A stretch of DNA of 64,000 nt, taken from Mobula hypostoma (taxonomy: Eukaryota). How positions within the stretch are numbered: position 1 is the first letter of the stretch; each line of letters begins with the position of its first letter. A model generated the notes under the pieces. The model worked only from the letters and a program-made list of their open reading frames with translations. It ran no database searches and was not told the DNA's origin. Made by a program: the position numbers and the translations under genes. Where the stretch lies: contig NC_086097.1 of assembly GCF_963921235.1 (NCBI RefSeq), positions 131,566,001 through 131,630,000 of the forward strand. Direction: 5' to 3'. Of the stretch, positions 1 to 64,000 are shown piece by piece.

Positions 1-99
1 TTTGGCTAAATTCTAGATTTGTGGGCATAAACTTCCTTCATCATACGATAGTACAGATCAGTTAACATAAATCATTTCTGGTGGATGTAATCATCCATC

Positions 100-450
100 T
101 ACAGACTTTGGCCAGGGAACTTTCAAGGCCAGTATGGCTATCCTCCTGGGCCTCCGCTATAACTTCCCAGGTTGCAACATATAGCATTGATAACTGTAGT
201 AAACTGCTTTCATGTGCAGTCAGAAGGAGGGTCATGGGACATTCACTTATCCCATTATCATTAAGAAGCCAAATGATCTTATTCTTGCTACTGAAGCCTA
301 GCCCATGAAGGTAACATCCTTCTTTTCCTTTCCAGAAGTGTAGCCGTCTCTTCGTTATCTGAACTGGGCATCTCCTCCCCAGTGTGTCTCAGTCAGGATG
401 GCGATATCAATGACTCAACATCCCAATTCTCAGGCTATGATCCAGCAGCT
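100..450 (-). mobile_element. Decayed RTE-clade LINE, APE endonuclease fragment
   Basis: Manual minus-strand translation through stops and a frameshift gives VIDIAILTETHWGGDAQF..DGYT/FWKGKE..LHGLGF..GISECPMTL, matching the RTE-type pattern DIAALSETR..GYTFFWKG..HGVGF..GINERLMTL. Confidence 0.65.
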
Positions 451-459
451 CTACTTTAT

Positions 460-888
460 TAGGGTGAATCACCAACAACGTTAAAAAATCTTTGTAGACG
501 TGTGCTAGAGAGCATTCTGATGGGTTGCATTACAGCCTAGCATGGAGTCTCCAAAGCACAGGATGGCAAGAGGCTGAAGAGGTTTAAAATCGCAGCCATC
601 TCCATCGTCCAATCCTCCCCACTATCCAGGACATGCCTTTTTGTTACTACCATTGGGGAGGAGACTGAGGAGGCTGAAAACACACTCAATGACTCAGGAA
701 CAAATTCTTCCCCTCCACCATCTGATTTCTGAATGGACCCACCAACATGATCTTCACATTCTTTTGTTTGCACTATTAACTTATTTTGTAATTTATAGTA
801 ATTTTATGTTGGTGCACTGTACTTGTAGCACAAAACAACAATGTTCATGTCATGTTAACCAGCGATTGAAAAAAAATTGATTCTGATA
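460..888 (+). mobile_element. Rex1/Babar-type LINE 3' fragment
   Basis: Decayed CVLESILMGCITA motif, followed by an AT-rich 3' UTR ending in TGATTCTGA. Confidence 0.65.
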
Positions 889-1139
889 ATGGAGTGATGT
901 TCAGATCTGTCCTTATTTAGATTGTCCGTGAAGCGTCTGAAAAAAATTGCCTATAACATTATCTATGAAGATGGGAAGTTGCTTGTCCAAAACGCACTTT
1001 AACATTAAGTAACAATCAGATATCAGGCACCAAATTATAGAACGAGGAACTGGTTAGTGATGAGGAAGTCCAAGACTTTTGAAAGCCAGACTCTGTTGCA
1101 TAGAGCTCAACAAGTAAACCTAAGTGAATGAACACAAAA

Positions 1140-1800
1140 TTAGATTAGATTCAACTTTATTGTCATTGTGCCAAGTACAGATACAAAGCCAATGAAATGC
1201 ATTTAGCATCTGACCAGAAGTGCAAAGGATAGTGTTATTTACAAAATAACTGCAAATAAAAAAAGTGCTACAGCACACAAATATAAAAGTACTGAGACAG
1301 TACAATACGGATGCAATACTGCTTAGCGCTGTGTTGAGAGGTTCAGCAGTGTCACAGCCTCAGAGAAGAAGCTGTTCCTGTGCCTGCTGGTGCGGGAGCG
1401 GAGGCTCCCGTAGTGCCTTCTGGATGGGAGGAGAGTAAAAAGTCCATGGTTAGGGTGAGATGCATCCTTGATGATGCTTTTCACCCTGCCCAGGCAGTGT
1501 TTATGGTAGATGTTCTCAATGGTGGACAATTGGGTGCTGATAATCCGCTGGGCAGTTTTCACCACACTCTGGAGTGCTTTGCGCTCCAATACGGGACAAT
1601 TGCCATACCACACTGAGATGCAGTTGGTGAGTATGCTCTCAATGGTACAGCGGTAAAATTCCGTCAGTATCCTGGGACAGAGGTGAGCTTTCTTCATGCT
1701 CTGCAGGAAATAAAGGTGCTGTTGTGCCTTTTTGATCAGGATGGAGGAGTTCAGGGACCAGGTGAGATCCTCAGAAATGTGGACACCAAGGAATTTGAAG
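1140..1800 (-). mobile_element. Rex1/Babar-type LINE 3' fragment (ORF 1323-1847 covers the C-terminus)
   Basis: FKFLGVHISEDLTW..KKAQQHLYFL..FYRCTIESILTNCISVWYGNC; minus-strand tail AATAAAGTTGAATCTAATCTAA. Confidence 0.85.
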
Positions 1801-2199
1801 CCTGAAAAGTGCATGCCAGCACACACACAGGATGGACTTGGGCCCAAGTGCCCTTGTCTCTGCCGTCCCCTGGCTTATCCCCTTTTCACTCTCCTTTTGG
1901 TCCTTCACATCAGAAGTGTTGGCTACTCCGTGCGTATTAAGTCCCACTCTGGGACCTTGGTGGATCCAAAGGGATGGTGACAGACGTACATCGCAAGACA
2001 GGGAACATCTCAGTGGCCCATCATTCTCCAGCAATGACAGTGAATGTCGGGTTCCCTGCTGTGGCGTAGGAAACCCAACAGCTGATATCTGCACAGTAAG
2101 ATCCCACATTCAGAGATACAATGACTGGTTTTGGCACTGTGGGTTGTGTGATAAGTACTAAAAAAAACTGAATAATGGTGATGTCTACAGGTTTGCTCA

Positions 2200-3486
2200 C
2201 CCAGTTAGAGGAAAGATCTTATTAAACTAGAAAGTGCAGAAAGTCATAAATTCAAGAGACTGCGGATGCTGCAACACACACAAAGTGCTGGAGGAGCACA
2301 GCAAATCAGGTAGCACCCATAGAGGGGAATAAACAGTGGATGTTTTTAGCTGAAATCCCTAATCAGGATAGCAAAGGAAGGGGGAAGAAGCCAGAATAAG
2401 AAGGTGGGGGCAAGGGAAAAAGTACAAGTTGGCAAGTGATAGGTGAGAGCAGGTGATAATATAAGTGGGTGGGAGGGGGGATGAAGTAAGAAGCTGGGAG
2501 GTGATAGGTGGAAGAGATGAAGGGTTGAAGAAGGAATCTGATTGGAGAGATCAGTGAATCATCTTGATAGAGTGGCATCTGAGAGAGGTAATGGGCTGGT
2601 GAGGAGAAGTGACAGGGTGAGAGGGAACCAGAATGGGGAATGGAAAAAGAGAGAAGGAGGAGGGGGACAGAAATTGCCATAAGCAAGGGAAATCAATGTT
2701 CTTGCCATCAGGTTGGGGGCTGCTCTGGAGGAATATGAGGTATTGCTCCTCTGACCTCATCATGGCAGTAGAGAAGGCCACGGATCAGTATGTTGGAATG
2801 GAAATGGGGAGTTGAATCGAAATGGGTGGGCACCATGAAATCTTGCCTTTTGTGGTGGATGGAACGAAGGTGTTCAATAAAACAGTCCCCCAATGTTCGT
2901 TAGGTCTCACTGACTTAGAGGAGGCCATACTGGGAGCTCCGGATACAGTAGATGACTTCAACAGACTCACAGGTGAATGCCAACTCATGCAGAAGAACTA
3001 TTTGAAGGTGGTGAGGGAGGAGGTGTCGGAGGAGATGTAACACTTGTCCCACTTGCAGGATAAGTGCCAGGAAGTGCAGAAGAGACTTACCAGTATGTTG
3101 CCTGAACTTAGAGGCCTGCATTACAAGGACAAATTACTTCTATCAGGATGTTATTTCCTGGAACATCGGAGGCTGACGGGTGACCTGATAGAGGTATATA
3201 AGATCATGATACTGTGAAAGTACATAGTCTTTTTCCCAGTGAGGAGGTGCTTTAAGCAACAGAGGCAAGAGATTTATAGGAGATGTCAGGGACAACTTCT
3301 TTATGCAAAGGGGAGTGTGTATTTACAATAAGCGACATTTAAAAGCCATCTAGTTACATAAATTGATAGGAGAGGTTTAGAGGGCGGATGGGACTAAATC
3401 ACTGGGCAACGCAGTTGGCGTGAATGAGTTGGGCTGAAGGGCCTGTTCCATGCGATATGACTCTGTGACTGAATGATTATGACTCT
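2200..3486 (+). mobile_element. Old CR1 3' fragment split by a PLE insertion
   Basis: RKDLIKLE at 2208-2241 resumes at 3072 (VQKRLTSMLPELRGL) and runs into a CR1-type 3' UTR. AAGTGCAGAA is duplicated at 2232-2241 and 3072-3081. Confidence 0.7.
2242..3071 (-). mobile_element. Penelope-like element 3' part: GIY-YIG endonuclease remnant plus 3' repeat
   Basis: FTCESVEVIYCIRSSQYGLL..LGDCFIEHLRSI..HF..QPDGKNIDF across frames; flanked by a 10-bp duplication; decayed hammerhead motif near 2337-2372. Confidence 0.85.
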
Positions 3487-3530
3487 GGTTTTTAACAATG
3501 ATTTGATGAATAAATGGAGAAAACATTGTT

Positions 3531-4260
3531 AATATCTCATAAACAAGAGAAAATCTGCAGTCAATATCTCATAAACAAAAGAAAATCTGCAGATACTGGA
3601 AATCCAAGCAACACACACAAAATGCTGGAGGAACTCAGCAGACCAGGCAGCGTCCATGGAAAAGGGTATTGTCAACATTTCGGACAGAAACCCTTTGGCA
3701 GAACTGGAGAAAAAAAAAATCTGAAGGGTAGATTTAAAAGATGGGGGAGGGAGAGAGAAACTTAAGAAGATAGGTGAAACCTGAAGGGAGAGGGATGAAG
3801 TAAAGAGCTTGGAAGTTGATAGATGAAAGAAACATAAGGCCATGGAGGAAAGAAAGGGGGGGGGAGGACCACACAAGGGAATCAATGGGTGGGCAAGGAG
3901 ATAAGGTGAGAGAGGGAAAAGGAGATGGGAAATGGTGAAGTGAGGGGTGGTTAGGGGTCATTACCGGAAGTTCAAGAAATCGAAGTTTAAGAAATCGAAG
4001 TTTATGCCATCAGGTTGGAAGCTACCCAAACGGAATACAAGGTGCTGTTCCTCCAACCTTCAAGTGTGTCCTCCTTCACAACAGTGGAGGAGGCCACAGC
4101 TAGACATATCAGAATGGGAATGGGAAGTGGAATTAAAATGGGGGCCACTGAGAGATCCCACTTTTTCTGGCGGACAAAGCATAGATGCTCAGTGAAGCGG
4201 TCTCCCAATCTATGTCACGTCTCACTGATATACAGGAGGCCACACTGGGAGCACTGGACA
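3531..4260 (-). mobile_element. Penelope-like element 3' part (GIY-YIG remnant plus 3' repeat)
   Basis: GDRFTEHLCFVRQKKWDLSVA; same ACACACAAAATGCTGGAGGAACTCAGCAG terminal segment; a 30-bp end segment is duplicated at 3531-3560 and 3563-3592. Confidence 0.85.
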
Positions 4261-5544
4261 TAACATCTTGTGTTCTAATAGGCTGAATCAAAGTCACGTC
4301 ATGTTCAACATCTGAACTTTTATGCTTTTGCTGCACTAACTTTACCAATAAGTTAAATTCAACACATGAATTATATTACCATTTATTTTCACTGAATATT
4401 ATTTTCAAATTGAACCATACATTTTTATTTATAATTGCTTTCTGTGAAACGCAGGCAAACCAATTCACCCATCCGAGATTTTCAGTAGATGTGTAAATAA
4501 TTACCAGAATACACCTGATTCACAAGACCAATAGCACCTTATCAAGTTTCAAATTCACAAGGAGCTAATTACATTGGATCATTTCCAGAGGGTTAGATTT
4601 GCAAAGGAGTGATTTGTTTCGAGCCTAGGCCTGGCCACACTTGGGCTGCTGCGTGCAGTTTCCACCTCCAAGTTATGGAAGAGATAAAAATACCTGAAGA
4701 ATAAGTTCACGCATGTTGTTCAAATCCAAAGGCCTACAGTACCAAAACAGTAAGGCTAGTATAACTAAAACCACAACAGCTTGAAAAGCATCCAGGATAC
4801 TCATGTTCATTCATAGCTCAGCAATGTGATCATGAGGAATTGTGCTGAAAAATTACATACTTATTGCTGGCACAACAACTAAATCAAAGCTGAGGAACTC
4901 ATAGAGTCATAGGGAATCATAAAGTGAAACAGGCACTTCAGTCCACCAAGTCCACATTGTTTTCAAGCACCCATTTTTGGATTAATCGTACCATACCCCA
5001 TGATATATTGCTTGTTGTGACTGTGAACAAAGCTACTGACAGCCATTGGAGTCATGAGAGAGAGGAAGGGAGAGACGCCCTGATCCAACATTATAGCACA
5101 TTTGTATACCTTAAAGACTAAAAGTGACAGGACAATTTCGATAGTTACAATGCCGTCAATGCTTCTTTTGAGTTACATGTGATTTTTCAAATTCCTGGGT
5201 TTTCCCATCAATGCACTCAAAATGAGTATTAATTACTGTGGTCTCTGTGTCATATTCATGCAAGGGGTGTTAATTGCATTCATGCCTATGCAGACATCTC
5301 AGTTAATTAGGTGTTTCCTGTTCAGCAAATTACTCTAAAATTCAGCTTCAGGAAGACCATTTTTTCGAACTACATTTCCATTTCAATCTGCAATCCATAT
5401 TCAGATCTGAAGACCGGTTGCTGTAAAAATTGATGTTTGCTATATTGCATCTCCAAACTATGTCCTAACACTCCTCTTAATCCCAACAACTCCCTCCAGA
5501 TTCTACCATTCAGCAACTCATTAGTAGCAGGTTATAATGACTGA

Positions 5545-6520
5545 CTAATTTATCAACCCGCATGTCTTTGGGATGTGGGAAGAAACTATAGCACCCAGAG
5601 GTAATATGGGCATTCATAGGGAGAATGGACACACTCCATGCCGGCAGCACTGGGGGTCAGAATTGAATGTAGGCCACTGGAGCCGTAAGGCAGCAGCTCT
5701 ACTAGTTACATTGTGCCTGGTGCAAATATTCACTTTCATCTCTGTGCTGAGCCTCATTCAGCAGTTATGCTACTTTATATTATAGTGTTATAGAGAGAAA
5801 TGATTTGGCCTATCTGGGTTCAATCCCATTGTCCTTTTCCACATCTCCCTGTACATCTGCAACTTTTTCTCCCCTTTGATTCTATTTGCAATTAAGCTTC
5901 ATTAAGGGGCCAGTTACTCTGTCAATTAATATATAAATATATTTTGAGGATGTGGGAGGAACAGTGGTACCCAGAGAAAACTTGTGTGGTCATGGAGAGA
6001 ATGTGCAAATTCTGAACAGAGCCCAGTTGAGATCAGAATCAAACGGGTCCCTGTATCTCTGAGACAATGGTTCTGTATGTGGTGAACAGTAGACACAGAG
6101 ATAAACAGCATGGGTTTTCTGTGGAGCTTAACACTGAGGGGCATGGATGTCCTCTAAAATACCTCTCATCCTCATCAATGGCTGTACATCACTTTCTGAT
6201 ATCATGAAAGTCTTTTGTAAATTTCCTCCTTCACCAATATACCACTGTGAAGGCAAACCCAGAAGGAATCCAACTATAATTTTACATAAATCCAATTTTA
6301 GTCACCCACATTCCCCTCAACTCATTCAGATTCCAGCACTTCAGGCAACTTACAATTTATGACTAGCTCATCATTGGGATGTGGGAGGGAATCAGAGCAT
6401 CCAGAGGACACTCATGTGACCACAAGGATAAACTTGCAAACTCTGCACAGTATTAGAAGTCAGGATTGAGTTGGGTCTCTGGCACTGTGAGTCAGTAGTT
6501 TTACCCAATGCACTGCTGTA
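5545..6520 (-). mobile_element. Three decayed tRNA-derived V-SINE (HE1-like) copies at about 5545-5720, 5940-6085 and 6370-6520
   Basis: Each has the reverse complement of the V-domain (GGATGTGGGAGGAA..CACCCAGAG..GAGAATGTGCAAA) followed by a tRNA-like head (TCAGAATTGAA../GGATTGAG). Confidence 0.7.
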
Positions 6521-6789
6521 TCTGTATTTACTTGTGAATTCATTTTCTCATTAAGCTGCATGACTGAGGGTCAGAGAGAATGAGGAACAACAGATCCATG
6601 TTGTGAAATGAAAGCAGTGAGGCACAGTTATCCCATTACTAGTTTGGAACTGAGCAGTGAGTATAGAACTTGGGATGCAACTTTGCAATTCTACAAGAAA
6701 AGATGAAGTGTTGTGCACAATTTTGGCCACCCTATGATAGGAAAGACTTTTTTAAGCTAAAAGGAATGCAAAGAAGATTTATGAGTATT

Positions 6790-7330
6790 GACATATTTTA
6801 TGAACCTATTATTCCCACAGTTATCTTGACTATATCTCTTTCCACCCTGTCTCCTGTAAAAATGCTATTCCTTTCTCTCAGTTCCTTCTTCCCCAGTGCA
6901 TCTGTTCTCAGGATGCAACTTTCCTTTCCAGGATATCAGAGGTGTCCTCCTTCTTCAAGGAATGGGGTTTTCCTTCCTCCACCGTAGCTGCTCCCTCTCC
7001 CACATTTCCTCCACATCCTAAACATCCGCTCTCATTCCATCTTCCCACCGCCTGAACAGTGACATAGCTCCTTTTGTCCTTACCTACACCACATGAACCT
7101 CCACATCCAATACATCATCCGCTATATCTTTCGCCATCTCCAAATGAATCCTACCACCAAACACATCTTTACTTCCCTTCCCTTCCTCTTTCCGCAGGAA
7201 TCGCTCCCTCCACAATTCCTTTGTCCATTCATTGTTTTCCACTAATATCCCTTCCAGCATTTATCCCTGCAAGCAGCCAAAGTACTACATCTTCCCATTC
7301 ACCTCCTCCCTCACCTCCATTCAGGGCATT
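6790..7330 (+). mobile_element. Penelope-like element RT C-terminal/linker fragment
   Basis: Frameshifted DIFYEP..HSYLDY.S.HPVSCKNAIPFSQF..CSQDATF..SSFFKEWGFP, plus a PCKQPK motif leading toward the GIY-YIG domain. Confidence 0.8.
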
Positions 7331-7699
7331 GCTACCTTCAGCTTTTCATTCATGCCCGGTCTCTGTAAACACAGACAACTTGTTTATTCTCCAAAATCAC
7401 TTCTCCTTTCTCAGTCTATAATGGACTCACATTAGCTTCTGATCCTTTTCTCTTTTCAGACTTACCGATGCTTTTACAATCTATTTTCTGTCTCCAGATC
7501 ATTTTTGTATTTTTTGTAATTTCGTTTCATCTTTGACTGAATTCTGAAATTTTCCCATCTTTAGGATTGGGAATATTGAAGAATTTAGCTAAGGAAGACT
7601 AGTTCCAGTTTACATTTGTTTACATAGGCTGTTCTACTATGCTTTACTGTGACAGTAGCACAAACTAATGCATTTGGTTGACTTAATTCATGAACATAT

Positions 7700-8262
7700 G
7701 CACATATGAACATATGGATTAGGAACAGAAGTAGGCCCCTTGACTCCCTCCAGCTTATTCCACTATTTACAGTAATAAATTCAGGGTTACTTGTTTGTAA
7801 ATTCATCCTCATGCCTGATACCCATAATAACTTTGCAACCCTTCCTTGTTCATCACTGATGATGCTCAACCTGCCGAGTTCCTTCAGCAGTTTGTATATT
7901 GCTGCAGATTACAGAAGGCATCTACAATGTCTTGTGTCTCCAATCTTTCATCCCCCTGCTTATCAAATATAAAACAATCTCTGCCCTAAAAGTACTTAAA
8001 GACTCAGCTTCCACCACAGTTTGAAGTATAGAGTTCCAAACACTCATCTAAGAGAAAGCATTGTTCATCTCTGTGTCCATCGGGAAACTGTTTATTCTTA
8101 AACAGTGGCCCCTGTTCCCAGAGTCTTCCATGAGGAGAAATGTATTTCTCCGCATTCACTCTGTCAAGATCCCTGAGGATTTAATATTTTTCAGTAAAGT
8201 TTCCTCTTATTCATCCAAACTCCAGGGTATACAAGCCTAGTCTGTCTATTCCTGGTAAGATA
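7700..8262 (-). mobile_element. Old CR1 3' end with a short PLE-repeat insert
   Basis: CATATGAACATATG tail and CR1-type 3' UTR; PLE terminal-repeat fragment at about 7860-7942. Confidence 0.55.
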
Positions 8263-8639
8263 AAGGAACTGAGGGATGATAGGCATAAGCCCTGTCTACA
8301 CTAAATTAAGCAGCTGCATGCAACACGCACTGCACCAATAGAGCAGCCACAACTTTAATGACGCAATAGATCTGTTTGCAAAGGAAGTTTTCCAAAATAG
8401 TGAATCAAAATCTGCTTGCCACCAGTGCTTCTTAGCTTTTGTGCATGTCCATGTGGAAACCATTCAGTTACTATTTGGTTCTCCAACTGAACTTACAGAC
8501 TGTTCTTGACCTTGAGTTACAGATGCCCTGCATCAGCTGACTGTGGTCAACCAAGTCAAGTGGAGTTGACCGTCATGCCCACAAGTACAGTGAGGCATAG
8601 CACAATGAAAAAATTAATTGCAACAGCATCGCAGGCACC

Positions 8640-9090
8640 AACTCAGAATTGGGCTTACTATCACAGACAGATATTGTGAAGTTTGTTGTTTTGTGGCAAA
8701 GTCAAAGTTAAGTTTAATGTTATATGCACAAGAACAATTATGCAGATACACAAGGAGATGTGTAGTAGCATCACAGGTACGTAACATCATACAAACACAA
8801 TTCACAAGAAAATCATAAATGAAGCACAAATTATAGATAGTTTTTACAAGAAAAAAACACAATAAGAGCAGAAAACATAGTGATCATTTTAGTGCAAAGT
8901 GATCAAAATGGACATAGTGTGGCTAAACACTAATGATTAGGGTTGTTCCAGATTGTTCTAGAACCAAATTGTTGAAGGATACCAACTGTTCTTGAACTTC
9001 TTGATGTGGGAACTCAGGCTTCTGTACTTCCTATCCAATGATAGCCATGAGAAGATGACATGACCTGGATCGTGGGGATCTTTCATTTCA
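8640..9090 (-). mobile_element. Rex1/Babar-type 3' tails (nested fragments)
   Basis: KYRSLSSHIKKFKNSWYPSTIWF and the 3' UTR shared with many copies in this window. Confidence 0.7.
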
Positions 9091-9221
9091 CTATGTAATG
9101 AATTAGGGACTATGCAAGAAAAAAAGACCTTATAGTGCAAAAACAACCAAAGACACAACTGAAGACAAGTCCATGGTAGATTAAAAGTTGCTCCAAACTT
9201 TTCTATTTATGGATTAATATT

Positions 9222-9983
9222 GTGTTGTTTGTTTCAAAACCAGATGGTTATAGGGAAGTAATTGTTGCTGAGGCAGACAAGTGGGTCACGGTTAGGAGGG
9301 GGAAGGGGAAAAGGCAGGTGATGGGGAGTACCCCGGTGGCTGTGCCCCTTAACAACAGGTACTCCTGTTTGAGTACTGTTGGGGGGGACAGCTTACCCGG
9401 GGGAAGCGACAGTGGCCCTGCCTCCGGCACAGAGTCTGGCCCTGTAGCTCAGAAGGGTAGGGCAAGGAAGAGGAGGGCAGTTGTGATAGGGGACTCGATA
9501 GTAAGTGGGTCAGATAGGCGATTCTGTGGACGCAGTCCAGAGACCCGGATGGTAGTTTGCCTCCCTGGTGCCAGGGTCCGGGATATTTCTGATCGTGTCC
9601 AAGATATCCTGAAGTGGGAGGGTGAGGAGCCAGAGGTCGTGGTACATATAGGTACCAATGACATAGGTAGGAAAAGGGATGAGGTCCTGAAAGGAGAATA
9701 TAGGGGGCTAGGAAGGGAGTTGAGAAAAAGGACCGCAAAGGTAGTAATCTCGGGATTACTGCCTGTGCCACGCGACAGTGAGAGTAGGAATGCGATGAGG
9801 TGGAGGATAAATGCGTGGCTGAGGGATTGGAGCAGGGGGCAGGGATTCAAGTTTTTGGATCATTGGGACCTCTATTGGTGCAGGCGTGACCTGTACAAAA
9901 AGGACGGGTTACACTTGAATCCTAGGGGGACCAATATCCTGGCAGGGAGATTAGCGGGGGCTACTGAGGTGACTTTAAACTAG
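9222..9983 (+). CDS. CR1 ORF1p, SGNH/GDSL esterase-like domain (5'-partial; the first ~17 codons are probably flanking DNA)
   Basis: SGNH blocks VIGDSIV, CLPGA, HIGTND and DGLH; ends ACT TTA AAC TAG. Confidence 0.92.
   Translation: MLFVSKPDGYREVIVAEADKWVTVRRGKGKRQVMGSTPVAVPLNNRYSCLSTVGGDSLPGGSDSGPASGTESGPVAQKGRARKRRAVVIGDSIVSGSDRRFCGRSPETRMVVCLPGARVRDISDRVQDILKWEGEEPEVVVHIGTNDIGRKRDEVLKGEYRGLGRELRKRTAKVVISGLLPVPRDSESRNAMRWRINAWLRDWSRGQGFKFLDHWDLYWCRRDLYKKDGLHLNPRGTNILAGRLAGATEVTLN
9974..9980 (+). promoter_or_regulatory. Candidate -1 ribosomal frameshift slippery site T TTA AAC
   Basis: X_XXY_YYZ heptamer in ORF1 phase immediately before the ORF1 TAG; its -1 frame is ORF2. Confidence 0.6.
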
Positions 9984-9988
9984 AATGG

Positions 9989-12900
9989 TTGGGGGGTGGG
10001 AATCAAATTAAAGAGGCTAGGCGTGAGGAGGTTAGTTCACGACAGAGGGATGGGAACCAGTGCAGAGAGACAGAAGGGTGTAAAGTGAGCGTAGAAGCAA
10101 AAAGTACAAAGGAGAAAAGTAAAAGTGGCAGGCCGACAAATCCAGGGCAAGCATTAAAAAGGGCTAAGAGAGTTGTAAAAGAGCGCCTGAAGGCTTTATG
10201 TGTCAATGCAAGGAGCATTCGTAATAAGGTGGATGGATTCAAAGTGCAGATTATTATTAATGATTATGATATAGTTGGGATCACAGAGACATGGCTCCAG
10301 GGTGACCAGGGATGGGAGCTCAACGTTCAGGGATATTCAATATTCAGGAGGGATAGACATGAAGGAAGGGGAGATGGGGTGGCGTTGCTGGTTAAAAAAG
10401 AGATTAACGCAATAGAAAGGAAGGACATAAGCCGGGAAGATGTGGAATCGATATGGGTAGAGCTGCGTAACACTAAGGGGCAGAAGACGCTGGTGGGAGT
10501 TGTGTACAGGCCACCTAACAGTAGTAGTGAGGTCGGAGATGGTATTAAACAGGAAATTAGAAATGTGTGCAATAAAGGAACAGCAGTTATAATGGGTGAC
10601 TTCAATCTACATGTAGACTGGGTGAACCAAATTGGTAAAGGTGCTGAGGAAGAGGATTTCTTGGAATGTATGCGGGATGGTTTTTTGAACCAACATGTCG
10701 AGGAACCAACTAGACAGCAGGCTATTCTGGACTGGGTTTTGAGCAATGAGGAAGGGTTAATTAGCGATCTTGTCGTGAGAGGCCCCTTGGGTAAGAGTGA
10801 CCATAATATGGTGGAATTCTTCATTAAGATGGAGAGTGACATAGTTAATTCAGAAACAAAGGTTCTGAACTTAAAGAGGGGTAACTTTGAAGGTATGAGA
10901 CGTGAATTAGCTAAGATAGACTGGCAAATGACACTTAAAGGATTGACGGTGGATATGCAATGGCTAGCATTTAAAGGTTGCATGGATGAACTACAACAAT
11001 TGTTCATCCCAGTTTGGCAAAAGAATAAATCAAGGAAGATAGTGCACCCGTGGCTGACAAGAGAAATTAGGGATAGTATCAATTCCAAAGAAGTAGCATA
11101 CAAATTAGCCAGAGAAAGTGGCTCACCTGAGGACTGGGAGAAATTCAGAGTTCAGCAGAGGAGGACAAAGGGCTTAATTAGGAAGGGGAAAAAAGATTAT
11201 GAGAGAAAACTGGCAGAGAACATAAAAACGGACTGTAAAAGCTTTTATAGATATGTAAAAAGGAAAAGACTGATAAAGACAAATGTAGGTCCCCTGCAGA
11301 CAGAAACAGGTGAATTGATTATGGGGAGCAAGGACATGGCAGACCAATTGAATAATTACTTTGGTTCTGTCTTCACTAAGGAGGACATAAATAATCTTCC
11401 AGAAATAGTAAGGGACAGAGGGTCCAGTGAGATGGAGGAACTGAGTGAAATACATGTTAGTAGGGAAGTGGTGTTAGGTAAATTGAAGGGATTGAAGGCA
11501 GATAAATCCCCAGGGCCAGATGGTCTGCATCCCAGAGTGCTTAAGGAAGTAGCCCAAGAAATAGTGGATGCATTAGTGATAATCTTTCAAAACTCGTTAG
11601 ATTCTGGACTAGTTCCTGAGGATTGGAGGGTGGCTAATGTAACCCCACTTTTTAAAAAAGGAGGGAGAGAGAAACCGGGGAATTATAGGCCGGTTAGCCT
11701 AACGTCGGTGGTGGGGAAACTGCTGGAGTCAGTTATCAAGGATGTGATAACAGCACATTTGGAAAGCGGTGAAATGATCGGACAAAGTCAGCATGGATTT
11801 GTGAAAGGAAAATCGTGTCTGACAAATCTCATAGATTTTTTTGAGGATGTAACTAGTAGAGTGGATAGGGGAGAACCAGTGGATGTGGTATATTTGGATT
11901 TTCAAAAGGCTTTTGACAAGGTCCCACACAGGAGATTAGTGTGCAAACTTAAAGCACACGGTATTGGGGGTAAGGTATTGGTGTGGGTGGAGAATTGGTT
12001 AGCAGACAGGAAGCAAAGAGTGGGAATAAACGGGACCTTTTCAGAATGGCAGGCGGTGACTAGTGGGGTACCGCAAGGCTCAGTGCTGGGACCCCAGTTG
12101 TTTACAATATATATTAATGACTTGGATGAGGGAATTAAATGCAGCATCTCCAAGTTTGCGGATGACACGAAGCTGGGTGGCAGTGTTAGCAGTGAGGAGG
12201 ATGCTAGGAGGATGCAGGGTGACTTGGATAGGTTGGGTGAGTGGGCAAACTCATGGCAGATGCAATTTAATGTGGATAAATGTGAAGTTATCCACTTTGG
12301 TGGCAAAAATAGGAAAACAGATTATTATCTGAATGGTGGCCGATTAGGAAAAGGGGAGGTGCAACGGGACCTGGGTGTCATTATACACCAGTCATTGAAA
12401 GTGGGCATGCAGGTACAGCAGGCGGTGAAAAAGGCGAACGGTATGCTGGCATTTATAGCGAGAGGATTCGAGTACAGGAGCAGGGAGGTACTACTGCAGT
12501 TGTACAAGGCCTTGGTGAGACCACACCTGGAGTATTGTGTGCAGTTTTGGTCCCCTAATCTGAGGAAAGACATCTTTGCCATAGAGGGAGTACAAAGCAG
12601 GTTCACCAGATTGATTCCTGGGATGGCAGGTCTTTCATATGAAGAAAGACTGGATGAACTGGGCTTGTACTCGTTGGAATTTAGAAGATTGAGGGGGGAT
12701 CTGATTGAAACGTATAAGATTCTAAAGGGATTGGACAGGCTAGATGCGGGAAGATTGTTCCCGATGTTGGGGAGGTCCAGAACGAGGGGTCACAGTTTGA
12801 GGATAGAGGGGAAGCCTTTTAGGACCGAGATTAGGAAAAACTTCTTCACACAGAGGATGGTGAATCTGTGGAATTCTCTGCCACAGCAAACTGTTGAGGC

Positions 12901-12994
12901 CAGTTCATTGGCTATGTTTAAGAGGGAGTTAGATATGGACCTTGTGGCTACGGGGATCAGGGGGTATGGAGGGAAGGCTGGGGTGGGGTTCTGA
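9989..12994 (+). CDS. CR1 ORF2p: APE endonuclease plus reverse transcriptase; uninterrupted, with no AUG before 10592
   Basis: APE motifs CVNARS, GITETW, VYRPP, MGDFN and SDH; RT motifs KSPGPDG, YRPVSL, YLDFQKAFD, GVPQGSVLGP and FADD. The frame is open from 9968. Confidence 0.97.
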   Translation: MGGGNQIKEARREEVSSRQRDGNQCRETEGCKVSVEAKSTKEKSKSGRPTNPGQALKRAKRVVKERLKALCVNARSIRNKVDGFKVQIIINDYDIVGITETWLQGDQGWELNVQGYSIFRRDRHEGRGDGVALLVKKEINAIERKDISREDVESIWVELRNTKGQKTLVGVVYRPPNSSSEVGDGIKQEIRNVCNKGTAVIMGDFNLHVDWVNQIGKGAEEEDFLECMRDGFLNQHVEEPTRQQAILDWVLSNEEGLISDLVVRGPLGKSDHNMVEFFIKMESDIVNSETKVLNLKRGNFEGMRRELAKIDWQMTLKGLTVDMQWLAFKGCMDELQQLFIPVWQKNKSRKIVHPWLTREIRDSINSKEVAYKLARESGSPEDWEKFRVQQRRTKGLIRKGKKDYERKLAENIKTDCKSFYRYVKRKRLIKTNVGPLQTETGELIMGSKDMADQLNNYFGSVFTKEDINNLPEIVRDRGSSEMEELSEIHVSREVVLGKLKGLKADKSPGPDGLHPRVLKEVAQEIVDALVIIFQNSLDSGLVPEDWRVANVTPLFKKGGREKPGNYRPVSLTSVVGKLLESVIKDVITAHLESGEMIGQSQHGFVKGKSCLTNLIDFFEDVTSRVDRGEPVDVVYLDFQKAFDKVPHRRLVCKLKAHGIGGKVLVWVENWLADRKQRVGINGTFSEWQAVTSGVPQGSVLGPQLFTIYINDLDEGIKCSISKFADDTKLGGSVSSEEDARRMQGDLDRLGEWANSWQMQFNVDKCEVIHFGGKNRKTDYYLNGGRLGKGEVQRDLGVIIHQSLKVGMQVQQAVKKANGMLAFIARGFEYRSREVLLQLYKALVRPHLEYCVQFWSPNLRKDIFAIEGVQSRFTRLIPGMAGLSYEERLDELGLYSLEFRRLRGDLIETYKILKGLDRLDAGRLFPMLGRSRTRGHSLRIEGKPFRTEIRKNFFTQRMVNLWNSLPQQTVEASSLAMFKRELDMDLVATGIRGYGGKAGVGF

Positions 12995-13027
12995 GTTGGA
13001 TGATCAGCCATGATCATAATAAATGGC

Positions 13028-13093
13028 GGTGCAGGCTCGAAGGGCCGAATGGCCTACTCCTGCACCTATTTTCTATGTTTCTATGTTTCTATG
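13028..13093 (+). other. CR1 3' stem-loop and 8-bp microsatellite tail
   Basis: GGTGCAGG (13028-13035) pairs with CCTGCACC (13059-13066) around GGCC-GAAT-GGCC, followed by TTTCTATG x3. The same structure is in copies 2 and 3. Confidence 0.85.
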
Positions 13094-13724
13094 AACCTAG
13101 TCATGCAGGACTTCTGACTTCTGCGTCTCTGATCTGATGGTTGAAGTGTGAAGAGGACATGATCTGGATGGTGGGATCCTCGATGATAGGTGCCACTTTC
13201 TTGAGGCAATGGCTCCCATAGATTCTGTCAATGGCGAGAAAGGCTGTATTTTTTATGAACTGGGCTGTTCCCCTAGTCGATAGCCTCTTGCATTCCTATG
13301 TGTGGGAATTGCTATACCAGGCTGTGATGCAACCAGTCTGGGAAAGCAGGCTTGGTGCTCTGGGAATAATCTTGATATCCAGAGAAATGACAAGAGTCTG
13401 TCTTCACACTGCCAACTGGACTTTCAAGATATTTCACAGACATTTGTAGTTCCTCAGGTTTGTATATTGCCTTAGGCAAACATACACAGAACGTAAGTGG
13501 CATGAATTTCTTTTATTATTGCAGTAGCACAGTACATTACAAATATGACATAAACCTAAATTAACATAAGTTATGCAGAACATGCATTGCAAACAAAAAC
13601 ATAAAAACACTAATTCAAGTTGAGAGATAGAAAAAGAATATTATCCAAAGTCATGTTAGGGTTTTTTAGAACCTGAAGAAGAACCTGTTAAACCGTCAGT
13701 TGTGGGTCTTCAGGCTTCTGTATG

Positions 13725-15382
13725 CAGTGCCCTGCCTCCTACCCCTCTTCACAGTCCCCCACCCTGCTCTCATGACTATATCCCTTCCCCACACAAAACC
13801 ACCATGGTGGGCTTCACAGCTGAACAGGTGAGAAGACAGCTGAAACATCTCAACCCAAGCAAGGCTGCAGGACCGGATGGTGTCAGTACCAGGGTGCTCA
13901 AAGACTGTGCCCCTCAGTTATGTGGAGTACTTCGCCATGTATTCAACCTAAGCCTGAGGCTCTGGAGGGTTCCTGTACTGTGGAAGACATCCTGCCTCGT
14001 CCCTGTACTGAAGACGCCGCGCTCCAGCGGCCTCAATGGCTACAGACCGGTGGCATTGACCTCCCACATCATGAAGACCCTGGAGAGACTTGTTCTGGAG
14101 CTGCTCCGGCCTATGGTCAGGCCACACTTAGATCCCCTCCAGTTCGCCTACCAGCCCCGACTAGGAGTTGAGGATGCCATCGTCTACCTGCTGAACCGTG
14201 TCTACGCCCACCTGGACAAGCTAGCGAACACTGTGAGGGTTATGTTTTTTGACTTCTCCAGTGTCTTCAACACCATCCGCCCTGCTCTGCTGGGGGAGAA
14301 GCTGACAGCGATGCAGGTGGATGCTTTCCTGGTGTCATGGATTCTTGATTACCTGACTGGCAGACCACAATACGTGTGCTTGCAACACTGTGTGTCCGAC
14401 AGAGTGATCAGCAGCACTGGGGCTCCACAGGGTACTGTTTTGTCTCCCTTTCTCTTCACCATTTACACCTTGGACTTCAACTACTGCACAGAGTCTTGTC
14501 ATCTTCAGAAGTTTTCTGATGACTCTGCCATAGTTGGATACATCAGCAAGGGAGATGAGGCTGAGTACAGGGCTACGGTAGGAAACTTTGTCACATGGTG
14601 TGAGCAGAATTATCTGCAGCTTAATGTGAAAAAGACTAAGGAGCTGGTGGTAGACCTGAGGAGAGCCAAGGTACCGGTGACCCCTGTTTCCATCCAGGGG
14701 GTCAGTGTGGACATGGTGGAGGATTACAAATACCTGGGAATATGAATTGACAATAAACTGGACTGGTCAAAGAACACTGAGGCTGTCTACAAGGGTCAGA
14801 GCCGTCTCTATTTCCTGAGGAGACTGAGGTCCTTTAGCATCTGCCGGACGATGCTGAGGATGTTCTACGAGTCTGTGGTGGCCAGTGCTATCATGTTTGC
14901 TGTTGTGTGCTGGGACAGCAGGCTGAGGGTAGTAGACACCAACAGAATCAACAAACTCATCCGTAAGGCCAGTGATGTTGTGGGGATGGAACTGGACTCT
15001 CTGACGGTGGTGTCTGAAAAGAGGATGCTGTCTAAGTTGCATGCCATCTTGGTCAATGTCTCCCATCCACTACATAATGTACTGGGTGGGCACAGGAGTA
15101 CATTCAGCCAGAGACTCATTCCACCGAGATGCAGCACAGAGCGTCATAGGAAGTCATTCCTGCCTGTGGCCATCAAACTTTACAACTCCTCCCTTGGAGG
15201 GTCAGACACCCTGAGCCAATAGGCTGGTCCTGGACTTATTTCATAATTTACTGGCATAATTTACATATTACTATTTAACTATTTATGGTTCTATTACTAT
15301 TTATTATTTATGGTGCAACTGTAACGAAAACCAATTTCCCCCGGGATCAATAAAGTATGACTATGACTATGACTATGACTAT
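13725..15382 (+). mobile_element. Young 5'-truncated Rex1/Babar-type LINE; RT interrupted by one stop (TGA 14743-14745)
   Basis: KAAGPDG, YRPVALTS, FFDFSSVFNTI, GAPQGTVLSP and KFSDD. ORFs 13702-14745 and 14851-15222 share a frame. AATAAA plus a (TATGAC)n tail. Confidence 0.93.
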
Positions 15383-15532
15383 AGTTATGTGGTTCTGTCA
15401 GTGTTAGTCTTTGGTTTATCCTATTTTCTGTGATAACACTCCGGAGAAACATTGTATCATTTCTTAATGCATATGTGCATTTCTAAATGACAATAAAAGA
15501 GGACTGAGTGTTCTCATAATCTAAAAAAAATA

Positions 15533-16061
15533 TGTTCTGCTGTCAGCCTCTTTGAGCTATTGTTGAAGATAAGGGTTGCTGAGGGATAATAAGTTGTCTT
15601 TTTTTGTTCGGTGGCAGATAAAGAGAGAAGATGCTGGGGAGAACCAGTTGAAGCATACAATCTGGTGGGAGACCGTTTGTTTAAGATGGATTGCAAGTGA
15701 TGTTCAGAAGGTGATATGTGCGTTCATGCTGACCGAGGGCCCATGCGCATGAATGACAGTGAAGTTCAAGATGAATTCCAACTTGCGCATATTTGCCTGT
15801 TTAATTAGAATGGGCTCTTTTCTTTTTGTTATTCTTTACTAACCCTTGAGTTAAGTTAAGATGAATAAATATAATTCCTTTAACCGTATGCAGTGTACTG
15901 CCTTATTTTGTGGCACTTATTTGTAAGAGGGTAGCAAATTGCACAGCATCCACACAAACTGGGTCTTGGGGTGTGACTGAGCCATCTCAATTGCACGAGT
16001 TTGGTGGGACTTGAGAGTTTCTTCCCAAGACTTATGCAGCCAAGGAAACCAGGGTGTTTCA
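15533..16061. mobile_element. Probable solo LTR (TG...CA, about 529 bp)
   Basis: Begins TGTTCTGC and ends GTGTTTCA. Removing it and the Rex1 insert restores the host CAGGCTTC-TGTA-CCTCCC, with TGTA duplicated at 13719-13722 and 16062-16065. Confidence 0.6.
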
Positions 16062-17397
16062 TGTACCTCCCATCTGGTGGCAGCATTGAGAAGAGGGCAT
16101 GGCCGAATTGGTGGGGGTCCCTGATGATGGATGTAATTTTCCCATGGCATTCCTTCTTGTAGATGTCCCCGGTGGTGGGGAGGGCTGTATCTGTGATAGA
16201 ATTGGTTGGGTCCACATTCTCTGTAGACCCTTGCATTCTCGTACATTGGAGTTCCCAATCAGGCTTCCATTCAACCAGTCAGAATACTTCCCATTGTACA
16301 CCCGTACAAGTTTGCCAGTCTTCAGTGACTGCCTCTGAGGCAGCAGGTGGAACCTGGATATTGGCTATCCAATGTCCTGCAATCCTGGGAAATAAGCAGT
16401 TCTTGGCTCAGTGACAGCAGATGTCTAAACCTCCATGAGTTTACCCTGACAGAGCAGGAACTTACTGTCTTAGCCATGGTGTTTCCTTGGTGTTACAAAT
16501 ACCTGGGACAGAAGGACAACTAATTTCAAACCTAGTTTGAAACACTTTCCTCTAATGAATCTCATCCAACCCCAACTACGTCTGGAATCCTGGCCAATAT
16601 CTTGAAACCCCGTCTCTACATCAAAATATACTTCAATGTAGTTCGATGTGCTTTAGATATTCTCGGGCTATGAAAACAGCCGTAGACATAAACTTTTCTG
16701 TCTCTCATTGCAAAACATTCTTCCATTCATTTGTCATGGCTGCAATTTCAGTGGAGGTGCTAACTAGTTTATTTTACAAGGATTAACACCTCCATTTAAA
16801 TAGTGAAGAGTCAGGCTGTGTACAAGAGCATTAACTGTTTGTACATTAATATTTGTACTCTGCATTCTGACAGCCTATTTGTTTTTGATCAGGAAACAGA
16901 AACCTTACTTAGAATAGCCCAGCCATTATTTCCCAGTTCAGCGTTAACACTGCTTGATAAACGATCTGTATCCAATGCTGACAACTTTTTAATTCATTCA
17001 CAGGATGTGACCATCATTGGCAAGTTAAACATTGCATTGAATGGCTTTGTGTGGCAGTCCTGAGAAAAAGTTAAACAAACTGCTGAAGAGAGATGTAGAC
17101 AAAGACAAGAAAGAAAGACCTGCATTTATGTGACAACTTTAATATCTCTTCTGGAAATCTATAAGCACTTTATAGTACACTAATATTTGGAAATGTTGTC
17201 ACTGTTGGAATACAGCAGGTGGCAACAAAAAGAATGAAAATGAACGGATATTAAGTTTAATTGATAAGTTATCTTTGGCTCTATCTGTCTTCCAAGAGAT
17301 GGCAACTCTGGCATTTGAAACATTCCCTGTTCTAAAAACTGAAAGCACTGGAAAATCTCAGTAGATCAGGCAAATCTGCGGAAAGAGAAACAGTTAC

Positions 17398-19458
17398 AAT
17401 CAAGGAAGGTAGTGCACCCGTGGCTGACAAGAGAAATTAGGGATAGTATCAATTCCAAAGAAGTAGCATACAAATTAGCCAGAGAAAGTGGCTCACCTGA
17501 GGACTGGGAGAAATTCAGAGTTCAGCAGAGGAGGACAAAGGGCTTAATTAGGAAGGGGAAAAAAGATTATGAGAGAAAACTGGCAGAGAACATAAAAACT
17601 GACTGTAAAAGCTTTTATAGATATGTAAAAAGGAAAAGACTGATAAAGACAAATGTAGGTCCCCTGCAGACAGAAACAGGTGAATTGATTATGGGGAGCA
17701 AGGACATGGCAGACCAATTGAATAATTACTTTGGTTCTGTCTTCACTAAGGAGGACATAAATAATCTTCCAGAAATAGTAAGGGACAGAGGGTCCAGTGA
17801 GATGGAGGAACTGAGCGAAATACATGTTAGTAGGGAAGTGGTGTTAGGTAAATTGAAGGGATTGAAGGCAGATAAATCCCCAGGGCCAGATGGTCTGCAT
17901 CCCAGAGTGCTTAAGGAAGTAGCCCAAGAAATAGTGGATGCATTAGTGATAATCTTTCAAAACTCGTTAGATTCTGGACTAGTTCCTGAGGATTGGAGGG
18001 TGGCTAATGTAACCCCACTTTTTAAAAAAGGAGGGAGAGAGAAACCGGGGAATTATAGGCCGGTTAGCCTAACGTCGGTGGTGGGGAAACTGCTGGAGTC
18101 AGTTATCAAGGATGTGATAACAGCACATTTGGAAAGCGGTGAAATGATCGGACAAAGTCAGCATGGATTTGTGAAAGGAAAATCATGTCTGACGAATCTC
18201 ATAGAATTTTTTGAGGATGTAACTAGTAGAGTGGATAGGGGAGAACCAGTGGATGTGGTATATTTGGATTTTCAAAAGGCTTTTGACAAGGTCCCACACA
18301 GGAGATTAGTGTGCAAACTTAAAGCACACGGTATTGGGGGTAAGGTATTGGTGTGGGTGGAGAATTGGTTAGCAGACAGGAAGCAAAGAGTGGGAATAAA
18401 CGGGACCTTTTCAGAATGGCAGGCGGTGACTAGTGGGGTACCGCAAGGCTCAGTGCTGGGACCCCAGTTGTTTACAATATATATTAATGACTTGGATGAG
18501 GGAATTAAATGCAGCATCTCCAAGTTTGCGGATGACATGAAGCTGGGTGGCAGTGTTAGCAGTGAGGAGGATGCTAAGAGGATGCAGGGTGACTTGGATA
18601 GGTTGGGTGAGTGGGCAAACTCGTGGCAGATGCAATTTAATGTGGATAAATGTGAAGTTATCCACTTTGGTGGCAAAAATAGGAAAACAGATTATTATCT
18701 GAATGGTGGCCGATTAGGAAAAGGGGAGGTGCAACGAGACCTGGGTGTCATTATACACCAGTCATTGAAAGTGGGCATGCAGGTACAACAGGCGGTGAAA
18801 AAGGCGAACGGTATGCTGGCATTTATAGCGAGAGGATTCGAGTACAGGAGCAGGGAGGTACTACTGCAGTTGTACAAGGCCTTGGTGAGACCACACCTGG
18901 AGTATTGTGTGCAGTTTTGGTCCCCTAATCTGAGGAAAGACATCTTTGCCATAGAGGGAGTACAAAGAAGGTTCACCAGATTGATTCCTGGGATGGCAGG
19001 TCTTTCATATGAAGAAAGACTGGATGAACTGGGCTTGTACTCGTTGGAATTTAGAAGATTGAGGGGGGATCTGATTGAAACGTATAAGATCCTAAAGGGA
19101 TTGGACAGGCTAGATGCGGGAAGATTGTTCCCGATGTTGGGGAGGTCCAGAACGAGGGGTCACAGTTTGAGGATAGAGGGGAAGCCTTTTAGGACCGAGA
19201 TTAGGAAAAACTTCTTCACACAGAGAGTGGTGAATCTGTGGAATTCTCTGCCACAGCAAACTGTTGAGGCCAGTTCATTAGCTATGTTTAAAAGGAAGTT
19301 AGATATGGCCCTTGTGGCTACAGGGGTCAGGGGGTATGGAGGGAAGGCTGGGTTCTGAGTTGGATGATCAGCCATGATCATAATAAATGGCGGTGCAGGC
19401 TCGAAGGGCCAAATGGCCTACTCCTGCACCTATTTTCTATGTTTCTATGTTTCTATGT
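17398..19458 (+). mobile_element. CR1 LINE copy 2, 5'-truncated
   Basis: Near-identical to copy 1 from about 11028 onward; GTTAC lies on both flanks (17393-17397 and 19457-19461). Confidence 0.97.
17412..19358 (+). CDS. CR1 ORF2 RT portion (5'-partial, uninterrupted)
   Basis: Same RT motifs as copy 1; no endonuclease domain. Confidence 0.9.
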   Translation: MHPWLTREIRDSINSKEVAYKLARESGSPEDWEKFRVQQRRTKGLIRKGKKDYERKLAENIKTDCKSFYRYVKRKRLIKTNVGPLQTETGELIMGSKDMADQLNNYFGSVFTKEDINNLPEIVRDRGSSEMEELSEIHVSREVVLGKLKGLKADKSPGPDGLHPRVLKEVAQEIVDALVIIFQNSLDSGLVPEDWRVANVTPLFKKGGREKPGNYRPVSLTSVVGKLLESVIKDVITAHLESGEMIGQSQHGFVKGKSCLTNLIEFFEDVTSRVDRGEPVDVVYLDFQKAFDKVPHRRLVCKLKAHGIGGKVLVWVENWLADRKQRVGINGTFSEWQAVTSGVPQGSVLGPQLFTIYINDLDEGIKCSISKFADDMKLGGSVSSEEDAKRMQGDLDRLGEWANSWQMQFNVDKCEVIHFGGKNRKTDYYLNGGRLGKGEVQRDLGVIIHQSLKVGMQVQQAVKKANGMLAFIARGFEYRSREVLLQLYKALVRPHLEYCVQFWSPNLRKDIFAIEGVQRRFTRLIPGMAGLSYEERLDELGLYSLEFRRLRGDLIETYKILKGLDRLDAGRLFPMLGRSRTRGHSLRIEGKPFRTEIRKNFFTQRVVNLWNSLPQQTVEASSLAMFKRKLDMALVATGVRGYGGKAGF

Positions 19459-19489
19459 TACCATCAGTGAATCATAAAGTGATAGGGCT

Positions 19490-19990
19490 GTAGAATCATA
19501 CATACAGAAACAAGCCTTTGGCCAAACTGGACCATGCTGACCGTGCTGTTTTATTGTTCCATTTGTCCATGTTGCCTCTTTCTCTGTCTCAGCCTTTTCT
19601 GTCCATGTACCTGCTCAAGTGCCTTTTGACTGTTGTTAATGTACCTGCCTAAACCACTTCCTCTCAGCTCATCCCATATATTAACCATTCTCCCCTCTCA
19701 CCTTAAATATCTCCTCTCTCGTTCTTGATTCCCCAACACTCAGCCTATACACCTTGAAGAGATCTTCCCTCTTTCTTCCATGTCCCAGTGAAAGAAATCC
19801 CAACTTGTTCAACCTTTCTCCATAATTCACTTCCTCAGGTCCCCCCAGTGTTTCAGATCCAAGACCCTTCATCAGAACCTTAACCAAACATTAACTGCTT
19901 TCCTTTCCACAGACCTTGTCTGACTTGCTGACATTTTACTGCATTTTCTGTTCTTATGTTAGGTTTTCATCTTCTACAGTTTTTTTGATT
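19490..19990. mobile_element. Minus-strand CR1 3' fragment followed by a PLE terminal-repeat remnant
   Basis: NYGERLNKLGFLSL..REDL motif; minus-strand CTGATGAAGGGTCTTGGATCTGAAAC at about 19850-19875. Confidence 0.65.
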
Positions 19991-20614
19991 TTTCTATTGC
20001 ATTAAAAAGGAAAGTTGCTCAAGACTTTTTAAGACAAATAACCAGAATTCAATTTGAACTTACAAACTTTAGAATTAGCAGTAAAGACACGCAAGTGATA
20101 GATCAATTTGAGAATTATAGGACCATAGAGTTGTTACAGTACTGAAGGAAAATATTTGACCCATCAAGTCTGTGGCACCTTCTGGCAGAGCACGCTGTCA
20201 GCCCCTTTCCTTTGCTCTTTCTAAAAGAAAACTATTCTTTCTCAAATGCCACTCCAAACTCTCCTACATTTTGTCCAAAATAAACGTCTGTTTACCTTGA
20301 CCCTTCTATGAAAAAGGAGAAAATTAAATTCAGAGTTCCAATATTCAGATTGCAGTATCAATTGCATACTATGTTGGTAACGTTTAATTCGGATTTTTGG
20401 TAAATTAAGTTATTTTAGCTTGTCAGGTTAAGTGTGGTACATTTCTACCAGGAAGGAGGCTGGAGAGATTGAGCCAAGACTGGTGTTGTCTATGCAAAGA
20501 TTTCCCAGAGCAGTTTGAACACTCAGAAATAAGTGGACTTAGCCCAATACATCACGGGCACATCAAACTCCACCATGGAAAGCATCTACATAAGGCTTCC
20601 CCAAGGATCATCAC

Positions 20615-21010
20615 CATCTTGTGGGAGAGTGCTTTGTGACGTCCTGAGATTCTGAGAGCGATGCTATATGGAGATTAGCCATCTGGCACTTACTGCTTGG
20701 TAGGATCACCCATGGCGGGGGAAGGTTCCAGGTAAAGAGCGATCCAATCAAAACCTCAATGATGGTGCTGATGGAAGATGCTGACACATCACAATGGCAA
20801 TGAAGGTGGGGGAAAGCTGCAGCATTGAAGGGTGTTCCATGCCACTGGACCCTGACCGCAACGCCAAGAACCATGAGGTGGTTACTGATGCATCAGCCTC
20901 CCCATATTAAACAAAGTCATACATGGGCATTCTCCATTGAAAGAATCGATGTGGATCCCAGACTAGATTCTGCAGCCATCTGAACTCCCACCGATAGACA
21001 GCCCTTCGTA
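20615..21010 (+). mobile_element. Possible RTE (Rex3/Expander-like) 5' UTR fragment
   Basis: GGTAGGATCACCCATGGCGG..GGTTCCAG..AAAGAGCGATCCAA resembles my recollection of fish RTE 5' UTRs; there is no coding support. Confidence 0.35.
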
Positions 21011-21031
21011 CTTGATTTGAGTGATTGCACT

Positions 21032-24000
21032 GTAAGACCATAAGACCATAAGATATAGAAGCAGAATTAGGCCATTTGGCCTATCGAGACTGCTTTGCCA
21101 TTTCACCATAGTTGATCCATTTTCCCTTTCAGCCCCAATCTACTGCCTTCTCCTCATATTACTTCAGGCCTTGACTAATCAAGAATATATCAGCTTCCGC
21201 CTTAAAGATACCCAGTGGCGCTCGGCAGATTTACCGCTCTCTGACTAAAGAAATTCCTCCTCATCTCCATTCTAAATGGATGCACTTCTATTCTGAGGCT
21301 GTGTCCTCTGGTCTTAGGCTCCCCCATCATAGGAAACATCCTCTTCACGTTCAATCTATTGAGGCCTTTCACCCTAACGCCTTCACCATCATTTTGGGAG
21401 ATCTTAACCAGGCCAGTCTGAAAAAAAATCACTAAGCAATTACCATCAACAGATCACTTGCAATACCAGAGGAAACAACACATTGGACCATTGCTACACC
21501 ACCATCAAGAATGCCTACCGTGCTATTCCATGCCCTCACTTCGGGAAGTCTGATCACCTGACTGTACTTCTACTCCGAGTATAGACAGAGATTGAAGACT
21601 GCAACACCAGTAGTGAAGACCAAGGAAGTATGGTCAAGGGAAGCACAGGAACGCCTACAGGACTGCTTTGAATCAGTGGACTGGACTGTATTCAGGAATT
21701 CATCTTTGAACCTGGATGAGTATGCTGCAGTTGTTACTGACTTCATTAAAACCTGTGTGGATGAATGTGTGCCTACAAAGACTTACTGTACATTCCCAAA
21801 CCAAAAGCCATGGATGAACCAGGAGGTACGTTGTCTGCTGAAGGCTAAATCTGTCGTATTCAAGTCTGGTGACCCAGGCCTGTAGCAGAAAACCAGGTAT
21901 GATTTGCATTGGGCTATTTCAAGGGTGAAGAGACAATTTCGAATGAGGTTGGAGGTGACATTAGATGCAGGGCAACTCTGACAGGGTTTGCAAGACATTA
22001 CTTCCTGCAAAGCGAAACCCGATAGCATGAATGGCATCAATGCTTCACTACCAGATGAACTCAACGCCTTCTATGCCCGCTTTGAAAGGGAGAACATAAC
22101 TACAGCTGTGAAGATCCCTGCTGCACCTAATGACCTTGTGATCTCTATCTCAGAGGCTGATGATAGGCTATCTTTAAAGAGAATGAACCCTCGCAAGTTG
22201 GAAGGTCCCAATAGAATACCTGGTAAAGCTCTGAAAACCTGTGCCACCCAACTAGTGGGAGTATTCAAGGACATTTTCAACCTCTCACTGCTATGGGTGG
22301 AAGTTCCCACTTGCTTCAAAGAGGCAACAATTATACCAGTGCCTAAGAAGAATAATGTGAGCTGCCTTAATAACTATCGCCCGGCAGCGCTCACGTCTAC
22401 AGTGATGAAATGCTTTGAGAGTTTGGTCATGACTAGACTAAACTCCTGCCTCAGCAAGGACCTGGACCTATTGCCACAATAGGTCAATGGCAGATGCAAT
22501 CTCAGTGGCTCTCCACACAGTTTTAGACCACCTGGACAGCACAAACACCTATGTCAGGATGCTGTTCATCGACTATAGTTCAGCATTTAATACCATCAAT
22601 TCCACAATCCTGATCAAGAAGTTGTAGAACCTGGGCCTCTGTACCTCCCCTCTGCAATTAGATCCTCGACTTCCTAACTGGAAGGCCACAATCTGCACGG
22701 ATTGGTGATAACATATCCTCTTTGCTGATGATCAACACTGTTGCACCTCAGGGGTGTGTGCTTACCCACTGCTCTACACTTTGTATACACATGACTGTAT
22801 GGCCAGGCATAGCTCAAGTATCATCTATAAATTTGCTGACGATACAACCATTGTTGGTAGAATCTCAGGTGGTGACAAAAGGGTGTACAGGAATGAGGTA
22901 TGCCAACTAGCCACAGCAAGAACCTGGCACTCAACATCAGTAAGATGAAAGAGCTGATTGTGGACTTTAGGAAGGGTAAGAGGAAGGAACACATAGCAAT
23001 TCTCATAGAGGGATCAGAAGTGGAGAGAGTGAGCAGCTTCAAGTTCCTGAGTGTCAAGATCTCTGAGGATCTAACCTGGTGCCAACATATTGATATAGTT
23101 ATAAAGAAGCCAAGACAGTGGCTATACTTCATTAGGAGCTTGAAGAGATTTGGCATGTCAACAAATACACTCAGAAACTTCTATAGATGGAACGTGGACA
23201 GCATTCTGACAGACCGCATCACTGTCTGGTATGGGGGTGGGGGCTGTTGCACAGGACTGAAAGAAGCTGCAGAAGGTTGTAAATTTAGTCAGCTCCATCT
23301 TGGATATTAGCCTATAAAGTACCCAGGACATCTTCAGGGAGCGGTGTCTCAGAAGGGTGGCGTCCATTAAGGACCTCCAGCACCCAGGGCATGCCCTTTT
23401 CTCACTGTTACCATCAGGAAGGAGGTACAGAAGCCTGAAGGCACACACTCAGCGATTCAGGAACAGCTTCTTCCCCTCTGCCATCCGATTCCTAAATGGA
23501 CATTGAAGCCTTGGACACTACCTCACTTTTTTTAATATACGGTATTTCTGTTTTTTGCACGTTTTAAAAATCTATTCAATATACATATACTGTAATTGAT
23601 TTACTTGTTTATTTATTACTATTTTTTTCTCTTCTATATAATTTATTGTCTTGAACTGCTGCTGCTAAGTTGACAAATTTCACATTACATGCCGGTGGTA
23701 ATAAACCTGATTCTGATTCTGATTCTGATTGTCAAAGGTCTTCCGAAGATCCAAGTACAGAATATCCACCGATTTCCTCTTTGTCTATCCTGCTTGTTAT
23801 TTCTTCAAAGAATTCCAGCAGGTTTGTCAGGCAAGATTTTCCTTGAGGAAACCATGCTGACTCTGGTCTATTTTATCATGTGCCTCCAAGTACCCCAAAA
23901 CCCCATCTTTAACAATGGTCCCTAATGTCTTTCCAACCACTGAGCTCAGACTAACTGGCATATAATTTCCTTTCTTCTGTCCTTCTCCCTTCTTGAAGAG

Positions 24001-24835
24001 TGGAGTGACATTTGCAATTTTCCATTCCTCCAGAACCATGCCAGAATCAATTGATTCTTGAAAGATCATTACTAATGCTTCCACAATCTCTTCAGCTACC
24101 TCTTTCAGCTCCCTTGCATCCAGGTGACTTATCTACCTTCACATTTTTTCTACTTACGCATTTTTTTACACTTTATATATCTGAAGAAACTCTTTAATAT
24201 TATTGCCTGGCTTAACTTCATATTCCATCTATTTCTTCTTTATGATTTTTCAGTTGCCTTCTGTTGGTTTTAAAAAGCTTCCAAATCCTCTAACTTTCCA
24301 CTAATTTTTGTTCTATTATGTGGCATCTCTTTGGCTTTTATGTTAACTTTGCTTTCTCTTGTCAGCCACGGTTGTGTCTTCCTACCTTTAGACTGCTTCT
24401 TCCTCTTTGGGATGTATATAGCCTCTACCTTCCAAATTGCTCCCAGAAATTCCAGCCATCGCTCCTTTGCCATCATCTGTGCCAGTGTTCTTTTCCAATC
24501 CGTTTTGGCGAGCTCTTCTCTCATGCTTCTATAATTCCCTTTACTCCACTATAATAGTGACACATTTGACTTTAGCGTCTCCTCAGCCTTCAGGGTGAAT
24601 TTGATCATATTATGAGCACTTACTTCTAATCAATTCCAGTTCATTGAAAAACATTCAATCCTGAATAGCTGATCTCTTAGTGGACTCAACCACAAGCTGC
24701 TCTAAAAAGCCATCTCGTAGGCATTCTAGAAATCCTGCCCTCTTGGGATACAGCTCCAACCTGATTTTCCCAGTTTACCTACACATTGAAATCCCCGTGA
24801 GTATCATAACATTGCCCTTTAGACATGCATTTTCT
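21032..24835 (-). mobile_element. Older CR1 (3' end at 21032-21370, body at 23730-24835) interrupted by a Rex1-type LINE
   Basis: TAAGACCA tail repeats; KGLNRLNVKRMFP..RGHSLRI; then EALVMIFQESIDSG..WKIANVTPLFKKG and PWLTRE. Confidence 0.85.
21371..23730 (+). mobile_element. Rex1/Babar-type LINE, 5'-truncated in the endonuclease, with multiple stops and frameshifts
   Basis: ILGDLNQA, GKSDHL, FPNQKPWMN, NNYRPAALTS, KFADD and WLYFIRSLKRFG; tail AATAAACC(TGATTC)n. Confidence 0.92.
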
Positions 24836-24879
24836 ACCTCTACCACTACGACATAAGGCATTGGTTTATTCCTCAAATA

Positions 24880-26147
24880 GTCCACCATCTGAGCCATGCC
24901 ATCTTCTCAAAGCTACCATCAGGAAGAAGTGTGAAGTCTCACATCACCAGTTTCAAGAATAGCTACTTCCTTTTAACCATTCAGTTCTTGAATCATCCTG
25001 CACAACCTAAATCGCTGCCTCATTATAGAAACATTATGACCACTTTCAGTTACAAAGAACTTTGATTTTGTTTGTTCTAAATGTATTCTTCTTGCATAAT
25101 TTCATATGATTTTTGTTCAGTTTATATCTCTCTTATGAATTTTGTGTATCTGATCCTATGAGCCTGTGATGCTGCTGCCAGTACATTATCTGTTGCATTT
25201 CTACATACACGTACTTGTGCATATGACAGTAAGTTAAATTTAACTTGACTGGTTAAGTTAACCAAGTAAAGTCTGTAGAGCTAAGTTTGCAGGAAACCCC
25301 AAAGCTCAGGGTAAGAGTCAGAGGCAAGCAAGGAAACAGAATGTGTACCATTCTCTGTCTGACAAGTATGCCCTTCGCCATTGTGTTTAAGTGTAGCATT
25401 CCTCTTCATTGCCAAGCTGCCATGCCTCACTGATTTTATCACATCTCCTTAGGCTATTAAGGCATTGGATGGCTTTCAAGATTGTACTAAATGGGGGAGC
25501 AAGACAAAGGTGTGATTGACACCCCTGATACTCCTATTTATTAATTTATTACAAGCTTGATGGAAGTTGTTTCCACTTTTTGGGACAAACTCATTGATCA
25601 GATCATGAAGAAGGCACTCTCGTGGCTATACTTCATTAGGAGCTTGAGGAGATTTGATATGTCACCAAGGTCTCTTGCAAATTTCCACAGAGGTACCATG
25701 GAGAGCATTCTGACTAGTTACATCATTGCCTGGTATGGAGGGTCCAATGCACAGGACTGAAAGAGGCTGCAGAAGACTGTAGACTCAGGCAGCTGCATCA
25801 CGGGCACAGCATTCCCCACCACTGAGAAAATCTTCAAAAGACGACGCGGCAAGAAAATGGCATCATCACTAAGGAACCTCTTCATGCTGTCTTCTCCTTA
25901 CTACAATTGGTGAGAGAGTACAGAAGCCTAAAGACCCTCACTCAATGTTTCAAGAACAGCTTCTTTCCCTCTGCCATCAGATTTCTGAACAGTCCATAAA
26001 ACCATGAACACTACCTTACTAGTCCTCTTTTACCCTGTTTATTTATTTATTGTAACATGATAATAAGTTTTATGTCTTGCACTGTACTGCTGTCACAAAC
26101 CAATTTTTGTGATATACATCAGTGATAATAAACCTGATTCTGATTTT
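24880..26147 (+). mobile_element. Two Rex1/Babar-type 3' fragments (about 24880-25250 and 25590-26147)
   Basis: KKALSWLYFIRSLRRFDMS..ESILTSYIIAWYG; AATAAACCTGATTCTGAT tail. Confidence 0.75.
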
Positions 26148-26304
26148 GCAAATTCCACTACAAAGACTGCCCCAAACTGGATTCATGTTGAATGTTCTTT
26201 TGCTTTACATTTCTGTTGAAGTTTATCTGGAAATAGATAGAAACAGAACTCGCATTTTTACTCAGTTGGATGTCACTTTAGTTAAGTTTTTTTTAATATA
26301 TCAT

Positions 26305-26795
26305 TTGATTAGGGTTCAGAAGAGGTTTACCAGAATGCTGCTTGGATTAGAGAGTATGAGCTATCAGGAGAGGTTGGACAAATGGGTTATTTTCTCAAAG
26401 GCTGAGTGGATACCTGATAGATCATTACAAAATTAATAGAGGCATTGACAGTGTATTCACCTAGTACCATCTTTCCCCCTGGGGTTGAAATGTTTAATAT
26501 CAAAGGACATGCATTTAAAGTGAGAGGGAGAAAGTTCAAAGGAGATGTGTAGGGTATTTTTTTTATACACAGAGTGTGGTGGATACCTGGATTGTGCTTC
26601 CAGGGTTGGTGGAGGTGACAAATAAGATAGGGACATTTTAGAGGTTCTTAGATAGGCACATAAATATGCAGAAAATGGAGGGATGTGGACCATGAACAAG
26701 TAGAAAGCATTAGGTATCATTAGCTAACTAGTTCTGCACGTCATAGACTGAAAGACCTGTTCCTGTGTTGTACTGTTCTGTGAACTATGTTCTAT
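26305..26795 (+). mobile_element. CR1 3' fragment
   Basis: RVQKRFTRMLLGLESMSYQERLDK; 3' UTR ending in CTATGTTCTAT. Confidence 0.75.
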
Positions 26796-28569
26796 ATTAC
26801 ACTCCATAAGAGGAAAACACCCTTCAGGACTCCCGTATATCTTTTCTCCCTCACCTTAAACCAATGCTCTCTAATCTTAGGCTCCTATGCCTCAGGAAAT
26901 GAACGTGATCAGTTGGTTATGGACCCCTTATATTAGAGAATGAGATTAGTTTAGATAGGTGTTGGATGGATAGCATGGACATCATGGGCCAAAGACCTTT
27001 TATTCTGTGCTACATGGCTCGATAACTCGTCCCTAAGACTATGACACACATACATTTGATAATGGACTAAAACTTTATTTTTGGTTGATGCTGTTTGAAA
27101 GGTACAGTAATTATTGTTTCAAATACTGGGTAAATTTCCCTCCTCTGATACAACATAGTGTTAAAAATTCTTGTACAGCCATCTGCGACAAATCAAAGTG
27201 GGCCTCATGATAATGTCCCATGGTCAATGTAGCAACTCCAGCAGTGCAGCCTGGACTCTTGGGTTTTTGTGACCAAGTTGCTGGAATGGAATTTGAACTC
27301 TGGGTCTTCACATAAAGATGAGCAGATGCTAATCCTCTGGCCCTGGATTAGCACCAATTTTCCACTGATCACTCGATGGAATCAAGGGTTTCCAACAGTC
27401 CAGGACTTCTCTTTTGATTCATTAGCTTCTCGACTATTGTAAGAGTATTTGGACTTTGTCTATTGTGTTAGTAATCAATGCAACTTCAACAAAACCTGTA
27501 ATATACATAAAATACATTAGCAGACTTTCTGAAGTCTATCAAGTATTTTATCCATAGTTGTATCCACTTATTTTCAGAGAGCCATGTTGTCATAATTTGC
27601 TTATTAAGGATTGCTACTAGTTCTTACTTTACTCTCTGCCCCATCAGCCAGTACATCAATGGCAGTGTGAGGGTGGTCTACTTTATGCAAAAGAAACAGG
27701 ATCAGCCACACACAGGAAAGCTAACATGTTAATGGGCATTTAGTGGTCAAAGGGGAATCCAGATTGTGCAGCAGAAGTGATCTATGGTAAAACCGACCTG
27801 CAATTGTTCATTAGAAATGTAATGTCCCCAACACTTTCTCTGTATCAATGCATTTTGCCTCCTTTGTGCCACATCAATGCAAACAAGTAAATTTTCTTCC
27901 AACAACTAAAACCAATCACCTTTGATATGTTAATAGTTTACATTTTGAATTCATTGCTTGAAAGAGTGGCAGAATTAGATATAATGGTCACATTTAAAGA
28001 GGAGCTGTGTAAGTAGAGTCATAGCATTATACACATGAAAGCTGGCCCTTTGGCCCAGCTGGTGAATGCTGACCAAGGTTCTCATATAAACTAATCTCAG
28101 TTGCCCACATTTGGCTCGTATTCCTCTAAACTTGAAGATGATATATTCACAAGGTTCTGGGGCAAAGAGCAGGGGAGTGGGATTAATTGAGAAGTTTTGT
28201 ACAGAGCTGGTACAAACATTATGAACTGAATCCTGTAGTATGGCATGATTCTCTGCCTTGAAGGATGGGATGACTTTTTTTGGGTATCCTGGCCCATTAT
28301 TTATCTTGTATCATATCACGAAGGTAGGTTATCTGATCACTGTCACAAAGGTACTTGTTTGGACTTGTTGTGCATAAATTCGTTATGCTTTGAGGTAACA
28401 GTAACTGCACTTCTGAAATATTTCACTGGTTCAGAAGTGTTTCTGAGTTCTTGTTCTTGACATGGCTGGATTGGAAAAACTGGGGTTACCCCCTTTGGGG
28501 CAAATGATGAGAAATGATGAGGGATGAATATCACAACATTAAATAGAAGAAAGGAAGGGAAGTTGTACC

Positions 28570-28705
28570 CGTCCTGATGAAGGGTCTCATCCTGAAAGGT
28601 CGACTGTTCACCTTTTTCCATATATGCTCCCTGGCCTGCTGAGTTCCTCCAGTGTTTTGTGTGTGTTGTTTGGATTTCCAGCATCTGCTGATTTTCTCGT
28701 CTTTG
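28570..28705 (+). mobile_element. PLE terminal repeat starting at a hammerhead-like core
   Basis: GTC-CTGATGA-AGGGTCTCATCCT-GAAAG-GTC-GAC, with helix II and helix III mutated. Confidence 0.75.
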
Positions 28706-28709
28706 GACA

Positions 28710-30256
28710 TGTTATGTTTTGTAACACCAAAGTACTAATTGAAAGAAAAACATGTGAGCCAGGGCTACTCATGTTTTCTTTTCTTTAGTGAGGCACGCAC
28801 ATATGATCTGAAGATTATAGACTTGGAGCATGACTCAACAAGCGTGTATTCTTTAAACAAAGCATCACTCACTGTGGTCATACCATTGATGCAGAAGAAT
28901 TACACAAGTGTGTTAAGAAAATTCAAGCAAGTTTGGTATGGGACTCCAAATCCTAAGAGCTTTCTATGGGGGCACAATTGAGAGCATACTGACTAGCTGC
29001 ATCACTGCCTGGAATGGGGACTGTATTTCCCTCAATCGCAGGACTCTGCAGAGAGTGGTGTGGACAGTGAAGCACATCTGTAAATGTGAGCTTCCCACTA
29101 TTCAGCTTGCATATTAGTGCTCTTTTTGAAACTGATGTTTAACCTTTTAACTATTTCTCTTTCTTGTGAAGTCCATTTATCTTTGTCCTCCCAATATGCC
29201 TTGTTGCATTTCCTGCAAGTTTCACCTTTAAACCTGCATTGGTCTGGTGTAAGTGAGTCCCTGCCACAATAGTAACACAATTTGTTCAGCCAGGCAGGTT
29301 TCTGTTTAGAGGCTGCAATTTTGTTTATGCTCACTTTCATTCCTGACTACAACTCACTTGCATCTCTGGCTGCTGTTTCCATTGATACAGCAATTTCAAG
29401 TGCTCATTTAAATGTCAATTTTGCTTTAATTCAGAGTTGTATTAGAGTGCTTTCTTGTAAGATCACACAAACTAAAAGATCTCTCAGTGCATCACCGAGC
29501 CCTTCACTGAGCTGACAATGGCTCACGATCTCTTCAATTCAGCCACATGAGCTGAAATGGACTCCCCTTCATTTGGATTCCATTTATGAAACCAAAAGCA
29601 TTCTGTAATCCACAATGGTTTCAGTTCTAAATCCTCCTTTATTACATTCACAAAGTCAATAAAGCTTACTTCAGCTGTTTAGGAGCAGTTAAACTTCAAA
29701 GTAAACCATATGCTTTTCCACCTATTGCACTCAGCAAAACTGGTAGCTGCTTTTCATTGGTTATTTCATTTGTTTCAAAATACTTCACAATTTGTTCAGT
29801 ATACAATATCCAGTTATCTCCTATGTAATTTAATGTGTCTATCTTTCTGACGTAGCTAGCCGTTTCTGCATTTATTTATTTACTTACTTATTTCTTATCA
29901 ACCAGTAGTGACTGTATATGAACCTGTGAATTTTGTCCACTTTCTGCTTTCTTAAAAACTCGATGTCTCTCTCCCCTTTCCAAAGAAATATGTGCAGCCC
30001 TCCATCAGGTAGGTAGTCGTCCCTGGTTCATTTTAAAACTTCCTCGTCACCTCTGTTATATTTTGTATACTACTTGAAAGAAAAGCATGTGTACGTACTT
30101 TCTTTTCTTTTGTGAGGCGTATGCTTTCTTATATGTTACCCGTATTTACAAACTTCTCCTGTATAACCTGTAATGAATTATGTAAAGAGACAAAGAATAA
30201 TTAATAAAACAATATACTTACAATATTACTCAAAAATTACTGAAATATTATATACA
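28710..30256 (-). mobile_element. Decayed Gypsy (Mag-like) LTR element: 5' LTR 30054-30256, primer-binding site (PBS), gag, partial 3' LTR 28710-28805; pol absent
   Basis: Related TGTTAT.TTTTGTA..TTGAAAGAAAA..GTGAGGC segments at both ends; PBS-like GGTGACGAGGA next to the LTR; gag KIDTLNYIGDNWILYTEQ..LLSAIGGKAYG and knuckles CYYCG..QCRFKGETCRKCNK. Confidence 0.75.
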
Positions 30257-30659
30257 CTGCAGTATACATTAAAAGTGGTTTGAAACTTGGGAATTGCAGA
30301 ATTTTATCACTGGCTAAAAGATACAAGGGAGAGATGAGGGAAGAAAAAGATTTTTATCTAGTGAGGAGTTAGGAGTTGTATCTCAATGCCTTTCAAGATG
30401 TAAGAAATAGAGTGATTATGGCCTTCAAAAGGAAATACAGCTTTATTTGGCAAAGGTGGATGGGTAAAGTTCTGGTATTGCTCTGCTGAGAGTGAGAATT
30501 GATTTGATTGGCTTAATGATGCTCCTTTCGCACCATAGTAATCTGCATTCTCATACAGGTGTGTGGAATTATCTTTCTAGTTAATACAAGAGCCAGGTCA
30601 TTGAACAGAAATGCAAAAAAAAATTTCACCCGTACCTCGACATAGGCTGCAGTATCATA

Positions 30660-31290
30660 GAGTCATAAACTAGAGGACCAGCATTTAATGCATAAGGGCA
30701 AACATTGAAAGGAGATGTGCAGGACAAGTTTTTTTCAGAGAGTGCTGGGTGTCTGGAGTGTGCTTCCAGCGGTGCATGTGGAGGCAGGTATGACAGCAGT
30801 GTTTAAGGAACTCTTATTTTGGTACATGAATAATCAGAGGATGGATGGATATGGATCACGTGCAGTTAGAAGGACATGTTTATTGAAATGTTTGCAATGA
30901 TTAATTACATGTCAATATCTTAATCAATTTGGTGCAATAATGTGGGGCGAAGCGTCTATTCCTGTGCTGTCCTATATTCCATGTAAACAGAAACAGGCCT
31001 TTAGAACCAACATGTCAATGACATCAAGACCTCATCTAGACTTACCCTATTTGCCAGTACTTGCTCCATTGCCCATAATGCCGGAGTGATTGATTTTTGA
31101 ACTCATTTAGATACTAGTAATGGTTTAGGAGTACCGACTGTACCTCCACCAGCTCCCCTGGCAGTGATTTCCAGATTCTCTGAGCAGAAAAAAAAATTTT
31201 CTCGAATCCTCTCTAAGACATATACTGCTCTTTGCTTCCAGCTATTGATATCTTAGTTCAGGGGAAAAGTTTCTTCCTATCTGAGATACA
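30660..31290. mobile_element. Old CR1 3' tails (plus strand 30660-30985, minus strand 30985-31290)
   Basis: FFQRVLGVWSVLPA..VEAG..FKE; CR1-type 3' UTR. Confidence 0.55.
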
Positions 31291-32571
31291 AGAGATTCTG
31301 TAGATGCTGGAAATTGTGAGCATCATATACTATCTATCTAGTTACTATCTAACTTGTCTGTGCTCTTATAAATTTGTACACCTAATGACCAACTTCCTTA
31401 ACTTCCTTCACACTTGAAGCCACTGCCAGCAGACAATCCGTGCTTCTGTTATTGTGATGTGCACTTTCATTATAAACAGGTTTTGTTCTCAAATTCAAGC
31501 ATGAAAGAGACCCTCCTATTTCTTTCTAATTTGCAAAAGCTGTTACACTCACATTCCAAAACTTAGTATTTTAATTTGTTTTTTCTTTTTTTCCTAATTT
31601 ACAAGCCCATTTCACATCCGTCCTCACAGGATGACACATAATAATGTTTTAAAGTGGGTTAAGCAGGAAGGGAGGGATTAACCAACACTGGGAGTTCAGC
31701 CCTGTGAGTTCCATTGACTGACAGGCCCAAGGCTACTTGTTGTCCAGGTGGCCATTATCAGGCCTTGCTCCAATAGTTCTTTATTGCCCATGACTTCACG
31801 GTGAGGATCTGTCAGCCCCAATCACGCTGCTAAACGTGTGCAAGGAGGGAAGCCTGCAGAGTATCACTCCCAGACAGCATGTCTCCCCCTTCACACCTCA
31901 TTTCCTCTGACTGTCCAGCTCAAGGGAAGGTTGGGGAGGGGAGGAGGGAGGTGGTGCCTACTCTGTTATTACCACAGTTGTCAATGCTACTGCTAGATCA
32001 AACACCCATTAATTATTTCTTATCTTCCTTGTCCAATATCACTACTAAAAGAAACAAGTTTTTAATAATGTTGTGCTGCACTCTTTTATTTACTCTTTGG
32101 AATGCCTTCTCTCTTCCTACAGAATGACATTGAGGAGCCAGTAATTGCTCCCAGAGCTTTGCAGTAGTGGTCAGCATAGACGTATTGGGCTGAATGGCCT
32201 ATTTCATGCTGTAAGACTCTGACTCTATGTTGCTGAGCATCATGTGAATCTTCTCTCTTCATTTAAAAATGTACTTTATTCATGATAACGTACATTCATT
32301 AAAATCAATGCAAATTTTCTTTACATTCGTTATTCTATTAAATCAACACCTTCTCTCACAGTGCATTAAAGTATTTTAGACTTCCTCTTTAAACAATACT
32401 CCTTTAAAGTGTTTGAGGGGCTATTCCACAGGACACAGTTTCTAAACATTTTGTGGCAGCAGGGCCTTAGATTGTGATCCCTTCTCGTGTATCAACTGTG
32501 AATTACCTTTCTTCTGGACAGCAGGTCGAATTTATTAATTTATTTAGTGATACAGTGTGTTTTTTCCAGTT

Positions 32572-33330
32572 TAAGATGGTGCTGCTGAAGGCAAGCGACT
32601 ACTTACTGGCGGTTAACAAAACATGAAATACAACTAAATACTTTATTTATAAGGCTTTTTCTGTAAAAAAAAAGTCATGGTAAGCAATCACCGCAAACAA
32701 TGAAGAGGAGAGCAAAGGCAAGGCTGAGCTGAGAGTCAAAGTGTGTGGATGCGAGGTGAGGTCGAGGGGAGTGGAGCAGAGCAAAGCTGCAGCAGGAGAG
32801 AGGCAGGTTCGAGGCTCGTTCACCAAAACGGAGAGCGAGATTTGATCACTCCAAGCACCAAGCTGATCTGTAAAGGTCCAGTATGAGCCAAAACATGGCA
32901 GAGGGTTCAGAGCCCAGAGTGTATCGATGCGATAGGGCCCGGGTCTTAGAGTGCAGAACAACCCGGTGCTTGGACGATTTAAACGTCAGGGCAAGATTGA
33001 TTGAAAAGGTAGGGTGTTGTGACCAGAGGGGAAGGTTGGGTCAGTTCTGCTCGCTGCTCCATGATGTTTACTCTGCACTGAGGCTGAGGCTACGGCCTAC
33101 TCTGGCTGATCCTGGCTTTGTGTCTGAGGTCTCACTTTTGCTCTCAATGCTATCTGCTTACCTTCATTGTCTGCACGATTTTTTTTACTCTGCACATTGG
33201 GTGTTTGTCGGTCTTTTTTTTAATGGGTTCTTTAGGGTTTCTTTGTTTTGAGGCCACCTGTAAGGAGACGAATCTCAAGGTTGTATAAAGTATATATAAT
33301 TTGATAACAAATGTACTTTGAATTTTGAAC
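32572..33330 (+). mobile_element. Non-coding retroelement with a Rex1-type 3' tail; related copy at about 43755-44412
   Basis: Both copies share CAACTAAATACTTT, AGATTGA..GAAAAGGT.AGGGTGTTGTGAC, CTCTGCACATTGGGTGT and a TGTACTTTGAA tail. Confidence 0.6.
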
Positions 33331-33612
33331 TCCCAGTCGGCCCTGCTGGTCCTTTGAACCATGCTGACCCAGCAACCATAAAACCCCGATTAACCCTAAC
33401 CTAATCACAGGACAACTTACAATGACCAATTAACCTACCTGGTATGTCTTTGGACAGTGGGAGGAAACCGGAGCACCCAGGGAAAATCCACACATCTCAA
33501 TGGGGAAGACATACGGAGACTCCTTACAGGATGGCGCCAGAATGGAACTCCGAACTCCGGGATGCCCCAAGCTCTCATGGTGTCACGCTAACCACAATGC
33601 TACTGTGGCACC
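33331..33612 (-). mobile_element. V-SINE (HE1-like)
   Basis: GTGGGAGGAAACCGGAGCACCCAGGGAAAATCCAC (V-domain) and a tRNA-like head. Confidence 0.75.
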
Positions 33613-34049
33613 ATAAACATAACATAATCTTGCTCCAGAGGCTTGAGCAGAAAAAAACCTGAGCGACCACCTCAGTGAGTGAGTGACAACTGGATGGTTG
33701 AAGATGCTGTCATTCAGAATGGTGTTAAACTGAAGACCCACTCTTGTGCAGGCATAGAAGACCTAGTGTGCTAGCCTTTCGATTATTCAGCACCAGTAAA
33801 ACAGGTTTCCTGACCAAGGTACAAGTAGCAAGAGTCCGCAAATTGGCTGCCGCTTTCCCACAGAGCATTGTTCAAAAGCACTTCAGTGGCTGGGAAGGGT
33901 TGCGAGTTGCTGAAATTCAGCATCTTGAAGCGTGGATCCAAATGGTTTAAATCTCAGAGAAAGTGACATTTGTGCAAGATGCTGGTGAGGCCGCACTTGG
34001 AGAACTGTGTTCCGATTTGGTCACTCTGCTACGGAAAAGATATTATTGA

Positions 34050-34385
34050 GAGATTAGAGATGAGATCAAAGATCTGTTTTATTTGTCACGTGTGCGTCGA
34101 AACATCAAAACATACCATGAAATACATTGTTTGTGTCAATGACCAACACTGTCCGAAGGTACACTGGGGGCAGCCTGCAAGTGCTGCTATGCTTCTGGCG
34201 CCAGTGTAGCATGCCCACAACTTACTAGCCTGTATGTCTTTTGGGTGTGGATGGAAACCGGAGCACTCGGAGGAAACCCACACACTCAAGGGATGAATAT
34301 ATGAACTCCTTACAGACAACAGTAGGAATTGAACCACAAATCACTGGTGCTGTAAAGTGTTGTGCTGGTCACTACACCCCTGTGC
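34050..34385 (-). mobile_element. V-SINE with a Rex1-like 3' tail
   Basis: GGAAACCGGAGCACTCGGAGGAAACCCAC V-domain; GGAATTGAACC B-box complement; minus-strand tail GTGACAAATAAAAC. Confidence 0.7.
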
Positions 34386-34982
34386 TGTAAAGTGTTGTGC
34401 TGGTCACTACACCCCTGTGCGGTAAAGTTTTGTGCTGGTCACTATACCCCTGTGCCGTAAAGTGTTGTGCTGGTCACTACACTCCCGTGCCATAAAGTGT
34501 TGTGCTGACCACTACACCCCTGTGCTGTAAAGTTTTGTGCTGACCACTACATCGCTGTGCTGTAAAGTGTTGTGCTGGTCACTACACCCCTGTGCTATAA
34601 AGTTTTGTGCTGACCACTACATCGCTGTGCTGTAAAGTGTTGTGCTGGTCACTACACCCCTGTGCTATAAAGTGTTGTGCTGGTTACTCCACCCCTGTGC
34701 TGTAAAGCGTTGTGCTGGTCGCTACACTCCTGTGCCGTAAAGTGTTGTGCTGACCACTACACTCCTGTGCTGTAAAGCGTTGTGCTGGTCACCACACCCC
34801 TGTGCTGTAAAGTGTTGTGCTGGTCATTACACTCCTGTGCTGTAAAATGTTGTGCTGGTTACTCCACCCCTATGCTGTAAAGTGTTGTGCTGGTCACTAC
34901 ACCCCTGTGCTGTGAAGTGTTGTGCTGGTCACTACACTCCTGTGCTGTAAAGTGTTGTGCTGGTCGCTACCCCCCTGTGCTG
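34348..34982. repeat. 35-bp minisatellite, 18 units, consensus TGCTGTAAAGTGTTGTGCTGGTCACTACACCCCTG
   Basis: Direct tandem units in constant 35-bp phase (34348, 34383 ... 34943) with no spacers. Confidence 0.97.
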
Positions 34983-35469
34983 CTCGAAAGAATACGAACA
35001 AGATCTACAAGTACATTGCCAAGTCTTAAGGGATTGAGTTTTAGAGAGAGGTAGAGAAGGCTAAGACTTCATTCATTGGAGCATAGCAGAATGTTGGGTG
35101 ATCCTATAGAGGTGTATAAGATCATGAGGGGCATAGGTAGGGTGAATGCACACAGCCTTCTTCCCAACATTTAGAATCAAAAATTAGAGGGCTTAGGTTT
35201 AGAGTGAGAGGGAAGAGGTTTAGTAGGAATCTGAGGAACAAGCTTTTCACCCACAGGGGGCTTAGTATATGGAATGAGCCGCCTGAGAAAGTGGTTGAAA
35301 CAGGTACATTAACAACATTTAAATGACAACTGGACAGCTACTTGAATAGGATTCCTGGTCGGTATGGATCAGGCTGGGCCATGAGGCCTGTTTCTGTGCT
35401 GTAGGTCTCTATGACTCTATGATTCTAAAGGGAAAAAAAGTGTCATGCATGTGACAAGCATTGACCATG

Positions 35470-36450
35470 TCCAACAGGACTGTCCAACCACCTAAACCTA
35501 CCCTTGACACTCAGTGGTTCTCTCAATTCTCAGCATCCTGGAGGTTGCCTTTGACCAGACACTCAAATGAACTAGCCACATAAATATAAATAATATGTTG
35601 TCAAGAGCAGGTCAGTGGTTGTGTCTCCTGTGGCATGTAGCTCACGTCCTGGGACGGTGTCCTTCCATCTTCTGCTTGGCACAAGACAGGAGCATGAAAA
35701 AAACATTCTCGAGTTCAATGGACGACTGTAACTTCAAAAGCATGCACGGCACTCGACACCTTCAATGACAAAGCAATTTGTTTTATACATTCAAGCTCAC
35801 TACCAGCGTAGTACGTCACCCACAAAATGTTACACATCTAAGATACAGCCCTCCACCCTCCACCCTCCACCCTTTACCCCTCAAGGATTCATTCAAGATG
35901 GACAAAGGAAGATGTTTCTTGGCAACACCACCTGCAGAATCTCCTCCAAACTACATACCATCAGTCTTGGAAAGGTGTCATCTTCATTGTTGCTGAGTCA
36001 ACACAGCGTCGCTGTGGTGTTGCCACGGTAGCGTAGCGGTTAGTACGACACTATTACAACTCGGGGCATTGGAGATCGGATTTGAATTCCAGTGTCCTCC
36101 GAAAGAAAGCTTGTACATTCTTCCCTGTGGGTTTCCTTCCGCAGTCCGAGGACATGCTGGTCAGTAGCTTAGTTGGTCTTTGTAAGTTGTCCTGTGATTA
36201 GGCTGGGGGCTAAATTGGTGTTTGCTGGGCTGTTCAGCTCAGTAGGCTGGAAGGGCCAGTTCCATGCTGTATCTCTAAATAAAATAAAAATCTATAAAGC
36301 ATCCTGACACGCAGCAGCATTTGGGAGCACTTGCTGCATCAGGGTTGCAGTAGTTAATAAAGTGACTACCTGCCACCTTCTCAGAAGCAATTGGCAATGG
36401 GCGACAAATGCTGGCCTTGCTGGTGTCAGCCACATCCTGAAAATAAATGA
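35470..36450 (+). mobile_element. Ancient CR1/L2-group LINE 3' end with a nested V-SINE (about 36015-36290)
   Basis: Decayed ILEVAFDQTL..TSHIN..RAGQ; tail GGGCGACAAATGCTGGCCTTGC..CCACATCCTG. A related copy lies at about 50010-50935. Confidence 0.55.
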
Positions 36451-38292
36451 GTATAATAAATGAGAAAATAACTATAAATGAGTACTAGAAATTAACTAGA
36501 CAGTAGGAATTGATCTGAACTGTGAGAAGAAATTTGCTAATCCAATTCCCTCAAAGGAAGTGTATGACTGGGTCATCTTCTGGTCAGCCTCTTGTGAAGC
36601 CCCTTCACAAACTAAGCAGTTAACTTCAGCAATTGAAAATGGTTAAAGTTTTAAAGCATAAATTTCTGCAAATGACTTCTACTGAGCAATAAAATCAAAA
36701 CTCGATTCGTAATTTTTGTTATGTTTATGGCGCAGTCAAGCTTACAATACAGTTAGTCATTTGTAATGTTTATCACCACTGTCAAATCCATAATACAGCC
36801 CAGACAGTATGCAATATTGATCTGAGTAAATACACATTTCTTCGGACATATTTGTACAACAGCATATCTCTGTGATCCACTCTCAGGAATGGTAAGAGAC
36901 CATTCAGTCCTAGTTTGTTATGGCTGCTCAGTATCGTAACTCCTTAGTGACGTAATCCTTAAGATCTTTGGCTAACGTAAATCTGTTGTCTCCCTTCACA
37001 GCCTAGTCCAGCATGGGCACGGCCTTGTCTACAATTGGTAGTGTCTATTATCAAGAATTTTCTATAGATTAACTGTATCCTAACTAGTTGCACCATGACC
37101 TATAACAGCCATTCCAACACACAGGAATGCACGAGGCTGCAGAGGCTGGGGGACGTAGGGCAGTCCGTCATGGGCACAGTGCTCTCCACCATTGGCAGCA
37201 CCTAGAGGAGGTGCTGCCTCAGGAACTTAGTGTCTCTCAACAACCCTACCACCCAGGTCACGTCCTCTCTTTGCCACAACTGAAAGGGCAGGAGGCGCCG
37301 AAGCCTAAAATCCCACACTAACAGATTCAGGGAAAAATACTTTGCTCCAACATCAGGCTGACCTGCAAAACCCTAACCTGACCCCGTCAATAGAGCACTA
37401 TGGACTATTTCTTGCACAACTATGGACTTGTTTCTGATTTTTTGTTTGTGGTCATGCCTTGTTTTGCACAACCTTCCTCCTTCACTGTCTTGTACGATTT
37501 ATGTTCTGTGTGTAGCTCAATCTATGTGTCTGTCATGCTGCTGCAAGCGGATTTTTCATTGTACCTGTACCTCACTGCACCTGTGCACATGACAATAAAC
37601 TTGACTTGACTGGACTTCATTTAGCTCCTTAGGGACAAATGCCAAATTTGCTCTCTCTGTTGTATAAAGATGTGAATTCTGAGTGGTCTTGATTTAAATT
37701 TAGGGTGATAGCATCTTATTCTAGACAATGTAGATTCTTCCTGTTGAACTCTAATTATCTTAAGGGGAGAAGAATCTATGAATCTGCTGTCATAATAGAA
37801 TCCTTATTGTCTCACACATTCTGGTGAATGGGTGTTTCACAAAGCATTATTTAGAGATGATCAGAGAGATCCCCGCCGTTTCCCGAGCAACATTTATCCC
37901 TTTCCCAAAGTCACTAGAAGTGGACAATCTGGTCATTATTCTGTTACTGTTTAAGGTGCTTACTGTGTGGCGATTGCCTGCTTTGTTTACAGTTGTGAGA
38001 GCATTTCAAACGTGTGTCATGAGGACATTCCAAAAGATAAAATGGAAGAACAAAACAGCGCTCCAGAAGGCTTGTGGCCACAAAAATTTAGTGAGGTCAC
38101 AGGAATAATGTGGGTAATGACTCTGAGACATAGATCAGGAACAGATAACTTTGTGTATTTTCTCCTTCTAAAGGTGGCACCTCTAGCCTAGCAGCACTGG
38201 TACTGTGCATGGAGTATCATTCTGGATCTTCGAAAAGTCATCAAGTCAAGAAGAGTCCATTGTCTTTTCCCCTGGCATTAAATACTAGAGGA

Positions 38293-38516
38293 ACACACAT
38301 AAAAGTTGCTGGTGAACGCAGCAGGCCAGGCAGCATCTAGAGGAAGAGGTACAGTCGACGTTTCAGGCCGAGACCCTTCGTCAGAACTAGGTCTCGGCCC
38401 GAAACGTCGACTGTACCTCTTCCTTGAGATGCTGCCGGGCCTGCTGCGTTCACCAGCAACTTCTATGTGTGTTGCTTGAAATTCCAGCAACTGCAGATAT
38501 GCTCGTGTTTGCGTTT
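38293..38516. mobile_element. Fold-back PLE-derived mini-element (224 bp) with a 15-bp TSD
   Basis: Inverted arms of about 80 bp around 38375-38390; TTAAATACTAGAGGA at 38278-38292 and 38517-38531. Confidence 0.9.
38352..38389 (-). ncRNA. Minimal type I hammerhead ribozyme motif (intact core, GUC site)
   Basis: UAGUU-CUGACGA-A-GGGU(CUCG)GCCU-GAAAC-GUC^-GACUG. Confidence 0.75.
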
Positions 38517-40289
38517 TTAAATACTAGAGGACGTATCTTTACAGTGGGGGCGGGGGGGAGAAGTTTAAAGATTTATGAAGCATATTTTTTACGCAGAATG
38601 CTAGGTGCCAAAGGAACAGGGTGGAAGCAGATACGATGGTAATGTTTAAGAGCCATTCAGACAGGCACATGAACATGTGGAAAATGGAGGGTTATCAACC
38701 ATGTGTAGGTAGATGGTATCAGTTTAAATTGGGATCATGGTCAGTCCGATATCATGTGCTATATTTTTCTATGTTCTATGTGTAAAATCTGTGTCTTTTA
38801 CAAAGCGAACTCTTAGATATTTGAGTACAAAAATCTGTGCTGTTACTCCAGTGGAGAGCTGAGCTGATGGCCTGCTGGACTGTCAGAAGTGCTGTCTTTC
38901 AAAAGAGACACTGAATTGAGATCACTTCAGCTCTTGGTGAATTAAAAGTCTCACATGGCCAGCTTCATTTTAGGTGTTCACCCTTAAGTCTCCAGAATAA
39001 AAGACTTGCATTTTTTCTGTCATGCCTTGCACAACCGCTAGTTGCGTTGATGAACCTGGGAACCGATAGATGATCAGAGTTTGTGAGTTTAGTGTCACTC
39101 CATAGACTTCAACATCGCTGTTTGTGGAATCTTGCTGTGCTAACATTTACTGCAGTGCAGCAAGATCACAAAATTACTTGATTGCCTGCAAAATCTTTGT
39201 GATATAACAAGTCACAGAGGATGCTGTAGAGACGTAATCCTTTCATTTTTACTTCACTGCTGATGCACCTACTATCTTCTCTCAGCTGCCTACAGAGTAC
39301 ATTGACTGTTATCTAAAATGGCCACGAGGTTCCATTCTCAGGTCACATTTACTCCCTGGCTGAATACAATGGCCAAGTAGCAGCTTTAAACAGCACTCCA
39401 AGGAATATACATTAACCCCCTCCAATACGTCACCTGAAGAAAGCCATTGACTGCTGAAGCATTATTAATTTTTGAACCCTTTGCAAAGTCATTTTAAACT
39501 CCAGTATCTTGGATTAAAAGTGCACAGTAAATCATTTCAATGAGCCTTGGGCACAATTCGGACATTTAATTTATTTTTTTAACGTATCAAAGCAAAACTT
39601 TAAACGTAAACATTAATACCCAGCGGGAAAAAATGTAGCGATGAATTAATGTAAAAATCACAAAGATTTGGAGCTTCAGTATTCTTCTGGCTTCTCGCGT
39701 TATTGTTGTGCTGCTGAAGGCTTATAGATTTTTACTCTCCTCAATCGTTGGTCTGAGAAAGGTCATTAAGGGCAGAGCTGCAATACAGAATGATATAAGC
39801 AGTCATCTGCAGACCACAGCAAATCAATCATAATTAACACTCTCAGCTACTTCCTGGATATAAAACCTCTGGAGTAAAAGGCAAATGCAAGGGATCAGTG
39901 GACACAGTGCAGAAACAGAGCAAACAGGTTTTACAGCAACTGATCTGTGCTGGGTCACCCCTAGCCCACAATTGCTTCTTACATTTAACTCCTATGCTGA
40001 AAAAAAATCATTAAAACAAAGCTATGGAAGAGATGATTAAGCTTTGCAAAGAAACAGATTCTTCAGAGGCAGCAAACTTATTGGTCCCGAATAATTTATT
40101 TTGTCAAAAATATTTGTGAAATTCTCTCTGGTTCCTCTCACCAGGAATTTTTTATTGATCAAGATCAAAGGGCAGTTACTGGTGAATGGTGCCAATTAAG
40201 CACAGATAACACTGATAAAGTAAAGATGAATGATTTAATTGGCTTACATCTTGACTGCAGTCATCCAAACATCTATCATAGGCTATTAA

Positions 40290-41112
40290 TACCCAGTAAA
40301 TGCACTTGGAATATCATGGCCAATGCTGGGGATCATCTCTCAGGAAAGATGCACTGGCCATCAAGAGAGTCCTGAGGAGGTTCACAAAAATGAACGCAAG
40401 AATGAAAAGCTTAACCTGTGAGGAGACTTGATGTCTCTTGGCCTGTACTCAATGAAGTTAAGAAATTTGAGGGAGGGTGGGTCTCATTGAAACGTTTTAG
40501 ATATTGAAAGCACTTGTAGAGTGGACGTGGAGAGGATGTTTTTGTTAGTAGGAGAGTCTAAGATGCAAGGGGACAATAATAGAAAAATGTGGCAAATCAT
40601 GGACATGAGATATCCCGCAGATGCTGGAAATCCAAAGCAAAGAACACAAGATGCTGGAGGAACTCAGTAGGTCAGGCAGCATCCATGGAAGTGAATAAAC
40701 AGTTGATGTTTCAAGCTGAGACCCTTCTTCAGAACTGGAAAGGAAGGGGTAAAATGCCAGAACAAAAAGGTGGAGGGAGCAGAAGGAGGATAGCTAGAAA
40801 GTGATAGGTGAAACCAAGTGGGCAGGAAAGAAAAAGGGATGGAGAGGAAGGAATCTCTCCAGCCTAAAGTGGCATCACTTTAGAACTGAGATTAAGAGGT
40901 ATCTCCTCAGCAGTGTGGTGAATCTGTGGAATTTGTTGCCACAGAAGAATATGGAGGCCAAGACATTGAATGATGCAGAAGTGACAGGTTCTTGGCCAGT
41001 AAATGGTTAAAGGCTACAGAGAGAAGGCTGGAGAACGGAGTTAAGAAAAAAGTCAGCAGTGATTGAAAGGCAAATAGACTCAAGGGGCCAAATTCCCTAA
41101 TATTTCCGATCA
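40290..41112 (+). mobile_element. Old CR1 3' fragment with a nested minus-strand PLE repeat (about 40600-40860)
   Basis: LRKDALAIKRVLRRFTKM..FRTEIKRYLLSSVVNLWNLLPQ. Confidence 0.7.
40700..40737 (-). ncRNA. Minimal hammerhead motif (AUC site)
   Basis: CAGUU-CUGAAGA-A-GGGU(CUCA)GCUU-GAAAC-AUC^-AACUG, with a perfect helix I. Confidence 0.6.
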
Positions 41113-41589
41113 TTTTTGGGTGGAATTTTTGGTGATCTAATCATATTGAGGTGAGAGCAGCACAAAAGGAACCCCCCAATTTCAACTTCACCCCGAAACC
41201 AAAAGCCACACCCCAAACCTCAGAGTACAGACTCTCTTGTGGCATTCCCATACTGAGCTGGAATATAGGAGCACTTCCACCAAAGTGCCAAGTCCACACA
41301 GAGAATAAGCACTCCTTTTCACATCTGCATCCTATGTTAATCAAAGAGTGTTTTGGGGAAGGTTATAAAGTCACTAGAAGTTGAGACAAAGAAGGACACC
41401 ATTTGACCCATTGATTCATTTGTTAGTTGATCAAGAGATACCTGGTCTAACCCTTTCTTTCAGCATCAGGTCTGTAGATTTTGGGGTTGTACCCCACCAC
41501 TTCTAATTCCTTTGATTTGTTGCACCTCCTCTAATGCATTGCCTCACAATTCTCTGGTTTAACTTGAACTCCCCCAGAAATCGTCACTT

Positions 41590-42040
41590 TTTGCAACTGC
41601 AGATGCTGGGAATCTAGAAAAGAATACAAAAAATACTGGAAGAAATAAGGAGATCAAGCAGCATCTATGGAGAGAGTGACCATGTTTTGATCTGAAGCTC
41701 ATCATCAGGACTTGAAGGAAAGAGGGGAGATGCCAGTATAAAAGGTTGGGGGTGGTTTTGAGGGGAAGGGAAGGAGCTGGTGGATGATATGTGAATCCAG
41801 GTAGAGGAGGAAGTTGGTAAGGTGGGGGTGGGGGATGGGGGAACTGGAAATGATGTGAGATGCTGGGGGATGATAGGTGGAAGTGGTAAAGGGATAAACA
41901 AGATGGATTTATATTAGAGAGGACAGTATACCATGGAATAAAGCAAAGAAGGTAGGGAACAAGAGAGAGAAAGGTGTAGGTGATGGATAGATCATGAGGG
42001 CAGGAAGCTGAAATGGAAGGAACGAAGGGACCAGGGTTAC
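41590..42040 (-). mobile_element. PLE 3' non-coding repeat, decayed
   Basis: CTGCAGATGCTGG..CAGCATCTATGG and a purine-rich tract, as in the other copies. Confidence 0.7.
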
Positions 42041-42094
42041 TAAATCTGTCTGAATAGTTGCTTTCACACATAAAATTTAGGAGCTATTGAAACT

Positions 42095-42390
42095 GAAAGA
42101 CTTGCATTTCCAAAGCAGATTTCCTTATCCCAGGAAGCTTCCAAATGATTTAAAAGCCAATAAAGTACTTCTGATGGTAACTCTTAGTTGTAATATTAGC
42201 AACATGTGCACAGGAATGTCCCAGAATATCATTGAGACAATTAACAGGTAATCTACCTATGGTAATCCTGAGTGACAAATGTTGGTAGAAATCAGTGAAA
42301 AATTGTCTCAAAATGGTGCAACATTATTTTACTGTCATCAGAGAGAAAAGTAATATCCTCAGTTTAATGCCACATAAGAAAGGCATCACC
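42095..42390 (-). mobile_element. Deu-domain SINE remnant
   Basis: GAAAGACTTGCATTT..AGCCAATAAAGTACTT..TGTGCACAGGAATGTCCCA is the reverse complement of the Deu domain and tail. Confidence 0.65.
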
Positions 42391-42409
42391 TCCAGTTGTG
42401 CAGTTCTCT

Positions 42410-45400
42410 TTCAGGAACAGTTACTACCCCTCAACCAAACCCCATTTTTGAAATGTTTCCACAACCAATGGACTTACCTTCAAGGACTCTTCAACTCATG
42501 TTCTCAATATTTACTGCTTATTTATTCATTATTATTATTTCTTCTTTTTGTATTTGCTAAGTTTGTTGTCTTCTGCACTCTGGTTGAGCACCCTAGTTGG
42601 GTAGTCTTTCATTGATTCTGTTATGGTTATTATTCTATAGATTTATTGAGTATGCCCAAAAGAAAATGAATCTTTGGGTTGTATATGATAGCTGATAGGT
42701 ACTTTGATACTAAATTTACATTGACCTTTGAACCTTAATATAAGGTGCAGTTTCTTTATTCCGTGTACTTAGCGCTGCTGAACAGGCAACTTGTTATCAC
42801 ATTGCTGTATGTGATTGACCATGACATGTCCTAAATCCTCAGACAGGTCCTACATGTGCAGTGGCTCTAATTCATTAGGAGTTTGAGGAGATTTGGCATG
42901 TCATCAAAGACACATGCTAATTTCTGTAGACAGCATTCTGATTGGTGGTATGGACCTTCCAATGTGCAAGGTCAGAAAAGGCTACAAAGAGTTATCGACC
43001 CAGCCTACCATCAAGGACATCTACAAGACGTAGTGCCTCAAAAAGGCAATATCCGTCATTAAAGACCCTCACCATCAGGGTCATGCCAAAGTCATATTTT
43101 TACTGTCAGAGATGAGGTAGAGGAGCTTTAAGACCCATACTCCATGCTTCAGGAACACCATCTCCCCCTCTCCCACTAAATGTCTGAATTGGCCATGAAG
43201 CCATGAACACTACTTTATTATTCATCTTTTGCACTATTTTCTATGTCCCTTATGGTAATTTTTATGACTTGCACTCTACTACTGCTGCAAAATAACAAAT
43301 TTCCCCAACATGTCAGTGATAATAAACCTGAATTCAGATCCTAAATGCATGTTAGAATACTCTTGGATTACTATAAAGCACTGCGGTCTGAGATATTTCC
43401 AGTCAATGCACATATAATGCTATTTCGACATATAGTGCTAGCAAATATGATGCACCAGATTTGTTTGATCTTGATGTTCCACTGCATTTTGCCGTTAACA
43501 TTATCATGCCATCTCTTCACGTCTGCAATTGGGCAGCCAGCACAGAAGCCTGAAGTATCACAACACCAGGCTTAAATACAGCTACTTTTCTTCAGCCATT
43601 TGTTTCTTGAACCAACCAGCAAAACCCTAATCACTTCAGCACAGCAACACTATGAAAACATTGATCACTTTGCATTAAAATGGACCTTTTTCTTGGTGCT
43701 AATTGTGTTTTCTTGTAAAAATTGTGTATCATTTATTTTTCCTGTGACTGCTGCTACGGCAGCTGGTGAATCTCAGCAACTTCTGTCTGGTGGTCGATGA
43801 AACAGGGAAAACAACTAAATACTTTGTTAATCACTCTTTTTTTCTGGCAAACGACCATCACAAGCAATAGTCTGTAGCTTCACTTTGGACTTAGAGGCAA
43901 TTTGATGAGGCAGAACTGAGGGGAGGCGAGAAAGTGGGCCTGTTGCCAAGGGAGAGGAAGACCCAAGGTTTGATCGATTTAACCACTGGGCCGAACCAGA
44001 ATGGTCGGGTATAGGCAGAATCGGAGCGACGGGATCCAGGTTCCAGAGTGTATCGAAGAGGCTGAACCCAGTGTTTGGACGGTAATTTAGGTAGTGAGCC
44101 AGATTGAAAAGGTCAGGGTGTTGTGACTGGAGGTGAAGGATGGGCTGGTTCAGCTTGCTGCTCTGCTCTGTATTGATCTAATGGTCTGTTGGTGGTCTCT
44201 CAGTGGACTTCAGTTCAGAATGCTATTGGCTTGCATTAATTGTTTGCATGATTTTTTTTTCCTCTCTGCACATTGGGTGTCTGACAGTCTTTTTTATGGT
44301 TTTACTGGGTTTCTTTGTTTTGTGGCTGCCTTTTAGGTGATGAAGCTCAAGATTGTATAATGTATGCATACTTTAATAATAAATGTAATAACTGTACTTT
44401 GAACCTTTGAACTTATGTACCTGTGATTCTGCTGTAGCAAGTTTTTCATAGCACCTATGCAATACGTACTTGGAATTTTGATGTGCTGCGAAGTTACATT
44501 ATTGTAGTCACTTTGATTAAAAGGGAGATGGTTTTCAAAGTGTGAATATTTCTTACACAGCGAATGAAGACCTACCCTGGGAGAGTTTGCACATCCTCCC
44601 ATCACCTCGTCCTAATTAGTCAGTCTACTGTACGTTAGAACCTTATAAATTAATTGTCAAATGTTATGTATAAATGACAACTAATGATGCACCAACCTTA
44701 AATAATTAGAAAAACATGACTTGTGACAAAAATATTGATTTGAGTTTTCTGTAATATATACACTTGAAAGTTGACAACACGTTCATGTGATATAGCTGAT
44801 ATATAGGAGCCGAATTCATCCATTTACCATTGAGTCTGCTCCAGAATCGTGGCTGATTCTCCCACCTTCTCCTGTAACCCTTAACCCTTTTTAGGAATAA
44901 AATATATATTGGAATATAAAAGACAAAGTTGTATCACAGGACAACACATTAATGGCAGTTACCCAATCTTTTCCAGATGCCATCTCCTTGATTGGACTGA
45001 AGGACCAATGAAAGAACAAGACTGATTTCTCAAAGCCTTGAGGAATAGCAGTTAAGTTACTGGGCTGGCATTCAGAAGCCTAAGCTATAGTGTGAGTTTG
45101 AATCCCCATCATGGCACAAGAGGAATTTAAATGGAAGTAATTAAATAAGTACAAAGTTAAAATGATGGCATTAGTAATGGTCCACACAAAAAATGAGTGG
45201 GTTGTTGTGAAGGTTGGCCTGCCTCACTAATTCCCTTCAGGAAAGGAAATTCGTTGCCATTATTCAGCTTAAAGAAGTGGTTTTAGGCCCACACAACATA
45301 GTTGTGTCTTACTTGTCTCCTAATTCTGAGGCATTTAGGGATAGACAAAAGGTTTTGGCATTGCCAGTAATGTCCATAGTCAATGAACAAAAGAGTAAAA

Positions 45401-46380
45401 GCTGTCTTGGCTTGGTAGCACTGAACATGTCCCCAGTTATAACTCAGCTCCACATCTATTGAAGCTAATGGAGCAAAACCAAGTTGAGGTTATTGTCATA
45501 TGCACAAGTACGGTGAGGTACAGGTACAGTGAAAAACTTGCAAAGGTCAAAGGTCCAATTTAATGTCAGAGAAATGTATATATTATACATCCTGAGATGC
45601 TTTTTCTTTGCACACTCACATCACCTCCACCTAATTCAGACAATACACAGAACATAAGTTATATGTAATTTATACAGGATAGTGAAGAAAACAAGACATT
45701 AATACAAAAAGCACATTAGAAACAACTTTACGCAAGTGCAAGAGGAGGTTGGTAGTATTCCATTGCTGAGGTAGGGTTAGATTTGTGTAGGTCAGTCCAA
45801 GAACCTGATGGTTAGAGCAACGAATTGTATTCCTGAACCGGTTGGTGTGGGACTTCAGGGCTCTAAACCTCCTGCCCTTTTGGTAGTGCTGGGGATCCTT
45901 GCTGAGAGATGCCACCTCCTTGACACAGCACCTCCTATAGATGCTGCCAATGGTGGAGAGGGCTGCATCCATGATGGACTTGCCTACATCCTCTATACTC
46001 TCCAGCCTCTTGCATTCCAATGAGTTGGACTTGCCATAATGGGTCATAGTCCCCTCTGCCATCCAATTTCTAAATAGACATTGAACCCATCAACACTACT
46101 TCACTGGTTTTTATTTCTGTTTTTTTTACACAACTTATTTCAACTTAACAATTTAATGGACATATGTATAGTTACTGTAATTCAGTTCTTTCCCTCTTCA
46201 TTTATTATATATTTCATTGTACTGCTGCCATAACATTAATGAATTTCATGACATATGCTGATGATATTAAACCTGATTCTGATGCAACCACCCAGGATCC
46301 TTTGTATGGACATTTGTTGAAGTATTTGGTGACATGCTGAATCTCCTTAATCTTCGAAGAGACTAAAGGTATGGAAGCTA
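42410..46380. mobile_element. Cluster of decayed Rex1/Babar-type 3' fragments in both orientations, plus an old tRNA-SINE at about 45070-45400
   Basis: Repeated FIRSLRRFGMS and FRNSYFP-like segments, with AATAAACCTGA and TTTGAAC tails. Confidence 0.6.
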
Positions 46381-46597
46381 CACAGTGACTGCATTTAGCA
46401 TGATTTTAGGAGCAGTACTGAGGACAAATTCTTCTGCTGATATTTACCAAGGTTTTGAGGTTCATAATTCTGACAATTTGTTTGCCTCCGGATCTGGCCT
46501 TCCAGAACAGTGCGCCTCTCGCAACAAAACTTTTCCAATTTTAGAAACACTTCTAAATTTGCGCCATCTCCACCAAATCAGGAAGAAATAAAAGTAG

Positions 46598-46760
46598 CAA
46601 CACACACAAAAAAATGCTGGTGAACGCCTGAGGAAGGGTCTCGACCCGAAACGTCGACTGTACTTCTTCCTATAGATGCTGCCTGGCCTGCTGCGTTCAC
46701 CAGCATTTTTTGTATCTGTTGCTTGAATTTCCAGTATCTGCAGATTTCCTCATGTTTGCG
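46598..46760. mobile_element. Asymmetric fold-back PLE-derived mini-element (163 bp) with a 14-bp TSD
   Basis: A 30-bp inverted arm, then the core CTGAGGA-A-GGGT(CTCG)ACCC-GAAAC-GTC-GACTG (46628-46660); AGAAATA(A/G)AAGTAG at 46584-46597 and 46761-46774. Confidence 0.85.
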
Positions 46761-46879
46761 AGAAATAGAAGTAGAATTTATTTGGGATTGCAGGAAATTG
46801 TGCTGAAAGCTCAGAGACATTTGGAATTACTGTGTTAAGGCACAGAGGGAAAGTCATGAATAGCATAACTTTTCAGCTT

Positions 46880-47300
46880 AAGTTTCTGATAGTCCATTTA
46901 TAGTTTGGAAGAACGTGGGGTGACCTGATTGGAATATAAATCCAAGTGAGAATGTAGGGTAGTGTTGAGATGTTTCACCAGCGGAAGAATCTCAAAAGAA
47001 AGGAGAGAGTTTCAAGGCATGGGATCAGTTATTTAAAGACAGAGCAACATACAAATTTTGTTTTGCAGAGAGTATTGAATATCTGTTATTCTCTGATCAA
47101 GAGAGTTGCTGAGATTAGATCATTTGACATTTACAATGGACTAGATACATTCTTGAATGATCGGCAAATTGGGAGCTATGATGAACTGGCACAAAAGAGG
47201 AGTTGAAGGTTACGGTTAGAATCCTGGGGTAGAGGTGGAATGATGGGGCAGATTTAAGGAGTCAAATGCTCTTTCCTACTCCCACTGTGTTCTTGTGTGA
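46880..47300 (+). mobile_element. Old CR1 3' fragment
   Basis: FVLQRVLNICYSL..VAE..LDTFL; CR1-type 3' UTR. Confidence 0.55.
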
Positions 47301-48654
47301 AAGAGATTAAAATTTACCTGAATCTAATTGTAATAATTATCAATTTGAGTAAATTAGCCTAGTAAATTAGCCTAGTTATTTCATGGCATACAATAGCATG
47401 AGAAATGTGCTTAGTTAAATTCAAACGTACTATGTTTTTACTACTTTATTGTCTCTATTTATCGTTTTAATTAAACAGAGACTTTGGACTACTCTGCAAA
47501 TCAAAGAAATTTGAGATTTTAAATGGATTACAGTCACCCAAACTGGGTTAAAATTAACCCCATTGGCTTCAGCAACAATGTTGAAGGTGAATTTCTGTTT
47601 AAAAAGATTTGGTGGTACTCTATGACACACACTCATCGAAACAAAACCTTTGAGATCATTTGAATTTCAAAAAAATACATTGCGTTTTCTCAACATACTC
47701 AGAAAATAATCATTTCCTTAGAAGTTAAATTATAATCTACTAATTTCCCAGCTTTCTGCAGCACTGATTAGTATTTCAGGTTCCCATGACCCTACACACT
47801 ACAGTGATGCATTATTCATTCCATAATGTATGAAATTCCTGCAAATAAGACCTTTGTCCTCCGGTATGAGCTAATTATTTGCCAGCTTGGAGCCCTGATG
47901 TGTCATGTTACAGTGTAGAAAACACATATCCCTGGGGAACACCCCTCCCTCTCCTTCTCATTGTATCCCCCCTCCCCAAGGAAGCGGGCAATTACTCACA
48001 GTAGGGCTCTAGGCCTTTCTGATATTCCTCCTTGGAAATTTATATATATTTGGTTCAACTTGCAGAAAAAAATCGAGCCACAGGATGTTGACAGAAGTCA
48101 GTGGAGATCTTTTCAAAGGTGCCTTCATGCATAAATATTTAATCATCTCTTCTGTCTCCTAGTGTGAGGACAATACATTTTCTATTCAAAATCAAAGTTT
48201 ATTGTTGTGTGATAAGTGATTTTGTTCCCCCCACCTTCCCTCACCAGTAATCAGCCCTATTCTTTCTGTATTTCTTAAAACGTGTAACTGTGCTGCCTGG
48301 GATATTACCATTTTACCTCTGGTAAGGATGTTGCTCACTAAAATTGGTTCCAAGCATCTTTATTGTGCAATAACAACCCTAGTCTAAGCACAGGGGTAGA
48401 GGGTTAAGGTGGTGTTTCTCCTGTTAGTAAGTACCCTGCCTCTGATCTGAAGTATTAAACATTGCTTCCTCCCAGCCTGTCCTCTCCTTGTATCACTCAG
48501 TTCTCCCTTGCTCTTGTTATTCATGGCTCACTCATAGACCCAACACCCTGCCTTTCCACTGACATATAGACAAAGCATTGTCTACCTTCTATCAGGTATT
48601 GGCCTTTCATTATTGTCAAATTTTATTATTAGTGAACAAAGAAAATGAAGATGG

Positions 48655-51600
48655 AAGAGGCTGCAGATGCTAGAATCTGGCACACCAAAATCTGCTGGTG
48701 GAACGCAGCAGGTCGAACAGCATCTGAGGAGGGAAAGGAATTACTGAGGTTTCAGGTAGAAACCCTGTATCAGGATGAATCATTTAGTGGCTCTCAAAGA
48801 GACACACTCACCAAAACAAATCCATTGAGATAACCCTCAAAGTAAAAGTGAAAGTTGAGTGAATTGTTATATGCATGAGTACATGTGGGAACAGATACAA
48901 TGAAAAGCCTGAAACAGCATCACAGACACATCGGATCAGATAAGCAGCATTCGCATAAGAAAAACATCGACTAAACATAAAGTATTCTGGCATTTTCCCC
49001 CTTCCTTTCCAATCCTGAAGAAAGGTCTTGGTCCAAAAATTTGGCTGCTTATTTACTTCCATAGATGCTACCTGACCTGCTGAGTTCCTCTAACAGTTTG
49101 TGTGCATTGCTCTGGATTTCGAACGTTTGAAGAATGTATTGTGATTATAAATTATACACGTCTTTTTAAAAGCAAGAACACAATCGGAGGAACAAAAATG
49201 TGTATTGGAGTGCAAGGCGGTCAAAGTAGTGATAGCTTTGCTGTAATGTAGAGATGATTAGGACATTGTATACAGGACATTGCAGCACAGTACAGGCCCT
49301 TTGACCCATGATGCTGTGCCGACCTTTAAGTGGACTCTAAGATCAATCAGTTGTGCGGGTTGGTTCAAGAACTGAATGGTTGAAGGGAAGTAACTGTTCT
49401 TGAACTTGGTGATGTGGGTGTTCAGGCTTCTGTACCACCTGCCCAATAGAAGATTTCATGGTCTGGATGGTGGGGACCTTTGATGATAGATGCTGGCTTC
49501 TTAAGGCATCATTATATTGTGTTTTCTCTTCATTGTCATTAAAAAATATCCTTCTTGCATCAGGATGAACCTAAAAATGAAGATTGTGCAGAGGCAGAAA
49601 GTTATTCTCTGCTGTAAATGCTAAATGTGTGATGCAGGAGTATTGCTTATTGGACACTGTTTATTTCGGAAACAGAGCTAATTGCACCCAGAGCGTTGCA
49701 TCATGCACTTGGAGCATGCAATAGAGGAAGGAGAGTTGCCTCACAAGGTTTATGGTTAATGCTCCCATGGCTTTTCTTCAGTGTTTGTCTGCACCAATGT
49801 CCCATCAACCTTTGTGCCACTTGCAGGCATAGTTGGCACTGCCTGGCAACTCATATTGGAAATAAAATTGGCTTTGGGTCATTGAATCCAATGAATGATA
49901 TCAGATCAGCAGATATTACACTGTGATGGGCACTACATTCTGGCAAGAACTGAAATGGGAAGAGCAAGAGTTATAAAGCATGCCAGTGATTTTAATGGAA
50001 GACATCCCACTTGCCAGGATGTGCAGCTTTACATCATCCAGGACAAAGTGGTTTATTCCATTTGTATCCCTTCCACCATCCTAAACATTCACAGCCCACC
50101 ATTGCTGCTCTGTGCCTGCAGTGCACCTGCTTTGCAAAATGTGCAGAAGTCACACACCTAACTCTTTATACGGCATCTGAAACCCACAACTTCTGTCACT
50201 GAGAATGGCAAGGCCAGCTGGTGCATGGGAACATCAGCACTTGCATACTTCCCTCCAAACCAGACCTGGTTGGAAATACAACAAAGTACAAAGTAAATCT
50301 ATTACCAAAGTACATAAATGTCACCACATACAGCCCTGAGATTCATTTTTATGGGCATTTGCAGTAAATACAAGGAACACAATAGAATCAGTTTCAATAC
50401 AGAGATTGCACCCAACAGGACAGACAAATAATCAATGTGCAAAAGACAATAAACTGTGCAGGTACAAAAAAAAACACAATAAATATCAAGAACATGAGAT
50501 GAAGAGTCCTTGAAAGTGAGTCCATATGTTGTGGGAACAGTGCAGTGTTGGGGTGAAGTTGAGTGAAGTTATCTGTTTCAAGAATGTGATTGTTGAGGGT
50601 CCTGAGGCTCCTGTACCTTCTTCTCGGTGGCAGCATGGTGGGGGTCCTTGATGATGGAAGCTGCTTTCCTGTAGCAGCATTCTGTACATATGTGCTCAAT
50701 GGTGAGAGGGCTTTACCTGTGATGGACTGAATCATATCCATAACTTTTTCTAAGCTCTTCCGCTCAAGGGCATTGGTGTTTTGATCCTTTTTTGCTGTAG
50801 GATATAAACTCTGGACCTTTTTCCCCAACAGCACTTAAGAAAGCACTTTAACCAGAAGGCAAGAAAATGGCTCACCATCTTCTTTTCAAGAACAATTAAC
50901 GTTGAGCTTGAAACTCTAGATCTAGCCAAACAAATAAAGTTTAATTAATACACTGAGGAAATAACGCACTTTCCATTGCTGTCTGCTGTCAACTCTGAAC
51001 CCAAGAGTTAGCACTACAAACAAAGATGGGAGAATTCCAAGAATATCTCACAGAAAACATTCTCTCAAGTAACAGAGAGGGGATATCATAATCAAATTTC
51101 AAAGTAAATTCTATTATCGGATTACATATATGTTGCCATATACAGCCAGTGAGATTCACCTTCTTGAGGGTATACTCAGCAAATCTATAGAATACTAACT
51201 AAACCAGGATCAATGAAAAATCAACTAGAGTACAGAAGACAACAACTACGTAAATGCAAATTAAAATAAATAGTAATAAATAACGAGAACATGAGATAAA
51301 GAGACCTTGAAAGTGAGATCATTGGTTGTAGGAACATTTCAGTGATGGGGCAAGTGAATTTGAGTGAAGTTATCCCCTTTTCTTCAATAGCATGATGACC
51401 GAGGGTTAGTAAATGTTCTTAAACCTGGTGGTATGTGTCCTGAGGCTCTTGCACCTTCTACCTGATGGCAGCAGCGAGGAGAGAGCATGACCTAGGTGGT
51501 GGGGATCTCCACAAAAGAACAAAAGATAGAAGGGATTTTTTTTTGTGATAATCAGGCTTTTGATCAGATTATCAACTCCAGTCACACCATGTGCAAATGT

Positions 51601-52392
51601 GACCTATAGACTTTTAACCTTAGTGTATGATGTTTGTACTGAACTGAATCAATAGATGCATCGAGCTTCAATTGGTATGGCCAATGGACTAAGTAAACAC
51701 ATGACAGATGCATTACCAATTCTCGATGTCATATTCCCTCTCTGCCCGAGATGCTTACAAGTCATAAGTGTTTATCCTGAAGAATCAAAGGGGTGATCCT
51801 TAAATGTGGGTTCTCTTTCTCTTAGGCAGGTCTGTTGTAACCCAGGGAGAAGCATCCTTGTTTTTTTATTGGTCACTGAGTCAGCTTTCAATTTAAACAA
51901 AGGAGATAGGTACTCCCCATAAGACTGTAAGACCATAAGACATAGACCAGAATTAGTCCATTCGGCCCATTGAGTCTGCTCTGCCATTCTATCATGGCTG
52001 ATTTATTATCCCTCTTAACCCCGTTCTCCACTAACATTTAAGAAATATCCATTTAGCAGGGCTCGAATTACCAAGCGAGTGCGTCAAAGATCACTTAATC
52101 ATTTTGATATGGATTTGATCTGCCTATCTGTAAGAGCAGACAAGGCTGGTAGGTAGCACTTCCAAACATACAATTAAAACAAAAAAAAGGTCCATTTTAG
52201 TGCAAAGTGATCATAGTGATGTTAAACTGTAGTGATTAAGGTTGTGTTCATTCTTGTAATATTTATGTTTAATTTAACCTTTTCTTGTGAATGCTGCTTA
52301 TCTGTTGCTATGTGCCTGTGATGCTGCTGCGAGTAAATTTTACATTGCACCATATGAAATGTGCATACAACAATGAACTCAAATTTGACTTG
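48655..52392. mobile_element. Mixed decayed repeats: PLE repeats (48655-48780 minus, 48985-49140 plus), Rex1-type minus tails (48835-49505, 50280-50780, 51090-51510) and a CR1 tail (51920-52030)
   Basis: Same diagnostic segments as the better-preserved copies elsewhere in the window. Confidence 0.6.
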
Positions 52393-52698
52393 AAGCTCAC
52401 CTTCAGTGCATTAGATATATTCTTAAACTTATTGTTTAACACTTGAATCAAGCACATTCTGACTTCCAGAGAGAACCAAAACTAATATCATTGCATTTTC
52501 CAGGAGCACTCTGCACAACATTTAAGTTATATTTCATTACTTTTCTGAGAACCTTATCACTGCTATGGGCATTATTTCTGTTTGCAAAAAACCTTGCTAC
52601 ATAAAAACATAGAAACATAGAAAATAGGTGCAGGGGTAGGCCATTCGGCCCTTCGAGCCTGCACCGCCATTTATTATGATCATGGCTGATCATCCAAC

Positions 52699-55600
52699 TC
52701 AGAACCCTGCCCCAGCCTTCCCTCCATACCCCCTGATCCCCGTAGCCACAAGGGCCATATCTAACTCCCTCTTAAACATAGCCAATGAACTGGCCTCAAC
52801 TGTTTCCTGTGGCAGAGAATTCCACAGATTCACCACTCTCTGTGTAAAGAAGTTTTTCCTAATCTCGGTCCTAAAAGGCTTCCCCTTTATCCTCAAACTG
52901 TGACCCCTCGTTCTGGACTTCCCCAACATCGGGAACAATCTTCCTGCATCTAGCCTGTCCAATCCCTTTAGGATTTTATACGTTTCAATCAGATCCCCCC
53001 TCAATCTTCTAAATTCCAACGAGTACAAGCCCAGTTCATCCAGTCTTTCTTCATATGAAAGTCCTGCCATCCCAGGAATCAATCTGGTGAACCTTCTTTC
53101 TACTCCCTCTATGGCAAGGATGTCTTTCCTCAGATTAGGGGACCAAAACTGCACACAATACTCCAGGTGTGGTCTCACCAAGCCCTTGTACAACTGCAGT
53201 AGTACCTCCCTGCTCCTGTACTCGAATCCTCTCGCTATAAATGCCAGCATACCATTTGCCTTTTTCACCACCTGCTGTACCTGCATGCCCACTTTCAATG
53301 ACTGGTGTATAATGACACCCAAGTCTCGTTGCACCTCCCCTTTTCCTAATCGGCCACCATTCAGATAATAATCTGTTTTCCTATTTTTGCCGCCAAAGTG
53401 GATAACTTCACATTTATCCACATTAAATTGCATCTGCCATGAGTTTGCCCACTCACCCAACCTATCCAAGTCACTCTGCATCCTCTTAGCATCCTCCTCA
53501 CAGCTAACACTGCCACCCAGCTTCGTGTCATCCGCAAACTTGGAGATGCTGCATTTAATTCCCTCATCCAAGTCATTAATATATATTGTAAACAACTGGG
53601 GTCCCAGCACTGAGCCTTGCGGTACCCCACTAGTCACTGCCTGCCATTCTGAAAAGGTCCCGTTTATTCCCACTCTTTGCTTCCTGTCTGCTAACCAATT
53701 CTCTATCCACATCAATACCTTACCCCCAATACCTTGTGCTTCAAGTTTGCACACTAATCTCCTGTGTGGGACCTTGTCAAAAGCCTTTTGAAAATCCAAA
53801 TATACCACATCCACTGGTTCTCCCCTATCCACTCTACTAGTTACATCCTCAAAAAATTCTATGAGATTCGTCAGACATGATTTTCCTTTCACAAATCCAT
53901 GCTGACTTTGTCCGATGATTTCACCGCTTTCCAAATGTGCTGTTATAACATCTTTGATAACTGACTCCAGCAGTTTCCCCACCACCAACGTTAGGCTAAC
54001 CGGTCTATAATTCCCCGGTTTCTCTCTCCCTCCTTTTTTAAGAAGTGGGGTTACATTAGCCACCCTCCAATCCTCAGGAACTAGTCCAGAATCTAACGAG
54101 TTTTGAAAAATTATCACTAATGCATCCACTATTTCTTGGGCTACTTCCTTAAGCACTCTGGGATGCAGACCATCTGGCCCTGGGGATTTAGCTGCCTTTA
54201 ATCCCTTCAATTTACCTAACACCACTTCCCTACTAACATGTATTTCGCTCAGTTCCTCCATCTCACTGGACCCTCTGTCCCCTACTATTTCTGGAAGATT
54301 ATTTATGTCCTCATTAGTGAAGACAGAACCAAAGTAATTATTCAATTGGTCTGCCATGTCCTTGCTCCCCATAATCAATTCACCCGTTTCTGTCTGTATG
54401 GGATCTATATTTGTCTTTACCAGTCTTTTCCTTTTTACATATCTATAAAAGCTTTTACAGTCAGTTTTTATGTTCCCTGCCAGTTTTCTCTCATAATCTT
54501 TTTTCCCCTTCCTAATTAAGCCCTTTGTCCTCCTCTGCTGAACTCTGAATTTCTCCCAGTCCTCAGGTGAGCCACTTTTTCTGGCTAATTTGTATGCTTC
54601 TTCTTTGGAATTGATACTATCCCTAATTTCTCTTGTCAGCCACGGATGCACTACCTTCCTTGATTTATTCTTTTGCCAAACTGGGATGAACAATTGTTGT
54701 AGTTCATCCATGCAATCTTTAAATGCTTGCCATTGCATATCCACCGTCAATCCTTTAAGTGTCATTTGCCAGTCTATCTTAGCTAATTCACACCTCATAC
54801 CTTCAAAGTTACCCCTCTTTAAGTTCAGAACCTTTGTTTCTGAATTAACTATGTCATTCTCCATCTTAATGAAGAATTCCACCATATTATGGTCACTCTT
54901 ACCCAAGGGGCCTCTCACGACAAGATTGCTAATTAACCCTTCCTCATTGCTCAAAACCCAGTCCAGAATAGCCTGCTCTCTAGTTGGTTCCTCGACATGT
55001 TGGTTCAAAAAACCATCCCGCATACATTCCAAGAAATCCTCTTCCTCAGCACCTTTACCAATTTGGTTCACCCAATCTACATGTAGATTGAAGTCACCCA
55101 TTATAACTGCTGTTCCTTTATTGCACACATTTCTAATTTCCTGTTTAATACCATCTCCAACCTCACTACTACTGTTAGGTGGCCTGTACACAACTCCCAC
55201 CAGCGTTTTCTGCCCCTTAGTGTTACGCAGCTCTACCCATATCGATTCCACATCTTCCCGGCTTATGTCCTTCCTTTCTATTGCGTTAATCTCCTCTTTA
55301 ACCAGCAACGCCACCCCACCTGCTTTTCTTTCATGTCTATCCCTCCTGAATATTGAATATCCCTGAACGTTGAGTTCCCATCCTTGGTCACCCTGGAGCC
55401 ATGTCTCTGTGATCCCAACTATATCATAATCATTAATAATAACCTACACTTTCAATTCATCCACCTTGTTACGAATGCTCCTTGCATTGACACACAAAGC
55501 CTTCAGGCGCTCTTTTACAACTCTCTTAGCCCTTATACAATTATGTTGAAAAGTGATCCTGTTTAATGCTTGCCCTGGATTTGTCGGCCTGCCACTTTTA

Positions 55601-55746
55601 CTTTTCTCCTTACTACTTTTTGCTTCTACCCTCTCTTTACACCCCTCTGTCTCTCTGCACTCATTCCCATCCCCCTGTTGTGACCTAACCTTCTCTCGCC
55701 TAGCCTCTTTAATTTGATTCCCACCCCCAAACCATTCTAGTTTAAA
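52699..55746 (-). pseudogene. CR1 ORF2 with one premature stop (TAG at 55444-55446; CAG in copy 1)
   Basis: Manual translation from the heptamer reads FKLEWFGGGNQ..NKVDELKV*VIINDYD, then the same frame continues into the 871-aa ORF 52699-55314. Confidence 0.9.
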
Positions 55747-56289
55747 GTCACCTCAGTAGCCCTCGCTAATCTCCCTGCCAGGATATTGGTCCCCCTAGGA
55801 TTCAAGTGTAACCCGTCCTTTTTGTACAGGTCACGCCTGCGCCAAAAGAGGTCCCAATGATCCAAAAACTTGAATCCCTGCCCCCTGCTCCAATCCCTCA
55901 GCCACGCATTTATCCTCCACCTCATCGCATTCCTACTCTCACTGTCGCGTGGCACCGGCAGTAATCCCGAGATTACTACCTTTGCGGTCCTTTTTCTCAA
56001 CTCCCTTCCTAGCCCCCTATATTCTCCTTTCAGGACCTCATCCCTTTTCCTACCTATGTCATTGGTACCTATATGTACCACGGCCTCTGGCTCCTCACCC
56101 TCCCACTTCAGGATATCTTGAACACGATCAGAAATATCCCGGACCCTGACACCAGGGAGGCAAACTACCATCCGGGATTCTGGACTGCGTCCACAGAATC
56201 GCCTGTCTGACCCCCTTACTATCGAGTCCCCTATCACAACTGCCTTCCTCTTCCTTGCCCTACCCTTCTGAGCTACAGGGCCAGACTCT
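55737..56289 (-). CDS. CR1 ORF1p SGNH esterase domain (5'-partial)
   Basis: IGDSIV, HIGTND and DGLH; ends ..EVTLN*. Confidence 0.9.
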
Positions 56290-56898
56290 TAAATAATTCC
56301 TTCCTTAAATAATTTTGTTCCCTTTGATAATGGAGCAACAGTTAGCACAGTTTTCTCACACCTCCAGGAATCCATTTTTGATCCTGAGCTCAGGTAAGTA
56401 TTAGTAAATTAAGTGAAGAATTATTTTCCCTTGTAACATAGAATAAAGAATAAAGAATACAGAATAAAAGTTCTGCAGTTACAGAGTAAGTGTAGTGCAG
56501 GTAGACAGATAAGATGCAAGGGCAAGACGAGGTGGAATGTGACGTCAAGAGTCCATCTTACCATATCAGAGGACCTGAACAATGTCTGGGCAGAATTTGC
56601 ACGTTCTCTCTGAAATGGAGTTGGCTTCTTTTGGTATGTTAATTGGTCATTGTACATTGACTATTGATATGAATTAATAGTAAAAAGCAGTGTATGTGAG
56701 AGAGAATGAAGTTGCCTTGGTGGTGGGAGATCATGTTATGAGACACTCCCAACCACACCCGCTTCCGAGATTTAAATGCTCTAATTCTCTGGAGTACATA
56801 TAGTTGGCCTCTTTAAGGACTTGGGATGTTTCTGTTCATTAATAATCATGTTTTGGGCAGCAAAAATTGTGTATTTAAGGAACACCTGAATATTGGTT

Positions 56899-57213
56899 GT
56901 GTGGGCACGTGGCCAAGTGGTTAAGGCTTTAGACTAGCAACCTGAACGTTGTGAGTTCAAGCCCCAGCTGAGGCAACGTGTTGTGTCCTTGAGCAAGGCA
57001 CTTAATCACCCATTGCTCTGCGATGACACTGATGCCAAGCTGTATGGGTCCTAATGCCCTTCCCTTGGACAACATTGGTGTCATGGAGAGGGGAGACTTG
57101 CAGCATGGACAACTGCTGGTCTTCCATACAACCTTGCCCAGGCCTGCGCCCTGGAGAGTGAAGACTTTCCAGGCGCAGATCCATGGTCTCACAAGACTAA
57201 TGGACACCTTTAA
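56899..57213 (+). mobile_element. Full-length tRNA-derived CORE-type SINE (315 bp) with an 11-bp TSD
   Basis: A-box TGGCCAAGTGG (56910-56920); B-box GTTCAAGCC (56955-56963); TGTGTCCTTGAGCAAGGCACTTAA; GAATATTGGTT at 56888-56898 and 57214-57224. Confidence 0.88.
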
Positions 57214-58456
57214 GAATATTGGTTCAGTGCTCAATCTTAAGCCTACAGTGATTTTGTCCAGCATGTGTTTTGTGTTCAGTTTCTTGATCCAGTTTGATAC
57301 TGTCTCTCGATCCTTGCTTCGGATACTCTAGCATTTGGGTCCAAGCCATCTTCAGCAAGGGCTCTCGTCACAGTACGATTGAGCCCACATGAACCTAGCG
57401 GGGTATCAGAATCTATCGCCCGCTGTGACCAGCCACAGCAAAGGTATTTCCAGACAGAGCCTAGAGATTCATGACCTCCAGGTAGGCATTGGCCAACTTT
57501 TGTAAGGACGAAGCCAGAGTCGTTTGAGAGAACCAGTTGTTTCCACTCTGGAGATGTACTCAGTACATCTTCCAACCCCCGAGAGATTTGATGGTGACCC
57601 TGGCTCTTGCTGTGGTTTCCTCATCCAGTGCTCATTAGTTTTTGAACTGCAGCCATCCCAGTTCCCTTCAGAGTGTGGAAAAGTGGCCTTTATTATCTCT
57701 CTCCTGACTGGAAGGGTCCTGGTCTGGTCTACTGTGCATTGGGATTGTCGGTCAGAGCTCTGGGTAGATTTGGAGGAGTTCATGGCCACCATGAGGAAGG
57801 TGTATCATCACCCCACCAAGGCCAGCTGAGCCTCAGACGACCTGATGAAGATTCAACAGAAAAACCGATCAGTGGCTGACTACAAAATCGAATTTCGGAT
57901 CTTAGCAGGTTTCTTCGTCGTACACAAAAAAATGGGAGCCTGAGGCAGTGGTTTGATTACAGTGGATTAACCTGCATCACAACCAGGAAACACTACCCCC
58001 TTCTTCTTATGAAATGGCTTTTGATTTGCTCCAAGGGGCAAGTGTATTCACAAAATTAGACCTCTGGAGTGTCTACCATCTGGTCCATATCATGGAGGGT
58101 GATGAGTGGAAGACGGCATTCAATACACCAATAGGATTACGAGTACCAGGTAATGCTCTTCGGCATCGTGAATGCTCCAGCTGTTTTCCAAGCCTTTATA
58201 AACAAGGTGCTCCAGGGTATTCTCCATGCGTATGCCTTCATCTACTCGGATGATATCTAATCTTCTCGAAGTACACATCACTCATATCAGGGACATTTTA
58301 AAGAGACTACTCATAGAGTTTACGTCAAGTTGGAGAAGTCTGAGTTTCACACGACAACTGTTTACTTTTGGGTTTCATCATCTCTAATGGTAATCTCGAG
58401 ATGGAGCCTACCAAGACCCAGGCAATTAGAGACTGCCCACCACCATCCAATATCAA

Positions 58457-58684
58457 CACTCACAACACGCTGGGGGAACTCAGCAGGTCGGGCAGCATCC
58501 GTAGAGATGATCAGTCAACGTTTTGGGCCGGAAACCTTCGTCAGGAGTGAAGAGGGAAGGGGCAGAGGCCCTATAAAGAAGGTGGGGATAGGGTGGGAAG
58601 GAGAAGGCTGGTAGGTTCCAGGCTCATCTTTCCCCTTACTAGTTTTTCACCTGGATCTTTCCCTTTACTGGTTTTTCACCTGGA
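58457..58684 (-). mobile_element. PLE-repeat insertion in the Gypsy pol gene with an 8-bp TSD
   Basis: AATATCAA at 58449-58456 and 58685-58692; mutated hammerhead core CTGACGA..AAAACGTT. Confidence 0.8.
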
Positions 58685-61576
58685 AATATCAAATAGGTCC
58701 AACAATTCCTGGGGGTTGCTAACTTCTACCAGAAGTTCATCAGGAACTTCGGCTCAGTAGTAGCTCCACTTACAGCCCTAACTAAGAAATCCATGGGCCC
58801 TTTTGTCTGCACTACTGAAACAGAGGCTGCTTTTGAAGAGCTTAAACTGTGGTTTATTACAGCTTCCATCTTGGTTTCTCCTAACCCGGACCTTCCCTTC
58901 ATCAAGGAGGTGGACACCTCAGACATTGGAATAGGCGCTGCCTTGTCTCAATGATCACTTTCGGACAGTAAACTGCATCCATATGCATTTCTCTCCCAGG
59001 TGGCTATCCCGGGCAGAGAGGAACTATGACATCGAGAATTGGAAACTTCTTGCAGTTAGCTTTGGAGGAATGGTGTCACTGGCTAGAGGGAGCGAGGAAC
59101 ATTTCATCGTTTGGACTGGCCATAGGAACCTGGCCTACAGTCAGGAGGCCAAGGGGCTGAATTCTTAACCGGTTTAATTTCATCCTGACCTATCGACCAG
59201 GGTTTAAAATCAGAAGCCTTATGCCCTGTCCTGCCATTTTGATAAACGGGAATGAGAGGAGAAGCCTACCACCATTTTGCCCCAAGCCAGTGTCGAGCAC
59301 CAATTAATCGGGGAATTGACGCTCTTGTTCACGAGACCCAAGCGCAGGGGGAGGTGTTTAAGAATGGTCCTCTAAGTCGGCTGTTCATCCCAAGTTCTGT
59401 CCGGTCCCAGGTACTTCAATGGGGACATTCGTCAAGAGTGATTGCACATCCAGGGATTACCAACCTCTTTGAATTTATCAAGAGGCGGTATCGGTAGCCT
59501 GAACTGTTGCGAGAAGTTTAGCAGTTTGTGCAGGCATGCAAGGTGTGTGCCTGGAACAAGGAGCCTAACTTTAAGGGCTCTTCCACACCTACTCATTCAG
59601 AAGAGACATTGGGCATACATCTCCATGGACTTTGTCACAGGTCTCCAGCCAACCAAGGGGAAGTCAGTCATTATGGTGGTTTTTGATTGGTTTTCAAAAG
59701 CCTGCAAGTTCATTGCCTTGGAGAAGCTACCTTCTGTGGCAGAGACGACTGTGATTGTCCTGGATTCCTGGTGGATGTTATCTCTGATCATGGTCCACAA
59801 TTCCCATCACATTTCAGGAAGGTTTTCTGTAAACTGATAGGGGCAACAGCAAGTCTTTCCTTTGGACTTCACCTGCAGTCTAACAGTCAGACGGAGCGGA
59901 CCAACCAAGATTTAGAATGTATCCTGAGATGCCTGGCCTCGGAAAGACCTGTAGATTGCTGTGACCATTTGAAGTGGGCAGAGATCGCCCACAACACCTT
60001 ATGGCACTCGGCACATGGGATGTCACCACTCCAGTGCCAATTTGGTTTTCCTCCCCTTCTCTTTCTGGACAAGAAGCCGAGGTTGTTGTCCCTGTGGCAG
60101 AAGATCTTGTCCAACGCTGCAAGGAGAAATGGATGAGGACAAGAGCAATTTTGCTGATCTCCACCCCAAGAGCAGAGACCAAGGCAAACCGAAGGAGAAG
60201 TCTGGGACCCGTGTTACAGCCTGGGCAACAGGTCTGGCTGTGCACTCATGATTTGCCTCTCCGAGAAGAATCTCGAAAGTTGGCCCCAAGTTCATTGGTC
60301 CCGTTAAGATCCTGAGGAAAGTAAACCAGATGGCTTACATCTTGCAGCTCCCCAAGGCCCTAAAGATCAACACCATCTTCCACATCTATAAATTAAAACC
60401 TGCCTGCACCAGCTGCTTCATCCCACCACTATTGTTTCCGCTGCTATCCAGGTTTATTGTGGGGACAGGTCTTCACAGCGAAAAGACTTTTAGATTTGTG
60501 TACTGTTCATGGTATTCAGCAATACCTAGTGGACTGGGAGGGATTTGGAGCCGAGGAAGGTGTTGGGTGCAGGAAAGAGACATCTTGGATCCGACTCTCA
60601 TCCGCAATTACCATCACCGCCTCTCTGAGCAACCAGAGTCAAGAATCAGCCATGAAGAGTGGTACACTTGAACATTGGTTCAATCTCAATCGTAAGCCTT
60701 ACTAGTGTTTTCGTCTAGCATTTGTTCTGTGCTCAGTTCTTGATCCATTTTGATATTGTGTGTCGATCACTGCTTCGGTACTCCATCATTTGGATCCACG
60801 CCATCCTTTTCAAGGACTCTTGTCTCAGATCAAGAGGGGAGAATAAGATTGATGGGAGTCCTCAAATATGAGCCAGTATTGACCCAATGGGCTGAATGGC
60901 TCCTTTCTGTACTGTGACATAAAATCAGATTAGGAAACAATAGTAAACTAGATGTCTCAACCAGTGATCCTCACTGTATGAAGACGTTGGGTCAGGAAAA
61001 GATTGCAATAGTTGTCAAGCTGGTCTTTAAAGAATGGGGAGTGGGAGTGTGTTGAGAGATGAGGCAGAGTCCACTCCTTCAGAAGTCTTCTCCCTCACGA
61101 ACACAGGGATGAAGATGGTGGAAAAGGCCTCAGAGGAGAAAGAAGGGTACTGTTACTTGAGTGTCTACATGTATTTTAAGCTTGCATTGTTCTGAAGAGT
61201 TCAGGCATTGATCAAATGGGACAAGGAATACCTGACACATTTTTACCTCTCCTCCTCTCTCTGCTTTCTGCAGGGATTCTCCCACCATGATCCCCTTGTC
61301 CATTCATCACTCCTCACTAATCTCTCCCCTGGCACTGATCCCTGCAAGCAGCAGAAGTGCTACACCTGCCCATTCACCCTCTCCATCACCTCCATTCAGG
61401 GATGCCAAATAGTCCTTCCAGGTGAATCTGATGGGGTCATCTATTCTATCCAGTGCTTCTGATGCTGTCTCCTCTACACTGGCGAGACCAACGTAGATTG
61501 GGGGACCACTTTGCCAAGCACCTTTGCTCCATCCACAAAGAGCAGATTTTCCCAGTGACCAATCATTTCAATTCAA

Positions 61577-61794
61577 TCAACTCACACAAAATGCTGGAGG
61601 AGCTCAGCAGGCCAGGTAGCATCTACGATCGAGAGTACAGTCAACGTTTCAGGCCAAGACCCTTCATCAGGACCCTCAGCCTGAAACATTGACTATACTC
61701 TTTTCCGTAGAAGCTGCCAGGCCTGCTGAGTTCCTCCAGCATTTTGTGTGTGTTGCTTGGATTTCCAGAAACTGCAGATTTTCTCATGTTTGGG
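61577..61794. mobile_element. Fold-back PLE-derived mini-element (218 bp) with a 12-bp TSD
   Basis: Inverted arms around 61660-61676; ATTTCAATTCAA at 61565-61576 and 61795-61806. Confidence 0.88.
61638..61675 (-). ncRNA. Minimal hammerhead motif (GUU site)
   Basis: GGGUC-CUGAUGA-A-GGGU(CUUG)GCCU-GAAAC-GUU^-GACUG. Confidence 0.65.
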
Positions 61795-62717
61795 ATTTCA
61801 ATTCAAATCTCCACTTCCATTCTGAGATGTCAGTCCATGGCCTCCTACTCTGCCATGATGAGGCCACTCTCAGGCTGAAGGAGCAACAGCATATAGCCTC
61901 CAACCTGATGGCATGAACATAGATTTCTCCAACTTCTGGTAAGTTTTTTCTCATTTCCCCTTCTCTCTTTTTCATTTCCACACTTTGGTCCTCTCTTACC
62001 GCGTCTCCTCACCTGCTTATCACCTCCTATGGTGCCTCTCCTCCTTCCGTTTTTCCCATTGTCCACTTGTCTCTCCTACTAGATTCCTTTTTCTCTCGCC
62101 CTTTACTTTTTTCCACCTATCACTTCCCAGCTTCTTTCTTCATTCCACCTCCCCCATCTACCTAGCTTCACCTATCACCTTCAAGTTTTTACTTCTTCCC
62201 CTGCCCCCACCTTTTCATTTTGGCATCTTCCCCCTTTCCTTTCCAGTCCTGAAGAATGTCGACTATTTATTTCAGTACATGCTGCCTGAGCTGCAGAGTT
62301 CTCCTGCACGTTGCGTGCGTTGCTCTAGATTTCCAGCATCTACAGAATTTCTTGTCTTAAGAAATACCTGAGTTAGTTATGGGATGACTGAAACTACACC
62401 GACGGCAACTCTATCTGTCCATTTCCCGATTGTGTGAATTCCTGCATTATGTAAATATACACTTGATCTTATAGTAGCCAACGGCAATCGGATTTTGGTC
62501 CACAGTCAGCACTGCTGGAAAAGTCTCAGTTGGCAGGGCTCTCTGCTCTGAGCCAGATAATTGTGGATTTGCATCTTGCTCCTCAGCCCTGAGTCCACAA
62601 GTGAGACTGACTAAATGGAGAAGCACTTCAACATGCATCCAACAAAATGTTAATCTGAGGGTTTACTTTAAAATATCTCCGGTCGTTATCTGGATGATTA
62701 GAAAGGAAGGGCTCTCT

Positions 62718-64000
62718 AAATTCAAAGTAAATTTATTATCAAAGTACATATACGAGGGGTGATTGATAAGTTCATGAAGTTGAAGGAGATGAGGAGGAAC
62801 TTCAAACATTCTGCATTTTCACTCAAAGAGTTGAACTGCATGTGCATGTAACAAGAGCTGTATAACTCATCTCCTTCTACGCAAGGCCACAAACTTAATC
62901 ACCCCTACTGTGGACCACCTGGAGGTCCAAGGCCCTCTCGTTCCATGTATGTGCAGTTCAACTTTTTGAGTGATAATGCAGAAAGTTTGAAGTTAATAAC
63001 TCAACTCCTTCTACCCCAGGCCACAAACTTATCAATCACCTCTCATACACCACCATAGACAATCCTGAAATTCATTTTCCTGTAGGCATATTCAGCAAAC
63101 CTATAGAATAGTAACAATGGCAGAATGAATGAAAGACTGCACCAACTTGGGTGTTCAATCTATATAAAAAAGACAGCAAACTGTGCAAATAAAAAAGAAA
63201 GAAATAATAATAATAAATAAGTTTGCAAGAAATATTGAGAACATGAGATGAAGAGTCCTCGAAAGTGAGTCCATAGGTTGTGGGAACATTTCAATGATGC
63301 GGCAAGTGAAGTTGAGTGAAGTTATCCCCTCCAGTTTGACAGCCTGATAGTTGATAGGTAATAACTATTCCTGAATCTGGTGGAGTGAGTCTTGAGGCTC
63401 CTGTATCTTCTTCCTGATGGTAACAGAGAGAAGAGGGCATGTCCTGAATGACAGGGGTCCCTGAAGACAGAGGCTGCTTTCCTGCGACAGCTTTTCATGT
63501 AGATGTGCACAATGGTTGGGAGGGTTTCACCCGTGGTGGGCTGGGCCATATCTACTATTTCTTGGTTGATTTTCTGTTTAAGAACATTGATGTTTCCGTA
63601 CTAGGCTGTGATGCAGCCAATCGCTATACTCTCCACTACACATCAATGGAAGTTCGTCAAAGTTTTAGGTGTCATGGCTAATCTTCGACAACTCCTAAGG
63701 AAGTAGAGGCTCCTCCATGCTTTCTTTGTAATTGCATTTACGTCCTGGGCCCAGGACAGGTCTTCTGAAATAATAACACTGCAGAATTTAAAGTTGCTGA
63801 GCCTCTCAACCTCCGATCCTCCGAAGAGGACTGACTCATGTACATCTGGTTTCCTTCTCCTGGAGTCAATAATCAGCTCCTCAGTCTTGCTGATATTGAA
63901 TAACAGGTTGTTGTTATGGAACCACTCAGCCAGGTTTTCAATCTCCCTCCTATATGTTGTCCTGGCCAAAGTTTAATCCTCAGAAACATCACCAAAATAC
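62718..64000 (-). mobile_element. Rex1/Babar-type LINE 3' fragment hosting the MITE
   Basis: YRREIENLAEWFHNNNLLFNISKTEELIID..SEDLSW..KKAWRSLYFLR..GRRYRSLKTHSTRFRNSY. Confidence 0.88.
62753..63045. mobile_element. Tc1/mariner-type MITE (293 bp)
   Basis: TA|CGAGGGGTGATTGATAAGTT ... AACTTATCAATCACCTCTCA|TA, with long subterminal inverted repeats. Confidence 0.88.

Follow-up and report, generated by a model that had tools for sequence, protein, structure and literature searches.

The ORF1/ORF2 junction of esterase-type CR1 LINEs carries a conserved, in-phase U_UUA_AAC heptamer, suggesting that ORF2 is expressed by -1 ribosomal frameshifting

Making little ORF2 protein from a two-ORF RNA is a problem common to LINEs, and the passages on translation in two reviews call the way in which ORF2 is translated an open question (PMC3894237, PMC5009743). 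The passages that deal with individual elements describe several routes, among them a UAAUG stop-start in SART1, an AUG-independent restart in L1, and elements that contain 2A; HeT-A needs a frameshift within gag, and TRE5-A has overlapping ORFs (PMC5633606), the word frameshift being absent from the TRE5-A papers examined. No fusion of ORF1 to ORF2 by a -1 shift is mentioned in those passages on SART1, L1, 2A elements, HeT-A or TRE5-A. A CR1 survey (PMC13343379) names the CR1 group as dominant among the retrotransposons of most vertebrate species. Canonical vertebrate CR1 elements with an esterase ORF1 are classed as ORF1 type IVB, CR1 subgroup 7 (PMC4120745). The words frameshift and overlap were not found in the text of either of these two papers, and no report of frameshifting in CR1 was found in the searchable literature, the founding CR1 papers, Repbase notes and supplements lying outside its reach.

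The closest described signals are viral. A canonical -1 programmed ribosomal frameshifting (PRF) signal is defined by an X_XXY_YYZ heptamer in zero-frame phase and needs a stimulatory RNA structure (PMC3542737). PMC5009743 names four heptamers as the most shift-prone, and three of them are U_UUA_AAC, G_GGA_AAC and A_AAA_AAC. In PRRSV, where nsp1beta plus PCBP act, no structure is predictable and the shift site is followed at +11 nt by a short linear motif (PMC7939443). The CR1 junction described here resembles the coronavirus U_UUA_AAC site and retroviral gag-pol in its heptamer, in its phase, and in a downstream polymerase frame without a start of its own. It differs from them in that no pseudoknot or stem-loop was found 5-9 nt downstream, the zero-frame stop is immediate, the overlap is only 16 nt, and the host is a non-LTR retrotransposon. 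Its likeness to PRRSV is one of spacing only (+11), as the motif is C-rich in PRRSV but G-rich in CR1.

The window analysed here is a stretch of 64,000 nucleotides from Mobula hypostoma (NC_086097.1, positions 131,566,001 to 131,630,000), and its features are collected in Table 1. Homology of its CR1 copy to sister copies begins at 9270, whereas the sisters reach further upstream; because of this 5' truncation the first ~91 ORF1 codons are missing from the window copy. Full-length sister copies have an ORF1 of 311 residues, in which a CX2C-X16-CX2C motif lies close to the N-terminus. The esterase (PF13472) is present in the window copy; this N-terminal Cys motif is seen in the full-length sisters only. 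ORF2 matches PF03372, PF14529 and PF00078, giving both an AP endonuclease and a reverse transcriptase. CR1 elements end in short tandem repeats with no poly(A), and the window copy ends in this manner. The element resembles vertebrate CR1 in its zinc-finger/coiled-coil and SGNH esterase ORF1, its APE-RT ORF2, its 5' truncation and its short-repeat tail. In pairwise comparison, its ORF2 shares 44-45% identity with that of bird-type elements over ~950 residues, and 29% with another LINE at 13660. Relatives of its ORF1 occur in sharks, rays, chimaera, coelacanth, Xenopus, turtles and birds; type IVB is given for vertebrate groups only in PMC4120745, whereas here annelid-type and echinoderm-type elements also have the same layout and junction.

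Table 1. Features of the CR1 copies and of the ORF1/ORF2 junction in the window
Feature	Position	Strand	Evidence or remark
CR1 LINE copy, 5'-truncated, young subfamily	9270..13093	+	98-99% identity to 29 other genomic copies over the junction region
ORF1 3' part, zinc-finger/coiled-coil start absent	9270..9983	+	SGNH esterase domain ~9483-9929 (PF13472, E=1.5e-16)
TGA closing the ORF2 (-1) frame, two codons ahead of heptamer	9965..9967	+	sequence
ORF2, intact, 1008 codons	9968..12994	+	AP endonuclease ~10253-10804 (PF03372), reverse transcriptase ~11663-12316 (PF00078)
Slippery heptamer U_UUA_AAC, in ORF1 phase	9974..9980	+	sequence and conservation
AUG-free 77-codon linker, -1 frame, heptamer to first endonuclease motif	9974..10204	+	sequence
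ORF1 stop UAG, adjoins heptamer; UAG/UAA in relatives	9981..9983	+	sequence
Out-of-frame AUG opening an 8-codon frame, subfamily-specific	9985..10011	+	absent from sister subfamilies
G6 run, +11 nt from heptamer, candidate unstructured stimulator	9991..9996	+	run kept in representatives
First in-frame ATG of ORF2, within endonuclease domain	10592..10594	+	PF03372
3' tail, three 8-base repeats (TTTCTATG), without poly(A)	13070..13093	+	sequence
Second copy, same subfamily (96%), one stop in ORF2	52600..56289	-	identical heptamer at 55740-55746

A sequence-only reading of the window had described ORF1 as ending T_TTA_AAC TAG, with the heptamer on the ORF1 codon phase, and ORF2 as lying in the -1 frame, closed upstream by a TGA and overlapping ORF1 by 16 nt; all of this holds. 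The junction region is 98-99% identical between the window CR1 and 29 other genomic copies. The same reading correctly placed the first in-frame ORF2 AUG inside the endonuclease, but numbered it codon 202, whereas it is codon 209 counted from 9968 and 207 counted from the heptamer. The AUG at 9985, reported as out of the ORF2 frame, lies in the third frame and is ruled out as the ORF2 start both by its frame and by its absence from sister subfamilies. The G tract placed 6 nt after the heptamer indeed starts there, at 9987, and contains the G6 core. The heptamer alone is not rare: seven canonical X_XXY_YYZ sites occur within the 3.7 kb of the window CR1, and TTTAAAC occurs 17 times in the whole window on both strands. 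What exceeds chance is its in-phase conservation at the junction.

The comparison across CR1 families that had been proposed as a check came out in favor of the heptamer, which is kept with its phase in ray, bird-type, annelid-type and echinoderm-type elements, groups whose ORF2 proteins are only 38-45% identical to one another. TTTAAACTAR was kept in 72 of 100 ray copies (chosen by the esterase motif only, all within the first 12 Mb of a single contig), and the site was kept in 33 of the 37 scorable copies of a second ray sample (52 loci, found with a distant protein); both rates describe samples, of 100 and 52 loci. The identical ten letters were present in 8 of 9 bird-type junctions, a count that omits 28 of 37 metagenome loci (four invertebrate-type with a junction, the others ending before the junction or unmatched). 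They were also present in 13 of the 16 annelid-type loci of one set, and in L078 and L086 besides (15 loci). The echinoderm-type element L080 has G_UUA_AAC at the junction, which PMC5009743 lists as a variant in equine arteritis virus. The ORF1 stop adjoins the motif in all junctions examined as DNA.

Codon choice at the junction was compared in 21 representatives, dereplicated at 85% without gaps because a first clustering had over-split truncated copies. The Leu codon of the heptamer is TTA in 18 of 18 cases versus 7 of 68 elsewhere in ORF1, and the Asn codon is AAC in 18 of 19 versus 17 of 35; in bird-type ORF2, TTA makes up only 3-7% of Leu codons. The codon that supplies the first U is GGT, AGT, GAT, ACT or AAT, encoding five amino acids, and ends in U in 20 of the 21. 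The ORF1 stop is TAA in 11 and TAG in 10 of these position-defined representatives, and TGA in none. These patterns argue that the junction letters are under selection at the nucleotide level and not for the residues they encode.

Downstream, the -1 frame is open from the heptamer, and this is conserved across lineages. Of 93 scorable copies, 77 have the endonuclease motif in the -1 frame set by the heptamer, a test that leaves out 35 of 128 junctions with no detectable endonuclease motif, and this frame is kept at 7 of 7 distances represented by at least three copies. The linker between heptamer and endonuclease varies from 39 to 110 codons, yet the frame is kept; the 77 linkers contain 19 stops in the ORF2 frame, as against 328 and 508 for the remaining frames, the motif itself accounting for 77 of the 508. 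Upstream, the -1 frame is closed within 1-5 codons of the heptamer in most relatives. The junction consists, then, of a motif conserved in its phase, with the -1 frame closed just upstream of it and open to the endonuclease.

Because heptamer and stop are kept in rays, birds and worm-type relatives, an ORF1-ORF2 fusion made by slippage is likely. We put at roughly 77% the probability that esterase-ORF1 CR1 LINEs express ORF2 by -1 programmed frameshifting, the fusion proposed by the earlier reading, which the conserved heptamer, its phase and the open frame support. Most ribosomes would terminate at UAG and release ORF1p, whereas a smaller share, whose Leu and Asn tRNAs are paired with UUA AAC, would slip to UUU AAA and resume with the Leu codon at 9980, giving a predicted fusion of ~1,315 residues. 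Slow termination at the adjoining stop may assist the slip. Such an arrangement would keep ORF2 protein scarce relative to ORF1 protein and couple the enzyme to the ORF1 particle. If this is true, the active form of the CR1 enzyme would be a fusion of ORF1 and ORF2 in which a membrane-binding esterase is joined to a reverse transcriptase, ORF2 annotations that begin at a downstream AUG would be truncated, and one more conserved, apparently structure-free frameshift signal would join a short animal nuclear list.

A run of 5-6 G was present in 19 of 20 hand-picked representatives and started at +11 in 16 of 20, against a background in ORF2 of 0-2.5 runs of at least five G per kb. Local RNA folding revealed no significant structure in three window stretches (z-scores -0.7, -1.2) or in five relatives (z-scores +0.4 to -1.8), and in a search of 21 elements for a long-range partner of the G run the best duplexes lay at differing positions, none of them shared; this agrees with the earlier remark that no clear pseudoknot was visible. 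Of 20 representatives, only 2 had a G-quadruplex in their minimum-energy fold, and a loose two-tier motif was present in 9. The window's subfamily could form a G-quadruplex, but the comparison across families does not support a role for the tract as a G-quadruplex or pseudoknot. As no stimulatory structure was found, the CR1 signal is not classed as canonical structure-driven PRF; it has instead, as in arteriviruses, a conserved linear motif and no structure, the motif lying ~11 nt on the 3' side of the shift site (PMC7939443). More speculatively, the pause could come from the G5-6 run at +11 and not from a pseudoknot, and the run might act as a linear motif bound by an RNA-binding protein at the ribosomal mRNA entrance.

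The C-terminal tails of ORF1 proteins point to other possible shift sites. A residue codable with a final U precedes 199 of 201 distinct ..LN tails, and Gln precedes 9 of 13 ..GN tails, although the tails are mutually related and the statistical support from such counts is overstated. In ten proteins this position is occupied by Lys-Asn, which no stop directly follows, and LN, GN and KN ends interchange within one clade (100/97). Distant esterases ending QGN or SKN would fit G_GGA_AAC and A_AAA_AAC, whereas echinoderm-type relatives ending Ser-Asn do not fit tandem slippage. For the GN- and KN-ending proteins, no DNA was found in viral contigs; in three contaminated bacterial assemblies nearly all of the matches listed were LN-type copies, and the best matches listed in the proteins' own genomes were LN-type. 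Esterases are also present in RTEX and Penelope-like elements (PMC3905857). A wider reading, which we hold only tentatively and at somewhat less than even odds, is that of a bilaterian-wide, gag-pol-like CR1 fusion in which a G5-6 run at +11, bound by a protein of the host or of the element, serves as a structure-free stimulator and lineages swap U_UUA_AAC, G_GGA_AAC and A_AAA_AAC. If so, this would be very old, high-copy programmed frameshifting with a stimulator class not described before.

Alternatively, ribosomes may terminate at UAG and begin anew in the -1 frame, either at an AUG just downstream or without one, so that ORF2p is made separately and the conserved letters are a restart signal. 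There are precedents in the SART1 stop-start (PMC3708506) and in an L1 ORF2 start thought to be AUG-independent (PMC5009743), and both the stop adjoining the motif in every DNA junction and the lack of a frameshift-type structure would suit such a restart. All 5 of the in-frame bird-type copies, the echinoderm-type element and 13 of 63 ray copies have an in-frame AUG ahead of the endonuclease. The bird-type AUG sits 2 nt past the stop in 4 of those 5 copies, and likewise in 4 of 6 bird-type representatives, which leaves room for reinitiation in some bird families; even so, the AUG-bearing bird families retain the rare TTA codon. No in-frame AUG precedes the endonuclease in 58 of 77 linkers, a SART1-type in-frame AUG at the ORF1 stop is absent from the window and from the ray and annelid-type representatives, and 20 representatives have no near-cognate start in common within their first 14 codons, 7 of them having none at all. 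UGGGA, a restart motif of the calicivirus type, occurs in some ray families only and lies downstream of the stop. A restart would also leave unexplained why an X_XXY_YYZ motif sits exactly on the ORF1 phase, why three known shift sites replace one another, and why Lys-Asn persists where no stop adjoins it; we consider a restart unlikely.

The same fusion could also arise if the P-site tRNA-Asn alone slipped from AAC to AAA at UAG or UAA, the core of the signal then being A_AAC plus the stop. The stop is always adjoining and never UGA in the 21 representatives, Ser-Asn and Glu-Asn ends retain the A_AAC core only, and no downstream structure was found, all of which would suit a slip of this kind. 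It is nevertheless very unlikely, because UUU-A, required by tandem but not by single slippage, is kept in rays, birds and annelid-type elements, U_UCA_AAC is no commoner than mutational background in a ray context (18 vs 892), and the internal Lys-Asn clade has no adjoining stop. Slighter still is the chance that the letters reflect a constraint on the protein (C-terminal Leu-Asn, with or without an overlapping Phe-Lys-Leu) or a splice or other RNA signal, with ORF2 made from another start or from a spliced RNA. By the genetic code, Leu-Asn-stop together with Phe-Lys-Leu would force most of the motif, and the G run encodes Gly as well. However, L080 reads Val-Lys-Leu, and Phe-Lys would be untranslatable because in most families a stop 1-5 codons upstream closes the -1 frame and no start codon lies there. 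The alternation of TAG and TAA means that there is no conserved AG acceptor, and none of the 15 joints listed (of 36) had GT..AG ends or spanned the heptamer; these contigs, from four runs of uncertain type, cannot show absence or expression.

Tandem -1 slippage on the heptamer is thus the reading we prefer. The esterase ORF1p of teleosts, presumably L2-type, ends ..RTI and lacks the motif. A suspected ray subfamily with U_UCA_AAC was rejected, its copies being no more than the 18 given above, beside 10 and 42 for other single changes. The 42 copies, also set against 892 of wild type, carry C_UUA_AAC in one ray context; this variant is 2-4x commoner than the two other single changes, which speaks against the preferred reading.

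The CR1-type LINE that carries the junction is a young copy, with 98-99% identity to its best 39 other genomic matches, and its closest named ORF1 protein is from devil ray (95%). About 91 codons of ORF1 are missing from it, the sister copies encoding 311 residues; because it is 5'-truncated and its ORF1 incomplete, that very copy may not be expressed. The coordinates that the sequence-only reading had assigned to the junction features were correct on rechecking, apart from the numbering of the ATG at 10592: counted there as codon 202, it stands at codon 209 when the open frame is followed from its start.

The CR1 junction element and other LINE sequence in the window
Feature	Position	Strand	Remark
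CR1-type LINE with junction under study	9270-13093	+	5'-truncated at 9270
ORF1	within 9270-13093	+	product is an SGNH esterase
ORF2	9968-12994	+	intact; AP endonuclease and reverse transcriptase
Heptamer U_UUA_AAC	9974-9980	+	in ORF1 phase
ORF1 stop UAG	9981-9983	+	
Second CR1 copy	52600-56289	-	
Further copy of same CR1	17398-19457	+	5'-truncated, 2 kb, 98.6%
Short match to 3' part of same CR1	40879-40968		73%
Distinct LINE	13660-15222	+	reverse transcriptase 29% identical to CR1 ORF2; single stop at 14743-14745

Canonical heptamers are common (seven within the window element), and the retention of this one throughout the 30 near-identical loci, as well as in the window's second copy, says little about selection. 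A ray sample was therefore chosen without circularity by means of an esterase motif 45 nt upstream of the junction, which has 17,239 matches in the genome against one for a control, and the first 100 matches were read. TTTAAACTAR was present in 72 of them, in 61 precisely at codon 26, and the other 28 carried point changes or indels or had lost the junction. In a second ray sample of 52 loci, drawn with a distant protein as query, TTTAAACTAR was kept in 33 of 37 scorable copies. When copies were dereplicated at 85%, with the motif itself excluded from the comparison, 17 of 21 representatives had the exact heptamer. The codon giving the first U encoded Gly, Ser, Asp, Thr or Asn and ended in U in 20 of the 21; the junction Leu codon was TTA in 18/18 cases versus 7/68 elsewhere in ORF1, and the Asn codon AAC in 18/19 versus 17/35. 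ORF1 stopped at TAA in 11 representatives, at TAG in 10 and at TGA in none. We conclude that the junction feature is genuine and that selection on it is strong. Among the single changes tested against 892 wild-type copies, C_UUA_AAC occurred 42 times, somewhat more often than the others (18 and 10). A suspected variant ray subfamily was rejected, its frequency being that of the mutational background. Three near-identical junction copies (L007, L008 and L009; G000:C45:45248313-45255781) lie 3,484 bases apart and share one truncation base, so that a truncated element is repeated there in tandem, and at L002:702-951 a tandem repeat with a 90-base unit adjoins the truncated CR1 5' end.

In a wider set of relatives, Leu-Asn is the ORF1 end of 56 out of the 67 that could be scored from sharks, rays, coelacanth, Xenopus and one hummingbird, of 47 out of 51 from birds and turtles, and of 80 out of 96 relatives of invertebrate-type queries, mostly unnamed, the one named being from the tubeworm Ridgeia. 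Junction DNA outside rays came from host sequence inside metagenome and bacterial assemblies; since hosts were assigned by similarity alone and horizontal transfer is possible, we claim no age for the junction. Comparison across CR1 families, a check proposed by the sequence-only reading, found heptamer and phase kept in ray, bird-type and annelid-type elements. Bird-type junctions read TTTAAACTAG in 8/9, and TTA is rare in two bird-type ORF2 (3-7% of Leu codons). The same junction letters occur in 13/16 annelid-type loci of one set and in L078 and L086. At locus L179, ORF1 matches the Ridgeia protein with 91% identity. Locus L080 reads G_UUA_AAC-UAG, and its ORF1 shares 55% identity with a protein from a sea cucumber. 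ORF2 proteins across the ray, bird-, annelid- and echinoderm-type groups are 38-45% identical.

PMC4120745 places the esterase ORF1 type within the Jockey superfamily only in vertebrate groups, whereas here it occurs in CR1-like elements of annelid- and echinoderm-type DNA (L078, L080, L178-L193). Animal CR1 in assemblies labelled as bacteria (L178-L193; 24 matches in one Metamycoplasmataceae assembly) and in Pseudomonas, Proteus and Klebsiella protein records, together with a Xenopus-like flatworm record (proteins P0016, P0090, P0192 and P0073 in all), is likely host contamination. CR1 ORF1 esterase annotated inside host gene isoforms (P0014, P0052, P0055, P0228, P0179: ribosomal protein S24, TMEM204, a zinc-finger protein and a PF00656-domain protein) could be exonisation or mis-annotation. 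Six annelid-type esterase ORF1 proteins (P0315, P0320, P0325, P0328, P0332, P0351) have SH3-family matches (PF00018, PF14604, PF07653) in a precomputed Pfam list.

In a distant esterase set of 150 representatives, 108 of them scorable, the ends included Leu-Asn (51), Gly-Asn (12), Lys-Asn (3), Ser-Asn (3) and Glu-Asn (2), the last four scored at the protein level; the tails compared are mutually related and not independent. For 199 of the 201 distinct Leu-Asn tails, the preceding residue has a codon that ends in U, whereas 16% of neighbouring residues have none; before Gly-Asn the residue was Gln in 9/13 and never one excluding a final G. The tails would imply U_UUA_AAC, G_GGA_AAC and A_AAA_AAC, three of the four heptamers called most shift-prone in PMC5009743. 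A tree was built from 77 esterase domains, picked by hand and stripped of the junction residues; in it, the Gly-Asn, Lys-Asn and Glu-Asn ends and one Leu-Asn end fell into a single clade (support 100/97). Similar esterases are also present in RTEX and Penelope-like elements, according to PMC3905857.

Most relatives have a stop that closes the -1 frame 1-5 codons upstream of the heptamer, and downstream a linker of variable length (39-110 codons) leads to the first endonuclease motif. With 35 of 128 copies left out for want of a detectable motif, 77 of the 93 scorable copies had it in the heptamer's -1 frame, and all seven distances found in at least three copies were in frame. Across these 77 linkers the ORF2 frame contains 19 stops, and the two remaining frames contain 328 and 508; because stops in the ORF2 frame are few and the frame is kept over varying lengths, the linker is likely translated. 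Junction conservation and the open -1 frame support the ORF1-ORF2 fusion that the sequence-only reading had proposed. Every step of ribosome behaviour is what we infer: tandem slippage at the heptamer would lead into the -1 frame and yield a minor fusion product of ~1,315 residues. We consider a programmed -1 shift of this kind the probable source of CR1 ORF2 (probability about 0.77).

Termination-reinitiation, which would give free ORF2p and may coexist with the shift, is unlikely to account for ORF2: it is strongest for birds, where four bird-type elements have an AUG 2 nt past the ORF1 stop, but 58 of the 77 linkers have no AUG, those with one being 5/5 bird-type, the echinoderm-type element and 13/63 ray copies. 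A single-tRNA slip driven by the stop would give the same fusion product and seems quite improbable. That the junction letters reflect protein-level or splice constraint is more doubtful still; in the 77-domain tree a separate clade (support 95/96) consists of eight proteins whose Lys-Asn is internal, and these retain the dipeptide with no adjoining stop, a pattern more in keeping with a shift site than with a protein motif at the C-terminus.

Programmed -1 shifting at a canonical signal requires structure 5-9 nt downstream, as stated in PMC3542737. Neither local nor long-range folding found a stimulatory RNA structure, in agreement with the earlier impression of no clear pseudoknot, and a G-quadruplex was not general across the representatives examined. 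Of 20 intact representatives picked by hand, 19 have a run of 5-6 G, which in 16 begins at +11 from the heptamer, against a background of 0-2.5 such runs per kb in ORF2. In PRRSV, according to PMC7939443, trans-acting proteins work together with a C-rich motif that lies 11 nt downstream and is free of structure; the spacing is common to both, whereas the CR1 run is of G, and we regard this likeness as a possible lead. Our search of full-text literature found no report of CR1 frameshifting; the founding CR1 papers lay outside it, and an earlier remark on the overlap is possible. The case would be one of a known mechanism, -1 frameshifting, in a family with no report found and with an atypical candidate stimulator.

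A decayed second copy of the post-stop G-rich motif lies 54 nt deeper in the linker (10045-10058), which suggests that the linker of the window subfamily grew by duplication or recombination. A further linker difference, at 10160-10200, lies inside one young subfamily: the length is 77 codons in the window copy and in L120 but 86 in nine close sisters (including L100, L131, L135, L137, L139 and L152), an in-frame change of 27 nt.

Follow-up and report, generated by a model that had tools for sequence, protein, structure and literature searches.

The 224-bp insert at positions 38293 to 38516 of the window (the whole 64,000-nt stretch of the Mobula hypostoma genome analyzed here) is the dead remnant of a 3.5-kb Penelope-like element (PLE), a copy with two arms that has lost most of its 5' portion. 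Its structure is best accounted for, with a probability that we put at roughly 0.6, by a single event in which both cut target strands would prime on the element RNA, run off its 5' end before the hammerhead, and be joined head to head. Judged from the positions of the arm ends, the start of the RNA, not cutting by the ribozyme, is the likely reason why the arms meet just before the ribozyme. The layout of inverted pLTR, tail, and TSD has already been published (described in PMC3846280 and PMC8557442), and the locus is what elements of this known class ordinarily produce; the useful addition lies in the end statistics of the family, the window locus itself being ordinary dead transposon scrap.

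Positions within the family are given on a scale in which the G of the tail motif is 0, the CUGA of the hammerhead lies at -90, its cut site at -62, and the ATG near +78. The insert lies between perfect 15-nt direct repeats (Table 1), as the first-pass annotation had it, with the refinement that TTAAAT, with which the duplication begins, is equally the continuation of the element's own sequence; because these 6 letters are common to both, the true stagger is 8 to 15 nt. The two inverted terminal-repeat copies described in that annotation are recovered as arms of 87 nt (38289-38375 and 38390-38476) with 93% complementarity, but they are unequal, since the 40-nt tail is found on the right arm only. 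On the family scale, the copy runs from -95 to about +2/+6 in the inverted arm (95% identity to the family consensus), where -95 is the 5' edge of hammerhead helix I, and this arm is joined to a forward arm from -81 to +45. Both arms are about 100 nt long, lack any remaining ORF, and run past the predicted cut site, and the junction is 33 nt upstream of the cut in the left arm and 19 nt upstream in the right arm. Five substitutions separate the arms, and their disagreement at -45 is suggestive only of the use of two template versions. An assembly artifact is unlikely, given the TSD, the five inter-arm substitutions, and the recurrence of such structures. In 3 of 32 matches (60 to 61% identity), the modelled empty site aligns throughout with the duplicated sequence present only once, and a homologue of the target region (L197) translates as a LINE ORF2 C terminus. 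By this alignment to other repeats, the target appears to be an older repeat, which upholds that part of the earlier claim of an insertion into an old CR1 tail; we keep the CR1 label only as the presumed identity of this LINE.

Table 1. Coordinates of the insert, its flanks, and the hammerhead core (minus-strand parts are given 5' to 3')
Feature	Position	Strand	Basis
Left TSD (TTAAATACTAGAGGA), within old LINE 3' region	38278..38292	+	Repeat match, empty-site alignment, translation of homologue
Inverted arm: PLE terminal repeat, second start site (about +2 to +6) back to -95	38293..38389	-	
Minimal type I hammerhead motif	38352..38389	-	Published min-HHR definition (PMC4209133)
Helix I, 5' strand	38389-38385	-	
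CUGACGA	38384-38378	-	
Helix II region	38377-38365	-	
GAAA	38364-38361	-	
CGUC	38360-38357	-	
Predicted cleavage site	between 38357 and 38356	-	
Helix I, 3' strand	38356-38352	-	
Head-to-head arm junction, blunt, family positions -95 / -81	38389..38390	.	Exact junction unique in genome
Forward arm, portion complementary to left arm; begins in helix II (-81)	38390..38476	+	
One-sided 40-nt PLE tail between two start sites	38477..38516	+	Comparison with read-through copies
Right TSD; first 6 nt match element continuation (possible priming microhomology)	38517..38531	+	

Searches with the tail motif recovered 7,222 (variant A) and 44,171 (variant B) exact matches in the 3.48-Gb genome, in which the reversed-motif controls had no match. 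Longer copies extend upstream via the 3' UTR into the GIY-YIG coding end, and in read-through copies (a set of 68 loci, from 70 of 187 matches fetched, with two overlapping ones left out) the template goes on beyond the 40-nt tail as TTAAAT and then towards the ORF start and into the ORF. Among the six long ones fetched are 3.5-kb units that show reverse transcriptase (RT) motifs, the unit being seen in L238 to L243. Pfam profiles matched RVT_1 (E = 8.6e-5) and GIY-YIG (E = 1.3e-3) in these broken long copies, both below the curated cut-offs; the RT and GIY-YIG long copies and the family matches support the PLE origin that had been proposed for the arms. One long copy (L241) carries a CX4CxxC linker (CKRNKCYTC). 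A zinc-finger-like CX2-5CxxC linker between RT and EN is described as the criterion for Neptune, although Nematis also has one (PMC8557442), and by this criterion the parent appears to be a Neptune-type PLE. The insert and its parent combine the features of EN+ PLE insertions, i.e., a parent with RT plus a GIY-YIG domain at its C terminus, hammerhead-bearing pLTRs (as seen in partial tandems), and an adjacent inverted 5'-truncated copy with a one-sided 30- to 40-bp tail and a TSD. The published EN+ PLE units (as described in PMC3846280 and PMC8557442) likewise have an inverted terminal repeat joined head to head, flanked by a TSD, with a tail at one end only and a hammerhead within the pLTR; they are heavily truncated at the 5' end, and their parents encode RT, a CX2-5CxxC linker, and GIY-YIG at the C terminus. 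They differ in TSD length, which is 8 to 10 bp for the rotifer PLEs in those reports versus 13 to 15 bp in the Mobula family; the window arms, in turn, are only about 100 nt long without an ORF, and the family ends, quantified here, cluster before helix I.

The features that define a minimal hammerhead (CUGANGA, helix II, GAAA, palindromic 15.2-16.2, UH, and helix I) are all present on the minus strand at 38389-38352, and the plus arm, which starts inside helix II at 38390, keeps GAAA-CGUC without CUGANGA, so that motif inspection bears out what the first-pass annotation said of both strands. Helix I comprises 5 bp, among them two G-U pairs, and helix II only 3 to 4 bp. An Rfam scan of the window gave no hammerhead match at E ≤ 1, and the call therefore rests on the published description of the minimal motif. 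The minimal PLE hammerheads reported by Cervera and de la Pena (2014; PMC4209133) likewise have no helix III, a palindromic ACGU, an extra base before helix II, and a 5-bp helix I, the difference being the short helix II of the window motif; that report describes PLE motifs of this kind as inactive as monomers and weak as dimers, and pairs of them on opposite strands 100 to 700 bp apart were already described there. Folding predicts a misfolded, inactive monomer, and at the window locus the predicted helix I pair probabilities are 0.0, with the ribozyme locked in a long hairpin. As modelled, the ribozyme is probably a passenger at this locus.

To place the window copy within its family, we determined arm ends in a junction-unbiased sample anchored on the tail alone, made up of the 100 places that head the list for variant A together with 72 copies found at the 70 leading loci for variant B; these 172 copies come from one contig, are not genome-random, and favor young, tailed copies. 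An adjacent inverted arm was detected in at least 84 of the 172, a lower bound because arms under about 30 nt are missed (one arm, at L131, was added by hand). TSDs of at least 11 bp flank 72 of the 84 two-armed copies, with an exact core of mostly 13 to 15 bp. The arm ends are concentrated in a stop zone at -75 to -99, 13 to 37 nt upstream of the hammerhead cut site, which holds 80 of 256 ends (80 ends per 4,091 nt at risk versus 153 per 45,209 nt elsewhere, i.e., 1.96 versus 0.34 per 100 nt; 5.8-fold; p = 5e-29). The zone was picked on subfamily A and then checked in subfamily B, where the enrichment was 7.1-fold for forward arms and 6.1-fold for inverted arms; in copies without a detected second arm it was 4.3-fold. 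The commonest end is -93 (10 of 256), the stretch from -90 to -97 holds 37 ends, and a shoulder extends to -130; older subfamily copies in the window likewise end at -91 to -93. This sample, which covers part of the copy and junction survey proposed at the outset, shows TSDs in most two-armed copies and junctions that are non-random near the ribozyme; the claim that the arms meet at the ribozyme holds to that extent, but the junction of the window copy is 33 nt (left arm) and 19 nt (right arm) upstream of the cut. Among the openly available papers and preprints covered, by title, opening of the abstract, or passages, we found no quantification of PLE arm ends and no proposal of run-off at the RNA start.

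Two of the alternatives concern how a head-to-head pair could come about other than by two primings. One, along the lines suggested in the first-pass annotation, would make the 224-bp hairpin a non-autonomous MITE- or retrozyme-like element in its own right, transcribed and reinserted as a unit. TSD-flanked look-alikes are indeed abundant: among the 30 best (a set biased by the query), 28 have duplications of their own, of 12 to 17 bp, and although their junctions vary, some recur. The same junction is found in L004, L006, L286, and L287. However, the 26-nt junction of the window copy occurs once in the genome, and its consensus form three more times among more than 51,000 family copies; these three belong to the other subfamily and differ in tail polarity (two of them carry the tail on the opposite arm); moreover, junction pairs are distinct in 83 of the 84 sampled two-armed copies. 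There is no multicopy fixed internal structure, and the 40-nt tail lies outside the inverted repeat, so the TIRs are not symmetric as in a MITE. Retrozymes are described as direct tandem units with a ribozyme in each, amplified as units (PMC7229834; bioRxiv 10.64898/2026.07.22.740005). The metazoan non-LTR retrozymes of these reports (Cervera 2020; Li 2026) resemble the insert in being small, noncoding, and PLE related with a type I hammerhead, but where they are amplified direct tandems with a complete hammerhead in each unit, the insert has two inverted copies, a single core, and a junction of its own. We regard movement as a unit as very improbable. Fold-back, in which a single cDNA would stall in the ribozyme and turn back to copy its own strand, with later central palindrome deletions making the arms unequal, is quite unlikely as well. 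Such self-priming was proposed for rotifer PLEs (in PMC3846280), and it would fit the 19 of 84 pairs whose two arm ends are no more than 5 nt apart (several coincide to the base) and the alleles that the arms usually share. Against it, 39 of the 84 pairs have an inverted arm that outruns the forward arm by more than 5 nt, the excess reaching about 850 nt (in 26 pairs the inverted arm is the shorter). Fold-back of a tail-primed cDNA cannot yield an inverted arm longer than the forward one, so simple fold-back fits poorly, later asymmetric deletion of the palindrome being its loophole. The end enrichment in single-armed copies also speaks against it, as do arms primed at the second site that traverse sequence missing from the tail arm. 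Many partial tandems stop, in direct orientation, at +1 to +12, and it is their inverted arm that carries the tail, implying that the second site primes by itself. Arm alleles, compared on the junction-unbiased sets, disagree at -46/-45 in 10 of 62 pairs, where independent arms would give 28.7, and at -8/-7 in 11 of 68, where they would give 16.9; both lie above the background for arm differences of 4.0% (1.4% for transversions), which indicates that a minority of insertions used two template versions. The sharing of alleles by most pairs counts, for its part, against the two-primer model. Fold-back is therefore disfavored as a general route, and of the earlier suggestion of a recurrent RT product that stops or folds back at the ribozyme, the recurrent RT product survives, with stops that lie upstream of the cut and look like a template end.

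The remaining alternatives concern what sets that end. A fold that stalls the enzyme would put every arm at risk, but stops in the zone number 0 of 42 among arms whose partner passes -110 and 64 of 83 among arms with a short partner, which points to a template end and not a roadblock; the 0 of 42 also counts against fold-back. Arm lengths are correlated (rho = 0.52), and this weakens the test if synthesis was coordinated, since fold-back or coordinated synthesis also predicts a correlation. If hammerhead self-cleavage created the template 5' end, the junctions would mark the cut. Of 255 arms, 5 end exactly at -62 (0.8 expected; p = 0.0014; microhomology explains 2 of the 5), so that a cleaved template may have served for some copies, and the core pattern is intact in 59 of the 87 forward arms spanning the motif. 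Yet arm ends show no overall enrichment within 3 nt of the cut site (1.6-fold; p = 0.11), and the majority of stops fall on sequence that would be missing from a cleaved RNA; the end positions argue against ribozyme cleavage as the source of most templates. As reported for the anole element PAc, cleavage is dispensable in vitro (PMC11167929). Self-cleavage is refuted for the window copy, both of whose arms pass the site, and may hold for about 2% of arms; as the general explanation, we consider it highly improbable. Closer to the preferred reading is a two-primer route in which the folded ribozyme or a bound protein blocks 5'-to-3' exonuclease trimming at helix I and thereby fixes the RNA 5' end. 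The commonest end falls within -95 to -91, where the 5' strand of helix I lies, and the ends of the older window copies agree with it; nevertheless, the ends as a whole are spread over -75 to -130, those repeated within an insertion are molecule specific (-83, -94, -108, -118, -128, -137, and -186), and the monomer is predicted to misfold, so that we think this route unlikely.

The reading of the stop zone as an RNA end draws further on copies in which that end seems to have been reached more than once. In partial tandems, both direct repeats begin at the same base in 7 of 35 cases (permutation mean, 0.54; maximum, 4), with L244 and L251 left out of the count because they run through the junction (9 of 37 with them), and the five copies that rejoin over 1 kb into the ORF depart from -83, -94, -94, -95, and -108; we read both observations as an RNA end reached twice. 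Short partial tandems, however, mostly rejoin at -118 to -235 and not at -94, which, with the spread of ends, speaks against a single start site. The six long copies fetched are divided, with starts at -80, -89, and -94 in three and at -273, -352, and beyond -1059 in the others, and the latter three count against the two-primer run-off model. At -100 to -91, the family has TCAGTT and TTAGTC, which we take to be initiator-like motifs. The promoter of the Drosophila virilis PLE is reported to lie in the pLTR, with a start site 46 nt before a 75-nt intron (PMC2377424) that ends at helix I (PMC4209133); a start so far upstream of the ribozyme counts against one just before helix I. A cap-derived extra G would be indistinguishable, since -93 is a templated G. 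Two other candidates for the stop were tried and rejected. For a branch-point stop at -108, the raw sequence of the five read-through copies concerned puts their ends at -109 to -111, a mismatch to the consensus having heaped them at one position, and TACTAAC is the rarer variant; for splicing to the AG at -97, there is no common upstream exon, and the TSDs abut the ends.

The two-primer run-off model starts from what is established for the window family, namely, which family it is, how many copies it has, that its target is duplicated, that about 40 nt separate its two start sites, that its junctions are unique, and where the stop zone lies. The GIY-YIG domain would cut the target with a stagger of about 13 to 15 nt, and both cut strands would prime cDNA on the element RNA at the two start sites, in the first terminal repeat of the transcript and only about 100 to 140 nt from the RNA start. 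Both cDNAs would then run off the RNA 5' end just before the hammerhead, the stop zone being, as far as DNA ends can tell, probably the dispersed start site of an internal promoter. Repair would join the two cDNA ends head to head with little or no homology, and long copies would arise from priming in the downstream repeat. In L1 twin priming, synthesis is likewise primed from both target strands and the TSD encloses a head-to-head joint of the products, the inverted piece coming from further upstream in the RNA without overlap; in the window family, the primers are about 40 nt apart, and the same sequence is copied twice. The closest experimental parallel is the anole PLE PAc, for which cutting and extension of both target strands, RT starts at two internal RNA sites bounding the tail, and normal insertion of hammerhead mutants have been reported in vitro (Frangieh 2024; PMC11167929). 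The Mobula family shares the two start sites bounding the tail, but PAc belongs to a different clade (Poseidon), and its ORF starts in helix II, versus about 78 nt after the tail motif in Mobula. Unlike PAc as reported, the Mobula family has slight target-template microhomology of 1 to 3 nt (means of 1.1 and 1.3 nt versus 0.42 and 0.46 nt in permutations), a signal treated as weak because TSDs were defined as maximal matches and the null is therefore too low. The joining of inverted arms and the stop positions of cDNA are not treated in the portions of that report drawn on here.

If PLEs in general prime twice in the first repeat and run off where the RNA begins, just ahead of the hammerhead, the enzyme might then either join the two products, giving inverted stubs, or move to RNA farther downstream; the latter would restore a direct pLTR and give rise to retrozyme-like tandem minis of 280 to 500 bp. 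Under this "strong-stop" reading, tens of thousands of stubs would be the fossil record of the strong-stop step; we advance the two parts jointly and tentatively, as somewhat less probable than even. If true, one model would supply the missing mechanism for both pLTR regeneration and inverted ends, for which Schostak 2008 saw no obvious mechanism (PMC2377424) and on which Craig 2021 called for mechanistic work on PLEs (PMC8557442). The end distribution predicts element RNA 5' ends at -80 to -130, with a mode near -94.

The retrozyme-like derivatives of this genome are internally deleted minis of the Penelope-like element (PLE) family, arranged as direct tandems, and not the fold-back (inverted-arm) stubs. 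These minis, found at the sampled genomic copies L213 (with L212), L221 (with L220), L251, L278, and L283 and also at L210 and L217, have units of about 280 to 500 bp, each with a hammerhead, in which position +150 to +290 of the ORF is joined back to -120 to -230 (family positions, with 0 at the G of the tail motif). Either an identical junction recurs inside a locus or both arms cross it; therefore, the junction was already in the template. A different architecture is seen in L240, L254, L257, L261, and L267, where a short terminal segment ends at -83 to -108 and the sequence rejoins 1.1 to 1.7 kb inside the ORF, from which it is continuous to the 5' end. These copies are shaped like the outcome of a short terminal cDNA jumping into the ORF, the product being a new direct pLTR (terminal repeat).

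In the two-armed copies of subfamily A, one of the two tail-variant groups, allelic discordance between arms at position -7 is one-sided (T in the forward and G in the inverted arm in 10, the reverse combination in 1), and source elements with two differing terminal repeats could account for this. Directly ahead of helix I of the hammerhead, positions -114 to -97 (e.g., in L276 and L281) hold a branch-site-like sequence, a pyrimidine tract, and CAG, which by sequence resemble a 3' splice site. An intron in D. virilis ends at helix I (PMC4209133). Among the genomic copies examined, spliced PLE copies were looked for and none were seen.

Besides the 224-bp two-armed stub at 38293-38516, the window holds three further stubs of the family, along with older fragments of related PLE subfamilies (69 to 79% identity) and other repeats.

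Repeats in the window (window coordinates)
Feature	Position	Strand	Details
PLE stub, two-armed	46596-46760		ends -25/-91; target-site duplication of 14 bp, one mismatch
PLE stub, two-armed, older	61572-61805		ends -93/-78
PLE stub, single arm, older	28571-28705		starts at -93
Related PLE subfamily fragments	2686-4259, 7022-7327, 40617-40736, 48661-49087, 58473-58546, 61236-61942, 62276-62358		
LINE copy, young	9431-13093	+	long open frame, 1008 aa
LINE copy, young	17398-19458	+	long open frame, 671 aa
LINE copy, young	52600-56289	-	long open frame, 914 aa
Tandem array	34347-34982		35-bp unit, 18 copies

The three LINE copies are 96 to 99% similar to one another, and two of them are inverted relative to each other with 40 kb between them.
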